Shown: positions 1 through 64,000 of the stretch, one piece after another | Layout of the letters: every line of letters begins with the position of its first letter | How positions within the stretch are numbered: position 1 is the first letter of the stretch | Position numbers and translations under genes: made by a program | Notes under the pieces: model-generated | Database searches by the model: none | What the model was told of the DNA's origin: nothing | What the model saw: the letters and a program-made list of their open reading frames with translations, nothing else | NCBI GenBank assembly: GCA_963726245.1 | Contig: CAVSBT010000038.1 | Location: 32,001-96,000 of the forward strand | Length of the DNA: 64,000 nt | Direction of reading: 5' to 3' | From: an uncultured Chloroflexia bacterium | GTDB lineage: Bacteria > Chloroflexota > Dehalococcoidia > DSTF01 > JALHUB01

Positions 1-868
1 CCGGCGCTGGAGGCCTCGGGGCTGCGCATGGGCGTGGACTTCCGCCTCGCCTACAGCCCGGAGCGCGTGTCGGTGGGGCGCATCTTCGCCGACCTAAAGC
101 GTTACCCGAAGATCGTGGGCGGCATCGACGAGGCAAGCCGGGACGCCGCCGTCGCCTTCTACCGCCGGGCGCTGGATGCCAGCGTGATGACCGTGCGAGA
201 CACGGAGACGGCCGAGTTCGTCAAGCTGGCGGAGACCACCTATCGCGACGTGAACATCGCCCTGGCCAGCGAGCTGGCCGTCTACGCCGACCAGCGCGGC
301 CTTGACGCCGTCGAGGCCTTCGCCGCCGCCAACACCCAGCCCTACTCGCACCTGCACCAGCCCGGCGTCGGCGTCGGCGGCCACTGCATCCCCGTCAACC
401 CGCACCTGCTGATGGGCGGGGCTTCCTCCCTGGGCCTGCCGGCGATGGCCCGCCGGGTGAACGACGGCATGGCGGCCTACGGCGTCGGCAAGCTGGAGGA
501 GGCGCTGGGGGGCCTGCGAGGGCGCACCGTGCTCATCCTCGGGCCTGGCCTACCGGCCCAACGTGAAGGAGGCCGCCGGCTCCAGCGCCTTCGCCCTGGC
601 CCGCGAGCTGGAGGCGCGCGGCGCTCGGGCGCTGGTGCACGACCCGCTCTTCAGCGCCGGTGAGGTGGAGGCGGCGGGCCTGCGACCGGCGTACCCCTTC
701 CCGCCGCGTCGGGTGGACGCCGTGGTGATCCAGGCCCTGCACGACCAGTACCGTGACCTGGACCTGGGCGGCTTCGCGGGCTGCCGCGCGGTGCTGGACG
801 GACGCAACGTCCTTTCGCGGGCCGAGGTGGAGGCGAAGGGGATGCTCTACCTGGGGATCGGCAGGTAG
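1..868 (+). CDS. Nucleotide-sugar dehydrogenase (UDP-glucose/GDP-mannose/UDP-ManNAc dehydrogenase family), 5'-truncated, frameshift near 545
   Basis: Motifs YSPER, AEFVKLAETTYRDVNIALASE and PGVGVGGHCIP in ORF 28..663. The C-terminal domain (HDP...DGRN) continues in ORF 563..868. Confidence 0.9.
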
Positions 869-932
869 GCGCAGGCGGACCGCGAGCGCCTCGAGGGCTG
901 GGTCAAGCAGAGTGCCGACAAGCCAGAGTAGG

Positions 933-1008
933 CCGCTCGTGGTTCGACCGGCTCACCACGAGCGGAATCTACGAACCGCTCACCCTGAGCCTGTCGAAGG
1001 GCGAGCGG
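933..1008. repeat. REP-like inverted pair (TTCGACAGGCTCA-type)
   Basis: ccgctcgtggttcgaccggctcaccacgagcgg followed by ccgctcaccctgagcctgtcgaagggcgagcgg, two hairpins in inverted orientation between convergent genes. A related copy lies at 58966-58994. Confidence 0.75.
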
Positions 1009-1029
1009 CGACTTTCTCAGCCGTCCGAG

Positions 1030-1068
1030 GACAAAGCAACCGCCCAGGCGGGCGGTTGTCTTGTTGTC
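1030..1068. terminator. Probable bidirectional hairpin terminator
   Basis: caaccgccc-aggc-gggcggttg stem with flanking T/A-rich arms, between convergent genes. Confidence 0.5.
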
Positions 1069-1088
1069 TGGCGGGGAACTCTACCGCT

Positions 1089-1301
1089 CTAGCGGTAGCG
1101 GGGGCTGTGCAGGGCCCCACTCGTGATGGGCTCGTCGATGTAGAGGTCGCCGTTGCGGATCTTGATGTTAAAACCGCATTCGGGATTGGTGCAGGCCCAG
1201 GCCTTGAAGTGAATCGCGGCCCCCTGGCTCCCGAAGTCTGAGAGGGGGACCAGGTCGCCTAGCTTGCACTTCTGACACTTAGGAAAGTTTCCGATCTCCA
1301 C
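1089..1301 (-). CDS. Small Zn-ribbon protein (70 aa)
   Basis: CQKC...CTNPEC cysteine pairs, GGAGG RBS, and a sigma70-like promoter upstream. Confidence 0.8.
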   Translation of the reverse strand: MEIGNFPKCQKCKLGDLVPLSDFGSQGAAIHFKAWACTNPECGFNIKIRNGDLYIDEPITSGALHSPRYR

Positions 1302-1331
1302 TAGCCACCTCCCCGTCCATCAGTCGGCAGG

Positions 1332-1360
1332 AGTATAGCAGAGGCTTCCCGTACTGACAA
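1332..1360 (-). promoter_or_regulatory. Sigma70-type promoter
   Basis: TTGTCA-N17-TATACT on the minus strand, with an extended -10 TG. Confidence 0.65.
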
Positions 1361-1417
1361 CACGACTAGTCCGCTTCTGCTGGTCGATTGTTAAGGTTTG
1401 CCTCGCCCAGTATGCGG

Positions 1418-3772
1418 CTAGTGGGGGCGAGGGATCGCCTGAGTCGAAGTCGACGGCCCGCCGTAGAGGGCCCGATAGGCGGCGAGGTTCTCTGTTACCC
1501 TCTCCACGTAGGTTCGCGTCTGATCAAAAGAGATCTCCTCGACGAAGAGGTCTTCGTCATCTGCCGCTGCCTTGAGCCAGCGGCTGGCGTTGCCGGGGCC
1601 ACCGTTGTAGGCGGCCAGGGCCGGCGCCACACGCCCGTCGAAGGCCTCTAGCTGCTTCGAGAGGTAGTGAGCGCCGAAGAGGATGCTGACGGAGGGTCGC
1701 ATGAGGTCATCCGTTGAGAAGTTGCCAGCAAGGTCAAGGTCGGCCGCGATCTCCTGGGCGGTGGAAGGGATGACCTGGGTTAGGCCCAGCGCGCCGGCCG
1801 ACGAGCCGGCCCGCGGGTCGAAGAAGCTCTCCTGTCGAATGAGCGCCGCCAGGAGCAGTGGCGAGGTGTGGGTTTGCCCGGCGGCGGATTGGAGAAGAGG
1901 GGCGTAATCAACGGGATAGGCCAGCCGCAGCAAGTCGGCGGGTGCGGCATCAACTGCTGGTTGCGACAGAGCAGCCAGCAGCCGGCTGGCCGCTCGAGCC
2001 GAAACGTGCGTGATGCCCAGAGGATAGGTGGCCTTGGTCAGGGCGTAGAGGGCGGCAGAAGTTGTCCCATAGGCCTCCAGCAGACTGTCATACTCCGCCG
2101 AGGCTTCGTCGAGGAGCTGGAGGTCCAGCAGCTCGCCGGCCCGCGCCCACCGCGGGTCGCTGAGGAAAGCCTGCGGCGAGGCGGAGGACGATGAAGGCAG
2201 CCAGGCGCCGGCCCAGGCGTCTAGGGCTGCCCAGTCGATCCCTGGGGCCTTTGTGAGATCGACTGTACCCAGGTTGCCCGAGGGCAAGGGCTGGCCCAGC
2301 AAGGCGGCGGCGCGCAGGCTGTAGTAGTCGGGCGGTTCAGCGTCCGCCAACTCCTTCAGGATGGTGGAGGCCTCGCCGGCGTGGCCGGCAGCCTTCTCCG
2401 CCTTGCCCAGCCAGAGACGCGCGCGGTCGACATCATCGGGGGCGGTGGTCAGCGAGCGGGCCTCGTCGAAGGCGGAGACAGCGTCGTCGTACTTCTTCTG
2501 CTTGTAGAGTAGCAGGCCGCTGCGGAAGAGGGCCTCTGGGGCCCAGGTCGAGTTCGGATACCGGCCGGGAAAGTCGCGGTAGGCGCTGACGGCGGAGTCA
2601 TAGCGAGCGAGGTCTTCCAGGAGGCGAGCCCTCCACCAGGCGGCGTCGTCGGCGAGGGGCCCGCTCGGGTCACGGCGGAGGGAGTCGTCATAGGAGTCGA
2701 GGGCCGCATCCTCATCGCCGCGCTCCTCGTGGACGGCGGCCAGGTAGTAGGCAGCCTCGGCGTCGTGAGGTCCCGGCGGCTCATCCTGAAGATATGACTC
2801 GAAGGCATCCTGCGCCTCCTTGTCCTTGTGGTGGCGGTAGTAGACGAGCCCTTCAAGGTAGCCGTCAACCTTCACGCCCGCCTCTTGCAGCTCGGCGAGG
2901 GCGTCGAGCGCGGCGGGTGCCGCCGGGTAGTCCTGGATGACGGCAAGGTGGTTCTCGGCCCAGTTGGCGTCTCCGCGAAGGCGGCTCAGGGCGCCGACCC
3001 GCCAGCGGGCCAGCGCTTGGTCGGCCGAGGACTGGCTTTCTGAGAAGAGGCGCTCGTACCAGACGATGGCGTCGTCCAGGGAACCGGCGTTTTCGAAAGC
3101 GCGGGCGATGTCGAGCAAGGCGCCGGCGGCGACAGTGGGCGGGAGGCCGGCGCCGAGGGCCAGCTCCGCCTCGGCGGCCGCCTCCTGGGAGCGCCCGAGG
3201 GAGGCCAGCAGCCGGGCGCTGGCGAGGTGAGCGTAGGGCGCGGCAGGGCTGCCTTCCTCGGCGAACTGCTGGTAGAGATTCAGGGCCTCCTCCTTCTGAC
3301 CGAGACTCTCCAGAGCCTCCGCCAGTAGGAAACGACCAAGGTGTCGCTCGCTGTCAGACACAGCCTGCGACAGCAACGACTCCAGTTCGCGGCGAGCCTC
3401 CAGGTCGCGGCCGTCGTCCAGGTAGGTGCGCGCCAGGGACAGTTGGGCCAAGGGGCGTTCGGACTCAGGCGAGTGCGTGATCACCTGCTGGTAGACGGCG
3501 ATAGCCTCCTCGTACTGCCCGTTGCGCTGGAGTTCGTGGCCGAGGACGGGGTCCGCGGGCACAGGAGTTGGGCTGACGGCTGCCGCCGTCGGCGATTCGA
3601 TGGCGGGTTGAGGCGTGGCGGGCGCGCTTCCGCGACAGGCCGCCAACAGGAGAGCAGCGCCGAAGGTGAGGACGGCGCATGTTGGGAGGCCGGCGCGAAG
3701 GGCGCGGTGGGACCGGGGGTTTGTGGCGGGCATCGCGATGAGTCCGTCGTCGTTGACGCGCAGTTGAACCAA
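1418..3772 (-). CDS. Lipoprotein with TPR repeats and a C-terminal soluble lytic transglycosylase (SLT) domain
   Basis: Lipobox LLLAAC, multiple TPR-like helices, and SLT motifs IRQES, GALGLTQ and AYNGG. The true start is probably downstream of 3772. Confidence 0.9.
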   Translation of the reverse strand: MVQLRVNDDGLIAMPATNPRSHRALRAGLPTCAVLTFGAALLLAACRGSAPATPQPAIESPTAAAVSPTPVPADPVLGHELQRNGQYEEAIAVYQQVITHSPESERPLAQLSLARTYLDDGRDLEARRELESLLSQAVSDSERHLGRFLLAEALESLGQKEEALNLYQQFAEEGSPAAPYAHLASARLLASLGRSQEAAAEAELALGAGLPPTVAAGALLDIARAFENAGSLDDAIVWYERLFSESQSSADQALARWRVGALSRLRGDANWAENHLAVIQDYPAAPAALDALAELQEAGVKVDGYLEGLVYYRHHKDKEAQDAFESYLQDEPPGPHDAEAAYYLAAVHEERGDEDAALDSYDDSLRRDPSGPLADDAAWWRARLLEDLARYDSAVSAYRDFPGRYPNSTWAPEALFRSGLLLYKQKKYDDAVSAFDEARSLTTAPDDVDRARLWLGKAEKAAGHAGEASTILKELADAEPPDYYSLRAAALLGQPLPSGNLGTVDLTKAPGIDWAALDAWAGAWLPSSSSASPQAFLSDPRWARAGELLDLQLLDEASAEYDSLLEAYGTTSAALYALTKATYPLGITHVSARAASRLLAALSQPAVDAAPADLLRLAYPVDYAPLLQSAAGQTHTSPLLLAALIRQESFFDPRAGSSAGALGLTQVIPSTAQEIAADLDLAGNFSTDDLMRPSVSILFGAHYLSKQLEAFDGRVAPALAAYNGGPGNASRWLKAAADDEDLFVEEISFDQTRTYVERVTENLAAYRALYGGPSTSTQAIPRPH

Positions 3773-3810
3773 TGTTACACTCTCGCGATGATCGCGGTAA
3801 AGGCGACGCT

Positions 3811-4293
3811 GTGAACCTGCTTCGGTGCACTATCCTCGATGCCCAAGGGGGCGTTAGCTTCGTAGCTCATGCGGATATCTTGCCCGCTCTCGCCAGGGCG
3901 TGCGCGGATGACCCGCGAACACTGGAGCAATTGCTGGACGCCGCAACGCCCTACTACACAGGCCTGCGGGAGCAGGTCCTGAACGGCCTGGCCATGTTCG
4001 ACGAGAGGAACGTGGCGGGTCACTACGAGTCCATCCACCAGGCGCTGGACCTCTGCGCCCCTTTCGAGCAGCCGGTGTTCCGGGTGGTGGATGAACGCAC
4101 CCGCGAGGCGAGCCTGTCGCCCGTGAAAGCGGGGGCTGTGGTCTTCAATCTCCGCGCTAAGCGCATCATCCAGATCGAGAACACCTACCAGGAGATCACG
4201 CGCCGCGGCGCCGGCCGCGTCTTCGACGGGACGGGCATGACGAGCCGGGTCTTCAGCTACCAACTTCCCAACGAGTGGACTCTGGTCCCGTAA
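3811..4293 (+). CDS. Hypothetical protein
   Basis: Protein-like ORF with host codon bias, divergent from the SLT gene. No motif recognised. Confidence 0.7.
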   Translation: MNLLRCTILDAQGGVSFVAHADILPALARACADDPRTLEQLLDAATPYYTGLREQVLNGLAMFDERNVAGHYESIHQALDLCAPFEQPVFRVVDERTREASLSPVKAGAVVFNLRAKRIIQIENTYQEITRRGAGRVFDGTGMTSRVFSYQLPNEWTLVP

Positions 4294-4418
4294 GGCCGCC
4301 CTTCGAACTCACTGGTGCTCCGCCGGCTCCAGAGCGCAACGTAGGGGTCGAGCATGCTCAACCCCTACAGGCCCAGACGAAGACCGGGACCGCCGGGCGG
4401 CGGCGCCAAGCCTCGAGC

Positions 4419-5201
4419 CTACCAGTCCTCCCCCTCTTCTTCCTCTTCGCCTTCTTCGGGGGCGGCGGCAACCGCCTCGACTACGCGGGGAAGGATGACG
4501 TCGCCGCGTTCCTCCTTGCGTCGCCGGCGCGGCGGCAATTCGTCGATAACCTTGCGGAGCGAGGCGAGGGCATCGAAGCCGGCCTTGCTGTCCGCTTCCA
4601 CCGCCACGGCGATGACGGCGGCCTCGCGCAGAACCTGTAGTTCCCCGCTGGTGACCTGGGGCGACACGGGTAGGATCAGGGGTTTGTGGGCGAGGCCCGT
4701 GATGCGCTGGAGCTCCATCTGCTGGCGGACCGTCAGGGGTCCCTTCCAGTGCCGGAGGAGGATGGCGTCCAGGGGCAGGGCCTCCAGGGTGCGAAGGTAG
4801 ATGTCAGGCAGGTCGCTCTCCAGGGAGAGGACGAGGCCCAGGTTCGACTCAAGGAGCGTCGTGGCCAGGGCCGTGTCCGCCTCAAAGGCGGCGTAGTCAA
4901 TGCCCAGCTCAGCCAGGTGCGCGGCGGTCTCGCCGTCCAACCGGCGCAGATAGAGGCCACCGCACGCGTCACCGAGAGCCTCGACTACCCCCTTCACCTC
5001 CCGGTCCTTGACCTCGGAAGCAGTGAGAAGACAGGTGTCGGCGCCGCGGGCGACGGCCTCCTTAGCGGCCTCGGGCGCGAGGGAGGGCAGGAAAGCAGCC
5101 AGCAGGAGGGTGGGGTTGGAGACCCGGGCGGCGGCGCCGAATCCCATAGGTGGTGAGTCGAAGCGCATGGCCCTGCGTATACGTTCAGCCAGTTTGCTCA
5201 T
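4419..5201 (-). CDS. Hypothetical protein, possible HpcH/HpaI-like barrel, acidic C-tail
   Basis: Alternating alpha/beta pattern, GGAG RBS, EEGEEEEEGEDW tail. The fold call is tentative. Confidence 0.65.
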   Translation of the reverse strand: MSKLAERIRRAMRFDSPPMGFGAAARVSNPTLLLAAFLPSLAPEAAKEAVARGADTCLLTASEVKDREVKGVVEALGDACGGLYLRRLDGETAAHLAELGIDYAAFEADTALATTLLESNLGLVLSLESDLPDIYLRTLEALPLDAILLRHWKGPLTVRQQMELQRITGLAHKPLILPVSPQVTSGELQVLREAAVIAVAVEADSKAGFDALASLRKVIDELPPRRRRKEERGDVILPRVVEAVAAAPEEGEEEEEGEDW

Positions 5202-5404
5202 GAAGAGGAGTCCTCCAAGGGGTGAGAATGGGGTCGCTCTCGATGATAGGTTGGCCCGATGGCGCTGTCAATTCGAAGGGGCGCCGGGTGCTGATCGCTC
5301 GAGGCGCAAAGCCGGCCCGGCGGACCTGGCCCTGGTTGCAGGGCCTCCCTGGGTTCGGTAACATAATACTTCCGAAATCGTGCTTGCCGGGGGAGTGCGG
5401 CGCA

Positions 5405-7329
5405 GTGGAGATAGAGGCGATCCTGCGACAGGTGAGCAAGCCCGCCCGGTACACGGGCGGCGAGTGGAACGCCGTCGTCAAGGACTGGGACGCCCAGGCG
5501 GTCCGCATGGCCCTGGCCTATCCCGACGTCTACGACATCGGCATGTCCAACCTGGGGCTCGCCATCCTCTACGACATCCTCAATCGCCAGCCCGACGTGG
5601 TGGCGGAGCGCGTCTACGCCCCCTGGCTCGACATGGAGGCGCAGATGCGGGCGGCCGGCATCCCGCTCTTCAGCCTGGAGACCCGCCACCCCCTGGCCCA
5701 GTTCGACGTCATCGGCTTCTCGCTGAGCTACGAGCTCACCTACACCAACGTCCTCAACATGCTGGACCTGGCCGGCCTCCCGGTCCTGGCCGGCGAACGC
5801 GACGAAAGCTCTCCCCTGGTGGTCGCCGGCGGCAGCGGCGCCCTCAATCCCGAGCCCCTGGCCGACTTCATCGACGTCTTCGCGCTGGGCGACGGCGAGG
5901 AGCTGGCGCTGGAACTGGTGGAGGCGCTCCTAGAGTGGAAGCGCCAGGGCGGAGGCCCGCGCAAGGAGCTGCTGCGGCGACTGGCCGGAATACCTGGCCT
6001 CTACGTGCCCGAGCTTCTATGAGGTCGCCTACAACGACGACGGCACGATTCAGGAGATCCGGCCCAGCGAACCCGACGCGCCGGCCCGGCCGCGCAAGCG
6101 CTTCCTCGCAATCGCTGCCGCCGGCCCCAACGCGGCCCATCGTCCCCTTTCTCCAGATCGTCCACGACCGCGCCGCCATCGAGATACAGCGCGGCTGCAC
6201 CCAGGGCTGCCGCTTCTGCCAGGCGGGCATGATCTACCGTCCGCGGCTGGAGCGCACGCCGGAGGAAGTGGTGGAGACGGCCCGCGAGCTGCTGGCCAGC
6301 ACCGGCTACGACGAGCTGTCCCTGGTCTCGCTGAGCAGCACCGACCACCCGCGCATCCTGCCCATGGTGCAGGCCCTGCGCCGCGAGTTCGGCGACCGCC
6401 TGAAGCTCTCCCTGCCCAGCCTGCGGGTCGACAGCTTCTCGGTGGAGGTCGCGGACGGCGTGTCGGGGCGCGGCAAGCACTCCATCACCTTCGCGCCCGA
6501 GGCCGGCAGCCAGCGACTGCGCAACGCCATCAACAAGCGGGTGACGGAGGAGGACGCGCTGCGGGCCGTCGAGGCCGCCTTCGCCCACGGCTGGACCAGC
6601 GTCAAGATGTACTTCATGTTGGGCCTGCCCACCGAGACCCTGGAGGACGTGCAGGGCATCGTGGAGCTGGCGCGGCAGGTGAAAGAGAGGGGCCGTCGCT
6701 ACCACGGCGGCAGAGCGCGGGTGCGGGTGAGCACCTCGAACTTCATTCCCAAGGCCCACACGCCCTTCCAGTGGGCGTGCCAGATGGCGGCGGAGGAGCT
6801 GCGACCCCGCCACGAGCTGCTGCGGAGCCAGCTCAAGCGCTTCGGCGTCGCCTTCTCGTGGGAGGAGCCGGAGCAGAGCGCGCTGGAGGCGATCCTCTCC
6901 GGCGGCGACCGTCGCCTCGGGCGGGCGATCCACCGCGCCTGGCAACTGGGCGCCAGGTTCGACGCCTGGAGCGAAGGCTATGACTGGTCGCGCTGGCAGC
7001 AGGCGCTGGAGGAGTCAGGCCTGAGCCCTGCCTTCTACGCCTACCGGGAGAGAGGCCTCTTCGAGGTGCTCCCCTGGTCCCACATCGACGTGGGCGTGAC
7101 GGACGCCTACCTGCGCGGCGAGTGGCTGAAGGCGCAGCGCGGGGAGACCACGAGCGACTGCGCCCCTGGGAAGGGGACCTGCAACGTCTGCGGCGTCCAG
7201 AACCTGGGAGCGGAGGCCTGCCTCGCCAGGATCGCCGAGCTCATCGAGATAAGTAGGGGCGCACGGCCGTGCGCCCCTACGTTGGCCTCCCGTGCCGTTG
7301 CCCGCGGGCCAGGCCGCGCCTTAGAATAG
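5405..7329 (+). CDS. TIGR03960-family B12-binding radical SAM protein (frameshifted around 6010-6115)
   Basis: KPARYTGGEWN and YPDVYDIGMSNLG in the N-terminal part. The EIQRGCTQGCRFCQAG CxxxCxxC motif lies in the second frame. Confidence 0.9.
7253..7280. repeat. GTAG-type REP palindrome inside the 3' end of the radical SAM gene
   Basis: Perfect 28-bp palindrome GTAGGGGCGCACGGCCGTGCGCCCCTAC. Confidence 0.85.
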
Positions 7330-7398
7330 ATCATAGCTAAGGAATCCAGCGAAGGAGCGGGCGCCCGTACGGGCGCTTCGAGCACTTGAGGGGGAGAG

Positions 7399-8160
7399 AT
7401 GGAAAGAACGTCAAGCCTGGAGGGTCTCGCCGTGCCTGACACGAGCACCGAGGCGACCGAGGAACAAGAGCATGAGGTGAAGCGCGCCCTGGTCATCGCC
7501 GCGCACCCGGACGACGCCGAGTTCGGCTGCGGCGGCACCGCCGCCCTCTGGTCGCGCATCGGGTGGGAGTTCTACTACCTGGTCTGCACCAACGGCAGCA
7601 AGGGCAGCGCTGACCCGGCGATGACGCCGGAGCGCCTGACGGTCCTGCGCCGCGAAGAGCAGCGGGCGGCGGCCCGCAGGCTGGGCGTGAAGGACGTCTT
7701 CTTCCTCGACTACGTGGACGGCGAGCTGACGTACACGCGGAAGCTGCTGGGCGACGTCGTGCGCCACATCCGTCTCGTCCGACCCCACGCCGTCTTCACC
7801 AGCGACCCCGAGTCGATCATCGTCCGCGACAGCTTCATAAACCATTCCGACCACCGCTGCGCCGGGCTGGTGGCCATCGACGCCGTCTATCCCGCCGCCC
7901 GCGACCGCTGGAACTTCCCGGAGCACCTGGAGGAAGGCCTGGAGCCCCACAACGTCAAAGAGATCTACATCTGGAGCATGGACCAGGGCAACTTCAGTGT
8001 TGACATAACTGAGATTGTCGATCTGAAGATCCAGGCGCTTCTGGAGCACAAGAGCCAGTTCGGCGAGGGCACCGAGTTCCTCCAGTTCGTCAAGGAGCGC
8101 TGGCGGGACGAGTCCGGCCGCTACCTGGAGCGCTTCCGCCGCGTCGTGATGTTCCGGTAG
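7399..8160 (+). CDS. PIG-L/LmbE family deacetylase
   Basis: AHPDDAE and HSDH metal-binding motifs. Confidence 0.92.
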   Translation: MERTSSLEGLAVPDTSTEATEEQEHEVKRALVIAAHPDDAEFGCGGTAALWSRIGWEFYYLVCTNGSKGSADPAMTPERLTVLRREEQRAAARRLGVKDVFFLDYVDGELTYTRKLLGDVVRHIRLVRPHAVFTSDPESIIVRDSFINHSDHRCAGLVAIDAVYPAARDRWNFPEHLEEGLEPHNVKEIYIWSMDQGNFSVDITEIVDLKIQALLEHKSQFGEGTEFLQFVKERWRDESGRYLERFRRVVMFR

Positions 8161-8169
8161 CGGCACACT

Positions 8170-8955
8170 ATGAAGTACGTCCGCTTTCGCCACAAGGGAC
8201 GCGAGTCCTACGGCCTGCTAGAGGGCGAATGCCGTCCTCCCCTTCGCGGGGGACCTCCTCGGGAAGCGACGGCTCATGGGCGTCAGGCTGCCCCTGGCGG
8301 AGGTGAGCTGCTGGCGCCCGTCCGGCCTTCGAAGATCATCGCCGTGGCCTTGAACTACATGGACCACCTGGCCACCGGCAGCGGGTTCATCTCGGGCAAG
8401 CGGGACAGGGAGCCGCCTCGCGCTCCGGAGCTGTTCCTGAAGGCCGCCTCGGCCGTCATCGGGCCGGAGGAGGCCATTGTCATCCCCGCCGGCGCCGGAC
8501 GCGTCGACGCCGAGGGCGAGCTGGTGGCCGTCATCGGCCGCCGGGTGCGCAACGTCCCGCCCGCGGAGGCGCTGGGCTGCGTCCTGGGCTACACCTGCGG
8601 CAACGACGTCAGCGCCCGCGAGTGGCAGAAGGGCGACATCCAGTGGTGGCGCGCCAAGTCCAGCGACACCTTCGCTCCCGTCGGGCCCTGCATCGTCGAT
8701 GAGCTGGACGCATCGAACCTGAAGCTCCAGACCCGCGTCAACGGCGAGGTGAAGCAGAGCGGCAACAGCGGCCTTCTGATCCACGACGTGGCCCACCTCA
8801 TCAGCTTCGCCAGCCGGGTGATGACCCTGGAGCCCGGCGACCTCGTCTTCAGCGGCACGCCCGGCACCGCCCCCGCGATAAGCCCCGGCGACGTGGTGGA
8901 GGTGGAGATCGAGGGCATCGGCGTGCTGCGGAACCCGGTGCGAACCGAGGAGTAG
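8170..8955 (+). CDS. Fumarylacetoacetate hydrolase family protein
   Basis: LNYMDH, DAEGEL, GNDVSAR, AKSSDTF and GTPG motifs. A short out-of-character stretch near 8230-8305 suggests compensating indels. Confidence 0.92.
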   Translation: MKYVRFRHKGRESYGLLEGECRPPLRGGPPREATAHGRQAAPGGGELLAPVRPSKIIAVALNYMDHLATGSGFISGKRDREPPRAPELFLKAASAVIGPEEAIVIPAGAGRVDAEGELVAVIGRRVRNVPPAEALGCVLGYTCGNDVSAREWQKGDIQWWRAKSSDTFAPVGPCIVDELDASNLKLQTRVNGEVKQSGNSGLLIHDVAHLISFASRVMTLEPGDLVFSGTPGTAPAISPGDVVEVEIEGIGVLRNPVRTEE

Positions 8956-9168
8956 GGGGAACAGACCCTTCCCTTGGTCGCGGGCGTTAAGAAAGGGCCG
9001 CGCTGCCCCCAATTCGCAAGTAAATTGCTGGTGGGTTGAGGTGCGCTGGCCCTACACAGATAACGACGAGGCGAGGGAACCCGTTACAGCGCGGGAGCAC
9101 AACGGCCCGGCCATCTGTCGAGGGCTGGCTATCGCCACGATGCGGCGAAGAGGGGAGGCCTCGGGACC

Positions 9169-10782
9169 TTGCTCCGCGTAGCCCTTGTCCAGCTCCGCGC
9201 CTTTGACCTCGAGGAGGCGGACGAAGGCCTCCGCCACACCCTGGAGATGGTCGACCGGGCGGCGGCGGAGCGACCCAACCTCATCGTCCTGCCCGAGGTC
9301 ACCTACCCCGCCTACTTCCTGCGCTCGCGGGAGGAGTACCGCCGCGCCGAGCCTCTCGACGCCGGCGCGCTGCTCCGCACCTTCGGGGGCAAGGCCGCAC
9401 AGCACGGCGCCTACCTGGCGGTGGGCGTCGCCTTCCCCTCAGATGAGGGGGAGGTGACCAACTCCGCCCTTCTCTTCGCGCCCGACGGCAGCCTGGCCGG
9501 CCGCTACGACAAGAGCTTCCTCTGGCACTTCGACCGCCGCTGGTTCACGGGCGGCGCCCACTACCCGGTGTTCGAGACGCCGCTGGGGCGGCTGGGCCTC
9601 CTCATCTGCGCCGACGGCCGCCTGCCCGAGATAGCCCGCTGCCTGGCCCTGGGCGGTGCCCAGGTCATCGTCGACCCGACGGCCTGGGTGAGCTGGGGCC
9701 GCGCGCCCAGCGAGCTCTCCAACCCCCAAGCCGAGTACATGATGCCGGCCCGCGCCCTGGAGAACGGCGTCTGGGTGGTGGCGGCGGGCAAGGTGGGTGT
9801 CGAGGCGGGCAGCATCGTCTACTGCGGCCGCTCCTGCGTCATCGACCCGCAGGGGCGGATGCGTGCCTCGGCCGGAACGGAGGAGGAGACCGTCCTCGTC
9901 TTCGACCTGGACCCTGCGGAGGCGACGGGCCCGCCCTTCGCCCGCCGACCTGCCCTCTACTCAGCCCTGACCGCTCCCACCGAGGAGCTGCCGGCGGCCC
10001 GACTCCTGGACGAGCCGCTGTCCGTGGGACCCGGCAGCCGGCGCCTGGCGGTCCTCCAGGCGAGCCTGCCGCCGTCGGGCGGCGCCTTCCTCGAGGACGC
10101 CCGGCGCTGGGTGGAGACGCTGCGCCGCCAGGACGCCGACCTGCTCCTCTTCCCGGCGACGCCGGTCGGACGGCTGGACGCCTATCCGGCGGGGGACCTG
10201 CTGCCGCCGTTGCAGGCGCTGTCGGGCGAGTCCGGGGTCATGCTGGGCGTAACGCTGCTGGAAGAAGCCGGGGGAAGCCGCTACCGGACCTTCTACCTGC
10301 TGGACGGCGGCGAGGTGCTCCTGGCCCACCGGCAGACCCATCATGGCGTCTTGACCGCGTCGGCAGGCCTGACGCTCGGCGGCGAGCCCTGCCCGGTGGC
10401 GCCCACTCGGGTGGGCAACGTCGGCGTCATGCTGTGCGCCGAGGGCGTCGTGCCGGAGGTGGCGCGCTCGCTCATGCTGCGTGGCGCCGAGGTGCTGCTC
10501 TGGGCGGCAGACGCCCCTCCATTCGACATAATGCCCGTGGCGCGCTGCCGCGCCGACGAGAACCGCCTCTACGTGGCCGTCGCCACGCCCCCTACGGCCG
10601 AGGGCGGCGCCTGCGTGGTGGACCCGACAGGGCGGGTGGTGGCATCGGCGCTGGCCGGCGAGGAGATGGCCTGCTCGGCGCAGGTGAACCGGGCGCTCTC
10701 CCGTTGGAAGGACATGGCCCCGGCCACAAACGTCGTGCTGGGCCGCCGGCCCGAGACTTACGGCGCGCTGGTGAGCGAGTAG
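9169..10782 (+). CDS. Carbon-nitrogen hydrolase (nitrilase superfamily) with two tandem domains
   Basis: Domain 1 has the E-K-C triad (LPEV, YDK, ICAD). Domain 2 has LFPA, HRQTH and LCAE. Confidence 0.88.
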   Translation: MLRVALVQLRAFDLEEADEGLRHTLEMVDRAAAERPNLIVLPEVTYPAYFLRSREEYRRAEPLDAGALLRTFGGKAAQHGAYLAVGVAFPSDEGEVTNSALLFAPDGSLAGRYDKSFLWHFDRRWFTGGAHYPVFETPLGRLGLLICADGRLPEIARCLALGGAQVIVDPTAWVSWGRAPSELSNPQAEYMMPARALENGVWVVAAGKVGVEAGSIVYCGRSCVIDPQGRMRASAGTEEETVLVFDLDPAEATGPPFARRPALYSALTAPTEELPAARLLDEPLSVGPGSRRLAVLQASLPPSGGAFLEDARRWVETLRRQDADLLLFPATPVGRLDAYPAGDLLPPLQALSGESGVMLGVTLLEEAGGSRYRTFYLLDGGEVLLAHRQTHHGVLTASAGLTLGGEPCPVAPTRVGNVGVMLCAEGVVPEVARSLMLRGAEVLLWAADAPPFDIMPVARCRADENRLYVAVATPPTAEGGACVVDPTGRVVASALAGEEMACSAQVNRALSRWKDMAPATNVVLGRRPETYGALVSE

Positions 10783-10789
10783 AGCAGGG

Positions 10790-11386
10790 CTAGTTCGCCA
10801 CTCGGGCGCGATACGCGGCTGCCAGGAGAGGAGCAGGCAGCCAGCCGCCGTACGATTCCATGACCTCCAGCACCCCGTTGACCTCGCTGTCGCGCAGCGG
10901 GGCGTGAATCACGAACTCGGCCGTCGACCGTGCCTCAATCTCGGACTCACTCCAGTACGGAAGGACCACGGCGATAGGCACAGCGGGCGCCTGGGCTCGC
11001 AGGCGGCGGGCCAGCACCAGGGCGCCCCCGCCCCGATCAGCCTCGACGATGAGAAGCTCCGATTCAGAGAGGGCGGCTTCGTCGGCTGAGGAGAGATCGT
11101 AACGGAGGCAGACAACGCGGCAGCCGTGGCGGGCGCATGCCCCTTCGATAAGGAGGCGGCTCTCGGGCCGGACCTCCGCCAGCGCAACCAGAGGCGCCGG
11201 TGGAGTCTCGTGGACCCTTCGCGAATCCGGAGGAACAGCTCGTTTCGTGGAGCGCCTGGGGTGACCTCTAACCGGCCTGGGCGGCGGCTCGTGGTGGCCG
11301 CACTTCAGGCATGCCAGCGCTATGTCGGCGTAATCGGCGTAGAGGTCGCCGCCACACTGAGGGCAAACCTTGTCGCCCCACCTCAT
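10790..11386 (-). CDS. Zn-ribbon plus receiver-like domain protein
   Basis: N-terminal CPQC...CLKC, a low-complexity linker, then a (beta/alpha)5 pattern lacking the canonical phospho-Asp and Lys. AAAGGA RBS. Confidence 0.65.
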   Translation of the reverse strand: MRWGDKVCPQCGGDLYADYADIALACLKCGHHEPPPRPVRGHPRRSTKRAVPPDSRRVHETPPAPLVALAEVRPESRLLIEGACARHGCRVVCLRYDLSSADEAALSESELLIVEADRGGGALVLARRLRAQAPAVPIAVVLPYWSESEIEARSTAEFVIHAPLRDSEVNGVLEVMESYGGWLPAPLLAAAYRARVAN

Positions 11387-11553
11387 CTCGGGATTCCTTT
11401 CCTGGATGGCGCGACTGATGGTTTACAGGGCCCAGTACCAGTTTTCAGTGACGGGCTACCGGCCCGGCGGCCACCCGCGCCGTTGCCGAGCCGGAAATCG
11501 CCGTTGACAACTGAAGTCTAGCACCGGCGTCAAGTCGCATACAACCAGTGTGT

Positions 11554-13584
11554 CTACGACTGGCTTAGCTGGCGCTCCACTATCTCTCTGATCTCCTCCA
11601 CTTTAAAGGGTTTGACCAGGCACGGATTGCTTATCCGCTGGAGGAACTGGCGCGTCGCCACGTTCACAGTGTCACCGGTGATGAATACCATGCGTTCCGC
11701 CTGCTCCCGGTCTATCTCCCGCACCCGGCGGTAGAACTCCTGGCCGCTCATCTCCGGCATCTTAATATCGGTGATGATGAGGTCATACTGGCGGTCAAAC
11801 ATGCGTTGGAGCGCCTCGGCGCCGCTGCCGGCGACATCCACCTGGTGCCCGTCCATGTTGAGCACGTCATGGAGGAGCGTCTGGATGCTGCTCTCGTCGT
11901 CAACCACCAGGATGCTGCGGGCGCCGACCTCGAAGCGCGCCTCCTCCTCCTTCTCTTCGACGGCGGGCTGCTGCTCCGGCCCCTGCACGATAGGCAGGTC
12001 GACGATGAAGGTGGCGCCCTTGCCGGCCCGGCTCTCGGCGCGGATGCGGCCCCCGTGGTCCTCGATGATGCCGTAGGCGATGGTGAGGCCCAAGCCGGTG
12101 CCCTCGCCGACCCTCTTGGTGGTGAAGAACGGATCAAACACGCGGCGGAGGTTCTCCGGAGGCAGGCCGGGGCCGTCGTCGGCGAAGGAGAGGCGGATGT
12201 AGCCCCCTGCTGCGCCGGAATGCACGATGAGGCGGCCCTGGCCGTTAGCCTCCAGCATGGCGTGCTCGGCGTTGGTGATGATATTGAAAAAGACCTGCTG
12301 GATCTGGTCGGGGTCGGCCATCGTGCGCGGCAACTGGGGGTCCAGCTCCAGTTCCAGGGTGATGTTCTTCAGGCGCAGGTCGTAGTTGCGCAGCTCCAGT
12401 ACCCTCTCCAGGAGCGTGTTCAGGTTCACCAGCTCCTTCTCGGCCTTGTGGCGTCGGGCGAACGACAGCAGGTTCTGCACGATCTTGGCCGCCCGCTCTG
12501 CCTCGCCCTGTATGGTCTCCAACTCGTGGCGGGAGCGTTCGTCCATCTCTCGCGTGAGGAGGAGCTGCGCGAATCCCATGATGCCGGTCAGCGGGTTGTT
12601 CAGCTCGTGCGCGACGCCGGAGACCAACTGGCCCACGCTGGCCATCTTCTCCGACTGCATCAGGCGCTCCTGGAGAAGCCGCTCTTCCGTCACCTCGCGC
12701 ATGACAACGACGACGCCGCGCTCGAAGCCGCCCAGGGGAAGCGCCTTCACCGAGAGGTGACGGCGCCGGCCGTCCTCCAGGGCGTAGTCTACCTGGCGGC
12801 GCTGTCCGGAGCTCCACACCTCTTCCACCAGCGAGGCGATCGGCGTCTCCTCCAGGGCAATCTCCTGATCCTCGGGACGGCGGCACAGCGCGGCCAGGAG
12901 GAGGCGGGCCGTCTCGTTCACAAGCGTATTGCCGCTATCCCGCACCAGCACGATGCCGTCGTCCAGGCTTGCGATGAGACCCCGCAGGCCGCCCTCGTCC
13001 GACGGGCGGACCTCCTCGACGCGCTCCAGCGCTGTCGACGCCAGGCTGGCCGCCGAGTAGAGGAGCCGCGTCTCGTCTGGAGCGAAGGCGCTGTCGCGCT
13101 CCGCCAGCACGCGGAGAAGCCCGACCGCCCGCCCCGAGACGATGAGAGGGGCGTCGGCGGCAATGCGTGGGGGCGCCGCTACGGGGGCTGCTCGTTCGCT
13201 ACCCCGCAGTTCCTCGAGCTGGAAGGGCGGACGCTGGCAGTCACGGTGGACGCCGCCGGAGAAGCGCAGGAAGGTGTCCATGAGGCCGGACGCCAGCCCG
13301 GAGGCCATCGCCTTCGGCAGAGGGGCAGCCGCATAGACCGTGGTCAGGTCGCGGCCATCGAGGCAGAGGACAGAGACAGCGACATCGAAGTGCAGATGAG
13401 GCTGGAGGGAGGTAAAGACACGGCGCAACACATCCTCAGGCGCCAGGCTGCGGGTCAGGCCTTGGATCAGGTCGTGAAGAGCGTTGACCTGGCTCCCTTG
13501 CTGTCCCGCCTCCCCTTCTGCCGCGGCCATGCCGGTGCCCGCGCCGTCGCCGCGCATCGCGCCCTCGGCCGCCGGTTGAGTCAT
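11554..13584 (-). CDS. Hybrid sensor histidine kinase (GAF-PAS-HisKA-HATPase-REC)
   Basis: H-box AHELNNP, N-box NAEHA, DDGPG, FDPFFTTK and GTGLGL. The C-terminal receiver has VVDDE, ITD and KP. Confidence 0.95.
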   Translation of the reverse strand: MTQPAAEGAMRGDGAGTGMAAAEGEAGQQGSQVNALHDLIQGLTRSLAPEDVLRRVFTSLQPHLHFDVAVSVLCLDGRDLTTVYAAAPLPKAMASGLASGLMDTFLRFSGGVHRDCQRPPFQLEELRGSERAAPVAAPPRIAADAPLIVSGRAVGLLRVLAERDSAFAPDETRLLYSAASLASTALERVEEVRPSDEGGLRGLIASLDDGIVLVRDSGNTLVNETARLLLAALCRRPEDQEIALEETPIASLVEEVWSSGQRRQVDYALEDGRRRHLSVKALPLGGFERGVVVVMREVTEERLLQERLMQSEKMASVGQLVSGVAHELNNPLTGIMGFAQLLLTREMDERSRHELETIQGEAERAAKIVQNLLSFARRHKAEKELVNLNTLLERVLELRNYDLRLKNITLELELDPQLPRTMADPDQIQQVFFNIITNAEHAMLEANGQGRLIVHSGAAGGYIRLSFADDGPGLPPENLRRVFDPFFTTKRVGEGTGLGLTIAYGIIEDHGGRIRAESRAGKGATFIVDLPIVQGPEQQPAVEEKEEEARFEVGARSILVVDDESSIQTLLHDVLNMDGHQVDVAGSGAEALQRMFDRQYDLIITDIKMPEMSGQEFYRRVREIDREQAERMVFITGDTVNVATRQFLQRISNPCLVKPFKVEEIREIVERQLSQS

Positions 13585-13610
13585 GGCAGGGCTCCTCAGC
13601 CACCTACGCA

Positions 13611-13638
13611 ATTATGCACCAACACATTTGTTTGTCAA
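13611..13638 (-). promoter_or_regulatory. Sigma70-type promoter of the hybrid kinase
   Basis: TTGACA-N16-CATAAT on the minus strand. Confidence 0.55.
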
Positions 13639-13877
13639 GGCAGGCGTTTGGGGGACCAAGACATCCTGTGCGCTCGGTGCGGGACGCTCGATCCATTAGA
13701 GTGGAGGCCGTGGTGGCCGTGATGAGGGGGCTATCCCCCCGAAAATGGGGCTTGCAGCGGGCTCATGCTAGGGGGATTCACCGATAGGTCTGTGGAGGTC
13801 AAAAGGCCGATACTGAGCAAGACCACTCAGCCTGTGGCGGGCAAGACCACCCTCGGATTCGGATATCGAGGTGAAAC

Positions 13878-14666
13878 GTGTCCTCCTCCGAGCCTAGGGA
13901 GTCGGTTACCGGTCTGCGTCTCATCGTTCCACTGCCTTCAGAAGAGCGACACCTGGCCCAGGTCGTCCACGACTACATGCCTTTGGTGCGTCACGCCGTA
14001 AACCGTGTTGCGGTAGGCTCTTGCGGCGCCAGCATCCTCCAGTACGAAGACATGGTAAGTTGCGGTATTCAGGGGCTCATCGAAGCCTACCACTCGTTCG
14101 ACCCGAACAAGGGCGCCAAGTTCTCCACCTACGCCCTGCCTCGCATTCGAGGGGCCATCCTCGATGCGCTGCGCGCCGCCCATCCGCTGCCCCGCTCACT
14201 GCAGAAGTTCTCCTCGGATGCGGAGAAAGCCACCTCCGCCCTCCACGCGCGCTTGCGACGCGCCCCGAGCCACGAGGAGATAGCTCAGGAGATGGGTCTG
14301 ACCCAGAAGGACTATCTTACCTCTCTCAGTTCTGCCAGCGTACGCACCGTCTCACTGGAGAACCTGGCCGACACGGCCGTCGATGGCAACACAGAGAAGC
14401 TGTGGGAGATGGCCGATGACGACCCCACCGTGGACCCGGACGCGATGGTGGAGAAGACAGTCGTGAAGAGCAAGCTCCGGGAGGCCATGGAGGCGCTCCC
14501 CGATCGCGAGCGGAAGATCGTTCGCCTGTACTACCTGGAGTCCAAGTCTCTGAAGAGCATCGGCCAGAGTCTGGGCATCTCGGAGTCGAGGGCCTCGCAG
14601 CTCCGGCACCGGGCCATCCGGCGCCTGCGGACGGCCCTGATGAGGGAGCTGGAGGACGCCGCTTGA
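13878..14666 (+). CDS. FliA/WhiG-family (sigma-28) RNA polymerase sigma factor
   Basis: Region 2 EDMVSCGIQGLIEA...FSTYALPRIRGAILDALR and region 4 LYY...SLKSIGQSLGISESRASQLR. Confidence 0.93.
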   Translation: MSSSEPRESVTGLRLIVPLPSEERHLAQVVHDYMPLVRHAVNRVAVGSCGASILQYEDMVSCGIQGLIEAYHSFDPNKGAKFSTYALPRIRGAILDALRAAHPLPRSLQKFSSDAEKATSALHARLRRAPSHEEIAQEMGLTQKDYLTSLSSASVRTVSLENLADTAVDGNTEKLWEMADDDPTVDPDAMVEKTVVKSKLREAMEALPDRERKIVRLYYLESKSLKSIGQSLGISESRASQLRHRAIRRLRTALMRELEDAA

Positions 14667-14676
14667 GGCGTCATCG

Positions 14677-15783
14677 ATGCTGCGCCTGGGGCTAGTAGCG
14701 AGCGGTCCTTCGGGTGAGGCCTACGCCCGCGCCTTGACTCAGCTTCCCGAGGCAGAGCTGGCATGCGTGGCAGCAGTGCCTCCCGGCCGCAGGCTGGCGG
14801 TCCGAGCCAGCGCGCACGCCAGCCCGGCAGCCCTGACCGCCCTTCCATCATTGCAGGCTGTCGTACTGGCCAGCAGCCTGGTGGAGCCTTACCCTCTCAT
14901 CCGGCGCGCTCTCGTCCATGGCAAGCACGTTCTTGCCGCCGGCCCGTTTACGCTTACGGCCGCCCAGGTTCATCGTCTGTCCGCTCTGGCCAGGCGGCGG
15001 GGGAAGCTCCTCATGTTCGCCGAGGAGCGTATGCTGTCGCCCAGCTTCGCTCTGCTGGCGGACATGACGAAGGGCGCCACCCGGGCCAGCCTCCGCTACC
15101 TGCGGCTCCTGGACGTCCGCCCCCGCCATCGCGAGTCCGCCCGGCGTTTGGGCGCCGTCGCCGCCGAGGCGCTGGCTCTCTGCACACGGCTGGTCGAGCG
15201 GGCGCCCCATTCAGTCAGCGCCGTGGCCACCGGCCCAAGCGGAGGACCCGCGGAGGCGGCGTTCATCACCCTGGTCTATCCCGGAGGTCTGCTGGCCAGC
15301 CTGCAACTGAGCTTGAGTGAGGACTGGGAGGCCCGCCAGACGGTGGCCTCCATGGAGGGTCGCACCCTCATGCTGGACGAGCTCGACTACCGGACGCCTC
15401 TGCGCATCGTATCCACCAGCCACCGGACACGGCGAGAGGCCGCCGGCGCGGAGAGCTCAGATGGCGGGGCTTGGGAGACGGGCTCCCTCGCCCTGGCAGC
15501 CCTGCCGGGCGACCCTACGCTGGAGCAGTGCCGGGGCTTCCTGGAGGCCGTCGCCGGTAGGCGGGAAGGGCCGGTGAATGCGGAGTGGTGGGAACGGGTA
15601 GCGCAGTTATGGGAGGCAGCGGAGAGGTCGATGGCCCTGGCCGGCGCCCCGGCTTTGCTTGAGGCCGCGCCTCAGCGGTCTAGGGCTGACGACAGGACAC
15701 CACAGCTTCACGTCATTCGCGGTCGGGGGCAGACGGCGCCCTCGGCTTCGGCGAAGCCCGCGCTGACGCTAGTTACCGTTTGA
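14677..15783 (+). CDS. Degenerate Gfo/Idh/MocA-fold protein
   Basis: N-terminal Rossmann pattern and GKHVL, but EKP is replaced by AGP and GxGxxG is degenerate. Starts 10 bp after the sigma gene. Confidence 0.75.
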   Translation: MLRLGLVASGPSGEAYARALTQLPEAELACVAAVPPGRRLAVRASAHASPAALTALPSLQAVVLASSLVEPYPLIRRALVHGKHVLAAGPFTLTAAQVHRLSALARRRGKLLMFAEERMLSPSFALLADMTKGATRASLRYLRLLDVRPRHRESARRLGAVAAEALALCTRLVERAPHSVSAVATGPSGGPAEAAFITLVYPGGLLASLQLSLSEDWEARQTVASMEGRTLMLDELDYRTPLRIVSTSHRTRREAAGAESSDGGAWETGSLALAALPGDPTLEQCRGFLEAVAGRREGPVNAEWWERVAQLWEAAERSMALAGAPALLEAAPQRSRADDRTPQLHVIRGRGQTAPSASAKPALTLVTV

Positions 15784-16062
15784 GGGCTTGGGGGAGGGGG
15801 CGCCGCCCGAGCGTCCACCGCCGGGCTTATCGAAGAAGCGGAAGTGCGTTGCCGGCGGGGCATCCTTCCCGCCGCTGTTCGGCGGGTCTTCCTCTCTGCG
15901 GGCGCCGGCGTCACGCAGTAAGAGCTCCTCGCGAAGCACCGTGATCTCCTCGGGGGCCGATATACCTAGCTTCACCCGGTCTCTTTCCACTCGCAGGACG
16001 GTGACCACGATGTTGCCCTGGATGATGATGCCCTGATCAACTTTGCGTGTGAGAATCAGCAT
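15769..16062 (-). CDS. csrA: Carbon storage regulator CsrA with a Pro/Gly-rich C-terminal extension
   Basis: MLILTRK...VKLGISAP...VLREEL signature. Confidence 0.93.
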   Translation of the reverse strand: MLILTRKVDQGIIIQGNIVVTVLRVERDRVKLGISAPEEITVLREELLLRDAGARREEDPPNSGGKDAPPATHFRFFDKPGGGRSGGAPSPKPSNGN

Positions 16063-16117
16063 ATTCCCTGCTCGCGGGCTATTCGATGTTAGCTGGCCTA
16101 TACCGGGCCATGGATAA

Positions 16118-16144
16118 TTATCGGCATTGGACAGCCGTAATTAG
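16118..16144 (-). promoter_or_regulatory. Sigma-28-type promoter upstream of csrA
   Basis: CTAA-N15-GCCGATAA on the minus strand, with a perfect -10 match, 55 bp upstream of the csrA start. Confidence 0.7.
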
Positions 16145-16326
16145 AGGGCTAGATGCCTCCTTCGTGTGAGCTCAGGAAAAACGCAGGAAGTTCGCCGCGC
16201 CGCCACGAAAATTCCTCCTTCTTGTTGGCCCGCTCCGCTTGACTCCGGCGCCGGAAATGTGAAGAATATTGCCGGACGCCTGAGGCCGGACAATAGCTGC
16301 GAGAAAGGAGTAACAAGAAAGATATA

Positions 16327-16346
16327 ACCAGTTAAACGTTACTGGT
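16327..16346. promoter_or_regulatory. Palindromic operator candidate
   Basis: ACCAGT-N8-ACTGGT in an AT-rich spacer just upstream of the wHTH regulator. Confidence 0.45.
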
Positions 16347-16392
16347 ATTCTACTTCCTTTGGTGTCATTGTCAAGCCGGGTGGAGGGGGAAA

Positions 16393-16713
16393 ATGGCTCA
16401 TTGGGATTTCCTTACCAATCACGCCCTCGTACTCATCCACGTCATCGACCACCCACGCTCAACCCTACGCGACATCGCTAGCGCCGTCGGCATAACGGAG
16501 AGAGCCACCCTCTCAATCCTTCGCGCCCTGGAAGAGGATGGTATCATCTCGCGCCAGAAGGAGGGACGGCGCAACCGCTACTGGGTGAACATCGGAGCCC
16601 TGCTGCAACACCGCCGGCAAGGCCCCTACAGCGTGGAGGAGATCGCTAACGCCCTTCTGCGGCTCGCTCAGAGGGTCGCCGAAAGCGTAGGTGCTCGGAC
16701 GGGCGAGGACTGA
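16393..16713 (+). CDS. Winged-helix (MarR-like) transcriptional regulator
   Basis: WDFLTNHALVL...TLRDIASAVGITER...GRRNRY. Confidence 0.88.
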   Translation: MAHWDFLTNHALVLIHVIDHPRSTLRDIASAVGITERATLSILRALEEDGIISRQKEGRRNRYWVNIGALLQHRRQGPYSVEEIANALLRLAQRVAESVGARTGED

Positions 16714-16728
16714 AAGGTCTGTTGGGGC

Positions 16729-17097
16729 TCAGGCGCTCTTGGCGCTGCCGAGGATGCTTTCCACTGTCGCTCGCAATGCGGCGGGACTGAACGGCTTCTG
16801 AACGATGCCGTCGGCTCCGACGCGCCGGGCATCCGACTCCTGCGCCAGCGCCGTCAGAAGAAGGATGGGCATGCTGGCCATCGACGCCTCTGCCTTCAGC
16901 CTCTGGCAAACGGCGAAGCCGTTCAAACGTGGCATCGCCACGTCCAACAGCACCAGATCAGGCTGATGCTGGCGGGCCATCTCTATGGCCTCGGGCCCAT
17001 CGGCTGCCTCCAGGGTGCGTATGCCCGGGCCATCCAGGATGGCATTCACCAGGGTCCGGATGGCGGGCTCGTCATCTGCGACCAGGACCGTTTTCAT
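16729..17097 (-). CDS. Single-domain response regulator (CheY-like)
   Basis: VADDE, LLDVAMP, LTA and KPFS. ATGA overlap with the upstream kinase. Confidence 0.92.
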   Translation of the reverse strand: MKTVLVADDEPAIRTLVNAILDGPGIRTLEAADGPEAIEMARQHQPDLVLLDVAMPRLNGFAVCQRLKAEASMASMPILLLTALAQESDARRVGADGIVQKPFSPAALRATVESILGSAKSA

Positions 17098-18509
17098 GCT
17101 ATCGCTCCTGAGGTGAGAGCAGCTCCCGAGGTGGAGCAGGAGGGAGGCTCCAGGGGCAGACAGAAGCCGAAGGTGCTTCCCTTCCCCGGACAGCTCTCCA
17201 CCCACATCAGCCCGCCGTGCCACTCCACCAGCCGGCGCGCGATGGTCAGGCCCAGGCCGGCGCCGCTTGACTTGCCGGACGGGCCGGCGGCGCCTTCTCC
17301 GTCCGGCTGGGCGGCTCGATAGAAGGGCTGGAAGATCCTCGCCTGGTCCTCCTGAGAGATGCCCACCCCCCGGTCTCGGACGGCGATGCTCGCCCCGGCC
17401 GGGCAGGGAGCACCCTCTGGCCCCGGCCGGCCGAGATGCAGCGTGGAGGGCCGGGCCAGACAACCGGGCGCCACCTCGATGCGGATCGGCGCGCCAGGTG
17501 GGGAGTAGTTGACGGCATTGCTCACCAGGTTGGCCAGCACCTGGGTTAGCTTGTACAGGTCTGCTATCGGGCGAGGCACGCCGGCTTGAAAGCGGATGGA
17601 GAAGCGTGAACGCCTGTGCTCATTGCCCCAGAGACTGACGACATACTCCGCTACCAGTCGAAGGTTGACGGGCTCCAGGTTCAGTTTGACGCGGCCCGAC
17701 TCCAGGCGTGTCAGGTCCAGCAGCTCGCCGATGAGGGAGCCCAGACGCACCGATTCCTGGTTGATTAGGCAGATCCAGCTCTTCTGCACGTCCGCGCTCA
17801 CCTCCCGCGAGAGGAGGAGCTCGCTGAAGCCCTGTAGGGCGGTGAGGGGCGTCCTTATTTCGTGGGAGGCGACGGAGACGAACTCCTGGGCTCGGCGCCC
17901 TTGCTCGGCCGCGGCCTCCATCACCCGCAGCTTCTCGAGGGCCATAGAGGTCTGGTCGGCCAGGCCCTGGAGAAGGTCGGTCTGGTCAGGGGAGAAAGGG
18001 AATCCAACCCGCCGGCCGACCACCAGCACGCCCAGGCCCTGGCTCGCCGAGCGGATGGGCGCTGCCAGCAGCGTACCGGCGGTCCGGGCGCCGTTGAAGC
18101 AGGAGGGGAGATCATCCAGGAGGGGATGCGGCGCCTCCACCATAAGGGGAGCGGTCGCCTCGAGGGCGGCGTCGGCGAAGGCGATGGTGGGCGACTCTGC
18201 GGCGTCGAAGACGGCCGTCGAGCGGCCGACGCGCAGGGCGCGGCAGGCAGGCCGCCCGTCGTCCGTGCGGACCAGGAAGAGGGCCGCCAGGTCCACTCTT
18301 ACGACCGCACAGACGGCTGATAGTACAGCTTCATAGAGGCTCTCCGGCGTGGTGGCGGCGAAAACCTGAACCGCGCTGCGGTACATCGCCTGGGCGCGGG
18401 CGGTCAGCCTGACCAGCTCGATGCGCTCTCGCCAGGGCTGGCTGTCAGCGTCCGGCGAAAGCGGCTCGAGGGGCCGGAGTGCGAGAATGGAGGAGGCCTT
18501 CGCACTCAA
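17094..18509 (-). CDS. GAF-domain sensor histidine kinase
   Basis: SHEIRTPLT, NLVSNAVNYS, DRGVG, FQPFYR and GAGLGL. Confidence 0.92.
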   Translation of the reverse strand: MSAKASSILALRPLEPLSPDADSQPWRERIELVRLTARAQAMYRSAVQVFAATTPESLYEAVLSAVCAVVRVDLAALFLVRTDDGRPACRALRVGRSTAVFDAAESPTIAFADAALEATAPLMVEAPHPLLDDLPSCFNGARTAGTLLAAPIRSASQGLGVLVVGRRVGFPFSPDQTDLLQGLADQTSMALEKLRVMEAAAEQGRRAQEFVSVASHEIRTPLTALQGFSELLLSREVSADVQKSWICLINQESVRLGSLIGELLDLTRLESGRVKLNLEPVNLRLVAEYVVSLWGNEHRRSRFSIRFQAGVPRPIADLYKLTQVLANLVSNAVNYSPPGAPIRIEVAPGCLARPSTLHLGRPGPEGAPCPAGASIAVRDRGVGISQEDQARIFQPFYRAAQPDGEGAAGPSGKSSGAGLGLTIARRLVEWHGGLMWVESCPGKGSTFGFCLPLEPPSCSTSGAALTSGAIA

Positions 18510-18567
18510 GTGGATTCACCTTCGGTGGCAGGCCTGACGTCCATGGCCAGGCTGGCAGGTCCGCGTC

Positions 18568-18894
18568 CTACCGCTCACGCCGGTGGGCGCGTTCGCTGAG
18601 ATCGCCCGTCGTGCGGTGGGACTGCATTCCGCTCTGAGCGGAGAGGCGACGGATGACGCCCTGGGCCACGAAGCCCACGCCAAGCTCCACGCAGTCGCGG
18701 TAGGTGGTGAAGATGGAGCGGTCGAGGAGCCACAAGCCCTGTTCGTTGAGGTCTTCATGATGATCGGTTCGGAGTCGGAGGAGGCGGCGCAAGCGTCCCA
18801 GGTACGCGTTCTGCACCGCGGACACGTCATCCTCGTCCCTGAGGTCATCCTGGCAAGCGCTCAGCTCTACAGGATCACGAGCGAACTCGATCAC
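18568..18894 (-). CDS. Small helical hypothetical protein
   Basis: GAGGGA RBS. Lies in the operon between the NarL regulator and the kinase. Confidence 0.65.
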   Translation of the reverse strand: MIEFARDPVELSACQDDLRDEDDVSAVQNAYLGRLRRLLRLRTDHHEDLNEQGLWLLDRSIFTTYRDCVELGVGFVAQGVIRRLSAQSGMQSHRTTGDLSERAHRRER

Positions 18895-18951
18895 GGTTAG
18901 GTCCCTCTTCCCGTCCTGCCTTCCTTGCCGAAAGGCAGTGCTCTGTCTCTC

Positions 18952-19734
18952 TTAGCCGGCCTGGCGCTCTTCGCCCGGCTCCGGCGCGGGCGCTACATCG
19001 ATGCCGACCAGCCCCTTCTGAAGGGCATAGCGAATAAGGTCGGTGCGCGTCTGGGCGTGGAGCTTGCTCATGATGTGGGCCTTGTGAGCCTCCACCGTCT
19101 TGACGCTGATGTAGAGCTCGTGGGCTATGCGCTGGTTGGAGTAGCCCTCGGCGATTAGCTGGAGGACCTCGCGCTCACGGCTGGTGAGCAGGCCATAACC
19201 TGACCTGCCCTCTTCGCTCCTGGCCTGGAGGAGGTACTCGCCGGCTGTGCCTGCATCGGAGATCGACGCGCTAAAGTAGGTGTTTCCCCGGTGGACGGCT
19301 TGGATGCCGAGGATAAGCTCGGCGGCGTCGGACTTCTTGACTATGTACCCGCAGGCGCCGGCGCGGAGGGCAGCCACTATTTGCTCGTCCTCCATGTAGC
19401 CGGTCAGGATGAGCACCTTGGTCTTGGGGAGGCGCCGGCGAATCTGGCGTGTGGCCTCCAGTCCGTTGAGGCCGGGCATCACCATGTCCATCAGGACAAC
19501 ATCGGGGAGCAGCTTCTCGGCTGTTTCCATGGCTTCGCGGCCGTTGCTGGCGTCGCCCACCACCTCGATCTCCTGGTGCACTTCCAGGAGAAGGCGGAGG
19601 GCCTGACGGAGAACGGCGTGGTCGTCGACGATGAGGACGCGGATCTTGCCGCTGGAGCCGCGGCTCCAGCCGCCGGCCTCGCTGGGTCGACGATTACGGT
19701 CCGCCATCTCCTCTGAGGATGCAGGCTCCTTCAT
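18952..19734 (-). CDS. NarL/FixJ-family response regulator (REC + LuxR HTH)
   Basis: IVDDH, LMDMVMP and [18 protein letters not shown]...[23 protein letters not shown] before the ATG at 19734. Confidence 0.95.
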
Positions 19735-19972
19735 AAGGGGCGCTCCTTGCCTTCCGCTCTCAGGGGCAGGGCCCTCAAGCCTAGAAGCCGGTCGCCAACC
19801 CACTGTGGCGACTCTTCGCCTGGAAGTTTCCCCACGCCATTGCTAGCCAGCAGTCCGCCCGGCGTTGCGTGATCCGCTCTTCCCAGCCAAGAGCGGCCCA
19901 AAGCCTACCATAACCTTCCAATTACCGGCAAGGATGTTCGCAACTCCGGGGCCAGGATGCCAGGAATTATCA

Positions 19973-20188
19973 CTACTCCTCCTGAACCTGCCGCTCTAGG
20001 AGATCCAGGGGGTGTCTTTCGCTTGCCGACAGGTCTTGGTGATCCAGGAAGCCGTCCATGCCCTCCAGCCCAGCCGGATACTCCCTTGTAGCGCGGCAGT
20101 TCTTGCAGATGCCATGAATGACACCGCGCTTCGGCCCGCTGAGGAGCCAGTGATGACGGCAACTTACGGCGCTGGTCTGAATCACCAC
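19973..20188 (-). CDS. Small Zn-finger-like protein (CxHHW...CKNC)
   Basis: AAGGAGG RBS before GTG. Sequence CRHHWLL-x-GP...GICKNC. Confidence 0.75.
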   Translation of the reverse strand: MVIQTSAVSCRHHWLLSGPKRGVIHGICKNCRATREYPAGLEGMDGFLDHQDLSASERHPLDLLERQVQEE

Positions 20189-20415
20189 GGAACCTCCTTG
20201 CTCCGGACCTGTCGGCACCTATCTCGGCTGCCACCGTGACAGGCGGGTGCATTCTAGTGCCGTTGGAGAACCCTGTTGTATTGGGGAAAACCCTTATGCG
20301 GGGCTGGGGATACCCCTAATTCGCAAGGCAGATAGGGCCATCTTGCTTAGGGAGAATCACGGCTTGTGGGGGTATAGCCCGCATGCTCTCTCTGAAGGGC
20401 GATGGAAGGTGGACC

Positions 20416-20802
20416 CTAGCCAGATGGCCGCAGGCTTTGCTCTGCCGCCGCTCGCTGCAGACAGAAACGCGTGTAGGAGTCGTAGGCGTTGCTGACAGCG
20501 GTCATGATGGCCCGCTGAGGCGGCCCCACGTAGCGCCTTTGGAGGGCGTCCAAGAGGACCCCCACGCTGGCATCGAGGTCGCCGTTCATCAGGATGTCGC
20601 GTACCAGGACCTCGGCACGGGGCAGGACGCCGCGTGTAGCGACCTCCACCGCCTGGTGGCGGCGCACGTCGACCTCGATCTCCACGGACACAACGGAGGG
20701 GGCGCCCACAGGCGCCAAGCTTTGGGGAAGGCGGGCATGGCCTACGAATATTACCGTGCCCTCTTCTTTGTCCTGTAATCCGTCGCCGCCATGTTGCCTC
20801 AT
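20416..20802 (-). CDS. DUF3870-like protein
   Basis: IFVGHARLPQ...RRYVGPPQRAIMTAV resembles DUF3870. GGGAGG RBS. Confidence 0.7.
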   Translation of the reverse strand: MRQHGGDGLQDKEEGTVIFVGHARLPQSLAPVGAPSVVSVEIEVDVRRHQAVEVATRGVLPRAEVLVRDILMNGDLDASVGVLLDALQRRYVGPPQRAIMTAVSNAYDSYTRFCLQRAAAEQSLRPSG

Positions 20803-21029
20803 GTCTGACCTCCCTGTACTGCTGCGGGCGGAATGCGTCAGGCGGGGGAAGAGCCTCAGCCAGAGCCAAACGACACCGGCCGCCCACGCTGCCCGCGGCG
20901 GCTACTGGCATGGTAGCCACGACTGTTACGCTTTCTCAAGACAAGATCGTGAAAGATTCCGTGAAAGGTAAGATTACGTGAAAGGTGAGTAGCGAACGCT
21001 ATTCACGGGGTGGGGTGGGGTGGGGCGGG

Positions 21030-21070
21030 CCTTGTTGCTTCCTGCCTGTTGCATGTTCCAAGCAACAAGG
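21030..21070. terminator. Hairpin downstream of the Zn-ribbon gene
   Basis: ccttgttgctt...aagcaacaagg inverted repeat. Confidence 0.45.
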
Positions 21071-21136
21071 AACAGGCTAACAAACGCCTACCAGCGCCAT
21101 ATGGGCTGGTCCTGCGTCAGGCCGTTGAGTCGATTC

Positions 21137-21343
21137 CTACAGGCGGAGCTTGCCGTGTGAAGGCTGGCGCCTGCGCTGACGGGTGTGGCCGTCTTCCTGG
21201 TCAAGGAGTTCGATGGCCGGGGGCGATACTGCCTCATGTACGTAGCCACAGCAAAGACACGTGCTGTAGACGCCGTACCAGTCTCTCTCCATGATCATGG
21301 ACCCCCGACAGCGGGGGCAGTTACGTGGCAGGGTGCCCTGCAT
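21137..21343 (-). CDS. Small Zn-ribbon protein with basic C-tail (68 aa)
   Basis: CPRC...CLCCG, AGGAGG RBS before the ATG at 21343, and a RQRRRQPSHGKLRL tail. Confidence 0.8.
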   Translation of the reverse strand: MQGTLPRNCPRCRGSMIMERDWYGVYSTCLCCGYVHEAVSPPAIELLDQEDGHTRQRRRQPSHGKLRL

Positions 21344-21404
21344 GTTTGACCTCCTGTTAAGGCGCAGAAACCCCCCGTCCAGATACATGCTGGCCAGATG
21401 CCTG

Positions 21405-21520
21405 TTCGCTGCCTCCGGGATTGACTGAGGGGTTCGGGCAGAAACCTCGCCCTACTCAATCGGGAGATTCACCCTAGCCGGGTGGTTCCCCGTCCCCAAC
21501 AGGGTTCCGGCAGAGCAGCT
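21405..21520 (-). ncRNA. c-di-AMP riboswitch (ydaO/yuaA class)
   Basis: Minus strand reads GCCGGAACCC...GGGGACGGGGAACCA...GGGTGAATC...GTAGGGC...GCCCGAACCCCTCAGTCAATCCCGGAGGC, matching the ordered conserved blocks of the ydaO/yuaA aptamer with P1 complementarity. Confidence 0.85.
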
Positions 21521-21582
21521 CTGGCCCCCCTCCCATCCGCCAAAACGCCTGTGCCAGCGCTGTCCTTTGTGATTTCGCCAAC

Positions 21583-21611
21583 AGGTTAGAATACTGCTCG
21601 GAGCTTGTCAA
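21583..21611 (-). promoter_or_regulatory. Sigma70-type promoter for the riboswitch leader
   Basis: TTGACA-N17-TAACCT on the minus strand. Confidence 0.65.
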
Positions 21612-21677
21612 CCCCCACTGTAAAGGAATATCCAGAAAATGATGCAGGCCCATCAGGGGCGCCCGCGGAGAAGTTGC

Positions 21678-22076
21678 CTAGCCAGCGCTTATCTTGTCAA
21701 TGGCCCGGCGCAGCCGCGCCTCCGCCTCCTGCGCCACTTCGCGCAGGGCAGGGTTATCCAGCACGCCCAACAGGCCCAGTGGGTCGACAGCGGCCACCAC
21801 GCTGCCGTCGCCCTCCTCGTAGACTATGACGTTGCAGGGCAGGAGCAGCCCTACGGAGGGGTCTGCCTCCAGAGCGCGGTGCGCCAGGGGAGGGTTGCAG
21901 GCCCCCAGAATAACGTAGCGCCGGAAGTCCTTGTCCAGCTTCGCCTTCAGCGTGGCCCTAACGTCGATCTCGGTGAGAACTCCGAAGCCTTCCTCCTGGA
22001 GAGCGGCTCGGGCCGCCTGCACCGCCTGCTCGTAGTCAAGCTTGAGCCTTGTCCGAAAGCCGATCTCCTTGGTCAC
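21678..22076 (-). CDS. DUF302 domain protein
   Basis: GFGVLTEIDV...YVILGACNP...GLLLPCNVIVYE. Confidence 0.93.
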   Translation of the reverse strand: MTKEIGFRTRLKLDYEQAVQAARAALQEEGFGVLTEIDVRATLKAKLDKDFRRYVILGACNPPLAHRALEADPSVGLLLPCNVIVYEEGDGSVVAAVDPLGLLGVLDNPALREVAQEAEARLRRAIDKISAG

Positions 22077-22079
22077 TCC

Positions 22080-22529
22080 TCACCTCCCGCCGCTGCGTCG
22101 CCGGCCCCAGGCGAACCGGATGCAGAACGCTCCGGCCGTCGCCGCTGCCCCGCCGCCGACCAGCAGCCAAACCACCGGCATCCAGTGGAAAGCGCTATCC
22201 TCTGGCCCACTGCCCGTGCTCGGCAGCGCCGCGACCTCCGGTGCGGTCGACGATGGCAAAGGTAGCTGCGCCACCTCGCCGATAACCGGCAACTCTATGT
22301 AGGATGCGTGCTCGCTGTCCCTGTACATGCGTACGCCGTCGCGCATAGTGACGTACTGGGAGGTGACGGCGAAGCTCTTGTATTCGGGAGAGGTGTAGCC
22401 GGAGTACTGACCGGGGGCGCTGATCTTCTGGTCGGTCTGGGGCTGGGCGTGACCGGTGGTCACGGTAAGGCCGAGAAGGACCATGAGGAGGCCAAAGAGC
22501 AGGTAGAATCGACGTGTAGGCCCCTTCAT
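22080..22529 (-). pseudogene. Internally deleted CocE/NonD-family hydrolase with signal peptide and LPxTG-like anchor
   Basis: N-terminal YVTMRDGVR is joined directly to C-terminal YRDSEHASYIELPVI, followed by LPSTG, a hydrophobic helix and RRR. Confidence 0.7.
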
Positions 22530-22860
22530 GGCGTGTCCTCCTCAATCGCTGGTGCAATCGCGCGGGGAAACCGGCGACATGCTAGGCGGCTGGTCGTGCG
22601 ACTGTCAAGCGCGAGCGCTTTCCTCAAGGGCCGCTGGGGCTGGCGCAAGCTGGGGCAGGCCCATCATGCCCTGCCCTTGCCACCGGCGGCCCATTCCGCA
22701 CACTGGGCTTGTCGGACGGGCGGCGAGTGGCCCTCTGGGCGCAAAGGGGTTCATTTGGCTGTTGCGCCATCGGTCTTGATTGACTAGATTAGAGTCTTGT
22801 GGGTGTCTGTGACCGCAATACAGATCGCAGTACAGATCAAAGAGAAGGAGGTCTCTTACC

Positions 22861-23781
22861 ATGGGAGATAGGCTCAAGGGTCGCGTGGCGATCGTTACCG
22901 GCGCCGGCCGCGGCATCGGACGCGGCGAAGCTCTGGCCCTCGCCTCCGAGGGCGCCATCGTCATCATCAACGACATTGGTGGTGCGGTCGACGGTTCCGG
23001 GCAGGCTCGTGGCCCTGCCGACGAGGTGGTGGACGAGATCAAGAAGAAGGGCGGGCAGGCGGCGTCTAACTACGACAACATCGTCGATCACGCCACCGGC
23101 GAGAAGCTTGTCAAGCAGGCTCTTGACACCTTCGGCAGGCTGGACATCGTCGTCAACAACGCCGGCATCCTCCGCGACCGCATGATCTTCAACATGGCCG
23201 AGGAGGAGTTCGACGCCGTCATCGCCGTGCACGTCAAGGGCCACTTCAACCTGATGCAGGCCGCCTGCGTGTACTTCCGCCAGGCCCGCCACCCCGGGGT
23301 CATCATCAACACCTCCTCGACGTCCGGGTTGGGGAACCCCGGCCAGACCAACTACGCGGCGGCGAAGGAGGGCATCATCGGCATGACGCGGACGATTGCC
23401 CGGGAGATGGGCCGCTACGGCGTCCGCTGCAACGCCATCCGCCCCATGGCCGCCACGCGCATGACGCTGAGCGACGACATGAAGCAGCGCTACGCGCGGG
23501 CCGGCGAGGCGGGCCTGAAGATGCTCGCCGAGATGGAGAAGCAGGTGCCGGAGGAGATCGGTCCTTTCGTGGCCTGGCTCTGCACCGATGAGGCCGCCAA
23601 CATCAACGGCCGCAACTTCCTGATTCGCGCCGGCTACGTCGGCCTCTACTCCGAGCCGGAGATCGTAGCGTCCGTGGAGACGGACAAGCCGTGGTCAGTG
23701 GACCTGGTCTCCCAGCTCGTGCCCAAGCCGATGACGGCCAACCTGGTCAACGAGTGGCCGCTCCAGCCCCCGAAGGAGTAA
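22861..23781 (+). CDS. Short-chain dehydrogenase/reductase
   Basis: TGAGRGIG, NNAGILRD and YAAAK. Confidence 0.95.
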   Translation: MGDRLKGRVAIVTGAGRGIGRGEALALASEGAIVIINDIGGAVDGSGQARGPADEVVDEIKKKGGQAASNYDNIVDHATGEKLVKQALDTFGRLDIVVNNAGILRDRMIFNMAEEEFDAVIAVHVKGHFNLMQAACVYFRQARHPGVIINTSSTSGLGNPGQTNYAAAKEGIIGMTRTIAREMGRYGVRCNAIRPMAATRMTLSDDMKQRYARAGEAGLKMLAEMEKQVPEEIGPFVAWLCTDEAANINGRNFLIRAGYVGLYSEPEIVASVETDKPWSVDLVSQLVPKPMTANLVNEWPLQPPKE

Positions 23782-23882
23782 GGCGACGTCGAACACCGAG
23801 CATCGAACACAGTGCAGAGAGCGGAGGCCGGGCGCCGCGCGCCCGGCCTCCGTTTCGTGCTCCGTGCGAGCTGCTGCTGTGT

Positions 23883-25361
23883 CTAGTTGAGCTTGATCTG
23901 GACGCTCTTGGTCTCCAGGAAGTTCTCCATCCCCTCCTGGCCCAGTTCCCTGCCGATGCCGCTCTGCTTGTAGCCGCCGTAGGGCATGTGGGGAATGCCG
24001 GCCGTGTGGTAGGAGTTCACCCACACGCTGCCCGCCTTGACTCCCTTGGCGAACTTCAGGGCGCGGTTCAAATCGTTGGTCCAGATGGCAGCGGCCAGTC
24101 CGTACATCGTCTCATTGGCGATGCGCAGGGCCTCCTCGGGCTCGCGGAAGGTGATGACCGAGAGCACGGGCCCAAAGATCTCCTCCTGGGCGATCCTCAT
24201 CCTGTTTTCCACCTGGTCGAAGAGAGTGGGCTCGTAGAAGAGGCCGCGGTCGAAGCCCTCGCCGGTGATGCGCCGGCCGCCCCTCAAAAGCTTCGCCTTC
24301 TCCTGTCGACCGGCCTCCACGTAGCCCTCCACCTTGTGCAACTGCTCTTCGGAGACCAGGGGCCCCAGGGTGGTCGACGGGTCCAGCGGGTCGCCGGCCT
24401 TCAGGGTTCCAGTGAAGGCTATGAACCTGTCGATGAAGGCGTCGTGGACCTCCTGCTGAACCAGCAGTCGAGAGCCCGCCTGACAGACCTGGCCGGCGTT
24501 CAGGTAGATGCCCAGGATGGCGCTCCCGGCGGCGGCGTCCAGGTTCGCGTCGGCGAAGACGATGTTCGGCGACTTGCCCCCCAGCTCCAGCGATATCTTC
24601 TTCACGTTGCTGGATGCCAGTTGCATGATGCGCCGTCCGGTCTCCGTGGAGCCGGTGAAGGCCACCTTGTCGACGGCCGCGCTGGCGGCGATCTTCTCGC
24701 CGACGACGCCGGCGGGGCCCGTCACCACGTTCACCACGCCCGGCGGCGCTCCCGCCTCCGTCACGATGCGCCCCAGCTCGTAGGTGCTGCAGGGCGTGAA
24801 GGTGGAGGGCTTGAGGACGTTCGTGCAGCCCACAGCCAGCGAGGGCGCCAGCTTCCAGGTGCAGAGCAGCAAGGGGAAGTTCCAGGGGGTGATGATACCC
24901 ACCACTCCCACGGGCTCCTTCAGCACCAGGCCTATCGCGTCCGGCACGTAGCCGGTGATGGCCTGCCCCTTCACGTCCAGGGCGAGACCGGCATAGTAGT
25001 CGAACACGTCGGCTGCCATCATCACCTCGGCGGCGGACTCGCGAAGGGGCTTGCCCACCTCCAGGGAGAGAAGACGGGACAGCGACGGCCTCTCTTCGCG
25101 GAGCTTGTCGGCAATCTTGCGGAGGACGGCGGCGCGTTCCTTGGCGGGCGCCTCGCTCCACTTGCCGCTGTCGAAGGCGCGACGTGCCGCCTGGATGGCG
25201 GCCTCGGTGTCTTGCTCGTCGGCGCTGGGGCAGACGGCGACGAGCTCCCCCGATGCCGGGCTGCGCCGTTCGAAGGTGCGGCCGCTGCCGGCGTCGCGCC
25301 AGTCGCCGTCGATGAGGAGCCGGTAAGTCTGAGCGGTGGCAGGTTCTGTGGCCGCGGTCAT
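23883..25361 (-). CDS. Aldehyde dehydrogenase
   Basis: PWNFP, FTGSTETG, LELGGKSP, GQVC and EEIFGPV. Confidence 0.95.
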   Translation of the reverse strand: MTAATEPATAQTYRLLIDGDWRDAGSGRTFERRSPASGELVAVCPSADEQDTEAAIQAARRAFDSGKWSEAPAKERAAVLRKIADKLREERPSLSRLLSLEVGKPLRESAAEVMMAADVFDYYAGLALDVKGQAITGYVPDAIGLVLKEPVGVVGIITPWNFPLLLCTWKLAPSLAVGCTNVLKPSTFTPCSTYELGRIVTEAGAPPGVVNVVTGPAGVVGEKIAASAAVDKVAFTGSTETGRRIMQLASSNVKKISLELGGKSPNIVFADANLDAAAGSAILGIYLNAGQVCQAGSRLLVQQEVHDAFIDRFIAFTGTLKAGDPLDPSTTLGPLVSEEQLHKVEGYVEAGRQEKAKLLRGGRRITGEGFDRGLFYEPTLFDQVENRMRIAQEEIFGPVLSVITFREPEEALRIANETMYGLAAAIWTNDLNRALKFAKGVKAGSVWVNSYHTAGIPHMPYGGYKQSGIGRELGQEGMENFLETKSVQIKLN

Positions 25362-25762
25362 CCTTTTCTCCCTTGATCCGCCTGTGGTGGCTTTGCGAAA
25401 CTCAGCAGGGTCCGTTCTGCTGGACCTGTCATTTCTAGGATAACACTGTTTGCCGCGCGTCCGCGCTCGACGGTCTGTTCTCCTGAGACCGGCGGCGGCA
25501 GTGAGGCACCCTGCGACAGATGACCAATAGAGATTATAGAAATAGGTAATTGGCTTAAGGCAGGTGGGTGTTGTACACTGCGCCTGCATTCTGGAGGCCA
25601 CGGCTTCTAGGAGCAGTTCTCCCGACGCCGGTGGACCCGGCGGTCGCCCATATCTGGCCAAGACGGCTGGTCATGGAGTTCTGTCAGGCGCGGACGTTGT
25701 GACGCGCTGGGTTCCGTGTGCAGTGAGCGACTGCAGGCGGCGGAAACAAGGGGGTATGTCCA

Positions 25763-27096
25763 ATGTTAGCAAGATCCCGACGTGGATTCCTCATCGCGGC
25801 CATTCTGGTGGGCAGCCTTCTCCTAGTGAGCTGCGGTGGGGGAAATGGTGGGGGGAACAATAACGGGGCCGAAAAGACGGCCACCCCTCCCGACACTACC
25901 GGCGTCACCGCCACCGAGGTCAAGTGGGGTACCCACTACCCTCTGAGCCAGAACCCAGCTTCCGCCTACGCGCCCATCGCCTACGGCATGAAGGCCTTCT
26001 ACGACTATATCAGCGCCCAGGGTGGCGTGTATGGGCGGAAGCTCACGCTGATCATCGGTGACGACCACTACAACCCCGCGGACACGGTGGAGGTCATCCG
26101 GCAGCTCGTGGAGCAAGAGAAGGTGTTTGGGATCCTCAGCGGCCTCGGTGAGTCGACTCACCTCGCTGTCTATAAGTACCTTGAGGACCAAGGCATCCCC
26201 GACATGTATCTCTCCACCGGTCTCGACCTGTGGACCAACCCCGTGGCCAAGAACCGGTTTGCCGGCAACCCCGACTACGTCACCGAGGGCAAGTTCCTCG
26301 CGGAGTACCTAGTCAAGAACTTCAGCGGCAAGAAGGTGGGCTTCCTCCTCCAGAACGACCAGTTGGGAGTTGACGGCGAGAAGGGTCTGAGGGAGGGTCT
26401 GGCGGGCAGCGACGTCCAGATCGTCGCAAGGAGACGTACGAGTCAGCCAACTGGGACGCCTCGGCGCAGACGCAGCGGCTGAAGAACGCCGGCGCGGAGG
26501 TCCTCGTCGCCTTTGCCATCCCACCCCAGGCCGCCAGCATGGTCAAGACGGCCCGCGAGACCCTCGCCTGGGATGTCCCCATCTTCGTCAGCGGCATCAA
26601 TTGCAGCGATATCTTCATCGCCCTGGCTACGGCGAAGGACGCCGAGGGAGTGCTTAGCTTCACCTTTGGCCTCCAGGCGTACGCAACCGACGATCCGGGC
26701 GTCCAGAAATACGAGAAGATCTGGGCGAAGTACGGCAACGGTGGCCCGATGAGCAGCTTTGAGCTCTACGGCATGTTTGTCGCCGAGCTAGCCGTGTACA
26801 ACATGGAAGTGGCCGGGCCGGACCTCAGCCGTCAGTCGTTCCTCGACGCCGCTGAGAATACGTGCAAGTTCGATTGCACGACCTGTTTCCGCGGCGGGCC
26901 CGTCATGACGAGCCCGACCGACCACAAGATATCGGAGAACCTTGTCTACAATAAGGTTGTGAACGGCACCTGGCAGCAGATCAGCGATATGGTCAGCTTC
27001 GAATCGACCAAGGACTGCACGCCGCCGACGATGCCTGCTGACTTCGACAAGCAACCCAAGGTTGGGCGTGCCGCGGAGTTCGTGGAGGTTCCCTAG
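25763..27096 (+). CDS. ABC-type (LivJ-like) substrate-binding lipoprotein, copy A1 (frameshift near 26428)
   Basis: Lipobox LVSC and GGVYGRKL...GDDHYNP. One base is missing relative to paralog A2. Confidence 0.88.
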
Positions 27097-27360
27097 CGCG
27101 CAGAACGCGGGGGTTGTGGTCAGCCGGGGGCGCCGCGAACGATTTCGAGTCCGCGCCGAGCATCGCCGTCGGCTGCAAGAACGGGGGCGAGACGGTCTCT
27201 AAGCAGTAATCAGGGCAGCGAGCCTCTCATCTGCCGGAATCCGCCCCGGCGGCCAAGGTTGAGTCCGGGCCTCCGGGAATCTGCGCCTGCAGGCGCCGGT
27301 GGTGGCGCCGCGCCGAGGGTCATTACGACTGTCGGAGCGGCGAAAGGGGGGTGTGTGTCA

Positions 27361-28674
27361 GTGGTGGCAAGGTTCCGGCCTCCTTTCCTTCTCGCGGTCA
27401 TACTCTTCGGTGGCCTGCTCCTCGTGAGTTGCGGCGGAGGCACCGCGGACGAGGGCGGCAAGACGCCTGAGGCGACCCAGCCGGCAGGTGCCGAGGCGCC
27501 GGATTCGGCGACGGTCCCCGGGGTAACCGACACCGAGATCCTGCTGGGGACCCACTTCCCCCTGAGTCAGAACCCGGCGGCGGCCTACGCGCCCATCGCT
27601 GACGGCATGCGGGCCTACTTCGCGTACGTCAACTCCCAGGGAGGTGTCTACGGCCGCCAGATCAAATTGCTGGTAGGGGATGACCACTTCAACCCGGCGG
27701 ATACCGTGGAGGTGGTACGCAAGCTGGTCGAGCAGGACAACGTCCTGGCCATCGTGGGCGGCCTCGGTGACGCGCCCCACAGCGCGGTCTGGAAGTACTT
27801 GGAGGAGCGCGGCGTCCCTGACATGTTCATATCCGGCGGTCTCGACAAGTGGACGGACCCGCTTGTGAGGACTCGCTTCCAGGGTAACCCCAACTACGGA
27901 ACCGAGGGCGCCATGCTCGCCAAGTATCTCATCGAGAACTATGACGGGAAGAAGCTGGCCCTGCTGCTGGAGAATGATGAGTTCGGCGAGAACGGCAAGA
28001 AAGCGATTCTCGACGGTATAAAGGGCAGTGACATCAAGGTTGTCGCGGAGGAAAAGTACGAGACCACCTCGTGGGACGTGACTGCCCAGACACAGCGGTT
28101 GAAGGCGGCTAACCCCGACGTCATCGTCGCTTACGCGGTGCCGCCACCGGCAGCCAGTCTCGTCAAGGCAGCCCGCGAGATCTTGAATTGGGATGTCCCG
28201 ATCGTGGTCACAGGCGTAGTCCTCACCGACATATTCATCCAGTTGGCCGGGGCGCAGAACGCCGAGGGTGTGGTCAGCGTGGTCTTCGGCAAGCAGATCT
28301 ACCAGACGGATGACCCCGGGGTCCAGAGGCACATCCAGATCATGAAAGACTTCGGCCAGGGCGTGGAGGCGAGCAACTTCACCCTCTACGGGGCCTTCGT
28401 AGCCGAGATTATGGTGAAGTCGCTTCAGAACGCGGGACCGGACCTCACCCGCGACAGCCTGATATCAGGCGCCGAGGCCATCCACGACTGGTGCTGCTCG
28501 ACCTGCCCGATGCCCATCAACATGAGCCCCACTGACCACCGGCCCGCCGAAATGGAAATGTATGCCAGAGTCGAGAACGGCAAGTGGGTGACGTTCGGCG
28601 AGCCGGTCTTCTCCGAATCGACGCCCGGAAAAGCCGTGGGCTGCAAGGGTTTGGACGAGCCCATCTATCCCTGA
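27361..28674 (+). CDS. ABC-type (LivJ-like) substrate-binding lipoprotein, copy B1
   Basis: Lipobox LVSC and NSQGGVYGRQI...GDDHFNP. Confidence 0.9.
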   Translation: MVARFRPPFLLAVILFGGLLLVSCGGGTADEGGKTPEATQPAGAEAPDSATVPGVTDTEILLGTHFPLSQNPAAAYAPIADGMRAYFAYVNSQGGVYGRQIKLLVGDDHFNPADTVEVVRKLVEQDNVLAIVGGLGDAPHSAVWKYLEERGVPDMFISGGLDKWTDPLVRTRFQGNPNYGTEGAMLAKYLIENYDGKKLALLLENDEFGENGKKAILDGIKGSDIKVVAEEKYETTSWDVTAQTQRLKAANPDVIVAYAVPPPAASLVKAAREILNWDVPIVVTGVVLTDIFIQLAGAQNAEGVVSVVFGKQIYQTDDPGVQRHIQIMKDFGQGVEASNFTLYGAFVAEIMVKSLQNAGPDLTRDSLISGAEAIHDWCCSTCPMPINMSPTDHRPAEMEMYARVENGKWVTFGEPVFSESTPGKAVGCKGLDEPIYP

Positions 28675-28813
28675 CGAAACGAAGTGACGAAAGACGTTGA
28701 TCTGCAACCAGGGTCCGGCCCCAGCGCTCAGGGGCCTCCGCCCACGAGCGCTGGGTGGTAGTGTCCCGCAGAGGGAGAGGATGGCGGTCAAAGCGGCGTG
28801 AGCAAGGGGGTGC

Positions 28814-30154
28814 ATGAAAATGCTAGCAAAATCCCGACATGGATTCCTCATCGCGGCCATTCTGGTGGGCAGCCTTCTCCTGGTGAGCTGCGGTGGGGGA
28901 AATGGTGGGGGGAACAATAACGGGGCCGAAAAGACGACCACGCCTCCCGATACCACCGGCGTCACCGCCACCGAGGTCAAGTGGGGTACCCACTTCCCCT
29001 TGAGCCAGAACCCCGCCTCCGCCTACGCGCCCATCGCCTACGGCATGAAGGCGATGTTCGACTACGTCAGCGCCCAGGGGGGCGTCTATGGGCGGAAGAT
29101 CACGCTGATCATCGGTGACGACCACTACAACCCCGCCGACACGGTGGAGGTCATCCGGCAGCTAGTGGAGCAGGATAAGGTCTTCGGGATAGTCGGCGGC
29201 CTTGGTGAGTCGACACACCTCGCCGTCTACAAGTACCTTGAGGACCAAGGCATCCCCGACATGTATGTGTCCACCGGTCTCGAGATGTGGACCGACCCGG
29301 TGGTCAAGAGCCGGTTTGCCGGCAACCCCGACTACGTCACCGAGGGCAAGTTCCTCGGGCAGTACATAGCCAAGAACTTCAACGGCAAGAAGGTGGGCTT
29401 TCTCCTCCAGAACGACCAGTTGGGAGTTGACGGCGAGAAGGGTCTGAGGCAAGGCCTGGAGGGCAGCGACGTCCAGATCGTCGACGAGGAGAGGTACGAG
29501 TCGGCCAACTGGGACGCCTCGGCGCAGACGCAGCGGCTGAAGAACTCCGGTGCGGAGGTGCTCGTCGCCTTTGCCATCCCACCCCAGGCGGCCAGCATGG
29601 TCAAGACAGCCCGCGAGACCCTTGCCTGGGATGTCCCCATCCTCGTTAGCGGCATCAATTGCAGCGATATCTTCATCTCCCTTGCTACGGCGAAGGACGC
29701 CGAGGGAGTGATCAGCTTCACCTTTGGCCGCCAGGCTTATGCAACCGACCTTCCGCAGGTCCAGAAGTACGAGAAGATCTGGGCGAAGTACGGCAACGGC
29801 GGCGATCTGAACAACTTCGAGCTCTATGGCATGTTCGTCGCCGAGCTGACAGCGTACAACATGGAAGAGGCCGGGCCGGACCTCAGCCGGCAGTCCTTCC
29901 TCGATGCCGCTGAGAACACGTGCAAGTTCGATTGCTCGACCTGTTTCGACACCGGGCCTGTTTCGACGAGCCCCACCGACCACAAGATATCGAAGCACCT
30001 TGTCTACAATAAGGTTGTGAACGGCACCTGGCAGCAGATCAGCGATGTGGTCAGCTTCGAAACGACCAACGACTGCACGCCGCGGCAGATGCCTGCTGAC
30101 TTCGACAAGCAACCCAAGCTCGGACGCCTCATCCCGTACGTCGAGGTGCCGTAG
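28814..30154 (+). CDS. ABC-type (LivJ-like) substrate-binding lipoprotein, copy A2
   Basis: Near-identical to A1 over its whole length, and intact. Confidence 0.9.
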   Translation: MKMLAKSRHGFLIAAILVGSLLLVSCGGGNGGGNNNGAEKTTTPPDTTGVTATEVKWGTHFPLSQNPASAYAPIAYGMKAMFDYVSAQGGVYGRKITLIIGDDHYNPADTVEVIRQLVEQDKVFGIVGGLGESTHLAVYKYLEDQGIPDMYVSTGLEMWTDPVVKSRFAGNPDYVTEGKFLGQYIAKNFNGKKVGFLLQNDQLGVDGEKGLRQGLEGSDVQIVDEERYESANWDASAQTQRLKNSGAEVLVAFAIPPQAASMVKTARETLAWDVPILVSGINCSDIFISLATAKDAEGVISFTFGRQAYATDLPQVQKYEKIWAKYGNGGDLNNFELYGMFVAELTAYNMEEAGPDLSRQSFLDAAENTCKFDCSTCFDTGPVSTSPTDHKISKHLVYNKVVNGTWQQISDVVSFETTNDCTPRQMPADFDKQPKLGRLIPYVEVP

Positions 30155-30201
30155 CGAGCAGAACGCGAAGGTTGTGGCCAGAGGGGTCTTGGGCCGCCAG
30201 A

Positions 30202-31527
30202 GTGGTAGTGTCAGCACGATTTCGAAGCGGATTGCTCCTGGCAACGATGTTGCTCGCCGGGCTCTTCCTGATGAGCTGCGGCGGAGAAAAGGAGGGCGTC
30301 GGTAAGACGCCCACGGCGGCAACGCCAATAGCCGGCGAGACGCCGGGCGCCGATAAGGTGCCCGGCGTCTCGGACACGGAGGTGGTACTTGGGGCCCACC
30401 TTCCCCTGAGTCAGTCGCCGGCCTCCTCCTACGCTGTCGTAGCCGATGGGATGCGGGCCTACTTCGACTACGTCAACTCCTTGGGGGGCGTCTACGGCCG
30501 GAAGATCACCTTTCTAATAGGCGATGACCACTTCAACCCTGCGGATGCGGTCGAGGTGGTGCGAAAGCTCGTCGAGCAAGACCAGGTCTTCGCTATCGTC
30601 GGCGGCGTCGGCGACCCGACCCAACTCGCGGTCATGCAATACCTGGAAGACAAGGGTGTCCCCGATCTCTTCCTGGGCGGCGGCGTCGTTGAATTCACCG
30701 AGCCCGTGGTGAAGTCGCGCATCGGCATGACCTGTGACTATAAGACCGAAGCGGAGGTAATGGCCGACTACATCAAGAAGAATTACAGCGGGAAGAGGAT
30801 GGGGATCGTCTATCAGAGCGATACCGCCGGCACCACTGGTCTGGAGATGATGACCGAGGCACTCAAGGACAGCGACATCCAGATCGTCTCCACGCAATCG
30901 TACGATTGGGGCCAGTTCGACCTCACCGCGCAGATGCAGCGGCTGAAGAAAGACAATCCCGACTTCGTGGATCTGATGGCCAATGCGGGCGCGGCCGCCA
31001 GCGCCATCAAGGTGGCGCGAGAGCTTCTCGATTGGGACGTGCCCTTCATTACGAGCGCTGTTTCCGCCGTCGAGTTCACGATAGACCTGGCAGGCGCTAA
31101 GAACGCTGAGGGCACGGTCAGCGTGACCACCGGCAAGATGATATCGGAGAAGGATGACCCCGGCGTACAGCGCCATATCGAGTTGATGAAGCAGTTCGCC
31201 CCCACCGTAGCGCCGAGCTCTCTGACCGAGTACGGTATGACGGTCGCCGAGCTCATGGTTCAGGCGCTGAAGAACGCCGGCCCGAACCTGACCCGTGAAA
31301 GCATCGTGGAGGGTGCCGAAGCTATCCGCGACTACTGCTGCCTCGCCTGCCTGCTGCCCGCAAACCTCAGCCCAACCGATCATCGGGTGTCGGAGGCTCT
31401 GTGGTTCGAGAGGGTCGAGAACGGCCAGTGGGTGCGGTTCGGCGAGCCGGTGGTCCGTGAGTCGACGCCCGGCAAAGTCGTCGCCTGCAAGGGCACGGGA
31501 GAACCCGTTTACGCGAGCGGCGAGTGA
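30202..31527 (+). CDS. ABC-type (LivJ-like) substrate-binding lipoprotein, copy B2
   Basis: Lipobox LMSC. Paralog of B1, sharing the ESTPGK..xCKG..EPxY tail. Confidence 0.9.
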   Translation: MVVSARFRSGLLLATMLLAGLFLMSCGGEKEGVGKTPTAATPIAGETPGADKVPGVSDTEVVLGAHLPLSQSPASSYAVVADGMRAYFDYVNSLGGVYGRKITFLIGDDHFNPADAVEVVRKLVEQDQVFAIVGGVGDPTQLAVMQYLEDKGVPDLFLGGGVVEFTEPVVKSRIGMTCDYKTEAEVMADYIKKNYSGKRMGIVYQSDTAGTTGLEMMTEALKDSDIQIVSTQSYDWGQFDLTAQMQRLKKDNPDFVDLMANAGAAASAIKVARELLDWDVPFITSAVSAVEFTIDLAGAKNAEGTVSVTTGKMISEKDDPGVQRHIELMKQFAPTVAPSSLTEYGMTVAELMVQALKNAGPNLTRESIVEGAEAIRDYCCLACLLPANLSPTDHRVSEALWFERVENGQWVRFGEPVVRESTPGKVVACKGTGEPVYASGE

Positions 31528-31538
31528 GGGCGGCGAGG

Positions 31539-31575
31539 GAACAAGCAACAAACAACAAGCAACAAGGAACAAGGG
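31539..31575 (+). repeat. Short tandem heptamer repeat (GCAACAA/GGAACAA)
   Basis: gaacaagcaacaaacaacaagcaacaaggaacaagg. The same words occur at 21030-21085. Confidence 0.55.
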
Positions 31576-31582
31576 AGGGCGC

Positions 31583-32332
31583 ATGGATCCGAAGGGGAAG
31601 GTTGCAATAGTCTCGGGAGGCGCCTCAGGCATAGGGCTGGCGACTGCCAAGCTGCTGGCGTCAAACGGCGCTCGGCTGGTAATCGCTGACCTGCAATCCG
31701 AAGCCGGCGCGGCCGCGGCGCGCGACATCGAAGCGAGCGGCGGCGAGGCGCGCTTCATCCGTACGGACGTGACGAGGCGCGAGGACCTCCAGGGTATGCT
31801 GGACTACGCCGTGCAGCAGTTTGGGCGCGTCGACATCGTCGACAACAACGCGGGCATCTCCGAGATCGGCGAGGAGCTGTTCGGGCCCAGCTCAGACTTG
31901 TGGGAGAAGACGCTGGCGATTGACCTGGAGGCCGTCATTCGCGCCACCAAGCTCGAGGTCCAGCAGCTACGCCGTCAGGGCGGCGGAGGCGTGATCGTCA
32001 ACATCGGCTCCATGGGCGGCCTGATACCGATGCCGATCAGCCCCGTCTACGCCGCAGCCAAGGCCGGCGTCATCCACTTCAGCCGTTCGCTCGCCTACCT
32101 GGCGAGCGAGGGCATCCGCGTCAACGTGATCTGCCCGACGTACACCGACACGCCGTTCGTGCACACCCACGGAGAAGAGGTCGTCGAAGCGATGAGGGCC
32201 GAGGTCGGCGGCCTGCTCAAGCCCGAGCAGGTGGCCGAAGGGAAGCTGGAGCTGATCCGCGATGACTCACGCGCCGGGGCGGTGATGCGCGTCACGGTTA
32301 GGAAGGGTATCGACTACATCTTCGAGCGGTGA
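31583..32332 (+). CDS. Short-chain dehydrogenase/reductase
   Basis: SGGASGIG, NNAG and YAAAK. Confidence 0.93.
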   Translation: MDPKGKVAIVSGGASGIGLATAKLLASNGARLVIADLQSEAGAAAARDIEASGGEARFIRTDVTRREDLQGMLDYAVQQFGRVDIVDNNAGISEIGEELFGPSSDLWEKTLAIDLEAVIRATKLEVQQLRRQGGGGVIVNIGSMGGLIPMPISPVYAAAKAGVIHFSRSLAYLASEGIRVNVICPTYTDTPFVHTHGEEVVEAMRAEVGGLLKPEQVAEGKLELIRDDSRAGAVMRVTVRKGIDYIFER

Positions 32333-32500
32333 CCCGCCGGCGTAGGCGGGCTCACGTGCCAGGATAAGGCCCGCTATCGCCCCACAGCCCGGCTGTTGTA
32401 ACATGCGCTCGCCGCTGGCGGATCGTCACTGGCCGCGACGACATGCGTGGGGGAGTGTGACCCCGCGAGAGGGAGTGACGCGTTGGTCGAGGAGGCCTCC

Positions 32501-34519
32501 ATGGCGGAAGAACCTTACACGATGACCATCTCGCGAACGACGATCAACAACCTTGGGATAAAGTTGTACGACAAGGTTTCGGCTGTCGTCGCAGAGCTGG
32601 TAGCCAACGCCTACGATGCCGACGCTGAAGAAGTAATAGTTGAGGCGCCCCTGGGACAGTATCTCGCGTCGATGTCCGGGGGGCACGTAACGGACAAAGG
32701 ATACAAGATACGCGTCGTGGACAACGGCCACGGCATGTCGCCGAGCGAGATAAATCCCCATTACCTGCCGGTCGGAAGAGACCGGAGGGCTGATGAGGGG
32801 CGGGGGGGCGCTTCACGAGAAAAAGGGCGGCCGGTGATGGGCCGGAAGGGAATCGGAAAGCTAGCGCCGTTCGGTATCTGCAAAACCATCCGGCTGATCA
32901 CAGCGGGGGGGCCGAGGACCTCCGATGGCTATCTCGCCGCGGACCTTACCTTGAGATTCGACGACATTCTGCAAGAGACGGACGAGCCGTATCGTCCCGA
33001 GCCGGGGCCCCTTGATTGCACATACAGGGAGCAGCGGGGAACCGAAGTGATCCTCGAGGACTTCTTCTTCCGCCGCATACCGGATGCCTCTGTGTTCCAC
33101 CGCCAACTGGCGGGTCGGTTCGGGATCGCGCGTTCGGACTGGACAATTAGTGTTCGGGACTCCGCCGCGGGAGACGAGTTCACGGTCGGGGAGCTGGAGA
33201 TCCCACTTTTGGAAGGGACTCGGATCTCGGTCGATGAGCGCCCCGTGAGAGTGAACGGCGAGCAGTTTCCGGTTCGAGGTTGGGTGGCCGTTTCGGACCA
33301 GTCGTACAAAGACGAGGTCATGGCGGGCGTAAGGATATACGCACGTGGGAAGATTGTCTGCCAAACCAGGGACTTCGATATCCCAGCGGGCTTCACCGGG
33401 GAGCACACGATGCGCTCCTACTTAGTGGGCCAGATACACGCAAACTGGCTGGACGACGACCAAGAGGATCTAGTCCGGTCGGATAGGCAGGATATCCTTT
33501 GGAACACCGACCGAGGCCAGGCGTTGAAGGAGTGGGGCCAGGCTCTAATACGGCAACTAGGCAGGGCGTCGGAAGGCGTGCGCCGCGAACAGACGTGGGG
33601 GCTGTTCGCGGCGAAATCGCGCATTCAAGAGCTGGTTGAGGCCACGTTCCCTGCTGGGGAGCTCCAAGATGGGGTACTCGCCGTAGCCAAGGCAATCGCG
33701 AGGACCTTCTCCAGAGACGAGCTGGAGAACAAGGAACAGGTCGACGCCGTGGTCAACCTGGCTCTGGCTGTGGGTCCCCACCGTGTCCTGGTGCAGAAAC
33801 TGCAGGAGGCCTCCACTGAGGTGGACAGCCCCTTCAGCGCCCTGGTGTCACTGTTCACCGAGGCGAGAATTGCTGAGATGTATTCGCTTGGCCAGATCGC
33901 GGATGAGCGGGTGCGAATCATCGAGAAGCTGGAGCGCACACTCTCCGCGGCTCAGAATGAGGGGGAGCTTCAGAAGCTGATCGAAGAGGCACCTTGGCTT
34001 ATCGATCCTCAGTGGACCCTTCTCACCAGGAACCAGAACCTGGAAACGTTCAGGGCTGCATTCGAAAGGTGGTACGAGCAACGGTACGGGGAGCGCGTCG
34101 TCACGTCCGCCATAGACTACCCTAGCCGCAGGCCTGACTTCGTCTTGATGGATTTCGGCAGAGCGCTTCAAGTGGTCGAGATCAAGCGGCCGGGCCATCG
34201 GCTGTCGGACGCCGACTTCCAACGACTCCACAAGTACTACGAGGCGATCAGGCAGTTCCTGGGCGACCACCCTCAGTTCAACGAGGATTTCCCCAATCAG
34301 TTCCGCATCACCCTCGTCTGCGACGAAGTAGAGCTGACCCCAATCAACCGAACCGCGTACGCAAAGCTTGAGGACGATGTCCTACGGCGGGTTTCGTGGG
34401 AGGTGTTCCTGCGCAAAACGAAGAAGATGCACGAAGCCTTCCTCTTCGTGGCGAGAATCAGGCCCGACGAACGCTCGGGCGCGGACGAGCCGGCTGCAGC
34501 GGGCACCGAAGCAGGCTAG
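32501..34519 (+). CDS. GHKL (MORC/HSP90-like) ATPase fused to a C-terminal PD-(D/E)xK nuclease, putative restriction subunit
   Basis: ELVANAYDA, DNGHGM, GRKGIGKLA and GTEV. C-terminal RPDF...VVEIKRP. Confidence 0.85.
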   Translation: MAEEPYTMTISRTTINNLGIKLYDKVSAVVAELVANAYDADAEEVIVEAPLGQYLASMSGGHVTDKGYKIRVVDNGHGMSPSEINPHYLPVGRDRRADEGRGGASREKGRPVMGRKGIGKLAPFGICKTIRLITAGGPRTSDGYLAADLTLRFDDILQETDEPYRPEPGPLDCTYREQRGTEVILEDFFFRRIPDASVFHRQLAGRFGIARSDWTISVRDSAAGDEFTVGELEIPLLEGTRISVDERPVRVNGEQFPVRGWVAVSDQSYKDEVMAGVRIYARGKIVCQTRDFDIPAGFTGEHTMRSYLVGQIHANWLDDDQEDLVRSDRQDILWNTDRGQALKEWGQALIRQLGRASEGVRREQTWGLFAAKSRIQELVEATFPAGELQDGVLAVAKAIARTFSRDELENKEQVDAVVNLALAVGPHRVLVQKLQEASTEVDSPFSALVSLFTEARIAEMYSLGQIADERVRIIEKLERTLSAAQNEGELQKLIEEAPWLIDPQWTLLTRNQNLETFRAAFERWYEQRYGERVVTSAIDYPSRRPDFVLMDFGRALQVVEIKRPGHRLSDADFQRLHKYYEAIRQFLGDHPQFNEDFPNQFRITLVCDEVELTPINRTAYAKLEDDVLRRVSWEVFLRKTKKMHEAFLFVARIRPDERSGADEPAAAGTEAG

Positions 34520-34538
34520 GCCTGGCTCCGCCCGTGCC

Positions 34539-35093
34539 ATGGCCACAGAGCGCTCCTCCGACAGCACGTCCCGCCGGATGGCGGCGGTCCGCCATGAAGA
34601 CACGTCGGCGGAAATGGTCCTGCGAAGAGCCGTGAGGCAAGCGGGGATTCTCGGCTATCGTGCGAACCTCCGCACGCTCCCAGGCACCCCGGACATGGCC
34701 TTTACAAGATGGCGGGTGGCCGTCTTCGTTGACGGTGCGTTCTGGCATGGCCATCCACGGAAGTTCCCCGAGGAGAAGATGAGCCAGTACTGGCGGGACA
34801 AGATCGCGCGCAACCAGTGTCGCGACAGGCGCGTGACTCGCGCCCTCAGGAGGATGGGGTGGCGAGTACTTCGCTTCTGGGACTTTGACGTAGAGAGGAA
34901 TCCACGGCAAGCGGTGCGACGGATTGACGCCGCCCTTCGGCGAGCTCAATCAGCTTGCGCGCGTGCTCAACAAGCAGGTGAACTAGCCGGGCGGGGACGG
35001 CGTTCCCGATCTGACGCGCTATCGACTGCACGCCCCCTCTCCACCGGTAGCCCAGCGAAAACGTCTGAAAAGCGGCGGCCTCGCGCAGTGTGA
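34539..35093 (+). CDS. vsr: Very-short-patch repair endonuclease Vsr
   Basis: RMAAV..DTSAE, LPGTPD, VFVDGAFWHGH, YWRDKIARN and GWRVLRFW. Confidence 0.92.
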   Translation: MATERSSDSTSRRMAAVRHEDTSAEMVLRRAVRQAGILGYRANLRTLPGTPDMAFTRWRVAVFVDGAFWHGHPRKFPEEKMSQYWRDKIARNQCRDRRVTRALRRMGWRVLRFWDFDVERNPRQAVRRIDAALRRAQSACARAQQAGELAGRGRRSRSDALSTARPLSTGSPAKTSEKRRPRAV

Positions 35094-35970
35094 TGGGGCG
35101 GTCTTCTTCCGGATGCAGAAACCGGCCACAAGCTGGCGTGGTGCAACGTGTGGTGATGGTGGGGGCGGGTTGGTCCCACGCCATCCGCCCGTAGACGCTT
35201 CCGGCGCCAGAGGCCTTCAGCCGCTTGTGGCATTCTAGTTGGAGATTGGGCGGCAAATCCCGCCGGCTTCCGCCGTCGCGGGGGATTGCCCGCACTCGGG
35301 CCAAGATGTTTGGTGGAAGCTTGCGGCCGTCGTGGAGGCGATCTTGCGGATTGAGAGGACCCACGAGACGCAGCACGTCTCTAACCGTGTGCGGGTGCGA
35401 GCCCCAAGCCGCGCAGGCGTACGCCAGCCGGGGGTCTCGTATGGCAGAGTCAGGGAGCCCCCGCGGCGCGAACATCACCAGCCTTTTCCGTCGCTGGGGA
35501 ACGCAAAAGTCCGCCGCGTCCAGAATCCACTCGCCAAGTCCGTATCCCAGCGCTGACAGCAACGCCTTCAGCTCCGCATACCTACCGTCGCCGATAACAC
35601 CCGGAACGTTCTCCAGCAGCACCGCTTTGGGCCGCAGGCAGTCCACAAGCTCCCCAACGGTCTTCACGTAGTCGTTTCGCTCGTCATCCCTGTCGCCTTT
35701 CCCAAGACTCGAAAACCCCTGGCAGGGGGGGCAAGCTGCCAGGATGGCAAGCTCCCCACGCTGAACGCCAGCTTCGCGCAGGATGCCAGACGGCGTGTAC
35801 TCTTCGATTCTCTTGGCGACGACCGGCACGGACGGGAAGTTGGCCCTGTACGTGGCTACCGCATCTTCGTCGCTTTCAATGGCGAGCCGGACATCGCACC
35901 CGGCCAGGACAAGCCCAGCCGTGGCGCCACCGGCGCCAGCAAACACGTCGATTGCACTCAAGCGGCTCAT
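34846..35970 (-). CDS. DNA (cytosine-5)-methyltransferase
   Basis: Motif I DVFAGAGG, IV PPCQGFS, VI ENVPG, VIII QRRKR and X IGNAVP. Confidence 0.95.
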   Translation of the reverse strand: MSRLSAIDVFAGAGGATAGLVLAGCDVRLAIESDEDAVATYRANFPSVPVVAKRIEEYTPSGILREAGVQRGELAILAACPPCQGFSSLGKGDRDDERNDYVKTVGELVDCLRPKAVLLENVPGVIGDGRYAELKALLSALGYGLGEWILDAADFCVPQRRKRLVMFAPRGLPDSAIRDPRLAYACAAWGSHPHTVRDVLRLVGPLNPQDRLHDGRKLPPNILARVRAIPRDGGSRRDLPPNLQLECHKRLKASGAGSVYGRMAWDQPAPTITTRCTTPACGRFLHPEEDRPITLREAAAFQTFSLGYRWRGGVQSIARQIGNAVPARLVHLLVEHARKLIELAEGRRQSVAPLAVDSSLRQSPRSEVLATPSS

Positions 35971-36078
35971 CGTCCCCAGTCTACCGTCCCTCTACCCGGG
36001 CGTCGAGCGCCCACGTGGAGCCGGGTCAACCTGCCCCACTACTGCGGCAGCTTGAGGACGGCGCCCGTGCTATGGTCC

Positions 36079-36624
36079 CTAGCCAGGAAGATACTGAGCG
36101 ACGGGCGGCTCCACGTCGACCTGCAACGCCAGCAGCAGCCGCGCCACCATGCCCCAGTAGCCGGCCACGAGCGTCAGCTCAACCACCTCGGCCTCGCTGA
36201 ATTGCCCGCGGGCTTCGGCGAACACCTCATCGGATACCGCCAGCGACGCTACGCTCTCCACGTAGCGAAGGGCGGCGCGTTCTCGCTCGTCGAAGTGCGG
36301 GGACGTGGGCCAGCTCTTCAAGGCGGCGATCTGCTCCTCGCTGACGCCCGCCTCGCGGGCGATGGGGACGTGGTGGGCCCACTCGTAGCCGGCCCCCGTC
36401 ATCTGGGCGACGCGCAGGATCGCCAGCTCGCGCAGGGCCGGCGGAAGCAGCCCGTACATGAGCAGCGAGTTGCCCAGGCGCAGGAAGTTCCGGATCACGT
36501 TCGGGTCGTTGGCCAGGGTGCGGTGGAGGTTCAGGACCTCTGAACCCCTCGCCTCCATTCCGGCCAACACCTCACGGGCGTCTCCCTGCGCCTTCGCCGT
36601 CGTGACGTAGCCTACGCGCGCCAT
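36079..36624 (-). CDS. Carboxymuconolactone decarboxylase/AhpD-like family protein
   Basis: LRELAILRVA....YEWAHH signature. Confidence 0.88.
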   Translation of the reverse strand: MARVGYVTTAKAQGDAREVLAGMEARGSEVLNLHRTLANDPNVIRNFLRLGNSLLMYGLLPPALRELAILRVAQMTGAGYEWAHHVPIAREAGVSEEQIAALKSWPTSPHFDERERAALRYVESVASLAVSDEVFAEARGQFSEAEVVELTLVAGYWGMVARLLLALQVDVEPPVAQYLPG

Positions 36625-36681
36625 CGTGTCCTCCTTGTCTCATTCATGGGGTTTGTTGAGAAACGGCCTTCCGGCAGACCC

Positions 36682-36742
36682 GTCATTCTGAGCGCAGCGA
36701 AGAATCTGATTCGGCGAGACCCTTCGCTTCGCTCAGGGTGAC
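36682..36742. repeat. REP-like inverted element (GTCATTCTGAGC..GCGAAGAATCT type)
   Basis: gtcattctgagcgcagcgaagaatct...agacccttcgcttcgctcagggtgac hairpin pair. Confidence 0.7.
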
Positions 36743-36884
36743 AAGACAGAGGGTTCGGCGACAGACCCGTCTAGCCTTGTCCGGACGGAGCGAAATGGGC
36801 GTTCGGTTGCTTGGCTTCATCCCTGAGGGTTGAAACCCTCAGCTTCGGCGAAGCTGCGCATTTCAATGCGCAGGGCGGGTTGGC

Positions 36885-38538
36885 TCACTCCGGCAGCCGC
36901 AGCACGGCGCCGGTGCTCGCTGAGGTCACCAGGGCCGAGTACCGCTTCAAATACGACGCGACCTCCCGCTTCAGGGGAGGCGCCGACCACCGCGCCAGCC
37001 GCCTGTCGATCTCCGCCTGCGGCAGATCGACGTTGAGCGTCCGCTGCGGGATGTCGATCTCGATCATGTCGCCCTCCGCCACGATGGCCAGCGGCCCGCC
37101 CTCCATAGCCTCCGGCGAGATGTGGCCGATGGCGGCACCCTTCGTCGCGCCCGGAGAAGCGGCCGTCGGTGATGAGCGCCACCTCCCCATCCAGTTGCCT
37201 GGCGGCGATCGCCATGGTGGCGATGAACATCTCCCGCATGCCGGGCCCGCCCCTGGGCCCTTCGTAGCGAATGACCACCACGTCACCGCTCTTGATGGCG
37301 CCGCCGAAGATGGCCTGCACGGCCTCCTCCTCGATGTCGAAGACGCGGGCCGGGCCGCGATGCCTCAGCATCTCAGGCAGCACCGCCGACTGCTTGACCA
37401 CCGCGCCCTCCGGCGCCAGGTTGCCGTAGAGGATGGCCAGCCCGCCCTCGGCGTCGTAGGGGTTGGCGATCTCCCTAATCACGTCGCGTCTCTTGATGCG
37501 GGCGGCCTCGACCAACTGGCCCGCGGTCTGGCCGCTTAGCGTCATGGCGTCCAGGTGTATGAGGCCCTTCGAGGCGAGCTCCTTCATGACGGCCTGGATC
37601 CCGCCGGCCTGGTAGAGGTCCTCCTCGTGGTGGCGGCCCCCGGGGCTGAGATCGCACAGGCGCGGCGTGCGCCTCCCGATGCGGTCGAAGGTGTCGAGGT
37701 CGAGGTCCACTCCGGCCTCGGCGGCGATGGCCATGAGATGGAGGATGGTGTTCGAGGAGCCGCCGATCGCCATGTCCACGGTGATGGCGTTCTCGAAGGC
37801 TTCCTTGGTCAGGATGCTCCTGGGGGTCGTCTCTTCGTTGAATAGGTCCATCACCCTGATGCCCGTGTGCCTGGCCAGCTCCCGCCTCTTGCCGTAGACG
37901 GCGGGGATGGTGCCGTTGCCGGGCAGGGCGAGCCCCAGGGCCTCGGCCATGCAGTTCATGCTGTTGGCGGTGAAGAGGCCGGCGCAGGCGCCGCAGGTGG
38001 GCGCGGCCGCCTCGATGAAGTCCTCGCGGTCCTCCTCCGATACCTCTCCCCGCTGCACCATGCCGACCAGGTCGCCGAGGCTGCTCACGTCGATGGCCTG
38101 GCCCTGGAAGCAGCCCGCCAGCATGGGACCGCCGCTGATGAGAATCGCGGGGACGTTCAGCCGGGCCATCGCCATCATCATGCCAGGGGTGATCTTGTCG
38201 CAGTTGGTGACCAGCACCATGGCGTCGAGGGCGTGCGCCAGCATCATCGCCTCGATGGAATCGGCGATGAGCTCCCGGCTGGCCAGCGGGTAGCACATGC
38301 CGGCGTGACCCATGGCGAGGCCGTCGCAGATGGCGATGCTGGGGAACTCGAATGGGGTCCCGCCGGCGGCGATGATCCCCTCCCTGGCGGCGGCGGCGAT
38401 CTCGTTCAGGTGGATGTGGCCCGCGACGAGCTCATTCTGGGAGTTGACCACGCCCACCAGGGGCCTGGCCATCTCCTCCCGCGTCCTGCCCATGCCCAGG
38501 AAGAAGGACATGCGGCTCTTCACGACGTCGCTACGCAT
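36885..38538 (-). CDS. ilvD: Dihydroxy-acid dehydratase (frameshift near 37150)
   Basis: ICDGLAMGH, NCDKITPG, CGACAGLFTANSMN, YEGPRGGPGMREM and TDGRFSG, then GHISPEA in the second frame. Confidence 0.95.
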
Positions 38539-41071
38539 CGTGCTTGCCTCCTTTCGAGGGGCGGCCCGGCCGGCTGCCGTGAGGGAAGCTCTCAGAGGGG
38601 GCAGAGGGAGGCTTCCTCTGCCTCGGCTTGGCGCTGTCCTTCCTGGCTCCTTCAGGGCCTGCCTCGGGGATCTCCTTCAGGTACTCCGCGAAGTCGCGGA
38701 GGCGCCGGTCGACGCGATAACCCACGCTGCCTTCCGGGAACTGGCCATTGGGGCCGCGCTTCCCCGCCGGCACGCCGGTGAGAATCTCGATGCCCTCATC
38801 GATGGTTCCGGCCGGCCAGACGTGGAACCTCTTCGCTTTCACGGCCTTCACCACGTCCTCGCGTAGCATGAGGGTTTGAACGTTGCTTCGGGGGATAATG
38901 ACGCCTTGTTTGCCGGTCAGCCCCTTCGCCTGGCACACGTCGAAGAAGCCCTCGATCTTCTGGTTTACGCCGCCGACGGCCTGGAGCTCGCCGGGCTGGT
39001 TCACCGAGCCCGTTACGGCGATTCCCTGCTTGACCGGCAGGCCCGACAGCGCCGAGAGCAGGGCGAAGAGCTCCGCCGACGAAGCGCTATCGCCCTCGAT
39101 CCCCTCGTAGTTCTGCTCGAAGACGAGCCGCGCGGCTAGCGTCAGCGGCTTGTTCTGCGCGTACTCCTGGGCAAGGTAGCCGCCCAAGATGAGGATGCCT
39201 TTGCTGTGGAGTGGCCCGCCCAGCTCGACCTCCCGCTCGATGTCGAGCACGCCCTCTCGGCCCGGCCCGACGCTGGCCGTGATCCGGCTGGGCTTGCCGA
39301 AGAGGTAGTCGCCCAGGCTGAGCACCGAGAGCCCGTTCACCTGTCCCACCGCCTGGCCGGCCGTGTCGATGAGCAGCGTCCCGCGCGCGATCATCTCCTG
39401 GATGCGCTCCTGGATGAGATTCGAGCGGTGGACTTTCTCATCGAGGGCCTTGCGCACGTGCGCCGCGCTGACGTGGGAGGCGCCCTGCTGAAGCGCCCAG
39501 AAGTGGGCCTCGCGGATGACGTCGGCCAGGGCGCCGAAATGAGTCGACAGCTTCTCCTGGTCCTCCGCCAGGCGCGAGGCGTGCTCCAGCAGCTTCGCCA
39601 CCGCGCTGGCGTCCAGGTGCTTGAGCTTCTCCTTGTGGCAAAAGGTGGACAAGACGGCCAGGAAGTCCTGGACGTTCTCCCCGTCGCGCGCCATGCTCGT
39701 ATCGAAGTCCGCCTTCACCTTGAAGAGCTCCGAGAACTCATCGTCGGCGCCGTGCAGGAGGTAGTAGAGCATCGGGCTGCCGATAAGGACAACCTTCACG
39801 TCGAGCGGGATCGGTTGCGGGCGCACGCTCTTTGTGGCCATGAACCCGAAGCGCTCCCCCGGCTCCTCGATCTCTATCAGCCGGCTGCGCAGCGCCCTCT
39901 TCAGTCCGTCCCAGCTAAACGGATTCCGCAGGACGTCCTCGACGCGCAGCACGAGATAGCCGCCGTTGGCCTGGTGGAGCGAGCCGGCCTTGATCATCGT
40001 GAAGTCCGTGTAGAGGGCCCCGAAGTGAGCCTCCTTCTCGACCCGTCCGAAGAGGTTGCCGTAGCTCGGGTTGAGCTCCACGACCACGGGCGCGCCCTCC
40101 GCCTTGCTGTTGTCCACGAGCACGTTCACCTGGTACTTCCTGAAAGGCAGCTCCGGCGACGAGGGGACCGGCGTGGGCGTGGAGGCGTCCTGAGGCGCAG
40201 GCGCCGCGGACGGGTGAGGCGACGGGCTGCCCTTGAACGCCTCGATGTTCTCGAAGATGTCTCTCTGAGCGGCCTTGAGATACTCTGCGACCTGAGGCAG
40301 GTCACGATACTTCTCGCTGAGGTCATCGAACAGGCCGCCGACGACGTAGAGCGCGACCTGCTTGTCGAGCTCCTCGAGCTTTCCTTTCACGACGCGTTCC
40401 AGCTCCCTGACCTGCTTCATGGTGGCCTTCAGCTCTTCCTCCAGCGTGTCGCGGCGCTTCTGGAGGTCCTTGCGCGCCGGAGCGGGCAGAGCCTGGAACT
40501 CCGTATCGCTGAGGGGCCGGCCCTCCACTATGGCGACAATCATGACGCCGAAGGGCGACGCCTGGAGCGCGAAGCCTGCTTCAGCCGCCCGTTCGCTGAG
40601 CCGCTCCTGCATCTGAGACCTTTGCGTCTCCAGCGTCTTGACGATCTCGTCCCGCTTGCTGCTGTACTCCTCGCTCTCGAAGGCCTTTGGGATCTCGCGG
40701 CGGGCGTGATCGATAAGGCCCTTCGTCTCTTGCTGGAGCTGATGCCCGCGTTTAGCGGGCAATCGACACACGCTGGGCACATATGGGTCGTCGAAGCTGT
40801 TTACATAACACCAGTCGGCGGGGGTCTCTTTGCGGCGGGCCAGCTCCTCGAGGAAGGCATGGACGGCGGTCATCTTGCCGATACCGGATGGCCCGGCGAC
40901 GTAGATGTTGAAGCCGGCCTCCTGGATGCCCAGCCCAAACTGAAGGGCGGAGACCGCCCGCTTCTGTCCGATGATGGCTTGAGAGGGCTTGACGTGTTCT
41001 GTGGTCCGGATGCCGAGGGCCTTGGGGTCAAACGTTCGTCGCAGTTGCTCCGCGGGCAACTCGTCGGTCAT
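38531..41071 (-). CDS. LonC-type (AAA_32 + Lon_C) protease
   Basis: IGQKRA, Walker A GPSGIGKMT, coiled-coil insertion, GSLHQANGG, Ser-Lys dyad GDSASS...GGVNQKIEG. Confidence 0.92.
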   Translation of the reverse strand: MTDELPAEQLRRTFDPKALGIRTTEHVKPSQAIIGQKRAVSALQFGLGIQEAGFNIYVAGPSGIGKMTAVHAFLEELARRKETPADWCYVNSFDDPYVPSVCRLPAKRGHQLQQETKGLIDHARREIPKAFESEEYSSKRDEIVKTLETQRSQMQERLSERAAEAGFALQASPFGVMIVAIVEGRPLSDTEFQALPAPARKDLQKRRDTLEEELKATMKQVRELERVVKGKLEELDKQVALYVVGGLFDDLSEKYRDLPQVAEYLKAAQRDIFENIEAFKGSPSPHPSAAPAPQDASTPTPVPSSPELPFRKYQVNVLVDNSKAEGAPVVVELNPSYGNLFGRVEKEAHFGALYTDFTMIKAGSLHQANGGYLVLRVEDVLRNPFSWDGLKRALRSRLIEIEEPGERFGFMATKSVRPQPIPLDVKVVLIGSPMLYYLLHGADDEFSELFKVKADFDTSMARDGENVQDFLAVLSTFCHKEKLKHLDASAVAKLLEHASRLAEDQEKLSTHFGALADVIREAHFWALQQGASHVSAAHVRKALDEKVHRSNLIQERIQEMIARGTLLIDTAGQAVGQVNGLSVLSLGDYLFGKPSRITASVGPGREGVLDIEREVELGGPLHSKGILILGGYLAQEYAQNKPLTLAARLVFEQNYEGIEGDSASSAELFALLSALSGLPVKQGIAVTGSVNQPGELQAVGGVNQKIEGFFDVCQAKGLTGKQGVIIPRSNVQTLMLREDVVKAVKAKRFHVWPAGTIDEGIEILTGVPAGKRGPNGQFPEGSVGYRVDRRLRDFAEYLKEIPEAGPEGARKDSAKPRQRKPPSAPSESFPHGSRPGRPSKGGKHDA

Positions 41072-41209
41072 GCTGGTGAATCCTCTCTTTCTGAGCCTTG
41101 CACAATGTTCGGCTTCCGGCAACGGCCAGTCAAGCTCGAACGCCGCTGGGCGCGCGTTTGAGGCTCTTTGTGCTGATTCATGCAGCGTCGAGGTCGTGGG
41201 CAAGGGTGG

Positions 41210-41234
41210 TCAGGCCCTAGCGGCAGGTCGATAA
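41210..41234 (+). promoter_or_regulatory. Possible sigma-28-type promoter
   Basis: TCAG-N13-GTCGATAA ending 19 bp before the ATG of the GGDEF-like gene. Confidence 0.4.
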
Positions 41235-41253
41235 TCACGCTGAGGCGTGCGAG

Positions 41254-41940
41254 ATGCAAAACCCAGAGGCCCCCTCACCTATCCTGCCGAGGCTGACCGG
41301 CGTTCTTACGTTTGTCACAGCGGCCGTCGCTACCGTGCTGTTCGTGGCGGTTGACAACCGCACATACGGCGCCACCGGTCTGGCCCTGTTTGCGTGCCTC
41401 GCCGGCGTATTCTTCATACTGGAGCTGCGCTTCGCTCGTGACCTTGGTCGCTACCAGGCACTGACCAGCGTTAGCGGGCTCGTGGGGCCAGCGGAGCAGT
41501 TTTTTGGATCGCTGGTGGATCCCGAGACGATGTTGCCCCGCTTCTGGCTGTTCTCAGCCCGACTGACGGAGGAGATCCAGCGGGCGGAGAGGCACAAGCG
41601 AACGTTGGCCCTGTGTGCGCTGGAGCCTGATGACCTCACAATCTACCTGGATCAGACATTCCGGTGCAAAGTCGGACCCGCCGTGCATGGCCATCTTCGC
41701 ACGGCTGACTCTGCGACCGTGGACCACTCGGGCAGGCTGCTGGTGCTCTTCGCCGAGACGTCGGGGCCGGAGGGAGAGGTGGCGGCCAGACGGTTGGTGA
41801 CGACGCTTAACTCACTTCTGTTTGAAAACGAACCGCGCCGGTGGCGGGCCGCCATGGTCTTCTACCCCGAGGACGGGACGAACACCGAGGAGCTGCTGAA
41901 GAGGGCGGACGCCCTGCTGGCCAAGAGATACGCGGCCTAG
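41254..41940 (+). CDS. Two-TM membrane protein with a degenerate GGDEF-like domain
   Basis: DPETMLP...LTEEIQRAERH..LAL, LRTAD, HSGRL in place of GGDEF, and YPEDG...ELLKRADALL. Confidence 0.75.
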   Translation: MQNPEAPSPILPRLTGVLTFVTAAVATVLFVAVDNRTYGATGLALFACLAGVFFILELRFARDLGRYQALTSVSGLVGPAEQFFGSLVDPETMLPRFWLFSARLTEEIQRAERHKRTLALCALEPDDLTIYLDQTFRCKVGPAVHGHLRTADSATVDHSGRLLVLFAETSGPEGEVAARRLVTTLNSLLFENEPRRWRAAMVFYPEDGTNTEELLKRADALLAKRYAA

Positions 41941-42031
41941 GTCCCCTCACTGCCCATCGAAATCGAGGTTACCGCTCTTCCGGGTGTAGACGTGGAGGCC
42001 GTCCATCCGGTGGCTGACTCTGTTCAGCCTG

Positions 42032-43954
42032 CTAGACTTTTCGGTCGGCGACCTGGGCCCTCATCTGCTGCCAGGCCTCGTGCGCCTCTCCCACTGAGCC
42101 CTCATCCTCGATGGTGGAGATGTCCCCTGGGTCCTTGCCCAAGACCACGGCCTTCAGGACCCGACGCATGATCTTGCCGCTGCGTGTCTTGGGAAGAACT
42201 TCGACGAAGTTCATATCGCCGATAACCGCCACCGGGCCGAGCTCCTTCCTTACCGTCTGCAGCAGCTCTTGCCTCAGTTGTTCGGACGGCTCGCGCCCCT
42301 GCTTGAGAACCACGAAGGCTGAGATGACCTCGCCCCGGAGCTCATCCGGCCGTCCGGTGACGCCGACCTCGGCCACGGCCGGGTGCTGAAGGAAGGCGGT
42401 CTCCACCTCGATCGTGCCGATGCGATGGGCGGCTATCTTGATCACCTCGTCGGCGCGGCCGCTGAACCAGACATAGCCATCCCCGTCAATCGAGGCGGCG
42501 TCGCCGGTGGAGCAGACGCTGGTGTTGGGGATGCGCTGCCAGTAGTCGGGCCCGTAGCGCTCCGGCTCGCCCCACAGCGTTGGCGTTAGGCCGGGGAACG
42601 GTCGCTTGATGACGAACAAGCCTTTTTCGTCGGGCCCGCACAACTGCCCTTCTGGCGTCATGACGGCCGCCTCGATGCCCGGCAGAGGGATGCCCGCAGC
42701 GCCAGGCTTGATCGGCAGAAGCCCAAGCCCGTAGGGATTCCCGACCACCGGGCCACCCGTCTCCGTGGTCCACATGTGGTCGACGACGGGTATCCGGTCT
42801 TCGAAGACCTCCTTTTGCAGCCACTCCCAGACGGGCGCGTTCAGCACCTCGCCGGCGCAGACCGTGCGCTCCACCGAGCTCAGATCGAAGCGGCGAGCAA
42901 CGTCCGCCCCGTAGCGCATCATGAGCCGCACCAGCGTGGGCGACGTGAAGATGCCGCTGATCCGGTTCTGTTCGATGATGCGGTAGAAGGTCTCCGGACC
43001 TGGGTGGTCGGGAGCCCCCTCGTAGGCGATGGTTGTGCAGCCGAAGAGCAGCGGCGCGTAGACAATATAGCTGTGCCCGACAATCCAGCCTATGTCCGAC
43101 GTAGCCCACCAGATGTCGCTCGGCTTGAGGCCAAAGACCCAGTCTCCCATGCTCCGGATGTGCACCTGGTAGCCGCCGTGGGTGTGCACAGCCAGCTTGG
43201 GCTTGGCTGTCGTCCCTGAGGTTGGCAGGATAAAGGCAGGCTCATTGGCCTCCATGGCCACGTAGCCGGTATCCTGGTCCCCGGCCAGGGCAAGGAAGTC
43301 CTCCCACCACATGTCCCGTCCTGCCTGCATCGGCGCCTCGGCGCTCGTGCGGCGCAGGATAACCACGCGCTCGACGGTCTCGCTGGCGCCCTCTTTGAGA
43401 GAGGCGTCGACGATCTCTTTGAGCGGCGTCTCGCGCCCCTTGCGCCACGTGGCATCGGCCGCAAAGAGCAGCCGGGCTCCCGTGCGCACGACCCGGTCGG
43501 CGAGCGCGTTGGCCCCAAAACCAGCAAAGATGGCCACATGGATCGCGCCGATGCGGACGCTGGCGAGCATTATTGTGAGCGCCTCGGGGCAGGTGGGCAT
43601 GTAGATGGCGATGCGATCGCCCTTCTTGATGCCCAGGGCGCGCAGGGCCGCACTGGCCCGCTTGACCTCGTGAAGCAGTCGAGCATAGGTGTAGACCCGC
43701 CACTCGCCCCGCTCGTCTTCGAAGATGAGCGCCGCCTGTCCGCCTCGTCCGCGCTCCACGTGATAGTCGAGGCAGTTGTAGCACAGGTTGGTCTGGGCGC
43801 CGATGAACCACCGAAAGGTCGGCGGCGTCCACTCAAACACGCGGTCCCACTTCCGGAACCACGGGAGCTCCTCTGCCGCCCGAGCCCAGAACCCTTCTGG
43901 GTCCTCGGTCGCCTCACGCGTGAACCGACGGATGGCTGGGTTGATCACTTCCAC
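42032..43954 (-). CDS. acs: Acetate/propionate--CoA ligase (AMP-forming)
   Basis: TSGTTAKPK, DIGWIVGHSY, WTTETGG, GRADEVIK and PKTRSGKIMRR. Confidence 0.93.
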   Translation of the reverse strand: MEVINPAIRRFTREATEDPEGFWARAAEELPWFRKWDRVFEWTPPTFRWFIGAQTNLCYNCLDYHVERGRGGQAALIFEDERGEWRVYTYARLLHEVKRASAALRALGIKKGDRIAIYMPTCPEALTIMLASVRIGAIHVAIFAGFGANALADRVVRTGARLLFAADATWRKGRETPLKEIVDASLKEGASETVERVVILRRTSAEAPMQAGRDMWWEDFLALAGDQDTGYVAMEANEPAFILPTSGTTAKPKLAVHTHGGYQVHIRSMGDWVFGLKPSDIWWATSDIGWIVGHSYIVYAPLLFGCTTIAYEGAPDHPGPETFYRIIEQNRISGIFTSPTLVRLMMRYGADVARRFDLSSVERTVCAGEVLNAPVWEWLQKEVFEDRIPVVDHMWTTETGGPVVGNPYGLGLLPIKPGAAGIPLPGIEAAVMTPEGQLCGPDEKGLFVIKRPFPGLTPTLWGEPERYGPDYWQRIPNTSVCSTGDAASIDGDGYVWFSGRADEVIKIAAHRIGTIEVETAFLQHPAVAEVGVTGRPDELRGEVISAFVVLKQGREPSEQLRQELLQTVRKELGPVAVIGDMNFVEVLPKTRSGKIMRRVLKAVVLGKDPGDISTIEDEGSVGEAHEAWQQMRAQVADRKV

Positions 43955-44240
43955 GGCATGTACCTCCGGCTAGTCAGCACGTACTCTCCTGCGTTTGCCC
44001 GACCCCAACAGCATCTTCGTTCTGAAGGGCGTTCACTACCAGTCGGGGGGGCCTGGCTATTCTGCTGGCATCTTCCTGCATTATCGCCCCTGCCACGAAC
44101 TGGTCAACAGCCATCTATCTGGGGAACAACGCCCCTGCCAGGCCGCGTTCGACGGCTTGGAGCTTGGGCCCGCGAAACCGCCACCTGTCAGCTCCCGCAA
44201 GCCCTTCTAACTATGGGGCCGTTTTCCTGCAGCCGTAGCC

Positions 44241-44268
44241 TTGACGTCGTCTGTTCTGTAGCTATACT
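44241..44268 (+). promoter_or_regulatory. Sigma70-type promoter of the cytochrome b module
   Basis: TTGACG-N16-TATACT. Confidence 0.6.
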
Positions 44269-44356
44269 GACCGCAGCCTCCATACGCTTGGCGGGGAGGT
44301 GTCGTGTGTCCTTGAGGCAGGTTCCGACCATGCACGTCGACGAAGGAGGTGATGCC

Positions 44357-44512
44357 ATGGAACCGCTACCGCCAGAGCTGCTGCGGACTGTTCCTCACGT
44401 CGTCTTTTGGGTCTTCAACCTCGCTATTCCCAACATTGTCGTGTGGGGACTGCTGATCGTGGGCTTTGTCCTCGCGTGCTGGGCGCGCCTGCCCAAGATA
44501 TTGGAGGGCTGA
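44357..44512 (+). CDS. Small membrane protein (51 aa)
   Basis: AAGGAGGTGA RBS and a hydrophobic helix. First gene of the cytochrome b module. Confidence 0.75.
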   Translation: MEPLPPELLRTVPHVVFWVFNLAIPNIVVWGLLIVGFVLACWARLPKILEG

Positions 44513-44537
44513 TCATGAGCCGGGACGGGGGTGCGCC

Positions 44538-45140
44538 ATGAATCTGACTCGACGAACCCAAAGCCTGCTGACCGACAATCTGTCCCTGGAGGACGCGCTG
44601 CCCACGCAGATGCCGGTGTACGTCAACTCAATCGTGTATCTGTTCGGCGTCACGGCTCTATCAGCCCTGGGATCCCTCGTCGCAACGGGAGTGGTGATGT
44701 GCCTTTTCGGCCCGGGCTGGTACCACGACTCACGGGTGGGTCACTTCGTGAACTCTCTGCATTTCTGGAGTGTCCAGGTTTTCTTCGCTGCGCTGGTCCT
44801 GCACATGGTCAGCAAGTACTTCATGGCTGCCTGGCGAGACGGACGCTGGAAGACGTGGATGGTCGGCGTGCTGGCCCTGGGGGCCGCGATCTTCACAGGC
44901 TTGACCGGCTTCCTATCGCAGACCAACTGGGACTCACAGTGGATCGCCGTGCAGGCCAAGGACGCCATGAACGCCGTGGGCGTGGGCGGCTTCTTCAACA
45001 CGATGAACACCGGACAGATCCTCACCTTGCACATCATCGTCCTGCCCCTGTTGCTCGTGCTGCTGGTTGGGGTCCACCTCCTCTTCATTCGCAGCGAGGG
45101 CCCGGTGAAGCCGCTGGAGAGGTTGGGGCGACATGAGTAA
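44538..45140 (+). CDS. Cytochrome b6-like protein (cytochrome b N-terminal domain)
   Basis: Four TM helices. Heme His pairs LH-x13-H and LH-x14-H (b6 spacing). W..G...TGFL motif. Confidence 0.9.
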   Translation: MNLTRRTQSLLTDNLSLEDALPTQMPVYVNSIVYLFGVTALSALGSLVATGVVMCLFGPGWYHDSRVGHFVNSLHFWSVQVFFAALVLHMVSKYFMAAWRDGRWKTWMVGVLALGAAIFTGLTGFLSQTNWDSQWIAVQAKDAMNAVGVGGFFNTMNTGQILTLHIIVLPLLLVLLVGVHLLFIRSEGPVKPLERLGRHE

Positions 45141-46086
45141 GCGAACTGAAGCCTACTTCCAGAACACCCCCATGAAGCCCTATGACCTTCTGAGGGAAGG
45201 GCTCATCGTTCTCCTGGTGGTGGCGGTCGTTGTTGTCGTGGTGGCCGCGATCCTCAGCTCGCCGGACTACCCAACCGTACGCAGCGAGGACGTTGCCAAT
45301 CGCCAGCCCGTTGCCTTCGTGGAAACCAGCGCCAACATCCTCGCCGGCAACAGCGGCATTCAGGACTACGGGCCGCCGTACACCCCGGACAGGGACAACG
45401 CCCAAAGCCTCTTTGGCATCGCCCCCGCCAACTGGTTCGGGGTTAGGAACCGGATCGATCCTTCCCAAGACTTCGTCATCAAGCCTTTGACCCGGCTGGC
45501 CGTCATCGACGAGGGTGTGGGCACGGCACTTCAAACCTACCAGGCCGCCAGCGACGACGAGCAACAGGCCTGGCTTACCGCCTACATCTCTGCCCTCGAC
45601 GATGCGACTGTGGTGAATGGGGACGTGCAGGTTCCCTCCGGTGATTACGGCCCTGTTCCCACCCTGATGAGCGGCATGCTGGCTCTGGGACGCTCTGGCC
45701 TGCTGGAAGGCGCGCTGGAAAGCGGGGACAGGCTGCCGTTCACCACCGACTTCACCCGATCGCTGCTCTTCTTCCAGGACGACGTGGACGCCGGGGTGGC
45801 AGACACGCTGGACTTGTCGGGCGATCAATGGGGAATCATCAACGAGACCGGCCGCTATCCAGGGGCGTGGTGGCTTGGGCCGTACTCATTCCTTTACCAG
45901 GTGCGCCCCATGTCGTCGTCCGATAACGCCGACCTCCAGGTAGGCGCGATCATGGTTGGCTTCTTCCTTGTGCTGCTCTTGACTCCCTTCATACCCGTCG
46001 TTAACCGGTTGCCCCGCTGGCTGGGTGTCTACAGAGTCATCTGGCGGGACTGGTACGCCCGCGGTGGCGGCAATCGGCCGCGATGA
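45133..46086 (+). CDS. Subunit-IV-like membrane partner of cytochrome b with a large extracytoplasmic insert
   Basis: YDLLRE plus a TM helix, about 200 aa soluble region, PGAWWLGPY, then a TM helix ending PFIP. Overlaps the cyt b stop. Confidence 0.7.
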   Translation: MSKRTEAYFQNTPMKPYDLLREGLIVLLVVAVVVVVVAAILSSPDYPTVRSEDVANRQPVAFVETSANILAGNSGIQDYGPPYTPDRDNAQSLFGIAPANWFGVRNRIDPSQDFVIKPLTRLAVIDEGVGTALQTYQAASDDEQQAWLTAYISALDDATVVNGDVQVPSGDYGPVPTLMSGMLALGRSGLLEGALESGDRLPFTTDFTRSLLFFQDDVDAGVADTLDLSGDQWGIINETGRYPGAWWLGPYSFLYQVRPMSSSDNADLQVGAIMVGFFLVLLLTPFIPVVNRLPRWLGVYRVIWRDWYARGGGNRPR

Positions 46087-46134
46087 AGGAGCTAGGCAGG
46101 ATCGAATAGGATTCTGGAGGGCCGCGGGAAAGGC

Positions 46135-47478
46135 TCAGCGCAGCGTGCCGGCCCCTGGGCCGATGAGATTGACCAGGCTGCCGTCCTGGACCTGACAGGG
46201 AACGAGGCCCAGCTCCAGGAAGACGTTGACGTCGCCTGAGCTGATAGCCTTGTCGACGAATCCCGAAAGGTCACTGACGCCTGGAGGCACCCGGTCGCCG
46301 TTCTGGTCGAAGGCGACCGAGCCGGATACGCCGTCTACCAAGCGGGCCGCGCGCACTGCGTCGCGGAGCGCGGCAGGGTCGACGGTCAGCGAACCGCCGG
46401 CATCCTCGACGGCGACCTGAGCCACGGCGTCGAGCAGGATGGTGGCGGCGTCCGCGTACTGCGCGACAAAGGCCGAATCCGCGGGCGCATGGCCGTGCAG
46501 GTCCTGGAAGTCGGCCACGAAGTCTGCGGGCAGCGGCAGCGAGCACCCGGCGAAGACAACGCCTTCGGCCTGCTTCGCGCCCACCGGCTCGATGAACGGC
46601 GGGCCCCACGCCGCGTCGCCGGCGCCGAACAGTCCCTTGTAACCTGCATCGCGAAGCTGCCGGAAGAGGAGCGCCGCCTCCGGGTTGAAACCGGCGAAGC
46701 CCACCAGGTCCGGGCTCTCCGCGACGATCTTTCTGACCAGTTCGCTGAAATTGACCGTCCCACGCTGCACGCTGTCCCGAGTCACCGCCACGCCGTTCTT
46801 CTCCATCGCAGTTTGGGCGGCGTCGGCCAGGTCCCGGCCGTAGGACTCGCCGTCGTCGACCAGGTAGACTCTTTGGGCCTTGAGCTGGGAGCTGGCGAAG
46901 AGGCCGGCGAGCGTGCCTTCCAGGTCGTTGCGGTAGGCGGTGCGGAAGAAGAAGCCTCCCTGCGGTTGGTTCGCCGTGAGGCCGGTCGCGGTGGCTGAGC
47001 CGGAGATGGCGACGACTCCGGCCTTCTCATAGACCGGCCGGGCCGCCTCGGCTCCGCTGCTACAGTCGGGCCCGAGGACCCCGACGAGGCCTTGCTGGCT
47101 CAGCAGGCGCTGCGCCGCCTGAACCGTTATCTCGGCCTCAGTGCAGCCGTCGTCCTCCACCTGAATCTCTATCTCGTGGCCCTTGATCTGGCTGCCGTTC
47201 ACTTTCCTCCACCGGTCGACGCCGACGATGGCCGCATCGCTGTCTTCGGTTCCCGCCGCCGCGTCGGGCCCGGTTAGAGGCGCCGAAACGCCAACAACGA
47301 TGGCCTCGCCGGCGGGAATGACGATTGGCGTTTGGGGGTCGCGGGTGACCGTTCCGGTTGGCTTGGGGTTCTTTGCTTCGTTGCCACCGCAGGCCCCGAC
47401 AAACAGAGCCACGCCCAACACGAGCGCCATCAACAGCGCCGCGCGCCAGTGGCTGGAACGCCCGAAGTGTAAACGCAT
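46135..47478 (-). CDS. Branched-chain amino acid ABC-type substrate-binding lipoprotein
   Basis: Lipobox VGAC, EDDGC, GPDCSS, ISGSAT, FFRT and YGRDLA. Confidence 0.9.
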   Translation of the reverse strand: MRLHFGRSSHWRAALLMALVLGVALFVGACGGNEAKNPKPTGTVTRDPQTPIVIPAGEAIVVGVSAPLTGPDAAAGTEDSDAAIVGVDRWRKVNGSQIKGHEIEIQVEDDGCTEAEITVQAAQRLLSQQGLVGVLGPDCSSGAEAARPVYEKAGVVAISGSATATGLTANQPQGGFFFRTAYRNDLEGTLAGLFASSQLKAQRVYLVDDGESYGRDLADAAQTAMEKNGVAVTRDSVQRGTVNFSELVRKIVAESPDLVGFAGFNPEAALLFRQLRDAGYKGLFGAGDAAWGPPFIEPVGAKQAEGVVFAGCSLPLPADFVADFQDLHGHAPADSAFVAQYADAATILLDAVAQVAVEDAGGSLTVDPAALRDAVRAARLVDGVSGSVAFDQNGDRVPPGVSDLSGFVDKAISSGDVNVFLELGLVPCQVQDGSLVNLIGPGAGTLR

Positions 47479-47536
47479 CAGTCACCATCCTGCGAATGAC
47501 GGGAGCGGCTGCCTTGCGCCAAGAAGAGTGGCGCTG

Positions 47537-47550
47537 GTATCTTATGATAC
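47537..47550. promoter_or_regulatory. Palindromic operator candidate between the divergent SBP and MMPL genes
   Basis: GTATC-TTAT-GATAC. Confidence 0.35.
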
Positions 47551-47583
47551 CGCCCGGCACGGCGAGTTCAAGGGGTAGACAGC

Positions 47584-49929
47584 GTGAGCGAGAGCGATTT
47601 CCCTCCCGGCGGTTCGCTGACGGCGCGACTGGCGATGTGGAGCGCCCGACACCGGAAGGCCGTCGTCTTCGCCTGGGTGCTGATCGTAGTAGTCGCCCTG
47701 GGGAGCTGCTCCCTGGTCCCGGCCAACACGGACATCAAGTTGCAGGGGCCGGGCGAAGCGTTCGAAGGGCTCAGGCTGTTCCAGGACCGGTTCGGCACGC
47801 AGCAAGAGACGGTCCGGGAGATAGTCGTCTTCTCTCACCCGTCCCTCAAGGTGACCGATCCGGCTTACCAGGAGACGGTTGAAGGCCTCATGGCGAAGCT
47901 TCTCGACCTGCGGGCCGAGAAGACGGACACCGTGGGCGGCTCCACCGTCGTCCGCAGCACCAGGATCGTCTCCAAAACGCTGACCCACTACGATATCGGA
48001 GCGCCGCGCGAGAGCTCACCTTTCGTGGCGCAGAATAGCGCCGGCGGCGACGTCACCTTCGCCCTGGTCGACCTGGTCGGCGAACTCACCGAGGCACAGA
48101 AGAACGTCGGCCCGGTCGTCGATACCGTCTCCGAAGCGAACGCGGCGTCCGGCGGGTTCACGATCCTCGATGGGGGCGCGGCTTCAATCAACAAACAGAC
48201 GCTCGACGTCGTAAACAAGGACTTCGGGCGCGCCCTGTTTCTGAACCTGCCGCTCACCTTCGTCATCCTCATCCTGGTCTTCGGCGCGCTGATGGCGGCG
48301 CTGGTTCCCCTGGCCCTGGCGCTGGCCGCGACGACGACCGCGCTGGGTATTCTGGCCCTGGTCAGCCAGCCGTACGCCCTCAGCGACACCTTCAAAGAGG
48401 TGGTGATCATGATGGGGCTCGCCACGGGCGTGGACTATGCCCTGTTCGTCATCACCCGCTTTCGCAGCGAGCGAGCAGCGGGCCGCTCCAAGGAGGAGGC
48501 CCTGAAGGTGGCCAGCGGCACGTCGGGGAAGGCGGTATTCTTCGCCGGCATAACCGTGCTGGTAGCGATCAGCGGCATGTTCCTGGTTGACTTCGTCGCC
48601 TTCTCCACCATAGCAGTGGCAGCCATGGTTGTCGTAGCGCTGGCCGTGCTGATGTCGCTGAGCTTCCTGCCCGCGCTGCTGGCCATGCTCGGCGACAACG
48701 TCAACCGCCTGCGCATCCCCTTCCGCGGGCTTGGCACGGGCGAGGGAAGCGGCGTCTGGGGATACATCACCGACCGCGTGCTGGCGCGGCCGGTCATCCT
48801 GGCCACCGTCACAGCCATAGCCCTCGTGGCGCTGTCAGCGCCGCTTGTCACCCTCAACCTTGGGTTCAACGGCGCCAAGAGCCTCCCGGATGCCGTCGAA
48901 GCCAAGAAGGCCGTCCTCGCCCTACAGGACAACTTCACCATTGGCCTGTTCTCCCCTGCCGTGGTGGTGGTCGACGCCGGCCTCGGCCGGAACGTGTTCG
49001 CGGAGGATGTCCAGTCCTCGGTCAGCCAGGTACTTGCCCGTGTCCAAGCAGAGACGGCCTCAGCTCAAAACCCTGACGCCCCATACGGCGCGCCGGTCCA
49101 GGTGCAGACCAACAGCGCCGGCGACACCCAGACGATCCAGATCCCGGTCAACGCCGACACCGGTGAACAGAAGGCCCTCGACGCCGTGAAGCACCTGCGC
49201 AAGGACATCGTGCGGCCCGCGTTTGCCGGTAGCTCGGCCCGCGCCTTGGTTACCGGAGATACGGCAGGAAACATAGACTTCAAGGCGCTTATCAACTTCA
49301 AGACCCCCATCGTTTTCGCCTTCGTGCTGGGGCTGGCCTTTATCGTCCTGCTGCTCATGTTCCGCTCCATCGTCATCGCCATCAAGGCGGTCATCCTCAA
49401 TCTCCTATCAGTGGGTGCCTCCTACGGCGTGATGGTGCTCGTGTTTCAAAAGGGCTGGCTGCTGGAGCAGGTTCTCGGCTTCAAAGCCACCGGCATCATC
49501 GAGTCGTGGATTCCCCTCTTCATATTCGCCATCCTGTTCGGCCTGTCGATGGACTACCACATGTTCATCCTCAGCCGGATCAAGGAGCTGCACGAGAAGG
49601 GGTTGAGCAACGAGGAAGCGGTCTCCCTGGGTATCAAGCAGACCGCCGGTACGATCACCAGCGCGGCAGCGATCATGGTGGCGGTCTTCGCCGTATTCGC
49701 TTTCACACGCCTGATCGCTATCAAGGAGCTCGGCGTGGGGCTGGGCGTCGCCATCCTCCTCGACGCTACGGTGATCCGCTCGATCCTCCTGCCCGCCACC
49801 ATGAAGCTCCTCGGCGAGTGGAACTGGTACCTGCCGTCCTGGCTGGAGTGGCTGCCCAGGATCAACATGGGCGAGGGCGCCGCCGGCGAGCCGCTCGACC
49901 TCAAGCCATCCCCAGGCGAAGGCCAGTAG
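47584..49929 (+). CDS. MMPL/RND-family transporter
   Basis: GLATGVDYALF and FGLSMDYHMFILSRIKE repeats, plus LDATVIR. Confidence 0.93.
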   Translation: MSESDFPPGGSLTARLAMWSARHRKAVVFAWVLIVVVALGSCSLVPANTDIKLQGPGEAFEGLRLFQDRFGTQQETVREIVVFSHPSLKVTDPAYQETVEGLMAKLLDLRAEKTDTVGGSTVVRSTRIVSKTLTHYDIGAPRESSPFVAQNSAGGDVTFALVDLVGELTEAQKNVGPVVDTVSEANAASGGFTILDGGAASINKQTLDVVNKDFGRALFLNLPLTFVILILVFGALMAALVPLALALAATTTALGILALVSQPYALSDTFKEVVIMMGLATGVDYALFVITRFRSERAAGRSKEEALKVASGTSGKAVFFAGITVLVAISGMFLVDFVAFSTIAVAAMVVVALAVLMSLSFLPALLAMLGDNVNRLRIPFRGLGTGEGSGVWGYITDRVLARPVILATVTAIALVALSAPLVTLNLGFNGAKSLPDAVEAKKAVLALQDNFTIGLFSPAVVVVDAGLGRNVFAEDVQSSVSQVLARVQAETASAQNPDAPYGAPVQVQTNSAGDTQTIQIPVNADTGEQKALDAVKHLRKDIVRPAFAGSSARALVTGDTAGNIDFKALINFKTPIVFAFVLGLAFIVLLLMFRSIVIAIKAVILNLLSVGASYGVMVLVFQKGWLLEQVLGFKATGIIESWIPLFIFAILFGLSMDYHMFILSRIKELHEKGLSNEEAVSLGIKQTAGTITSAAAIMVAVFAVFAFTRLIAIKELGVGLGVAILLDATVIRSILLPATMKLLGEWNWYLPSWLEWLPRINMGEGAAGEPLDLKPSPGEGQ

Positions 49930-49947
49930 CGTAGACCTGCTCAGAAG

Positions 49948-50083
49948 GCCAGGCTTAAGCCTGGCAGGGGGACCGAGCGAGCACGTCCATGTAGCGGAAG
50001 GCTTCAGCCTTCCACAAAGGTGGTGGAGGGCTGAAGCCCTCCGCTACTCCTACTTGAGGACGGAGCTAAAGCTCCGTCCCTAC
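49948..50083. repeat. Cluster of REP-type palindromes including a GTAG inverted doublet
   Basis: gccaggcttaagcctggc, GTAGCGGAAGGCTTCAGCCTTCC...GGAGGGCTGAAGCCCTCCGCTAC (49991-50047), and ggacggagctaaagctccgtccctac. Confidence 0.8.
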
Positions 50084-50234
50084 GTTTGGGGGCACCCCGC
50101 CGGCCGCGGGTGCCTCCGCGAACAGATCGCAGTAAACTAGATCAGATGAGGGAGTGGGGTGCGAGCAGCGCCGTCGCCTCCCTCGCGATCGGCGTCCTGT
50201 CTTCGACGCCCGCGCTGGAATGCAGGGAAGCACA

Positions 50235-52256
50235 ATGGCCGCAAACAGCCGCATCGACGACCTTTGCATCAACACCATCCGCACGCTGGCCATCGATGCC
50301 GTCCAGAAAGCGAATTCGGGCCATCCCGGCACGCCGATGGGCGCTGCGGCGATGGTCTACGCCCTCTGGACGCGCTTCCTTCGCCACAACCCCGCCGATC
50401 CCAAGTGGCCTGATCGCGACCGCTTCGTCCTGTCGCCGGGGCACGCGTCGCTGCTTCTCTACTCGCTCCTGCACCTCACGGGGTACGACCTGCCCTGGAG
50501 GAGATCCAGCGCTTCCGCCAGTGGGGGAGCAGGACGCCCGGGCATCCCGAGTATGGATTGACGCCCGGCGTGGAGATGACCACCGGCCCTCTGGGCCAGG
50601 GCTTCGCTATGGGCGTGGGCATGGCGATCGCCGAGCGGTTTATGGCCGAGAGCTTCAACCGTCCGAACCATACCATCGTCGACCACTACGTCTACGGCGT
50701 GGCGAGCGACGGCGACCTGATGGAGGGCGTGTCGTCGGAGGCGGCGTCGCTGGCCGGGACGCTAGGCCTCGGCAAGATCATCTACCTCTACGACGACAAC
50801 GAGATCTCCATCGAGGGCAGCACAGAGATGACCTTCACGGAGCAGGTTGGAGAACGCTTCGACGCCTACGGGTGGCACGTGCAGCGCGTCGATGGCAACG
50901 ACGTCGAGGCGGTCGCCGCGGCCATCGAAGCGGCGCGCGCGGAGGACACGCGGCCGTCGCTCATCATCGCGCGCACCGTGATCGGCTTCGGCAGTCCGCA
51001 CAAGGCGGGCACCGCCGAGGTCCACGGCGCCCCGCTGGGCGAGGAGGAGGTGCGGCTGACGAAGCGCGCGCTCGGCTGGCCCGAGGAGCCGCCCTTCTAC
51101 GTCCCCGAAGAGGCGCTGGCGGAGTTCCGCAAGGCGCTGGGCCGCGGCCGCGCCTGGGAGGAGGAGTGGAGCGCCCGCTTCGCCGCCTACGAGCGCGATT
51201 ACCCGGCGGAGGCCCGGCTCTGGCGCACTGTCATGGCCGGCGAGCTGCCCGAGGGCTGGGACGCCGCCCTGCCCGTCTTCTCGCCTCAGGACGGCGAGAT
51301 GGCGACGCGCGTGGCTTCGGGGAAGGTGCTGAACGCCGCTGCAAAGGGCCTGCCCACCCTCGTCGGCGGTTCGGCTGACCTCGCCCCTTCGACCGATACC
51401 TACCTCAAAGGCTACGGCGACCTCGGCTTCCACGAGTGGTGCGGGCGCAACATGCACCTGGGCGTGCGGGAGCACGCCATGGGCGCCGTCGTCAACGGCA
51501 TGGCGCTGCACGGCGGAGTGATCCCCTATGGCGGCACCTTCCTCATCTTCTCCGACTACATGCGTCCCGCCATCCGGCTGGCCGCCCTCATGAAGACGCA
51601 CGTCATCTTCATCTTCACGCACGACAGCATCGGCCTCGGCGAAGACGGGCCGACGCACCAGCCCGTCGAGCACCTCGCGTCGCTGCGGGCGATGCCCGTC
51701 CTGACCGTGCTGCGTCCGGCCGACGCGAACGAGACCGTCGCCTGCTGGCGACTGGCACTGGAGCGCAAAGGCCCCGCCGCCCTGGTCCTCACGCGGCAGA
51801 GCCTGCCGATCATCGGCGACGTGGAGCGGGTGCTCGCCGGCGTGCCGCGCGGCGCCTACGTGCTGGCCGGCGCTGGCTCGGGCCGGCCCGACGTCCTGTT
51901 GCTCGCCACCGGCTCCGAGGTCTCGCTGGCGCTCAAGGCGCGGGAGCTGCTGGCCCAGCGCGGGTCTGAAGGCGCGCGTCGTGAGCATGACGAGCTGGGA
52001 GATATTCGAGGAGCAGCCGCAGGCCTACAGGGACGAGGTGTTGCCGCCCGCGGTGCGGGCCCGTATCGCCGTGGAGGCGGCGGCCACCTTTGGCTGGCGC
52101 AAGTACGTCGGTGACCAGGGCGACATCATCGGTCTCGACCACTTCGGCGCCTCTGCGCCCGGCAAGGTGCTGTTCGAGAAGTTCGGCTTCACGCCCGAGC
52201 ACGTCGCCGAGCGGGCGGCGGCGCTGGTGGAGCGGCTGGCACGAATCCGGAGGTAA
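50235..52256 (+). CDS. tkt: Transketolase (frameshifts near 50495 and 51965)
   Basis: [46 protein letters not shown] and FGASAP. Confidence 0.95.
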
Positions 52257-52258
52257 GG

Positions 52259-52720
52259 ATGCGCATCGCGGTCGGAGCGGATCACGCGGGGTTCGCGCTT
52301 AAGGGGCCGGCCATCGCGGAGCTGGAGCGTCTCGGCCACACTGTGCTCGACCTCGGCACGAACAGCGATGAGCCGGTCGACTACCCCGACTTCGCCCAGG
52401 CGGTGGGCGAGGCGGTGATGCGCGGCGAGGCCGACCGGGGCCTTCTCATGTGTGGAAGCGGCGTGGGCGCGTCGGTGGCGGCGAACAAGGTCCCCGGCGT
52501 GCGCGCCGCAGTCTGCCACGACACGTTCTCCGCCCACCAGGGCGTCGAGGACGATGACATGAACGTGCTCTGCCTGGGCACCCGTGTCATCGGGACGCAG
52601 TTGGCGCTGGAGGTCATCCGCGCTTGGGAGAGGGCCGTCTTCTCGAACGCCGAGCGCCACGTGCGGCGCCTGGGCAAGGTCCGCGCCATCGAGGAGCGCT
52701 ACCAGCGAGCAGGGAGGTAG
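52259..52720 (+). CDS. rpiB: Ribose-5-phosphate isomerase B
   Basis: GADHAG, VDYPD, CGSGVG and [10 protein letters not shown]. Confidence 0.95.
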
Positions 52721-52723
52721 AGT

Positions 52724-55347
52724 TTGGCTGATTCGATTGCGGAGCTGCGCCGCCAGGGAGTGAGCGTCTGGCTGGACTACATCCGTCGCAGCCTGATCAC
52801 GTCCGGCGAGCTGGAGCGGATGGTGCGCGACGGCTGGATCACCGGCATGACGTCGAACCCGACCATCTTCCAGAAGGCGATGTCGGGCTCAAACGACTAC
52901 GACGAGGCCCTTCAGAGCATCGCCCGGCGCGGCGAGATCAGCCCCTACGAGGCGTTCCTGGTGCTGGGCGGCGATGACATCCGCATGGCCGCCGACGTTC
53001 TCCGGCCCGTCTATGAGGAGACACAGGCCGCCGATGGCTACATCTCCTTCGAGGCGCAGGAGGGGGATGTGGACCAGATCGTCGCCGAGGCCCGGCGCCT
53101 GTTCAGCCTCGTGGGTCGGCCCAACGTGATGATCAAGGTGCCCGGTACGGCGCCAGGCGTCCAGGCCGTCGAGCCGCTCATCGCCGAGGGCATCAACGTC
53201 AACATCACGCTCCTCTTTGACATCGATGTCTACAAGCAGGTGGCGGAGGCTTACGTCGCGGGTCTGGAGCGGCGGCTCGATCAAGGTCTGCCGGTGAGCA
53301 GCATCGCCAGCGTCGCCTCCTTCTTCGTGTCCAGAGTGGACACCAAGGTGGACGCGCGGTTGCCGGAGGACTCGCCGCTGCGGGGCAAGGTGGCCATCGC
53401 CAACGCCCGGATGGCGTACAAGATGTTCAAGGAGATATTCTCCGGTCCTCGCTGGGAGCGGCTCGCCGCCGCCGGAGCGCGGGTGCAGCGTCCCCTCTGG
53501 GCCTCGACCGGCACCAAGAACCCGGCCTACTCCGACGTGCTCTACGTGGAGGAGCTCGTCGCGCCTCACACCGTCAACACCATGCCGGAGGCGACGCTGC
53601 AGGCCTTCCTGGATCACGGTCGAGTCCGTCCGACTGTCGAACCGGGCTTCGCGGAGGCGGAGGAGACGCTGCGGCAGGCCGCCACCGCAGGGCATCGACC
53701 TGAAGAGCGGTGACTTCGGAGCTCCTCGAGGAGGGGCTGGCGTCCTTCGCGAAGGACTTCGCGAGGCTGATGGAGGAGATCGAGAAGCGGCTGGGTGCCG
53801 CCCAGCCCGCTCGCGCCCGCCACGGCGGCCGCCTGGACGGGCTGAGCGACGCGGTGAAGGAGCGGCTGGAGACCTTCCGAGAGGAGGCGGTGGTGCGCCG
53901 CGTCTGGTCCCACGATCACACGCTGTGGAAGCCGCAACCCGACGGGATCACGGACCGGCTGGGCTGGCTCGCCGTCATCGACCCCATGATGGAGCAGGCG
54001 GACCGGCTGCGCCGCTTCGCCCTCGAGGTGGCCGAGGAGGGCTACGAGACGGCGGTCCTGCTCGGCATGGGCGGGTCGAGCCTGGCGCCGGAGGTGCTCT
54101 TCAGCACGTTCGGCGCTGCGCCGGGCGCGCTGACGCTGAAGGTCCTCGACACCACGGACCCCGCGAGCATCCGCGCCGTCGAGGAGAGCATCGATCTGCA
54201 AAGGACGCTCTTCATCGTCGCCAGCAAGTCGGGCACGACCATCGAGACGATGTCCCACCTCGCCTACTTCTGGGAGAAGGCTCCCGATGGGCGGCACTTT
54301 ATCGCCATCACCGACGCGGGGACGCCCCTCGAGAGGCTGGCGCGGGAACGGGGCTTTCGCCAGGCGTTCCTCAACCCGCCGGACATCGGCGGCCGGTACT
54401 CAGCCCTGTCGTACTTCGGGCTGGTGCCCGCCGCCCTCATCGGCGCCGACATCGACCAGCTCCTCGACCGGGCGCACGAGATGCTGCACGCTTGCCATCA
54501 CTCCGTGTCGTGCGAGGAGAACCCGGGCGCCTGGCTGGGCGCCGTGGTCGGAGAGGGCGCCCTCAACGGCCGCGACAAGCTGACACTGGTCCTGCCCGCC
54601 GCCATCTCGACCTTCGGCTACTGGGTCGAGCAACTGGTCGCGGAGTCTACAGGCAAGGAGGGCAAGGGCATCGTGCCGGTGGAGGGCGAGCCGCTGGGTG
54701 GGCCGGAGGTATACGGTGACGACCGCCTCTTCGTCGCCATCGGGGACGGGGAGGGGCTGTCGGCGCTCGAGCAGGCGGGACATCCGGTCGTGCGGCTGCC
54801 GTACAGCGACCCGCTGCAGCTCGGCGGCGAGCTCTTCCGCTGGGAGTTCGCGACGGCCGTCGCGGGCCACGTGCTCGGCGTGAACCCCTTCGACCAGCCC
54901 AACGTCCAGGAGGCCAAGGAGGCGACAGGCCGCATCCTACAGGAGGGCGCCGCGCCGGAACCGGAGATGGGCAGCCTGTCCGCGCTTCTCGAGCAGGTGC
55001 GGCCCGGCGACTACATCGCCATCCAGGCCTACCTGCCGCGGACCGCGGAGGTCGAAGTGCAGCTCCAGGCCGCCCGCCGCCGGCTGCGCGACCGCTTTCG
55101 AGTGGCGACTACCGTCGGCTACGGGCCGCGCTTCCTCCACTCCACCGGCCAGCTCCACAAAGGCGGGCCGAATACCGGCGTCTTCATCCAGGTAGTTGGC
55201 AGCGACCCGGCGGACGTGCAGATCCCGGGTAAGCCGTACACGTTCGGCGCGTTGAAGCGGGCGCAGGCGCTGGGCGACCTCGCGTCCCTGCGGGCGCACG
55301 GACGTCGCGCCGCCCGTGTGACCCTGGACGAGCTGAGGGGGGTGTGA
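52724..55347 (+). CDS. Probable bifunctional transaldolase/glucose-6-phosphate isomerase (frameshift near 53690)
   Basis: Tal motifs VWLD, TSNPTIF, MIKVP and WASTGTK. The Tal C-terminal helix ([19 protein letters not shown]) is in the Pgi frame. Pgi motifs [27 protein letters not shown] and FDQPNV. Confidence 0.85.
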
Positions 55348-56219
55348 CCATGAAGATCGGTTTGGTGGGACTCGGCCGTATGGGTGCCGGGCTGGCGGAG
55401 CGGCTGCGTCGCAACGGCCACGAGGTCGTGGGCTACGACCAGAACCCGGAGGTGAGCCAGGTGCCCTCGCTGGAGGAGCTCGTCGCCGCTCTCTCGCCGC
55501 CGCGGGTCGTCTGGGTGATGGTGCCCGCCGGCGAGCCAACGGAGTCGACGCTGAAGGAGCTCGCGGACCTCGTTTCGCAGGGCGACATCCTCGTCGACGG
55601 CGGCAACAGCTACTACAAGGACTCAGTGCGCCGGGCGAAGGAGCTGGGCGCGCGCGGCGTCATGTTCCTGGACGCCGGCACCTCCGGCGGCATCTGGGGC
55701 CTGGAGGTTGGCTTCTGCCTGATGGTCGGCGGCCCGCCCGACGCCTTCAAGACCGTGGAGCCGATCCTGAAGGCGCTGGCGCCTGAGAACGGCTACGCCC
55801 ACGTCGGCCCGTCCGGCGCCGGCCACTTCACGAAGATGGTGCACAACGGCGTCGAGTACGGCATGCTTCAGGCCTACGCCGAGGGCTTCGAGCTGCTGCA
55901 CGCGTCGGAGTTCGACCTCGACCTGCGGCAGATAGCGGTCCTCTGGAACCAGGGAAGCGTGGTGCGGTCCTGGCTGCTCGAGCTGGCCGAGCGCGCCTTC
56001 GCCAAGAGTCCCGGGCTGGAGTCGCTGCGGGGCTACGTCGACGACTCGGGCGAGGGCCGCTGGACGGTGCTGGAGGCGGTCGAGCGCGGCGTTCCGGCGG
56101 GCGTCATCACCCAGTCGCTGTTCAACCGCTTCGCCTCTCGCGATGAGAACTCCTTCGCGATGCGTGTCATCGCCGCCCTGCGCAACGAGTTCGGCGGCCA
56201 CCCGGTGAAGCAGCCGTGA
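55344..56219 (+). CDS. gnd: 6-phosphogluconate dehydrogenase (decarboxylating, short type)
   Basis: GLGRMG, DGGNS, KMVHNGVEYG, DSGEGRW and RNEFGGH. Confidence 0.95.
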   Translation: MTMKIGLVGLGRMGAGLAERLRRNGHEVVGYDQNPEVSQVPSLEELVAALSPPRVVWVMVPAGEPTESTLKELADLVSQGDILVDGGNSYYKDSVRRAKELGARGVMFLDAGTSGGIWGLEVGFCLMVGGPPDAFKTVEPILKALAPENGYAHVGPSGAGHFTKMVHNGVEYGMLQAYAEGFELLHASEFDLDLRQIAVLWNQGSVVRSWLLELAERAFAKSPGLESLRGYVDDSGEGRWTVLEAVERGVPAGVITQSLFNRFASRDENSFAMRVIAALRNEFGGHPVKQP

Positions 56220-57632
56220 GCCTGAAGCCACCCGAGGACCAGGACATCATCATCGTCGGCGCGACGGGCGATCTGGCGCGCCGGAAGCTGCTGCCGGCGC
56301 TCTACAACCTGTTCGCCGCCGACCTGCTGCCGGCGCGCGGCCGCATTATCGGCCACGCACGGACAAGCTGGAGCGATGACCAGTTTCGAGAGGTAGGCGC
56401 CGCCGCCGTGCGGGAGTTCTCCCACACCGGCTTCGACGCAAAGGTCTGGTCGTCCTTCGCCGCAGCGCCTCGCCTACGTTCCCGCCGCGTCGGGAGGCCT
56501 GGCGGAGGTGAAGCGCCGCTGCACCGAACCGGCGAGGCTGGTGTACCTGGCGGTGGCGCCGTCGGTCTTCTCCTCGGCCATCCGCGACCTGAGCGAACAA
56601 GAGATGGTCCAGGGCACGCGGCTGATAGTGGAGAAGCCTTTCGGCCATGACCTGAACTCCTCGCGAGAGCTGGAGCGCACCCTGCACGAGGTCTTCGACG
56701 AGTCGCAGGTCTTCCGGATCGACCACTACCTCGGCAAGGAGACGGTGCAGAACATCCTTATCTTCCGCTTTGGGAACGCCGCCTTCGAACGGCTCTGGAA
56801 CCGCGACGCCGTAGAGCACGTGCAGGTCACGGTTGCCGAGTCCATCGGCATCGAAGGGCGCGGTGCCTTCTACGAGGAGACCGGGGCCCTGCGGGACATA
56901 ATCCAGAACCACGTCTTCCAGGTCCTGTCCTTGCTGGCAATGGAGCCGCCCGATTCCTTCAAGCCGGAGGCGATCCGCGACGAGAAGGCGAAGCTCTTGT
57001 CTGCCATGCAGCCGATTCACCCGGCGAAGGTGGTCCGCGGCCAGTACACGCGCGGCCGCATCGATGGCGAGGAGGTGCCGGGCTACCGGGAGGAGGAAGG
57101 CGTCAACCCCGACTCATCGACCGAGACCTTTGCGGCGCTCCAGCTCCATATCGACAACTGGCGCTGGGCGGGCGTGCCCTTCTTCCTGCGCACGGGGAAG
57201 CGCCTGCCGCGCCGGGCGACGGAGATCGAGATCGCTTTCCGCGATGTCCCCGTTCGCTTCTTCCATGGCACGGGAGTCGCGAGCCTGCCGGCGAACCACC
57301 TCACGCTGTCAATCCAGCCCGATGAGACGATCACGTTCGCCTTCCTCGCCAAGGTCCCGGGGCCGGAGATCAGCGTGCGGACCGTGCACATGCAGTTCTC
57401 CTACGGCGAGTCGTTCATGGTCAAGCCGGCCGAGGCCTACGAGCGACTCCTCCACGACGCGCTGGACGGCGACCACACCCTCTTCGCCCGGGCGGACGCC
57501 GTCGATGTCTCTTGGGCCGTCGTGCAGCCGGTGCTCGACGCGACACTGCCCGTGCATCTCTACCCCGCGGGCACGTGGGGGCCGCCGGAGGCTGACGCGC
57601 TCATTGCGCCCCACAAGTGGCACGTGAGGTGA
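56216..57632 (+). CDS. zwf: Glucose-6-phosphate 1-dehydrogenase (frameshift near 56465)
   Basis: GATGDLARRKL, EKPFG, RIDHYLGKE and RWAGVPFFLRTGK. Confidence 0.95.
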
Positions 57633-58267
57633 AGCCCGAGCTCGTCGTCGCGCGTGACGTCGGCGGCGCCGCGGCTGAGCGCTTCATCGCGCTGGGGCCG
57701 CGCACCGTCGCTCTGGCCGGCGGCTCAACGCCGCGACGCCTCTACGAGCGCCTGGCGGCCTGTGACTTCCCCTGGCCGGAGACAGAGCTGTTTTTCGGCG
57801 ACGAGCGCTGCGTCCCGCCGGACCACCCGGACTCCAACTACCGGATGGTCTACGAGGCGCTCCTCTCGCGGGTGCAGGCCAGGGTGCACCGCATGCCCGG
57901 CGAGACCTGCGACGCCGCCGCCTACGAGGAGGAGCTCACCCAGGTGTTCGGGCCGGGGCTGCCGGAGTTCGACCTGGTGCTGCTGGGGCTGGGCGAGGAC
58001 GGCCACACGGCGTCGCTCTTTCCGGGCGATCCTGCGCTCGACATAACGGATCGGCGCGTGGTGCGCGTCGTGCGGCCGGACCACCCGCGCCTGACCCTGA
58101 CGCTGCCCGTGCTGTCGGCGGCGAAGGTCGTCATGTTCGTGGTCTCAGGGGAGTCGAAGCGCGAGGCGCTGGGCTGGCTGCTGGCGGGCGCGGACATCCC
58201 CGCGGCGCGCGTGAGGGCGCGGCGGGTCATCGTCATCGCCGACGAGGGCGGCGGGAAGGCCGCGTAG
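57629..58267 (+). CDS. pgl: 6-phosphogluconolactonase
   Basis: LAGGSTP, GDERCVP and GEDGHTASLFP. Confidence 0.93.
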   Translation: MKPELVVARDVGGAAAERFIALGPRTVALAGGSTPRRLYERLAACDFPWPETELFFGDERCVPPDHPDSNYRMVYEALLSRVQARVHRMPGETCDAAAYEEELTQVFGPGLPEFDLVLLGLGEDGHTASLFPGDPALDITDRRVVRVVRPDHPRLTLTLPVLSAAKVVMFVVSGESKREALGWLLAGADIPAARVRARRVIVIADEGGGKAA

Positions 58268-58487
58268 GCCGCAGGTGGGCGACGGTACGTGCTGACCCGG
58301 AGCTGACCTCCATCCTCTCGCCACGCGCGGCATCGGCTACCTTCGTCTCGATCAGTGAACCTTCCGAAGAGGTGCTGAACGTGGTCGCCAAGCAGAAGCT
58401 GGCCGAAGAACCGCCACTTACGGCTTGCGGGAGATGCAACCGCTCACGTCGGTCTGGAACGTGGGGCTGATATCGCCGCAGCCGTCA

Positions 58488-58921
58488 TTAACCGGCATGC
58501 AATCGTCCAGCGCATAGCAATTGTGCTGATTCGTCCCACGTCCACGAGCCAACCCGAGTGATCGGTGTGCTGTCCGCCGGTTCATTCAACGTGACCTCTT
58601 GCAGAAAAGTCCCGTCCGCGTTGAGAGTGAGCGTCCGCCGCCGGAACTCGTCCGGCTCGTCCAGTTGCATACTTGGCGACGTACACCCCGACCAGGTCCG
58701 AGCGATCAAAATGGGGCGAACACCATGCAAAAAGAGCCGCCAGAGCGAGCCCTGCAGCCACTAGGACAAGAATCCCCGCTGCTGCACACCGACGGGATTA
58801 CGCCGGCAAGCAGGAGGGAGACTGGATACGGCAAGTCGTTCAGGACTGAGATCCTGTTCCTGTCGAAGCCCGTTGTCAGCAGCAGTAATGCCCCAACGCA
58901 TAGATAAAGACCCCGGTGCAT
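58488..58921 (-). pseudogene. Fragmented gene for a possibly secreted beta-rich protein
   Basis: Signal-like N-terminus (58706..58921) and TLTLNADGTF...GSWTW (58488..58730) in different frames, with atypical codon usage. Confidence 0.3.
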
Positions 58922-58965
58922 CCTACGTCAACCCCACAACATTGCCAGGCGAGCACGCTTGATCA

Positions 58966-58994
58966 GCTCATAGTTCGACAGGCTCACTATGAGT
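58966..58994. repeat. Degenerate REP copy (TTCGACAGGCTCA-type)
   Basis: gctcatagttcgacaggctcactatgagt, the same family as 933-965. Confidence 0.65.
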
Positions 58995-59113
58995 CGAGCA
59001 CCCGGTCTGTCGAACAGGCCCTTAGGGGATGTTCAGCACGCGCTTGGGCTTGTTGTATCGGGGGCTCCCAATTCGGCGTCCTGCTTCAGGCGATCCTGTT
59101 CGGCCGCCCGCGC

Positions 59114-59519
59114 TTATTGGATCGGGGGCTCCCTACCGCCCAGGCCGGTAACGGCGGCCAGATCGTCCCAGACGGCATCGCGCTCTTCCCGCGTGATGGC
59201 GGCCCAGGCTGCCTGTAGGAAGATCGCCCGGTGCGCAAAGATGGGTTGCGACCTCCGTGCGCCGGAGCGCTCTGTTTGCCTTGGCCCGCTCCTCACAGTA
59301 CTCGATCGCTACTAGGATGGCCCGGCCGAATATCGGGTGCGGCGCATGATTCAGGTCCCCATCGAAGGAATCTTCCAGGTCCTTGTGCCATTCGCTCGAC
59401 CAGCGTACCTCCAGGGCCTCCAGGCGCTTTACCAGGGCCTCCTGGTCCGGCTCCCCGTCTAGGGCAAAGAGGACCTCATCGACGAGGCAGCCTATGTATT
59501 GCTCGATCTTGGCGAGCAT
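59114..59519 (-). CDS. Hypothetical helical protein, probably frameshifted near 59240
   Basis: GAAGGAG RBS. The protein-like N-part (59133..59519) continues plausibly in ORF 59114..59296. Confidence 0.5.
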
Positions 59520-59848
59520 GCTTTACTCCTTCCGAATGCGAAGCCCCTGACCAGGCAGTCGGGGGCCTGCCAGCCCGCCGGGTCCGCCAGGCGTTAGGAC
59601 CGTCAAGACAGCATCAACGGGCAAGGCCCGATCTTCGTTACAGTCCCCTCCTCTACGTGATCATCGGTCGCGACCGGCCGCCGGACTAGGGGCAAATTCC
59701 GCTCACGTGCCATTTCTGGCGGTCCTAGCGCCAGGGTCCGTGGATGGGCAACGCGATCGCCCCGGCGGGGATGCCGGGGCGATCAAGGGCCGGTGCGTTC
59801 GGCCGCTACGCCGGAACAGCTAGGGTAAAGGGGATCGCCAGTGGAGCG

Positions 59849-61295
59849 CTAGATAGAAAGGACGCGCTTGGCGAGGCTGATCTTGCCCTCGAGGTTCGCC
59901 TGACGGCCGATCATGATCCGCTGGGCGGTCGGTGGGCCGGCCCCGTGCATCGATTCGATCAGGTAGGCCACGGAGCCGGCGCCGGCGACCAGGTTCTCGA
60001 TCAGGCGCAAGACCTTCATCCGGTCGGTGACCTCGACGCCTTCCGCGGCGGCCAGGTACTTCCGTGATGTACGGCCCGGCCACCGGGTCGTTCAGGTCCT
60101 TGGCTGAGGGCATCGTGCCCAGGAGCCCGCCCGCGATGTCGGTCGCGAGGCGCGCCAGCTCATAGGGGAAGCGGGTCACGTTGAGCTTGCAGACGTTGGC
60201 GAGCAGCATGTCGATCTCGTAGTTGCCCGCGAGGGTCTGGTGCCCGAGGGCGGAGCAGGCGATCCCGGCCGAGAACATGGTCTCGTTGAGGTGGACCATC
60301 TCGACGAGCTTGTCGCGGACGTGAGAGGCGCCCTCGACTCCGTTCATGCGGGCGATGAGGGCCGTCGCGCCGATCAGGACGTCGCCGACGCCGACCTTGC
60401 AGCCGCCGTAGCTCTGCCGGTGATAGGCGGCGAAGCGCTCCACCAGCTTCCCCGACTGGTCCACCTCGCCGTCCATGAAGATCCGCTCCGTCGGCACGAA
60501 CACGTCCTCGAAGACGGTCATCACCTCCTGGCCGCCGAAGCGGACGTTGCCGACGTCCAGGTTGGGGTCCTCCAGCTTTCGGGTGTCGCTGGTCTGCCGG
60601 CCGTAGATGTAGCGGATGCCCGTGGTGTTCGTGGGGAGGGCGAAGGAGATCGCCCAGTCTTCCTCTCCCTGCCTCATGCCTATCGTTGGCATGACGATGA
60701 TCTCGTGGGAGTTCAGCATGCCGGTCTGGTGCAGCTTGGCGCCCCGCACCACGACGCCGTCGCTCTTTCGCGCCACGACACGCAGGTAGAGGTCAGGGTC
60801 CGCCTGGTCCCGAGGCCGCTTGCCGCGGTCGCCCTTGGGGTCGGTCATGGCGCCGTCCACCACCAGGTCCTCCGACTGGACACGCGCCCAGTAGTCCTTG
60901 AAGCGGCGGTGGTAGTCGGTGCCATGCTCCTGGTCGCATTCGTAGGTCACGCTGAACATCGCGTTGGCCGCGTCCATCCCGACGCAGCGCTGGAAGCAGC
61001 AGGAGGTCACGTTCCCGCAGTAGCGCTGCATCCGCACCTTGTTGATGAGGTCCTCCGTGCTCTGATGGAGGTGGGTGAAGCGGTTTATCTCCTCGCCCGT
61101 GATTGACGACCGTGCCCGGAAAAGGGGCTGGCTTTCCTTGTCATGCGCGCAGTCGAAGGTCGCCGCGACGGCACGAACGGAGGGCGTCACAAGAGGATGG
61201 TCCGGCAGCGCCCCCACCTCTTCGCCCATGACGTGGGCTTCGAGATGGAGCTCCTTCAGGGAAGCGACGTACTCGGCTCCTGTTCTCACGGCCAT
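59849..61295 (-). CDS. abfD: 4-hydroxybutyryl-CoA dehydratase (frameshift near 60065)
   Basis: [4Fe-4S] ligand motifs CFQRC and HRQSYGGC, plus GAMTDPKGDR, GAKLHQTG, and ESMHGAG in the shifted frame. Confidence 0.9.
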
Positions 61296-61430
61296 CTCCT
61301 TGTCCTCCTCTTCCCAACAAGTCCGGTGCCGTCGGCGACGCCGCCTGGTCCGATCTACGTACATTCTATCACTATTGCCAGTCAATTGTGACGATTTTGG
61401 CAAGCGGCCGGCGATGGGGATGCGCCCTGG

Positions 61431-61454
61431 AGGGGCGCAGCATGCTGCGCCCCT
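61431..61454. repeat. REP palindrome (same family as 7253-7280)
   Basis: Perfect palindrome AGGGGCGCAGCATGCTGCGCCCCT. Confidence 0.75.
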
Positions 61455-61513
61455 GCGCGGTCGGCGACTTCTGATGCCCCAGCCTTCAGGTTGGGAGTGG
61501 CATCCCGAAGCCC

Positions 61514-62770
61514 TCAGACGTAGCTTCCGATGAGTGCCTGGGCGCCGGTTAGAGCCAGCACGTCGTTGGCGCCGTCCTCGATCATCGAGGCGCGGGCATC
61601 CCTGAACAGCTTCTCGACCAGGAAGTCCTTCGATAGGCCGTAGCCGCCGAAGAGCTGGATCGCGTCGCTGGCGACCTGAAACGCGACCTCGGTGCAGTAG
61701 ACCTTGGAGGCGATGCCGTACCTCGACACCGGCGGCATCGCCACGCCGTTGTGGATCGCCACCGCCCGCGACAACTGCCTGGCCGACTCCACCTTGATGA
61801 ACATGTCGAACAGCTTCCGCTGCACCAGTTGGTGCTCGCAGATTGGCTTGCCTCCCTGCACCCGCTGCTTGCAGTAGGTCATCGCTTCCTCGAAGGCGGC
61901 GCGGGCGACGCCGGTGAAAGCCGCGCCCATCCCGCCGTTGGCGATGGCGAGGATCAGGTCCCCTGCCCAGGCGTACATCGCCGGCTCCACCAGCACGTAG
62001 TCCTTCGGGATGCGCACCTCGTCGAAGAAGACCTCTCCCTGGTTGAGGGCGCGCTGCCCCAGCTTGTTGAGCGGCTTTCCCCTCGAGACGCCGGGAAGGT
62101 TGAGGGGAACGATGGCTATGCCGCTCGAGGCCATCCCCTTCGACCGGTCGACGGCGAAGTGGACCATGGCGTGGCTGGCGATGGTGCCGTTGGACACCCA
62201 GGCGGACTTCCCGCCGCTCATCACCCAGTCGTCTCCGTCGGCCTTCGCCCAAGTGTCGAAGGAGACGCTGGGGTCGCCGGCCAGCTCCGCCAGGCTCGCC
62301 CCCGCCGCGTCCGAGCCGTGCTGCGGCTCTGTGATCGCCCAGCAGCCGATGTACTTCGCCTCCCTGTCCTTGATGTAGGGCGTCACTATGTCGTCCATGA
62401 GGCGCTTGTTGCCGGTGAGCTGGACGGACAGCAACGCCGTGGAGAAGGGCATCGCTGACGCGCCCAGCCCGATGGCGAAGTCCACCGCTCCCCAGCCCAT
62501 CTCCTCGGAGACGACGTGGGCGTCGAGGCCGCGCACGTTGGCGCCGCCGAGCTCCTCGGGCATCCCGGCGAGGTGACGCTCCAGCTCGTAGAACTTGCGG
62601 AACACGTCCCAGAACGGTGAGCCGTCCTTGATCACGTCCTGCGGGTCGGCGAGCTTGTCCAGCTCGACGCTGGCCGGCCGGGCCACCTCGGCGGCGAATC
62701 TGTGGGTTTCGTCCCTGAGAGCGATCTGCGTGGCGGTCAATTCGGGGTTCAGCTCCAGATAGGTGCTCAT
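61514..62770 (-). CDS. Acyl-CoA dehydrogenase
   Basis: WAITEPQHGSD, GGKSAWVSNG, KLGQR, RVQGGKPI and QLFGGYG...EKLFRDAR. Confidence 0.95.
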   Translation of the reverse strand: MSTYLELNPELTATQIALRDETHRFAAEVARPASVELDKLADPQDVIKDGSPFWDVFRKFYELERHLAGMPEELGGANVRGLDAHVVSEEMGWGAVDFAIGLGASAMPFSTALLSVQLTGNKRLMDDIVTPYIKDREAKYIGCWAITEPQHGSDAAGASLAELAGDPSVSFDTWAKADGDDWVMSGGKSAWVSNGTIASHAMVHFAVDRSKGMASSGIAIVPLNLPGVSRGKPLNKLGQRALNQGEVFFDEVRIPKDYVLVEPAMYAWAGDLILAIANGGMGAAFTGVARAAFEEAMTYCKQRVQGGKPICEHQLVQRKLFDMFIKVESARQLSRAVAIHNGVAMPPVSRYGIASKVYCTEVAFQVASDAIQLFGGYGLSKDFLVEKLFRDARASMIEDGANDVLALTGAQALIGSYV

Positions 62771-62970
62771 CTCGGCTCCTCTTTCGTCGGGCGGGCCCGT
62801 TGGGCTCCGTGGTCGCCTCTGCTGAATGGAGTTTGGCGCGCCGCGAGCGATGCCGCAAGCCCCCTTCGCTTTGCCCTGTCCTCTGCCTCGATGTAGAATC
62901 TAGCCCGCGGCCACGCCGCGCGCGCCAACCGAACCACGTCTTGAAAGGGCAAGGAACGGAGATTCTGACG

Positions 62971-64000
62971 ATGTCTACCAGAGATGCCTACGACGCACTA
63001 ACAGAGAGGCTGGGCTTCCCCGGCTCGGCCCGCTTGCGCGCCACGCTCGAGATGCTGATGACGCCCGAGCAGGCGAGGCTGGCCGAGGCCCTCCCCGGCA
63101 GCATCTCCGAGGTCGCCGCGAAGACCGGCGTCCCCGAGGACGACGTGCGGAAGAGCCTCGACGAGCTCTACCGCAAGGGCGTGGTGTTCCCCAAGGACTT
63201 CGCCAACCGCGATTACTATCGCTTCGCTCGCAACATCGTCCAGTGCCACGACGCCACGCAGGCCAGCCGGGACCTGGACCCCGAGAAGGACCGCGCCTTC
63301 TACCAGCAGTGGCATGACTTCTGCAACGAAGAGATGTATCCGCGACTGGCGATCATCTTCAAAGTCCTTGGCCTCACCCCTGTCCCGTGTCGTTCCCGCC
63401 TACAACGCCATCAAGGACCTGCCGCGGCGTCCTGCCCGCTGAGAACTTCCACGAGCTTCTGAAGGCCCAGGAGCTCATCGCCCTCGTGCCCTGCTCGTGC
63501 AGGATGCGGACCACCTCCATCGGCGAGCAGTGCGAGCACACCGCTGAGGCAGAGGCCTGGCACTGCCTTCAGTTCGGGCGCGGCGCCGAGTACGTGATAA
63601 GCCGCGGCTCCGGCAAGAAGCTCAGCACGGCGGAGGCCCTGGCGCTCTGCGATGCCATAGAGGAGGACGGGCTCCTCCACATGTGGCCCAACAACGCCGA
63701 GATGACCGGCGTCAACACCAGTTGCCAGTGCTGCCGCGACTGCTGCGAGAACTACGTGTCTGTGGACCAGGCGGCGATCTCTATCGGCACGACGTGGCAG
63801 AAGAGCCGCTACGAAGCCTACGTCGCCGACCTCGACTCCTGCACCGGCTGCCAGGACTGCGTCGACCGCTGCCAGTTCGACGCCATCGAGATGGTGAAGG
63901 CCGCGGGGAGCAAGAGGCTGAAGGCCGCCATCGACGCCGAGAAGTGCTTCGGCTGCGGCGCCTGCGTGGTCGGCTGCTCGCCGGAGTCCCTGAAGATGCG
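62971..64000 (+). CDS. Fe-S protein: N-terminal wHTH, Cys-rich middle, C-terminal 2x[4Fe-4S] (frameshifted around 63385-63440, 3'-truncated)
   Basis: PCSCR, CQCCRDCC, CTGCQDCVDRC and CFGCGACVVGC read from the DNA after the frameshift. Confidence 0.8.

What the first reader, a model, noticed from the sequence alone, without database searches (positions are those of the whole stretch)
10790..21611. Candidate undescribed regulatory circuit: sigma-28 + CsrA + c-di-AMP riboswitch + phosphorelay + Zn microproteins, with no flagellar genes
Seen: about 11 kb made almost entirely of regulators, namely a FliA/WhiG sigma, a pseudo-oxidoreductase, csrA with a sigma-28-like promoter, a wHTH regulator, two soluble GAF kinases, CheY-like and NarL-like regulators, three Zn-binding small proteins, DUF3870 and a ydaO riboswitch. 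No flagellin, flgM, fliW, che or rsiG gene is recognisable in the window. Established: sigma-28 and CsrA are normally wired to flagellin through FlgM and FliW, and WhiG drives sporulation through RsiG and c-di-GMP. Inference: a lineage-specific lifestyle or developmental switch (motility, dormancy or differentiation) that integrates c-di-AMP, phosphorelay, translational control and proteolysis using non-canonical partners.
Basis: partly seen in the sequence, partly recalled or inferred. Interest (0 to 1): 0.78.

Follow-up and report, generated by a model that had tools for sequence, protein, structure and literature searches.

The report
Orphaned sigma-28/CsrA regulatory island in Dehalococcoidia
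A cluster of regulator genes built around a flagellar-type sigma factor and the RNA-binding protein CsrA is real and conserved in many uncultured Dehalococcoidia, with no flagellar genes nearby, so it looks like old flagellar control wiring kept for another, still unknown, purpose.

Summary
Every listed component is at 10790-21611, and no ORF scanned in the 64 kb window matched a flagellar Pfam family.

The cluster is not chance. In Dehalococcoidia loci with enough flank, the pseudo-oxidoreductase follows the sigma in 45 of 49, csrA in 40 of 43 and the NarL regulator in 31 of 40.

csrA carries a conserved sigma-28-type promoter (CCCCTnnA, spacer, GCCGATAA/C) in 43 of 46 loci.

The c-di-AMP riboswitch sits directly before a 68-aa zinc-ribbon protein ("ZnR68") in 7 of 7 relatives scanned.

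The oxidoreductase-like protein keeps the Gfo/Idh/MocA fold. It lacks the catalytic Glu-Lys in 45 of 45 sequences.

The ZnR68 C-terminal peptide recurs on CsrA tails in the sister clade that lacks ZnR68. This is a single evolutionary split.

Not shown:
- That these genomes lack flagella. Only indirect literature support exists (order DSTF01; PMC10284905).
- Any anti-sigma factor.
- Any role for proteolysis.
- The biological output.

Verdict: a new variant of the known sigma-28/CsrA module, with non-canonical neighbours.

The parts
10790..11386 (-). 198-aa protein ('ZnR198'). It has an N-terminal CxxC...CxxC zinc ribbon and an uncharacterised C-terminal domain. It lies downstream of the hybrid kinase.
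   Evidence: Weak Pfam zinc-ribbon matches, below cutoff. The ribbon aligns with that of ZnR68: BLASTP E 0.001, 11 of 31 identical. Found in only 2 of 47 loci, L001 and L002.
11554..13611 (-). Soluble hybrid histidine kinase (GAF, PAS, HisKA, HATPase_c, REC), divergent from the sigma gene.
   Evidence: Pfam domains. No hydrophobic segment: maximum KD19 is 1.29. Present upstream of the sigma in 36 of 47 loci. A sigma-70-like promoter, TTGACA-16-CATAAT, lies at 13638-13611(-).
13781..13814 (+). Promoter-like motif upstream of the sigma gene (CCGATAGG, 18 nt, GCCGATACT). Relatives carry CnCATAGG or TATGAC, about 17 nt, then GATACT.
   Evidence: Sequence context. Read by eye from the sigma upstream regions of 53 loci, not scored. 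It differs from the csrA promoter in the -35 region.
13878..14666 (+). Sigma-28 family (FliA/WhiG) sigma factor, 262 aa.
   Evidence: TIGR02479 scores 199.9 against 189.6. The WhiG equivalog scores 199 against 343. The FliA subfamily model scores 177.7 against 201. Pfam finds regions 2, 3 and 4. Best solved relatives are 6pfj/6pfv at 148 and 146 bits, ahead of E. coli FliA 6pmi at 118. Identity to the 51 relatives in the alignment is 59-94%.
14677..15783 (+). Gfo/Idh/MocA-fold pseudo-oxidoreductase, 368 aa. It starts 10 nt after the sigma stop codon. Its C-terminal tail is conserved: P-h-R-V-I-x-G-G-G, 7-10 residues, then R-P-x-L-T-L/V-V.
   Evidence: AlphaFold2 gives mean pLDDT 84.4 and pTM 0.82. 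Foldseek top hits are all Gfo/Idh/MocA enzymes, E 2e-19, TM 0.64-0.71. At the columns aligned to the enzymes' EKP motif, 0 of 45 sequences have Glu and 0 of 45 have Lys. The protein follows the sigma in 45 of 49 loci. The two ORFs overlap or abut in several loci, for example L011 9713-10717 and 10714-11775.
15769..16062 (-). csrA, 97 aa: a conserved 50-residue core plus a variable tail. It is convergent with the pseudo-oxidoreductase gene and overlaps its 3' end by 15 nt.
   Evidence: PF02599 scores 68.9 against 27. TIGR00202 scores 65.7 against 70.1, below cutoff. It aligns to E. coli-type CsrA structures over residues 1-54. Present in 40 of 43 loci.
16118..16148 (-). Sigma-28-type promoter of csrA: -10 GCCGATAA (16125-16118) and a -35-like CCCTCTAA (16148-16141).
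   Evidence: A CCGATA element lies within 260 nt upstream of csrA in 43 of 46 loci. Of 141 GCCGATA[ACT] occurrences in 920,707 bp of relatives, 42 are upstream of csrA. The window site scores 28.7 bits on the matrix built from those sites, and the next best site in the 64 kb scores 10.8.
16327..16374 (-). Sigma-70-like promoter TTGACA-16-TAGAAT (16374-16347) and a perfect 20-nt palindrome (16327-16346), between the wHTH gene and csrA.
   Evidence: Consensus scan. Function not tested.
16393..16713 (+). Winged-helix (MarR/ArsR-like) regulator, 106 aa.
   Evidence: Pfam HTH_24 E 3.2e-8. Found in 2 of 43 loci only.
16729..17097 (-). REC-only (CheY-like) response regulator, 122 aa. Its ATG overlaps the kinase stop codon as ATGA.
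   Evidence: Response_reg E 4.6e-26. Start codon checked.
17094..18509 (-). Soluble GAF-HisKA-HATPase histidine kinase, 471 aa.
   Evidence: Pfam. Best-hit assignment finds it in 7 loci.
18568..18894 (-). 108-aa helical protein of no known family ('p108'), between the kinase and the NarL-type regulator.
   Evidence: No Pfam or NCBIfam match. Orthologues in 12 of 40 loci. AlphaFold2 predicts a three-helix core, pLDDT 76.9. No significant structural match in PDB, best E 0.58.
18952..19803 (-). NarL/FixJ-type response regulator (REC + GerE HTH). The true start is probably downstream of the ORF start.
   Evidence: Pfam. Present in 31 of 40 loci at 53-92% identity.
19973..20218 (-). 81-aa Cys/His protein ('Zn81'), directly upstream of the NarL-type gene.
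   Evidence: C20, H22, W24, L26, P29, C38, C41 and P48 are invariant across 24 sequences. No Pfam match. No PDB sequence match. The atlas finds only Chloroflexota hypothetical-protein clusters. Present in 27 of 40 loci.
20416..20802 (-). DUF3870 protein, 128 aa.
   Evidence: PF12986 scores 44.8 against 22. Present in 8 of 39 loci.
21137..21343 (-). 68-aa zinc-ribbon protein ('ZnR68') with an acidic linker and an invariant C-terminus, RQRRRQPSHGK[L/I]RL.
   Evidence: Orthologues are 75-97% identical. Start at 21343, with AGGAGG 7 nt upstream, conserved in 5 aligned sequences. The big protein set holds 140 relatives, none with a functional name. Present in 17 of 39 loci.
21395..21522 (-). c-di-AMP riboswitch aptamer (RF00379), directly upstream of ZnR68.
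   Evidence: 53.1 bits against 38, full model 1-134. The same arrangement holds in 7 of 7 relatives scanned, at 90.8-99.3 bits. A core pattern matches in 18 of 18 loci that have ZnR68.

Best explanation
This is a conserved regulatory island of a large group of uncultured Dehalococcoidia. Two members can be placed in GTDB order DSTF01.

Core. A WhiG-like sigma-28 factor is co-transcribed with a catalytically dead Gfo/Idh/MocA-fold protein. A convergent csrA gene is read from a conserved sigma-28-type promoter. So sigma-28 activity sets CsrA production, and CsrA then controls translation of mRNAs that lie outside the window.

Inputs. A soluble GAF/PAS hybrid kinase sits divergently next to the sigma gene. 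In two of the three clades, a NarL-type regulator with lineage-specific small proteins (Zn81, p108) follows csrA.

Riboswitch branch. In the window's clade, a c-di-AMP riboswitch gates a highly conserved zinc-ribbon microprotein (ZnR68). By analogy with other members of this riboswitch class, ZnR68 would be made when c-di-AMP is low. ZnR68 probably acts on or beside CsrA, because its C-terminal peptide is carried by CsrA itself in the clade that lacks ZnR68.

Origin. The most economical reading is the late-flagellar sigma-28 to CsrA control pair, kept and rewired after loss or uncoupling of the flagellar genes.

Shown: the parts, their synteny, the promoter, the riboswitch-gene pairing and the loss of the catalytic motif.

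Inferred: who reads the promoter, all protein contacts, the sign of riboswitch control, the targets and the link to flagellar loss.
For: Synteny. Among 53 Dehalococcoidia loci with an assigned sigma ORF, counting only those with enough flank: pseudo-oxidoreductase 45 of 49, csrA 40 of 43, hybrid kinase 36 of 47, NarL-type regulator 31 of 40, Zn81 27 of 40, ZnR68 17 of 39. Sigma identity in these loci falls as low as 56%.

Promoter. CCGATA lies upstream of csrA in 43 of 46 loci, with a shared -35-like CCCCTnnA. Of 141 GCCGATA[ACT] in 920,707 bp, 42 are upstream of csrA. The matrix scan gave 41 hits of 18 bits or more. Of these, 31 were tagged as csrA-upstream. Six more lie upstream of csrA copies that the gene table had missed. 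One is the homologous site in L053, where no csrA was detected. Three lie elsewhere.

Sigma family. TIGR02479 is above its cutoff. The closest solved relatives are 6pfj/6pfv and FliA.

Pseudoenzyme. The fold is retained. The EKP Glu and Lys are absent in 45 of 45 sequences.

Riboswitch. It lies directly before ZnR68 in 7 of 7 loci scanned. It is absent from 6 of 6 scanned loci that lack ZnR68 and lack any other riboswitch-led zinc-ribbon ORF. L030 has two riboswitches, each before another small Cys-rich ORF.

Shared peptide. [ST]HG.L.L occurs 24 times in the six-frame translation of 984,707 bp. Fourteen are ZnR68 C-termini and 8 are CsrA tails, one of them in a csrA missing from the gene table. 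All follow an Arg-rich run. Two lie elsewhere.

Flagellar genes. No flagellar, FliW or FlgM Pfam family was found in the window. None was found among 124 ORFs of 6 relatives at E up to 1e-5, or among 145 ORFs of 11 more at E up to 1e-15.

Literature (PMC10284905; section 8 read, supplementary file 1 part 4 read, Table S1/S2 rows seen). Flagella are inferred ancestral in Dehalococcoidia. The core set is frequent only in orders 1, 2, 3 and 7, and losses are inferred for the ancestors of orders 3-6. DSTF01 is order 6. It contains family WHTK01 (locus L036) and family RBG-16-68-14.
Against: No genome was scanned for flagellar genes. A full flagellar regulon elsewhere is therefore not excluded. The same paper grouped FliA with the structural genes that usually co-occur.

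The DSTF01 placement is direct only for L036. For L014 it rests on the family's name. For the window it rests on a midpoint-rooted sigma tree.

On that tree the ZnR68/CsrA-tail complementarity needs only 2 changes. It is one or two events, not repeated independent evidence.

Gaps of about 120-330 nt separate ZnR68, DUF3870, Zn81 and the NarL-type gene, and a weak terminator-like hairpin follows ZnR68. The riboswitch may therefore control ZnR68 alone.

The sigma gene's own upstream motif is not the csrA type. No sigma-28-type promoter precedes the riboswitch operon. So the two halves are not visibly one regulon.

One whole clade (11 loci with the second CsrA tail type) has only kinase, sigma, pseudo-oxidoreductase and csrA.

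The window's riboswitch differs at 9 of 78 aptamer columns that are invariant in four relatives. It may be impaired.
Confidence: 0.55

Rival explanations
1. Ordinary flagellar late-gene regulators. The sigma is the cell's FliA and CsrA controls flagellin. The flagellar, fliW and flgM genes simply lie elsewhere in the genome. The neighbours are unrelated regulators held together by inheritance.
For: Sigma-28 driving csrA is the known arrangement in flagellated Bacillus (recalled). Public sources name the homologues FliA. Early-branching Dehalococcoidia do have flagella in three separate clusters (PMC10284905, section 8). No genome was scanned here.
Against: No flagellar, fliW or flgM family was found in 64 kb of the window or in the flanks of 17 relatives. 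In the listed relatives csrA sits beside the sigma, with no FliW family match nearby. DSTF01 is not among the orders where the paper reports the flagellar core set as frequent. The sigma scores closer to 6pfj/6pfv than to FliA.
Confidence: 0.3
2. Two or three independent modules that are only neighbours: (a) kinase, sigma, pseudo-oxidoreductase and csrA; (b) Zn81, NarL-type regulator and p108, with or without a kinase and REC protein; (c) riboswitch and ZnR68. There is no shared circuit.
For: One clade keeps module (a) alone. The genes of (b) and (c) are separated by sizeable gaps. There is no csrA-type promoter before (b) or (c), apart from one weak site in L001. In L036 module (b) lies on the other side of the sigma, inverted.
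Against: Modules (a) and (b) stay adjacent in 31 of 40 loci across deep divergence. The ZnR68 C-terminal peptide reappears on CsrA in the clade without module (c).
Confidence: 0.35
3. The pseudo-oxidoreductase is the anti-sigma factor, or another stoichiometric partner, of the sigma-28.
For: Tight operon position, with abutting or overlapping ORFs. Present in 45 of 49 loci. It evolves fast: 21-39% identity to all but the two closest relatives, against 59-71% for the sigma. The catalytic motif is lost but the fold kept. The disordered C-terminal tail is conserved.
Against: No known anti-sigma factor has this fold (recalled, no search made). No direct evidence of contact exists. Adjacency alone is weak evidence.
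Confidence: 0.15
4. A chance grouping of regulators in a regulator-rich genome.
For: None beyond the general abundance of two-component genes.
Against: Synteny counts. Promoter conservation. Riboswitch-gene pairing.
Confidence: 0.02

Closest known systems
Bacillus subtilis SigD / CsrA / FliW / Hag late-flagellar module
   Same: A sigma-28 family factor, with csrA read from a GCCGATA-type promoter. The CsrA has a conserved core and a C-terminal extension.
   Different: No fliW, flagellin or flgM within the window or within about 10 kb in 17 relatives. Here csrA sits beside the sigma gene and a pseudo-oxidoreductase. CsrA tails come in three lineage-specific forms. The Bacillus wiring is recalled, not read here.
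Streptomyces WhiG / RsiG / c-di-GMP switch
   Same: A sigma-28 family factor used without flagella. The window sigma's best solved relatives are 6pfj/6pfv, recalled to be WhiG in complex with RsiG. A cyclic dinucleotide is involved in the neighbourhood.
   Different: The WhiG equivalog model is not reached: 199 bits against 343. No RsiG-like protein was recognised. The nucleotide is c-di-AMP and acts through an RNA aptamer before a zinc-ribbon gene, not through an anti-sigma protein. No link from it to the sigma is shown.
c-di-AMP (ydaO/kimA) riboswitch regulons
   Same: A full-length RF00379 aptamer in a 5' leader.
   Different: The known targets I recall are potassium and osmolyte transporters and cell-wall enzymes. 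The listings and abstracts (kdpFABC, a cell-wall peptidase, potassium importers) agree. Here the gene is a 68-aa zinc-ribbon protein of no known family. In L030 two further aptamers precede other small Cys-rich ORFs.
Gfo/Idh/MocA oxidoreductases (e.g. GnnA 7bvj, KanD2 6jw6)
   Same: The two-domain fold: TM 0.64-0.71, profile E 5e-19. The glycine-rich loop is partly kept (G in 40 and 37 of 45).
   Different: The EKP Glu and Lys are absent in 45 of 45 sequences. A conserved C-terminal tail has been added. The gene is fixed next to a sigma factor gene.
Sigma-28 retained in non-flagellated bacteria (Chlamydia sigma-28; Legionella oakridgensis FliA/FlgM)
   Same: A flagellar-type sigma kept after flagellar loss.
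   Different: Those cases are recalled. The L. oakridgensis paper was seen only as a reference entry in PMC12199754. Neither involves CsrA next to the sigma, a pseudo-oxidoreductase or a riboswitch.

Membership tests
FliA/WhiG (sigma-28) sigma factors | Sigma-70 regions 2, 3 and 4, and a family model above its cutoff | tested here: met
   Pfam finds r2, r3 and r4. TIGR02479 scores 199.9 against 189.6.
FliA/WhiG (sigma-28) sigma factors | Cognate promoter with a GCCGATAA-type -10 element in front of a regulon gene | tested here: met
   Conserved upstream of csrA in 43 of 46 loci. That this sigma reads it is inferred.
FliA/WhiG (sigma-28) sigma factors | Equivalog-level identity as WhiG or as FliA | tested here: not met
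   WhiG NF004935 scores 199 against 343. FliA NF005413 scores 177.7 against 201. NF005809 scores 150.4 against 326.
FliA/WhiG (sigma-28) sigma factors | Partner anti-sigma (FlgM or RsiG) and flagellar or sporulation target genes | tested here: inconclusive
   No such family was found among the ORFs scanned in the window and 17 relatives. Whole genomes were not searchable.
CsrA/RsmA | CsrA domain above the Pfam cutoff, with the core aligned to solved CsrA | tested here: met
   PF02599 scores 68.9 against 27. Residues 1-54 align to 1y00 and 2bti.
CsrA/RsmA | NCBIfam equivalog cutoff | tested here: not met
   TIGR00202 scores 65.7 against 70.1. NF002469 scores 59.9 against 73.
CsrA/RsmA | Antagonist: FliW next to csrA, or sponge RNAs | tested here: inconclusive
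   No FliW family match near csrA. Rfam gathering scans of the window and 14 loci returned only c-di-AMP riboswitches and one tRNA. Elsewhere in the genome was not testable.
c-di-AMP riboswitch (RF00379) | Covariance model above gathering score over the full model | tested here: met
   53.1 against 38, positions 1-134. Relatives score 82.6-99.3.
c-di-AMP riboswitch (RF00379) | Binds c-di-AMP and switches expression | not testable with these tools
   The window copy differs at 9 of 78 columns that are invariant in four relatives.
Gfo/Idh/MocA oxidoreductases | Rossmann domain plus alpha/beta C-terminal domain fold | tested here: met
   Foldseek E 2e-19, TM 0.64-0.71. The profile matches 69 PDB sequences of the family.
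Gfo/Idh/MocA oxidoreductases | Catalytic and cofactor EKP motif | tested here: not met
   0 of 45 with Glu and 0 of 45 with Lys at the aligned columns. It is therefore filed as a pseudoenzyme of the fold, not as an oxidoreductase.
Two-component systems | HisKA + HATPase_c kinases; REC and REC+GerE regulators | tested here: met
   Pfam. Which kinase pairs with which regulator was not tested.
DUF3870 | Pfam model above its cutoff | tested here: met
   44.8 against 22.

The most novel reading that the evidence does not exclude
ZnR68 is a new kind of protein partner of CsrA, made only when the c-di-AMP riboswitch allows it. In that case c-di-AMP would control a CsrA regulon in these bacteria, doing the job that FliW and flagellin do in flagellated ones. 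The pseudo-oxidoreductase would be the matching non-canonical partner of the sigma-28. Together they would form a flagellum-independent sigma-28/CsrA switch.
Probability: 0.15. Interest if true: 0.8.

Novelty: new variant of a known kind. Interest (0 to 1): 0.55.

Why it matters
Outside the gamma-proteobacteria, sigma-28 and CsrA are textbook flagellar regulators. Their partners (FlgM, FliW, flagellin) explain how they sense assembly.

Here the pair is conserved across dozens of species of an abundant, uncultured soil and subsurface lineage, without those partners nearby. It sits next to a dead enzyme, soluble kinases and family-less zinc proteins.

If the pair works without flagella, it shows how an assembly checkpoint is re-used as a general switch.

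It would also add a new gene class, small zinc-ribbon proteins, to the c-di-AMP riboswitch regulon. That regulon has so far been tied to ion, osmolyte and cell-wall genes.

The conserved csrA promoter gives a ready search matrix for the regulon in any complete genome of the group.

Tried and rejected
- **Complex prediction.** Sigma (alignment A2) with the pseudo-oxidoreductase (A1): score 0.00 in both runs, controls not run, no verdict. It says nothing either way.
- **First matrix scan.** One search returned 0 hits because of an indexing slip in my script. One search is the corrected run.
- **Search for known families.** For Zn81, p108 and ZnR68:
  - Pfam at E up to 1 gave nothing for Zn81 and p108, and only sub-cutoff zinc-ribbon matches for ZnR68.
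  - PDB profile searches gave nothing meaningful.
  - The fold search of the p108 model had a best E of 0.58.
  - The atlas gave only Chloroflexota hypothetical-protein clusters.
- **Gemmatimonadaceae loci.** The 8 loci L059-L066 (33-35% identity) were dropped from all counts. L060's sigma carries region 1.2 and has no flagellar neighbours, so it is another kind of sigma. It could not serve as a positive control.
- **Other sigma-28 promoters.** Nothing convincing in the window (next best 10.8 bits). A strong site at L046:18655 precedes what reads as a frameshifted aspartyl-tRNA synthetase gene, judged by eye from the translation.
- **Autoregulation of the sigma.** The GCCGATAC at 13806 has no matching -35 element. 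Relatives carry a different motif.
- **CsrA sites.** GGA motifs near the sigma's ribosome-binding site were looked at by eye. They are not distinguishable from ordinary Shine-Dalgarno sequences.
- **Per-genome flagellar table.** The file in PMC10284905's supplements is stored cut, and no such table was found.
- **Literature on the module.** Searches for 'CsrA'+'Dehalococcoidia' and for 'sigma-28'/'CsrA'/'Chloroflexi' returned listings with nothing on this module.

Full report
**What is there**

The window has 65.9% G+C. Between 10790 and 21611 it encodes the following genes:

| Coordinates | Product |
|---|---|
| 10790-11386(-) | 198-aa protein with an N-terminal zinc ribbon |
| 11554-13611(-) | Soluble hybrid kinase: GAF, PAS, HisKA, HATPase, REC |
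| 13878-14666(+) | Sigma factor |
| 14677-15783(+) | Gfo/Idh/MocA-like protein |
| 15769-16062(-) | csrA |
| 16393-16713(+) | Winged-helix regulator |
| 16729-17097(-) | REC-only protein |
| 17094-18509(-) | GAF kinase |
| 18568-18894(-) | 108-aa helical protein |
| 18952-19803(-) | NarL-type regulator |
| 19973-20218(-) | 81-aa Cys/His protein (Zn81) |
| 20416-20802(-) | DUF3870 protein |
| 21137-21343(-) | 68-aa zinc-ribbon protein (ZnR68) |
| 21395-21522(-) | c-di-AMP riboswitch |

- The REC-only gene's ATG overlaps the GAF kinase's stop codon as ATGA.
- Neither kinase has a membrane-like segment.
- The sigma passes the FliA/WhiG subfamily model, 199.9 bits against 189.6. It passes no equivalog model.
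- Its nearest solved relatives are 6pfj/6pfv at 148 and 146 bits, ahead of E. coli FliA at 118. I recall 6pfj/6pfv to be WhiG bound to RsiG.
- No ORF of the window sent to Pfam matched a flagellar, chemotaxis, FliW or FlgM family.

**Is it more than chance?**

The sigma has hundreds of close relatives: 738 at E up to 1e-20. The best 120 are 64-99% identical, and the few that carry a taxon name are labelled Dehalococcoidia or Chloroflexi.

One scan of species-representative genomes returned 66 loci. Of these, 58 are labelled Dehalococcoidia, Chloroflexota, Chloroflexi or "Chloroflexia" and are 56-94% identical. The other 8 are Gemmatimonadaceae at 33-35%. I dropped those 8, because L060's sigma carries region 1.2 and is a different kind of sigma.

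I ran tblastn with 21 window proteins against the loci. Counting only loci with enough flank gave these figures:

| Gene | Loci with it |
|---|---|
| Gfo-like protein | 45 of 49 |
| csrA | 40 of 43 |
| Hybrid kinase | 36 of 47 |
| NarL-type regulator | 31 of 40 |
| Zn81 | 27 of 40 |
| ZnR68 | 17 of 39 |
| p108 | 12 of 40 |
| DUF3870 | 8 of 39 |
| wHTH regulator | 2 of 43 |
| 198-aa zinc-ribbon protein | 2 of 47 |

For the REC-only protein and the GAF kinase, the figures are inflated by paralogue cross-hits. Best-hit assignment gives 20 and 7 loci.

The core is therefore kinase, sigma, Gfo-like protein and csrA. A second block (Zn81, the NarL-type regulator and extras) is usually attached. The outermost genes of the finding are specific to the window's closest relatives.

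**The promoter**

Upstream of csrA the window reads CCCTCTAA, 15 nt, GCCGATAA. A CCGATA element lies within 260 nt upstream of csrA in 43 of 46 loci, and these sites share a C-rich -35-like element.

In the 58 loci (920,707 bp), GCCGATA[ACT] occurs 141 times, and 42 of these are upstream of csrA.

A matrix built from these sites gave 41 hits of 18 bits or more:
- 31 were tagged as csrA-upstream.
- 6 more lie before csrA copies that my gene table had missed.
- 1 is the homologous site in L053, where csrA itself was not detected.
- 3 lie elsewhere.

In the window, the csrA site scores 28.7 bits and the runner-up 10.8.

This is the hallmark -10 element of sigma-28 promoters (recalled). That the neighbouring sigma reads it is the natural inference, not a demonstration.

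The sigma gene has a different conserved upstream motif, ending in GATACT. I see no sign of autoregulation.

**The dead enzyme**

- The protein after the sigma folds with confidence: pLDDT 84.4.
- Its model matches only Gfo/Idh/MocA enzymes: E 2e-19, TM 0.64-0.71.
- In profile alignments to solved enzymes, their HxLxEKP aligns with hVLvagP.
- At those columns, none of 45 sequences has Glu or Lys.
- It evolves much faster than the sigma. Mean column identity is 35% against 65%.
- It ends in a conserved, low-confidence tail: h-R-V-I-x-GGG, then RP-x-LT-L/V-V.
- In several loci its ORF abuts or overlaps the sigma ORF.

It is a good candidate for a regulatory partner, but no contact is shown.

**The riboswitch and the zinc microproteins**

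All 7 relatives with ZnR68 that I scanned have a full c-di-AMP aptamer directly upstream, at 90.8-99.3 bits. A core pattern matches in 18 of 18 ZnR68 loci.

Six scanned loci without ZnR68 have no aptamer. L030 has two, each before a different small Cys-rich ORF.

ZnR68 is more conserved than the sigma, at 75-97% identity. It ends invariably in RQRRRQPSHGK[L/I]RL.

Its 140 relatives in the large protein set carry no functional name. Twelve longer proteins of 149-384 aa carry the module at their C-terminus, behind regions that match no Pfam family in the 9 I scanned.

Zn81 has an invariant C-x-H...C-x-x-C set. Zn81, ZnR68 and p108 match no known family or structure.

**A link between ZnR68 and CsrA**

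CsrA tails fall into three types that follow the sigma tree.

In the clade without ZnR68 and without the riboswitch, the tail reads RRR...P-T-H-G-A-L-A-L-K-P. This is the same Arg-rich run plus [ST]HG.L.L as the ZnR68 C-terminus.

The pattern occurs 24 times in six-frame translations of 984,707 bp. Of these, 22 are in those two places.

This is the only evidence tying the riboswitch branch to the sigma/CsrA core. On the tree it amounts to one split, with 2 label changes in all, so it is a lead and not a statistic.

**Flagella**

I could not scan any genome.

Indirect evidence comes from 269 ORFs in the flanks of 17 relatives. They gave no flagellar family: 124 ORFs at E up to 1e-5 and 145 at the stricter 1e-15.

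PMC10284905 bears on this (section 8 and part 4 of supplementary file 1 read):
- It infers flagella as ancestral in the class.
- It finds the core set frequent only in orders 1, 2, 3 and 7.
- It infers losses for the ancestors of orders 3-6.
- It also lists FliA among the genes that usually co-occur with structural genes, which cuts the other way.

Its Table S1 places family WHTK01 (locus L036) and family RBG-16-68-14 in order DSTF01, which its note numbers as order 6. I take L014 to be that family's namesake.

L036 and L014 lie on opposite sides of the midpoint root of the sigma tree. The whole set, window included, may therefore belong to that order. This is an inference.

PMC12488501 (passages seen) reports archaella in some Dehalococcoidia. 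I have no evidence connecting them to this island.

**How it most likely works (confidence 0.55)**

1. Cytoplasmic signals reach the GAF/PAS kinases and the NarL-type regulator.
2. The sigma-28 directs csrA transcription.
3. CsrA represses or activates unknown mRNAs.
4. In the window's clade, c-di-AMP, through the aptamer, decides whether ZnR68 is made, and ZnR68 modulates CsrA or a shared partner.
5. The module descends from the late-flagellar sigma-28/CsrA pair.

Steps shown: the parts, the synteny, promoter conservation, aptamer-gene pairing, and loss of the catalytic motif. Everything about contacts, direction of control and output is inferred.

**What is known**

My searches found no paper on this module (listings only). 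The closest systems are the Bacillus SigD/CsrA/FliW/Hag loop and the Streptomyces WhiG/RsiG/c-di-GMP switch. This island shares the sigma family with both and CsrA with the first. It has neither set of partners nearby.

I rate it a new variant of a known kind.

Noticed in passing
window 21395-21522 (-): The window's riboswitch is an outlier. It scores 53.1 bits against 82.6-99.3 for nine copies in relatives. It differs at 9 of 78 aptamer columns that are invariant in L001, L002, L003 and L038, while its closest relative L001 differs at 1 of 70 in the same test. The changes include a 1-nt deletion and changes in the CAGCTAAC core. The downstream ZnR68 gene is intact.
   Followed up: partly
window 5222-7329; 50154-52114; 56508-57632; 25763-27096: Several housekeeping genes look split or truncated. 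Radical SAM is in two frames. Transketolase is in two ORFs. G6PD lacks about the first 100 profile positions. A Peripla_BP_6 gene is in two pieces. These could be assembly indels or real pseudogenes.
   Followed up: no
window 16327-16374: A perfect 20-nt palindrome lies next to a near-consensus sigma-70-like promoter (TTGACA-16-TAGAAT) between the wHTH gene and csrA. It is a likely operator and second promoter for csrA. The wHTH gene occurs only in the window, L001 and L002.
   Followed up: no
window 32447-35970: A patch with a HATPase_c_3 protein (690 aa), a Vsr mismatch endonuclease and a C5 cytosine methylase. It looks like a methylase/repair or restriction-like islet.
   Followed up: no
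window 38531-41203 (-): A LonC/LonB-like protease of 890 aa. It is the only protease near the finding and lies outside the conserved island.
   Followed up: no
L030 13924-14052 and 14965-15091 (+): Two c-di-AMP riboswitches (82.6 and 89.4 bits), each followed by a different small Cys-rich ORF (14085-14312 and 15116-15346). Neither ORF is a ZnR68 orthologue.
   Followed up: partly
proteins P0243-P0254 (public protein set): The ZnR68 module, with its C-terminal peptide, forms the C-terminus of 149-384 aa proteins. In the four printed, the N-terminal parts are charged. Three of them (P0249-P0251) also carry NPW..P.E.T-like motifs. None of the 9 scanned has a Pfam match in that region.
   Followed up: partly
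L053 about 12014-12350: L053 keeps the csrA promoter (29.3 bits), but no csrA was found by tblastn. Its sigma is identical to that of L052, which has csrA. An apparent deletion of about 150 bp was not checked by alignment.
   Followed up: no
clade L033-L050, C-termini of Zn81 and of the Gfo-like protein: In the clade whose CsrA carries the ZnR68-like tail, most Zn81 tails share a GVATAxGGARPSS-type motif (strictest in 5 of the 10 listed). The Gfo-like protein there mostly ends in PPS[VS]A-like residues instead of RP-x-LTLV. Short motifs seem to have moved among the island's proteins.
   Followed up: no
L005 3662-4804 and L007 5112-6197: GGDEF (diguanylate cyclase) genes lie a few kb upstream of the sigma in two relatives.
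   Followed up: no
window 19922-19929 (-) and L001 16071 (-): Between Zn81 and the NarL-type gene, L001 has GCCGATAA (18.2 bits on the csrA matrix). The window has GCCGGTAA at the homologous place (10.8 bits). This is a possible weak second sigma-28 site, in the closest relatives only.
   Followed up: no
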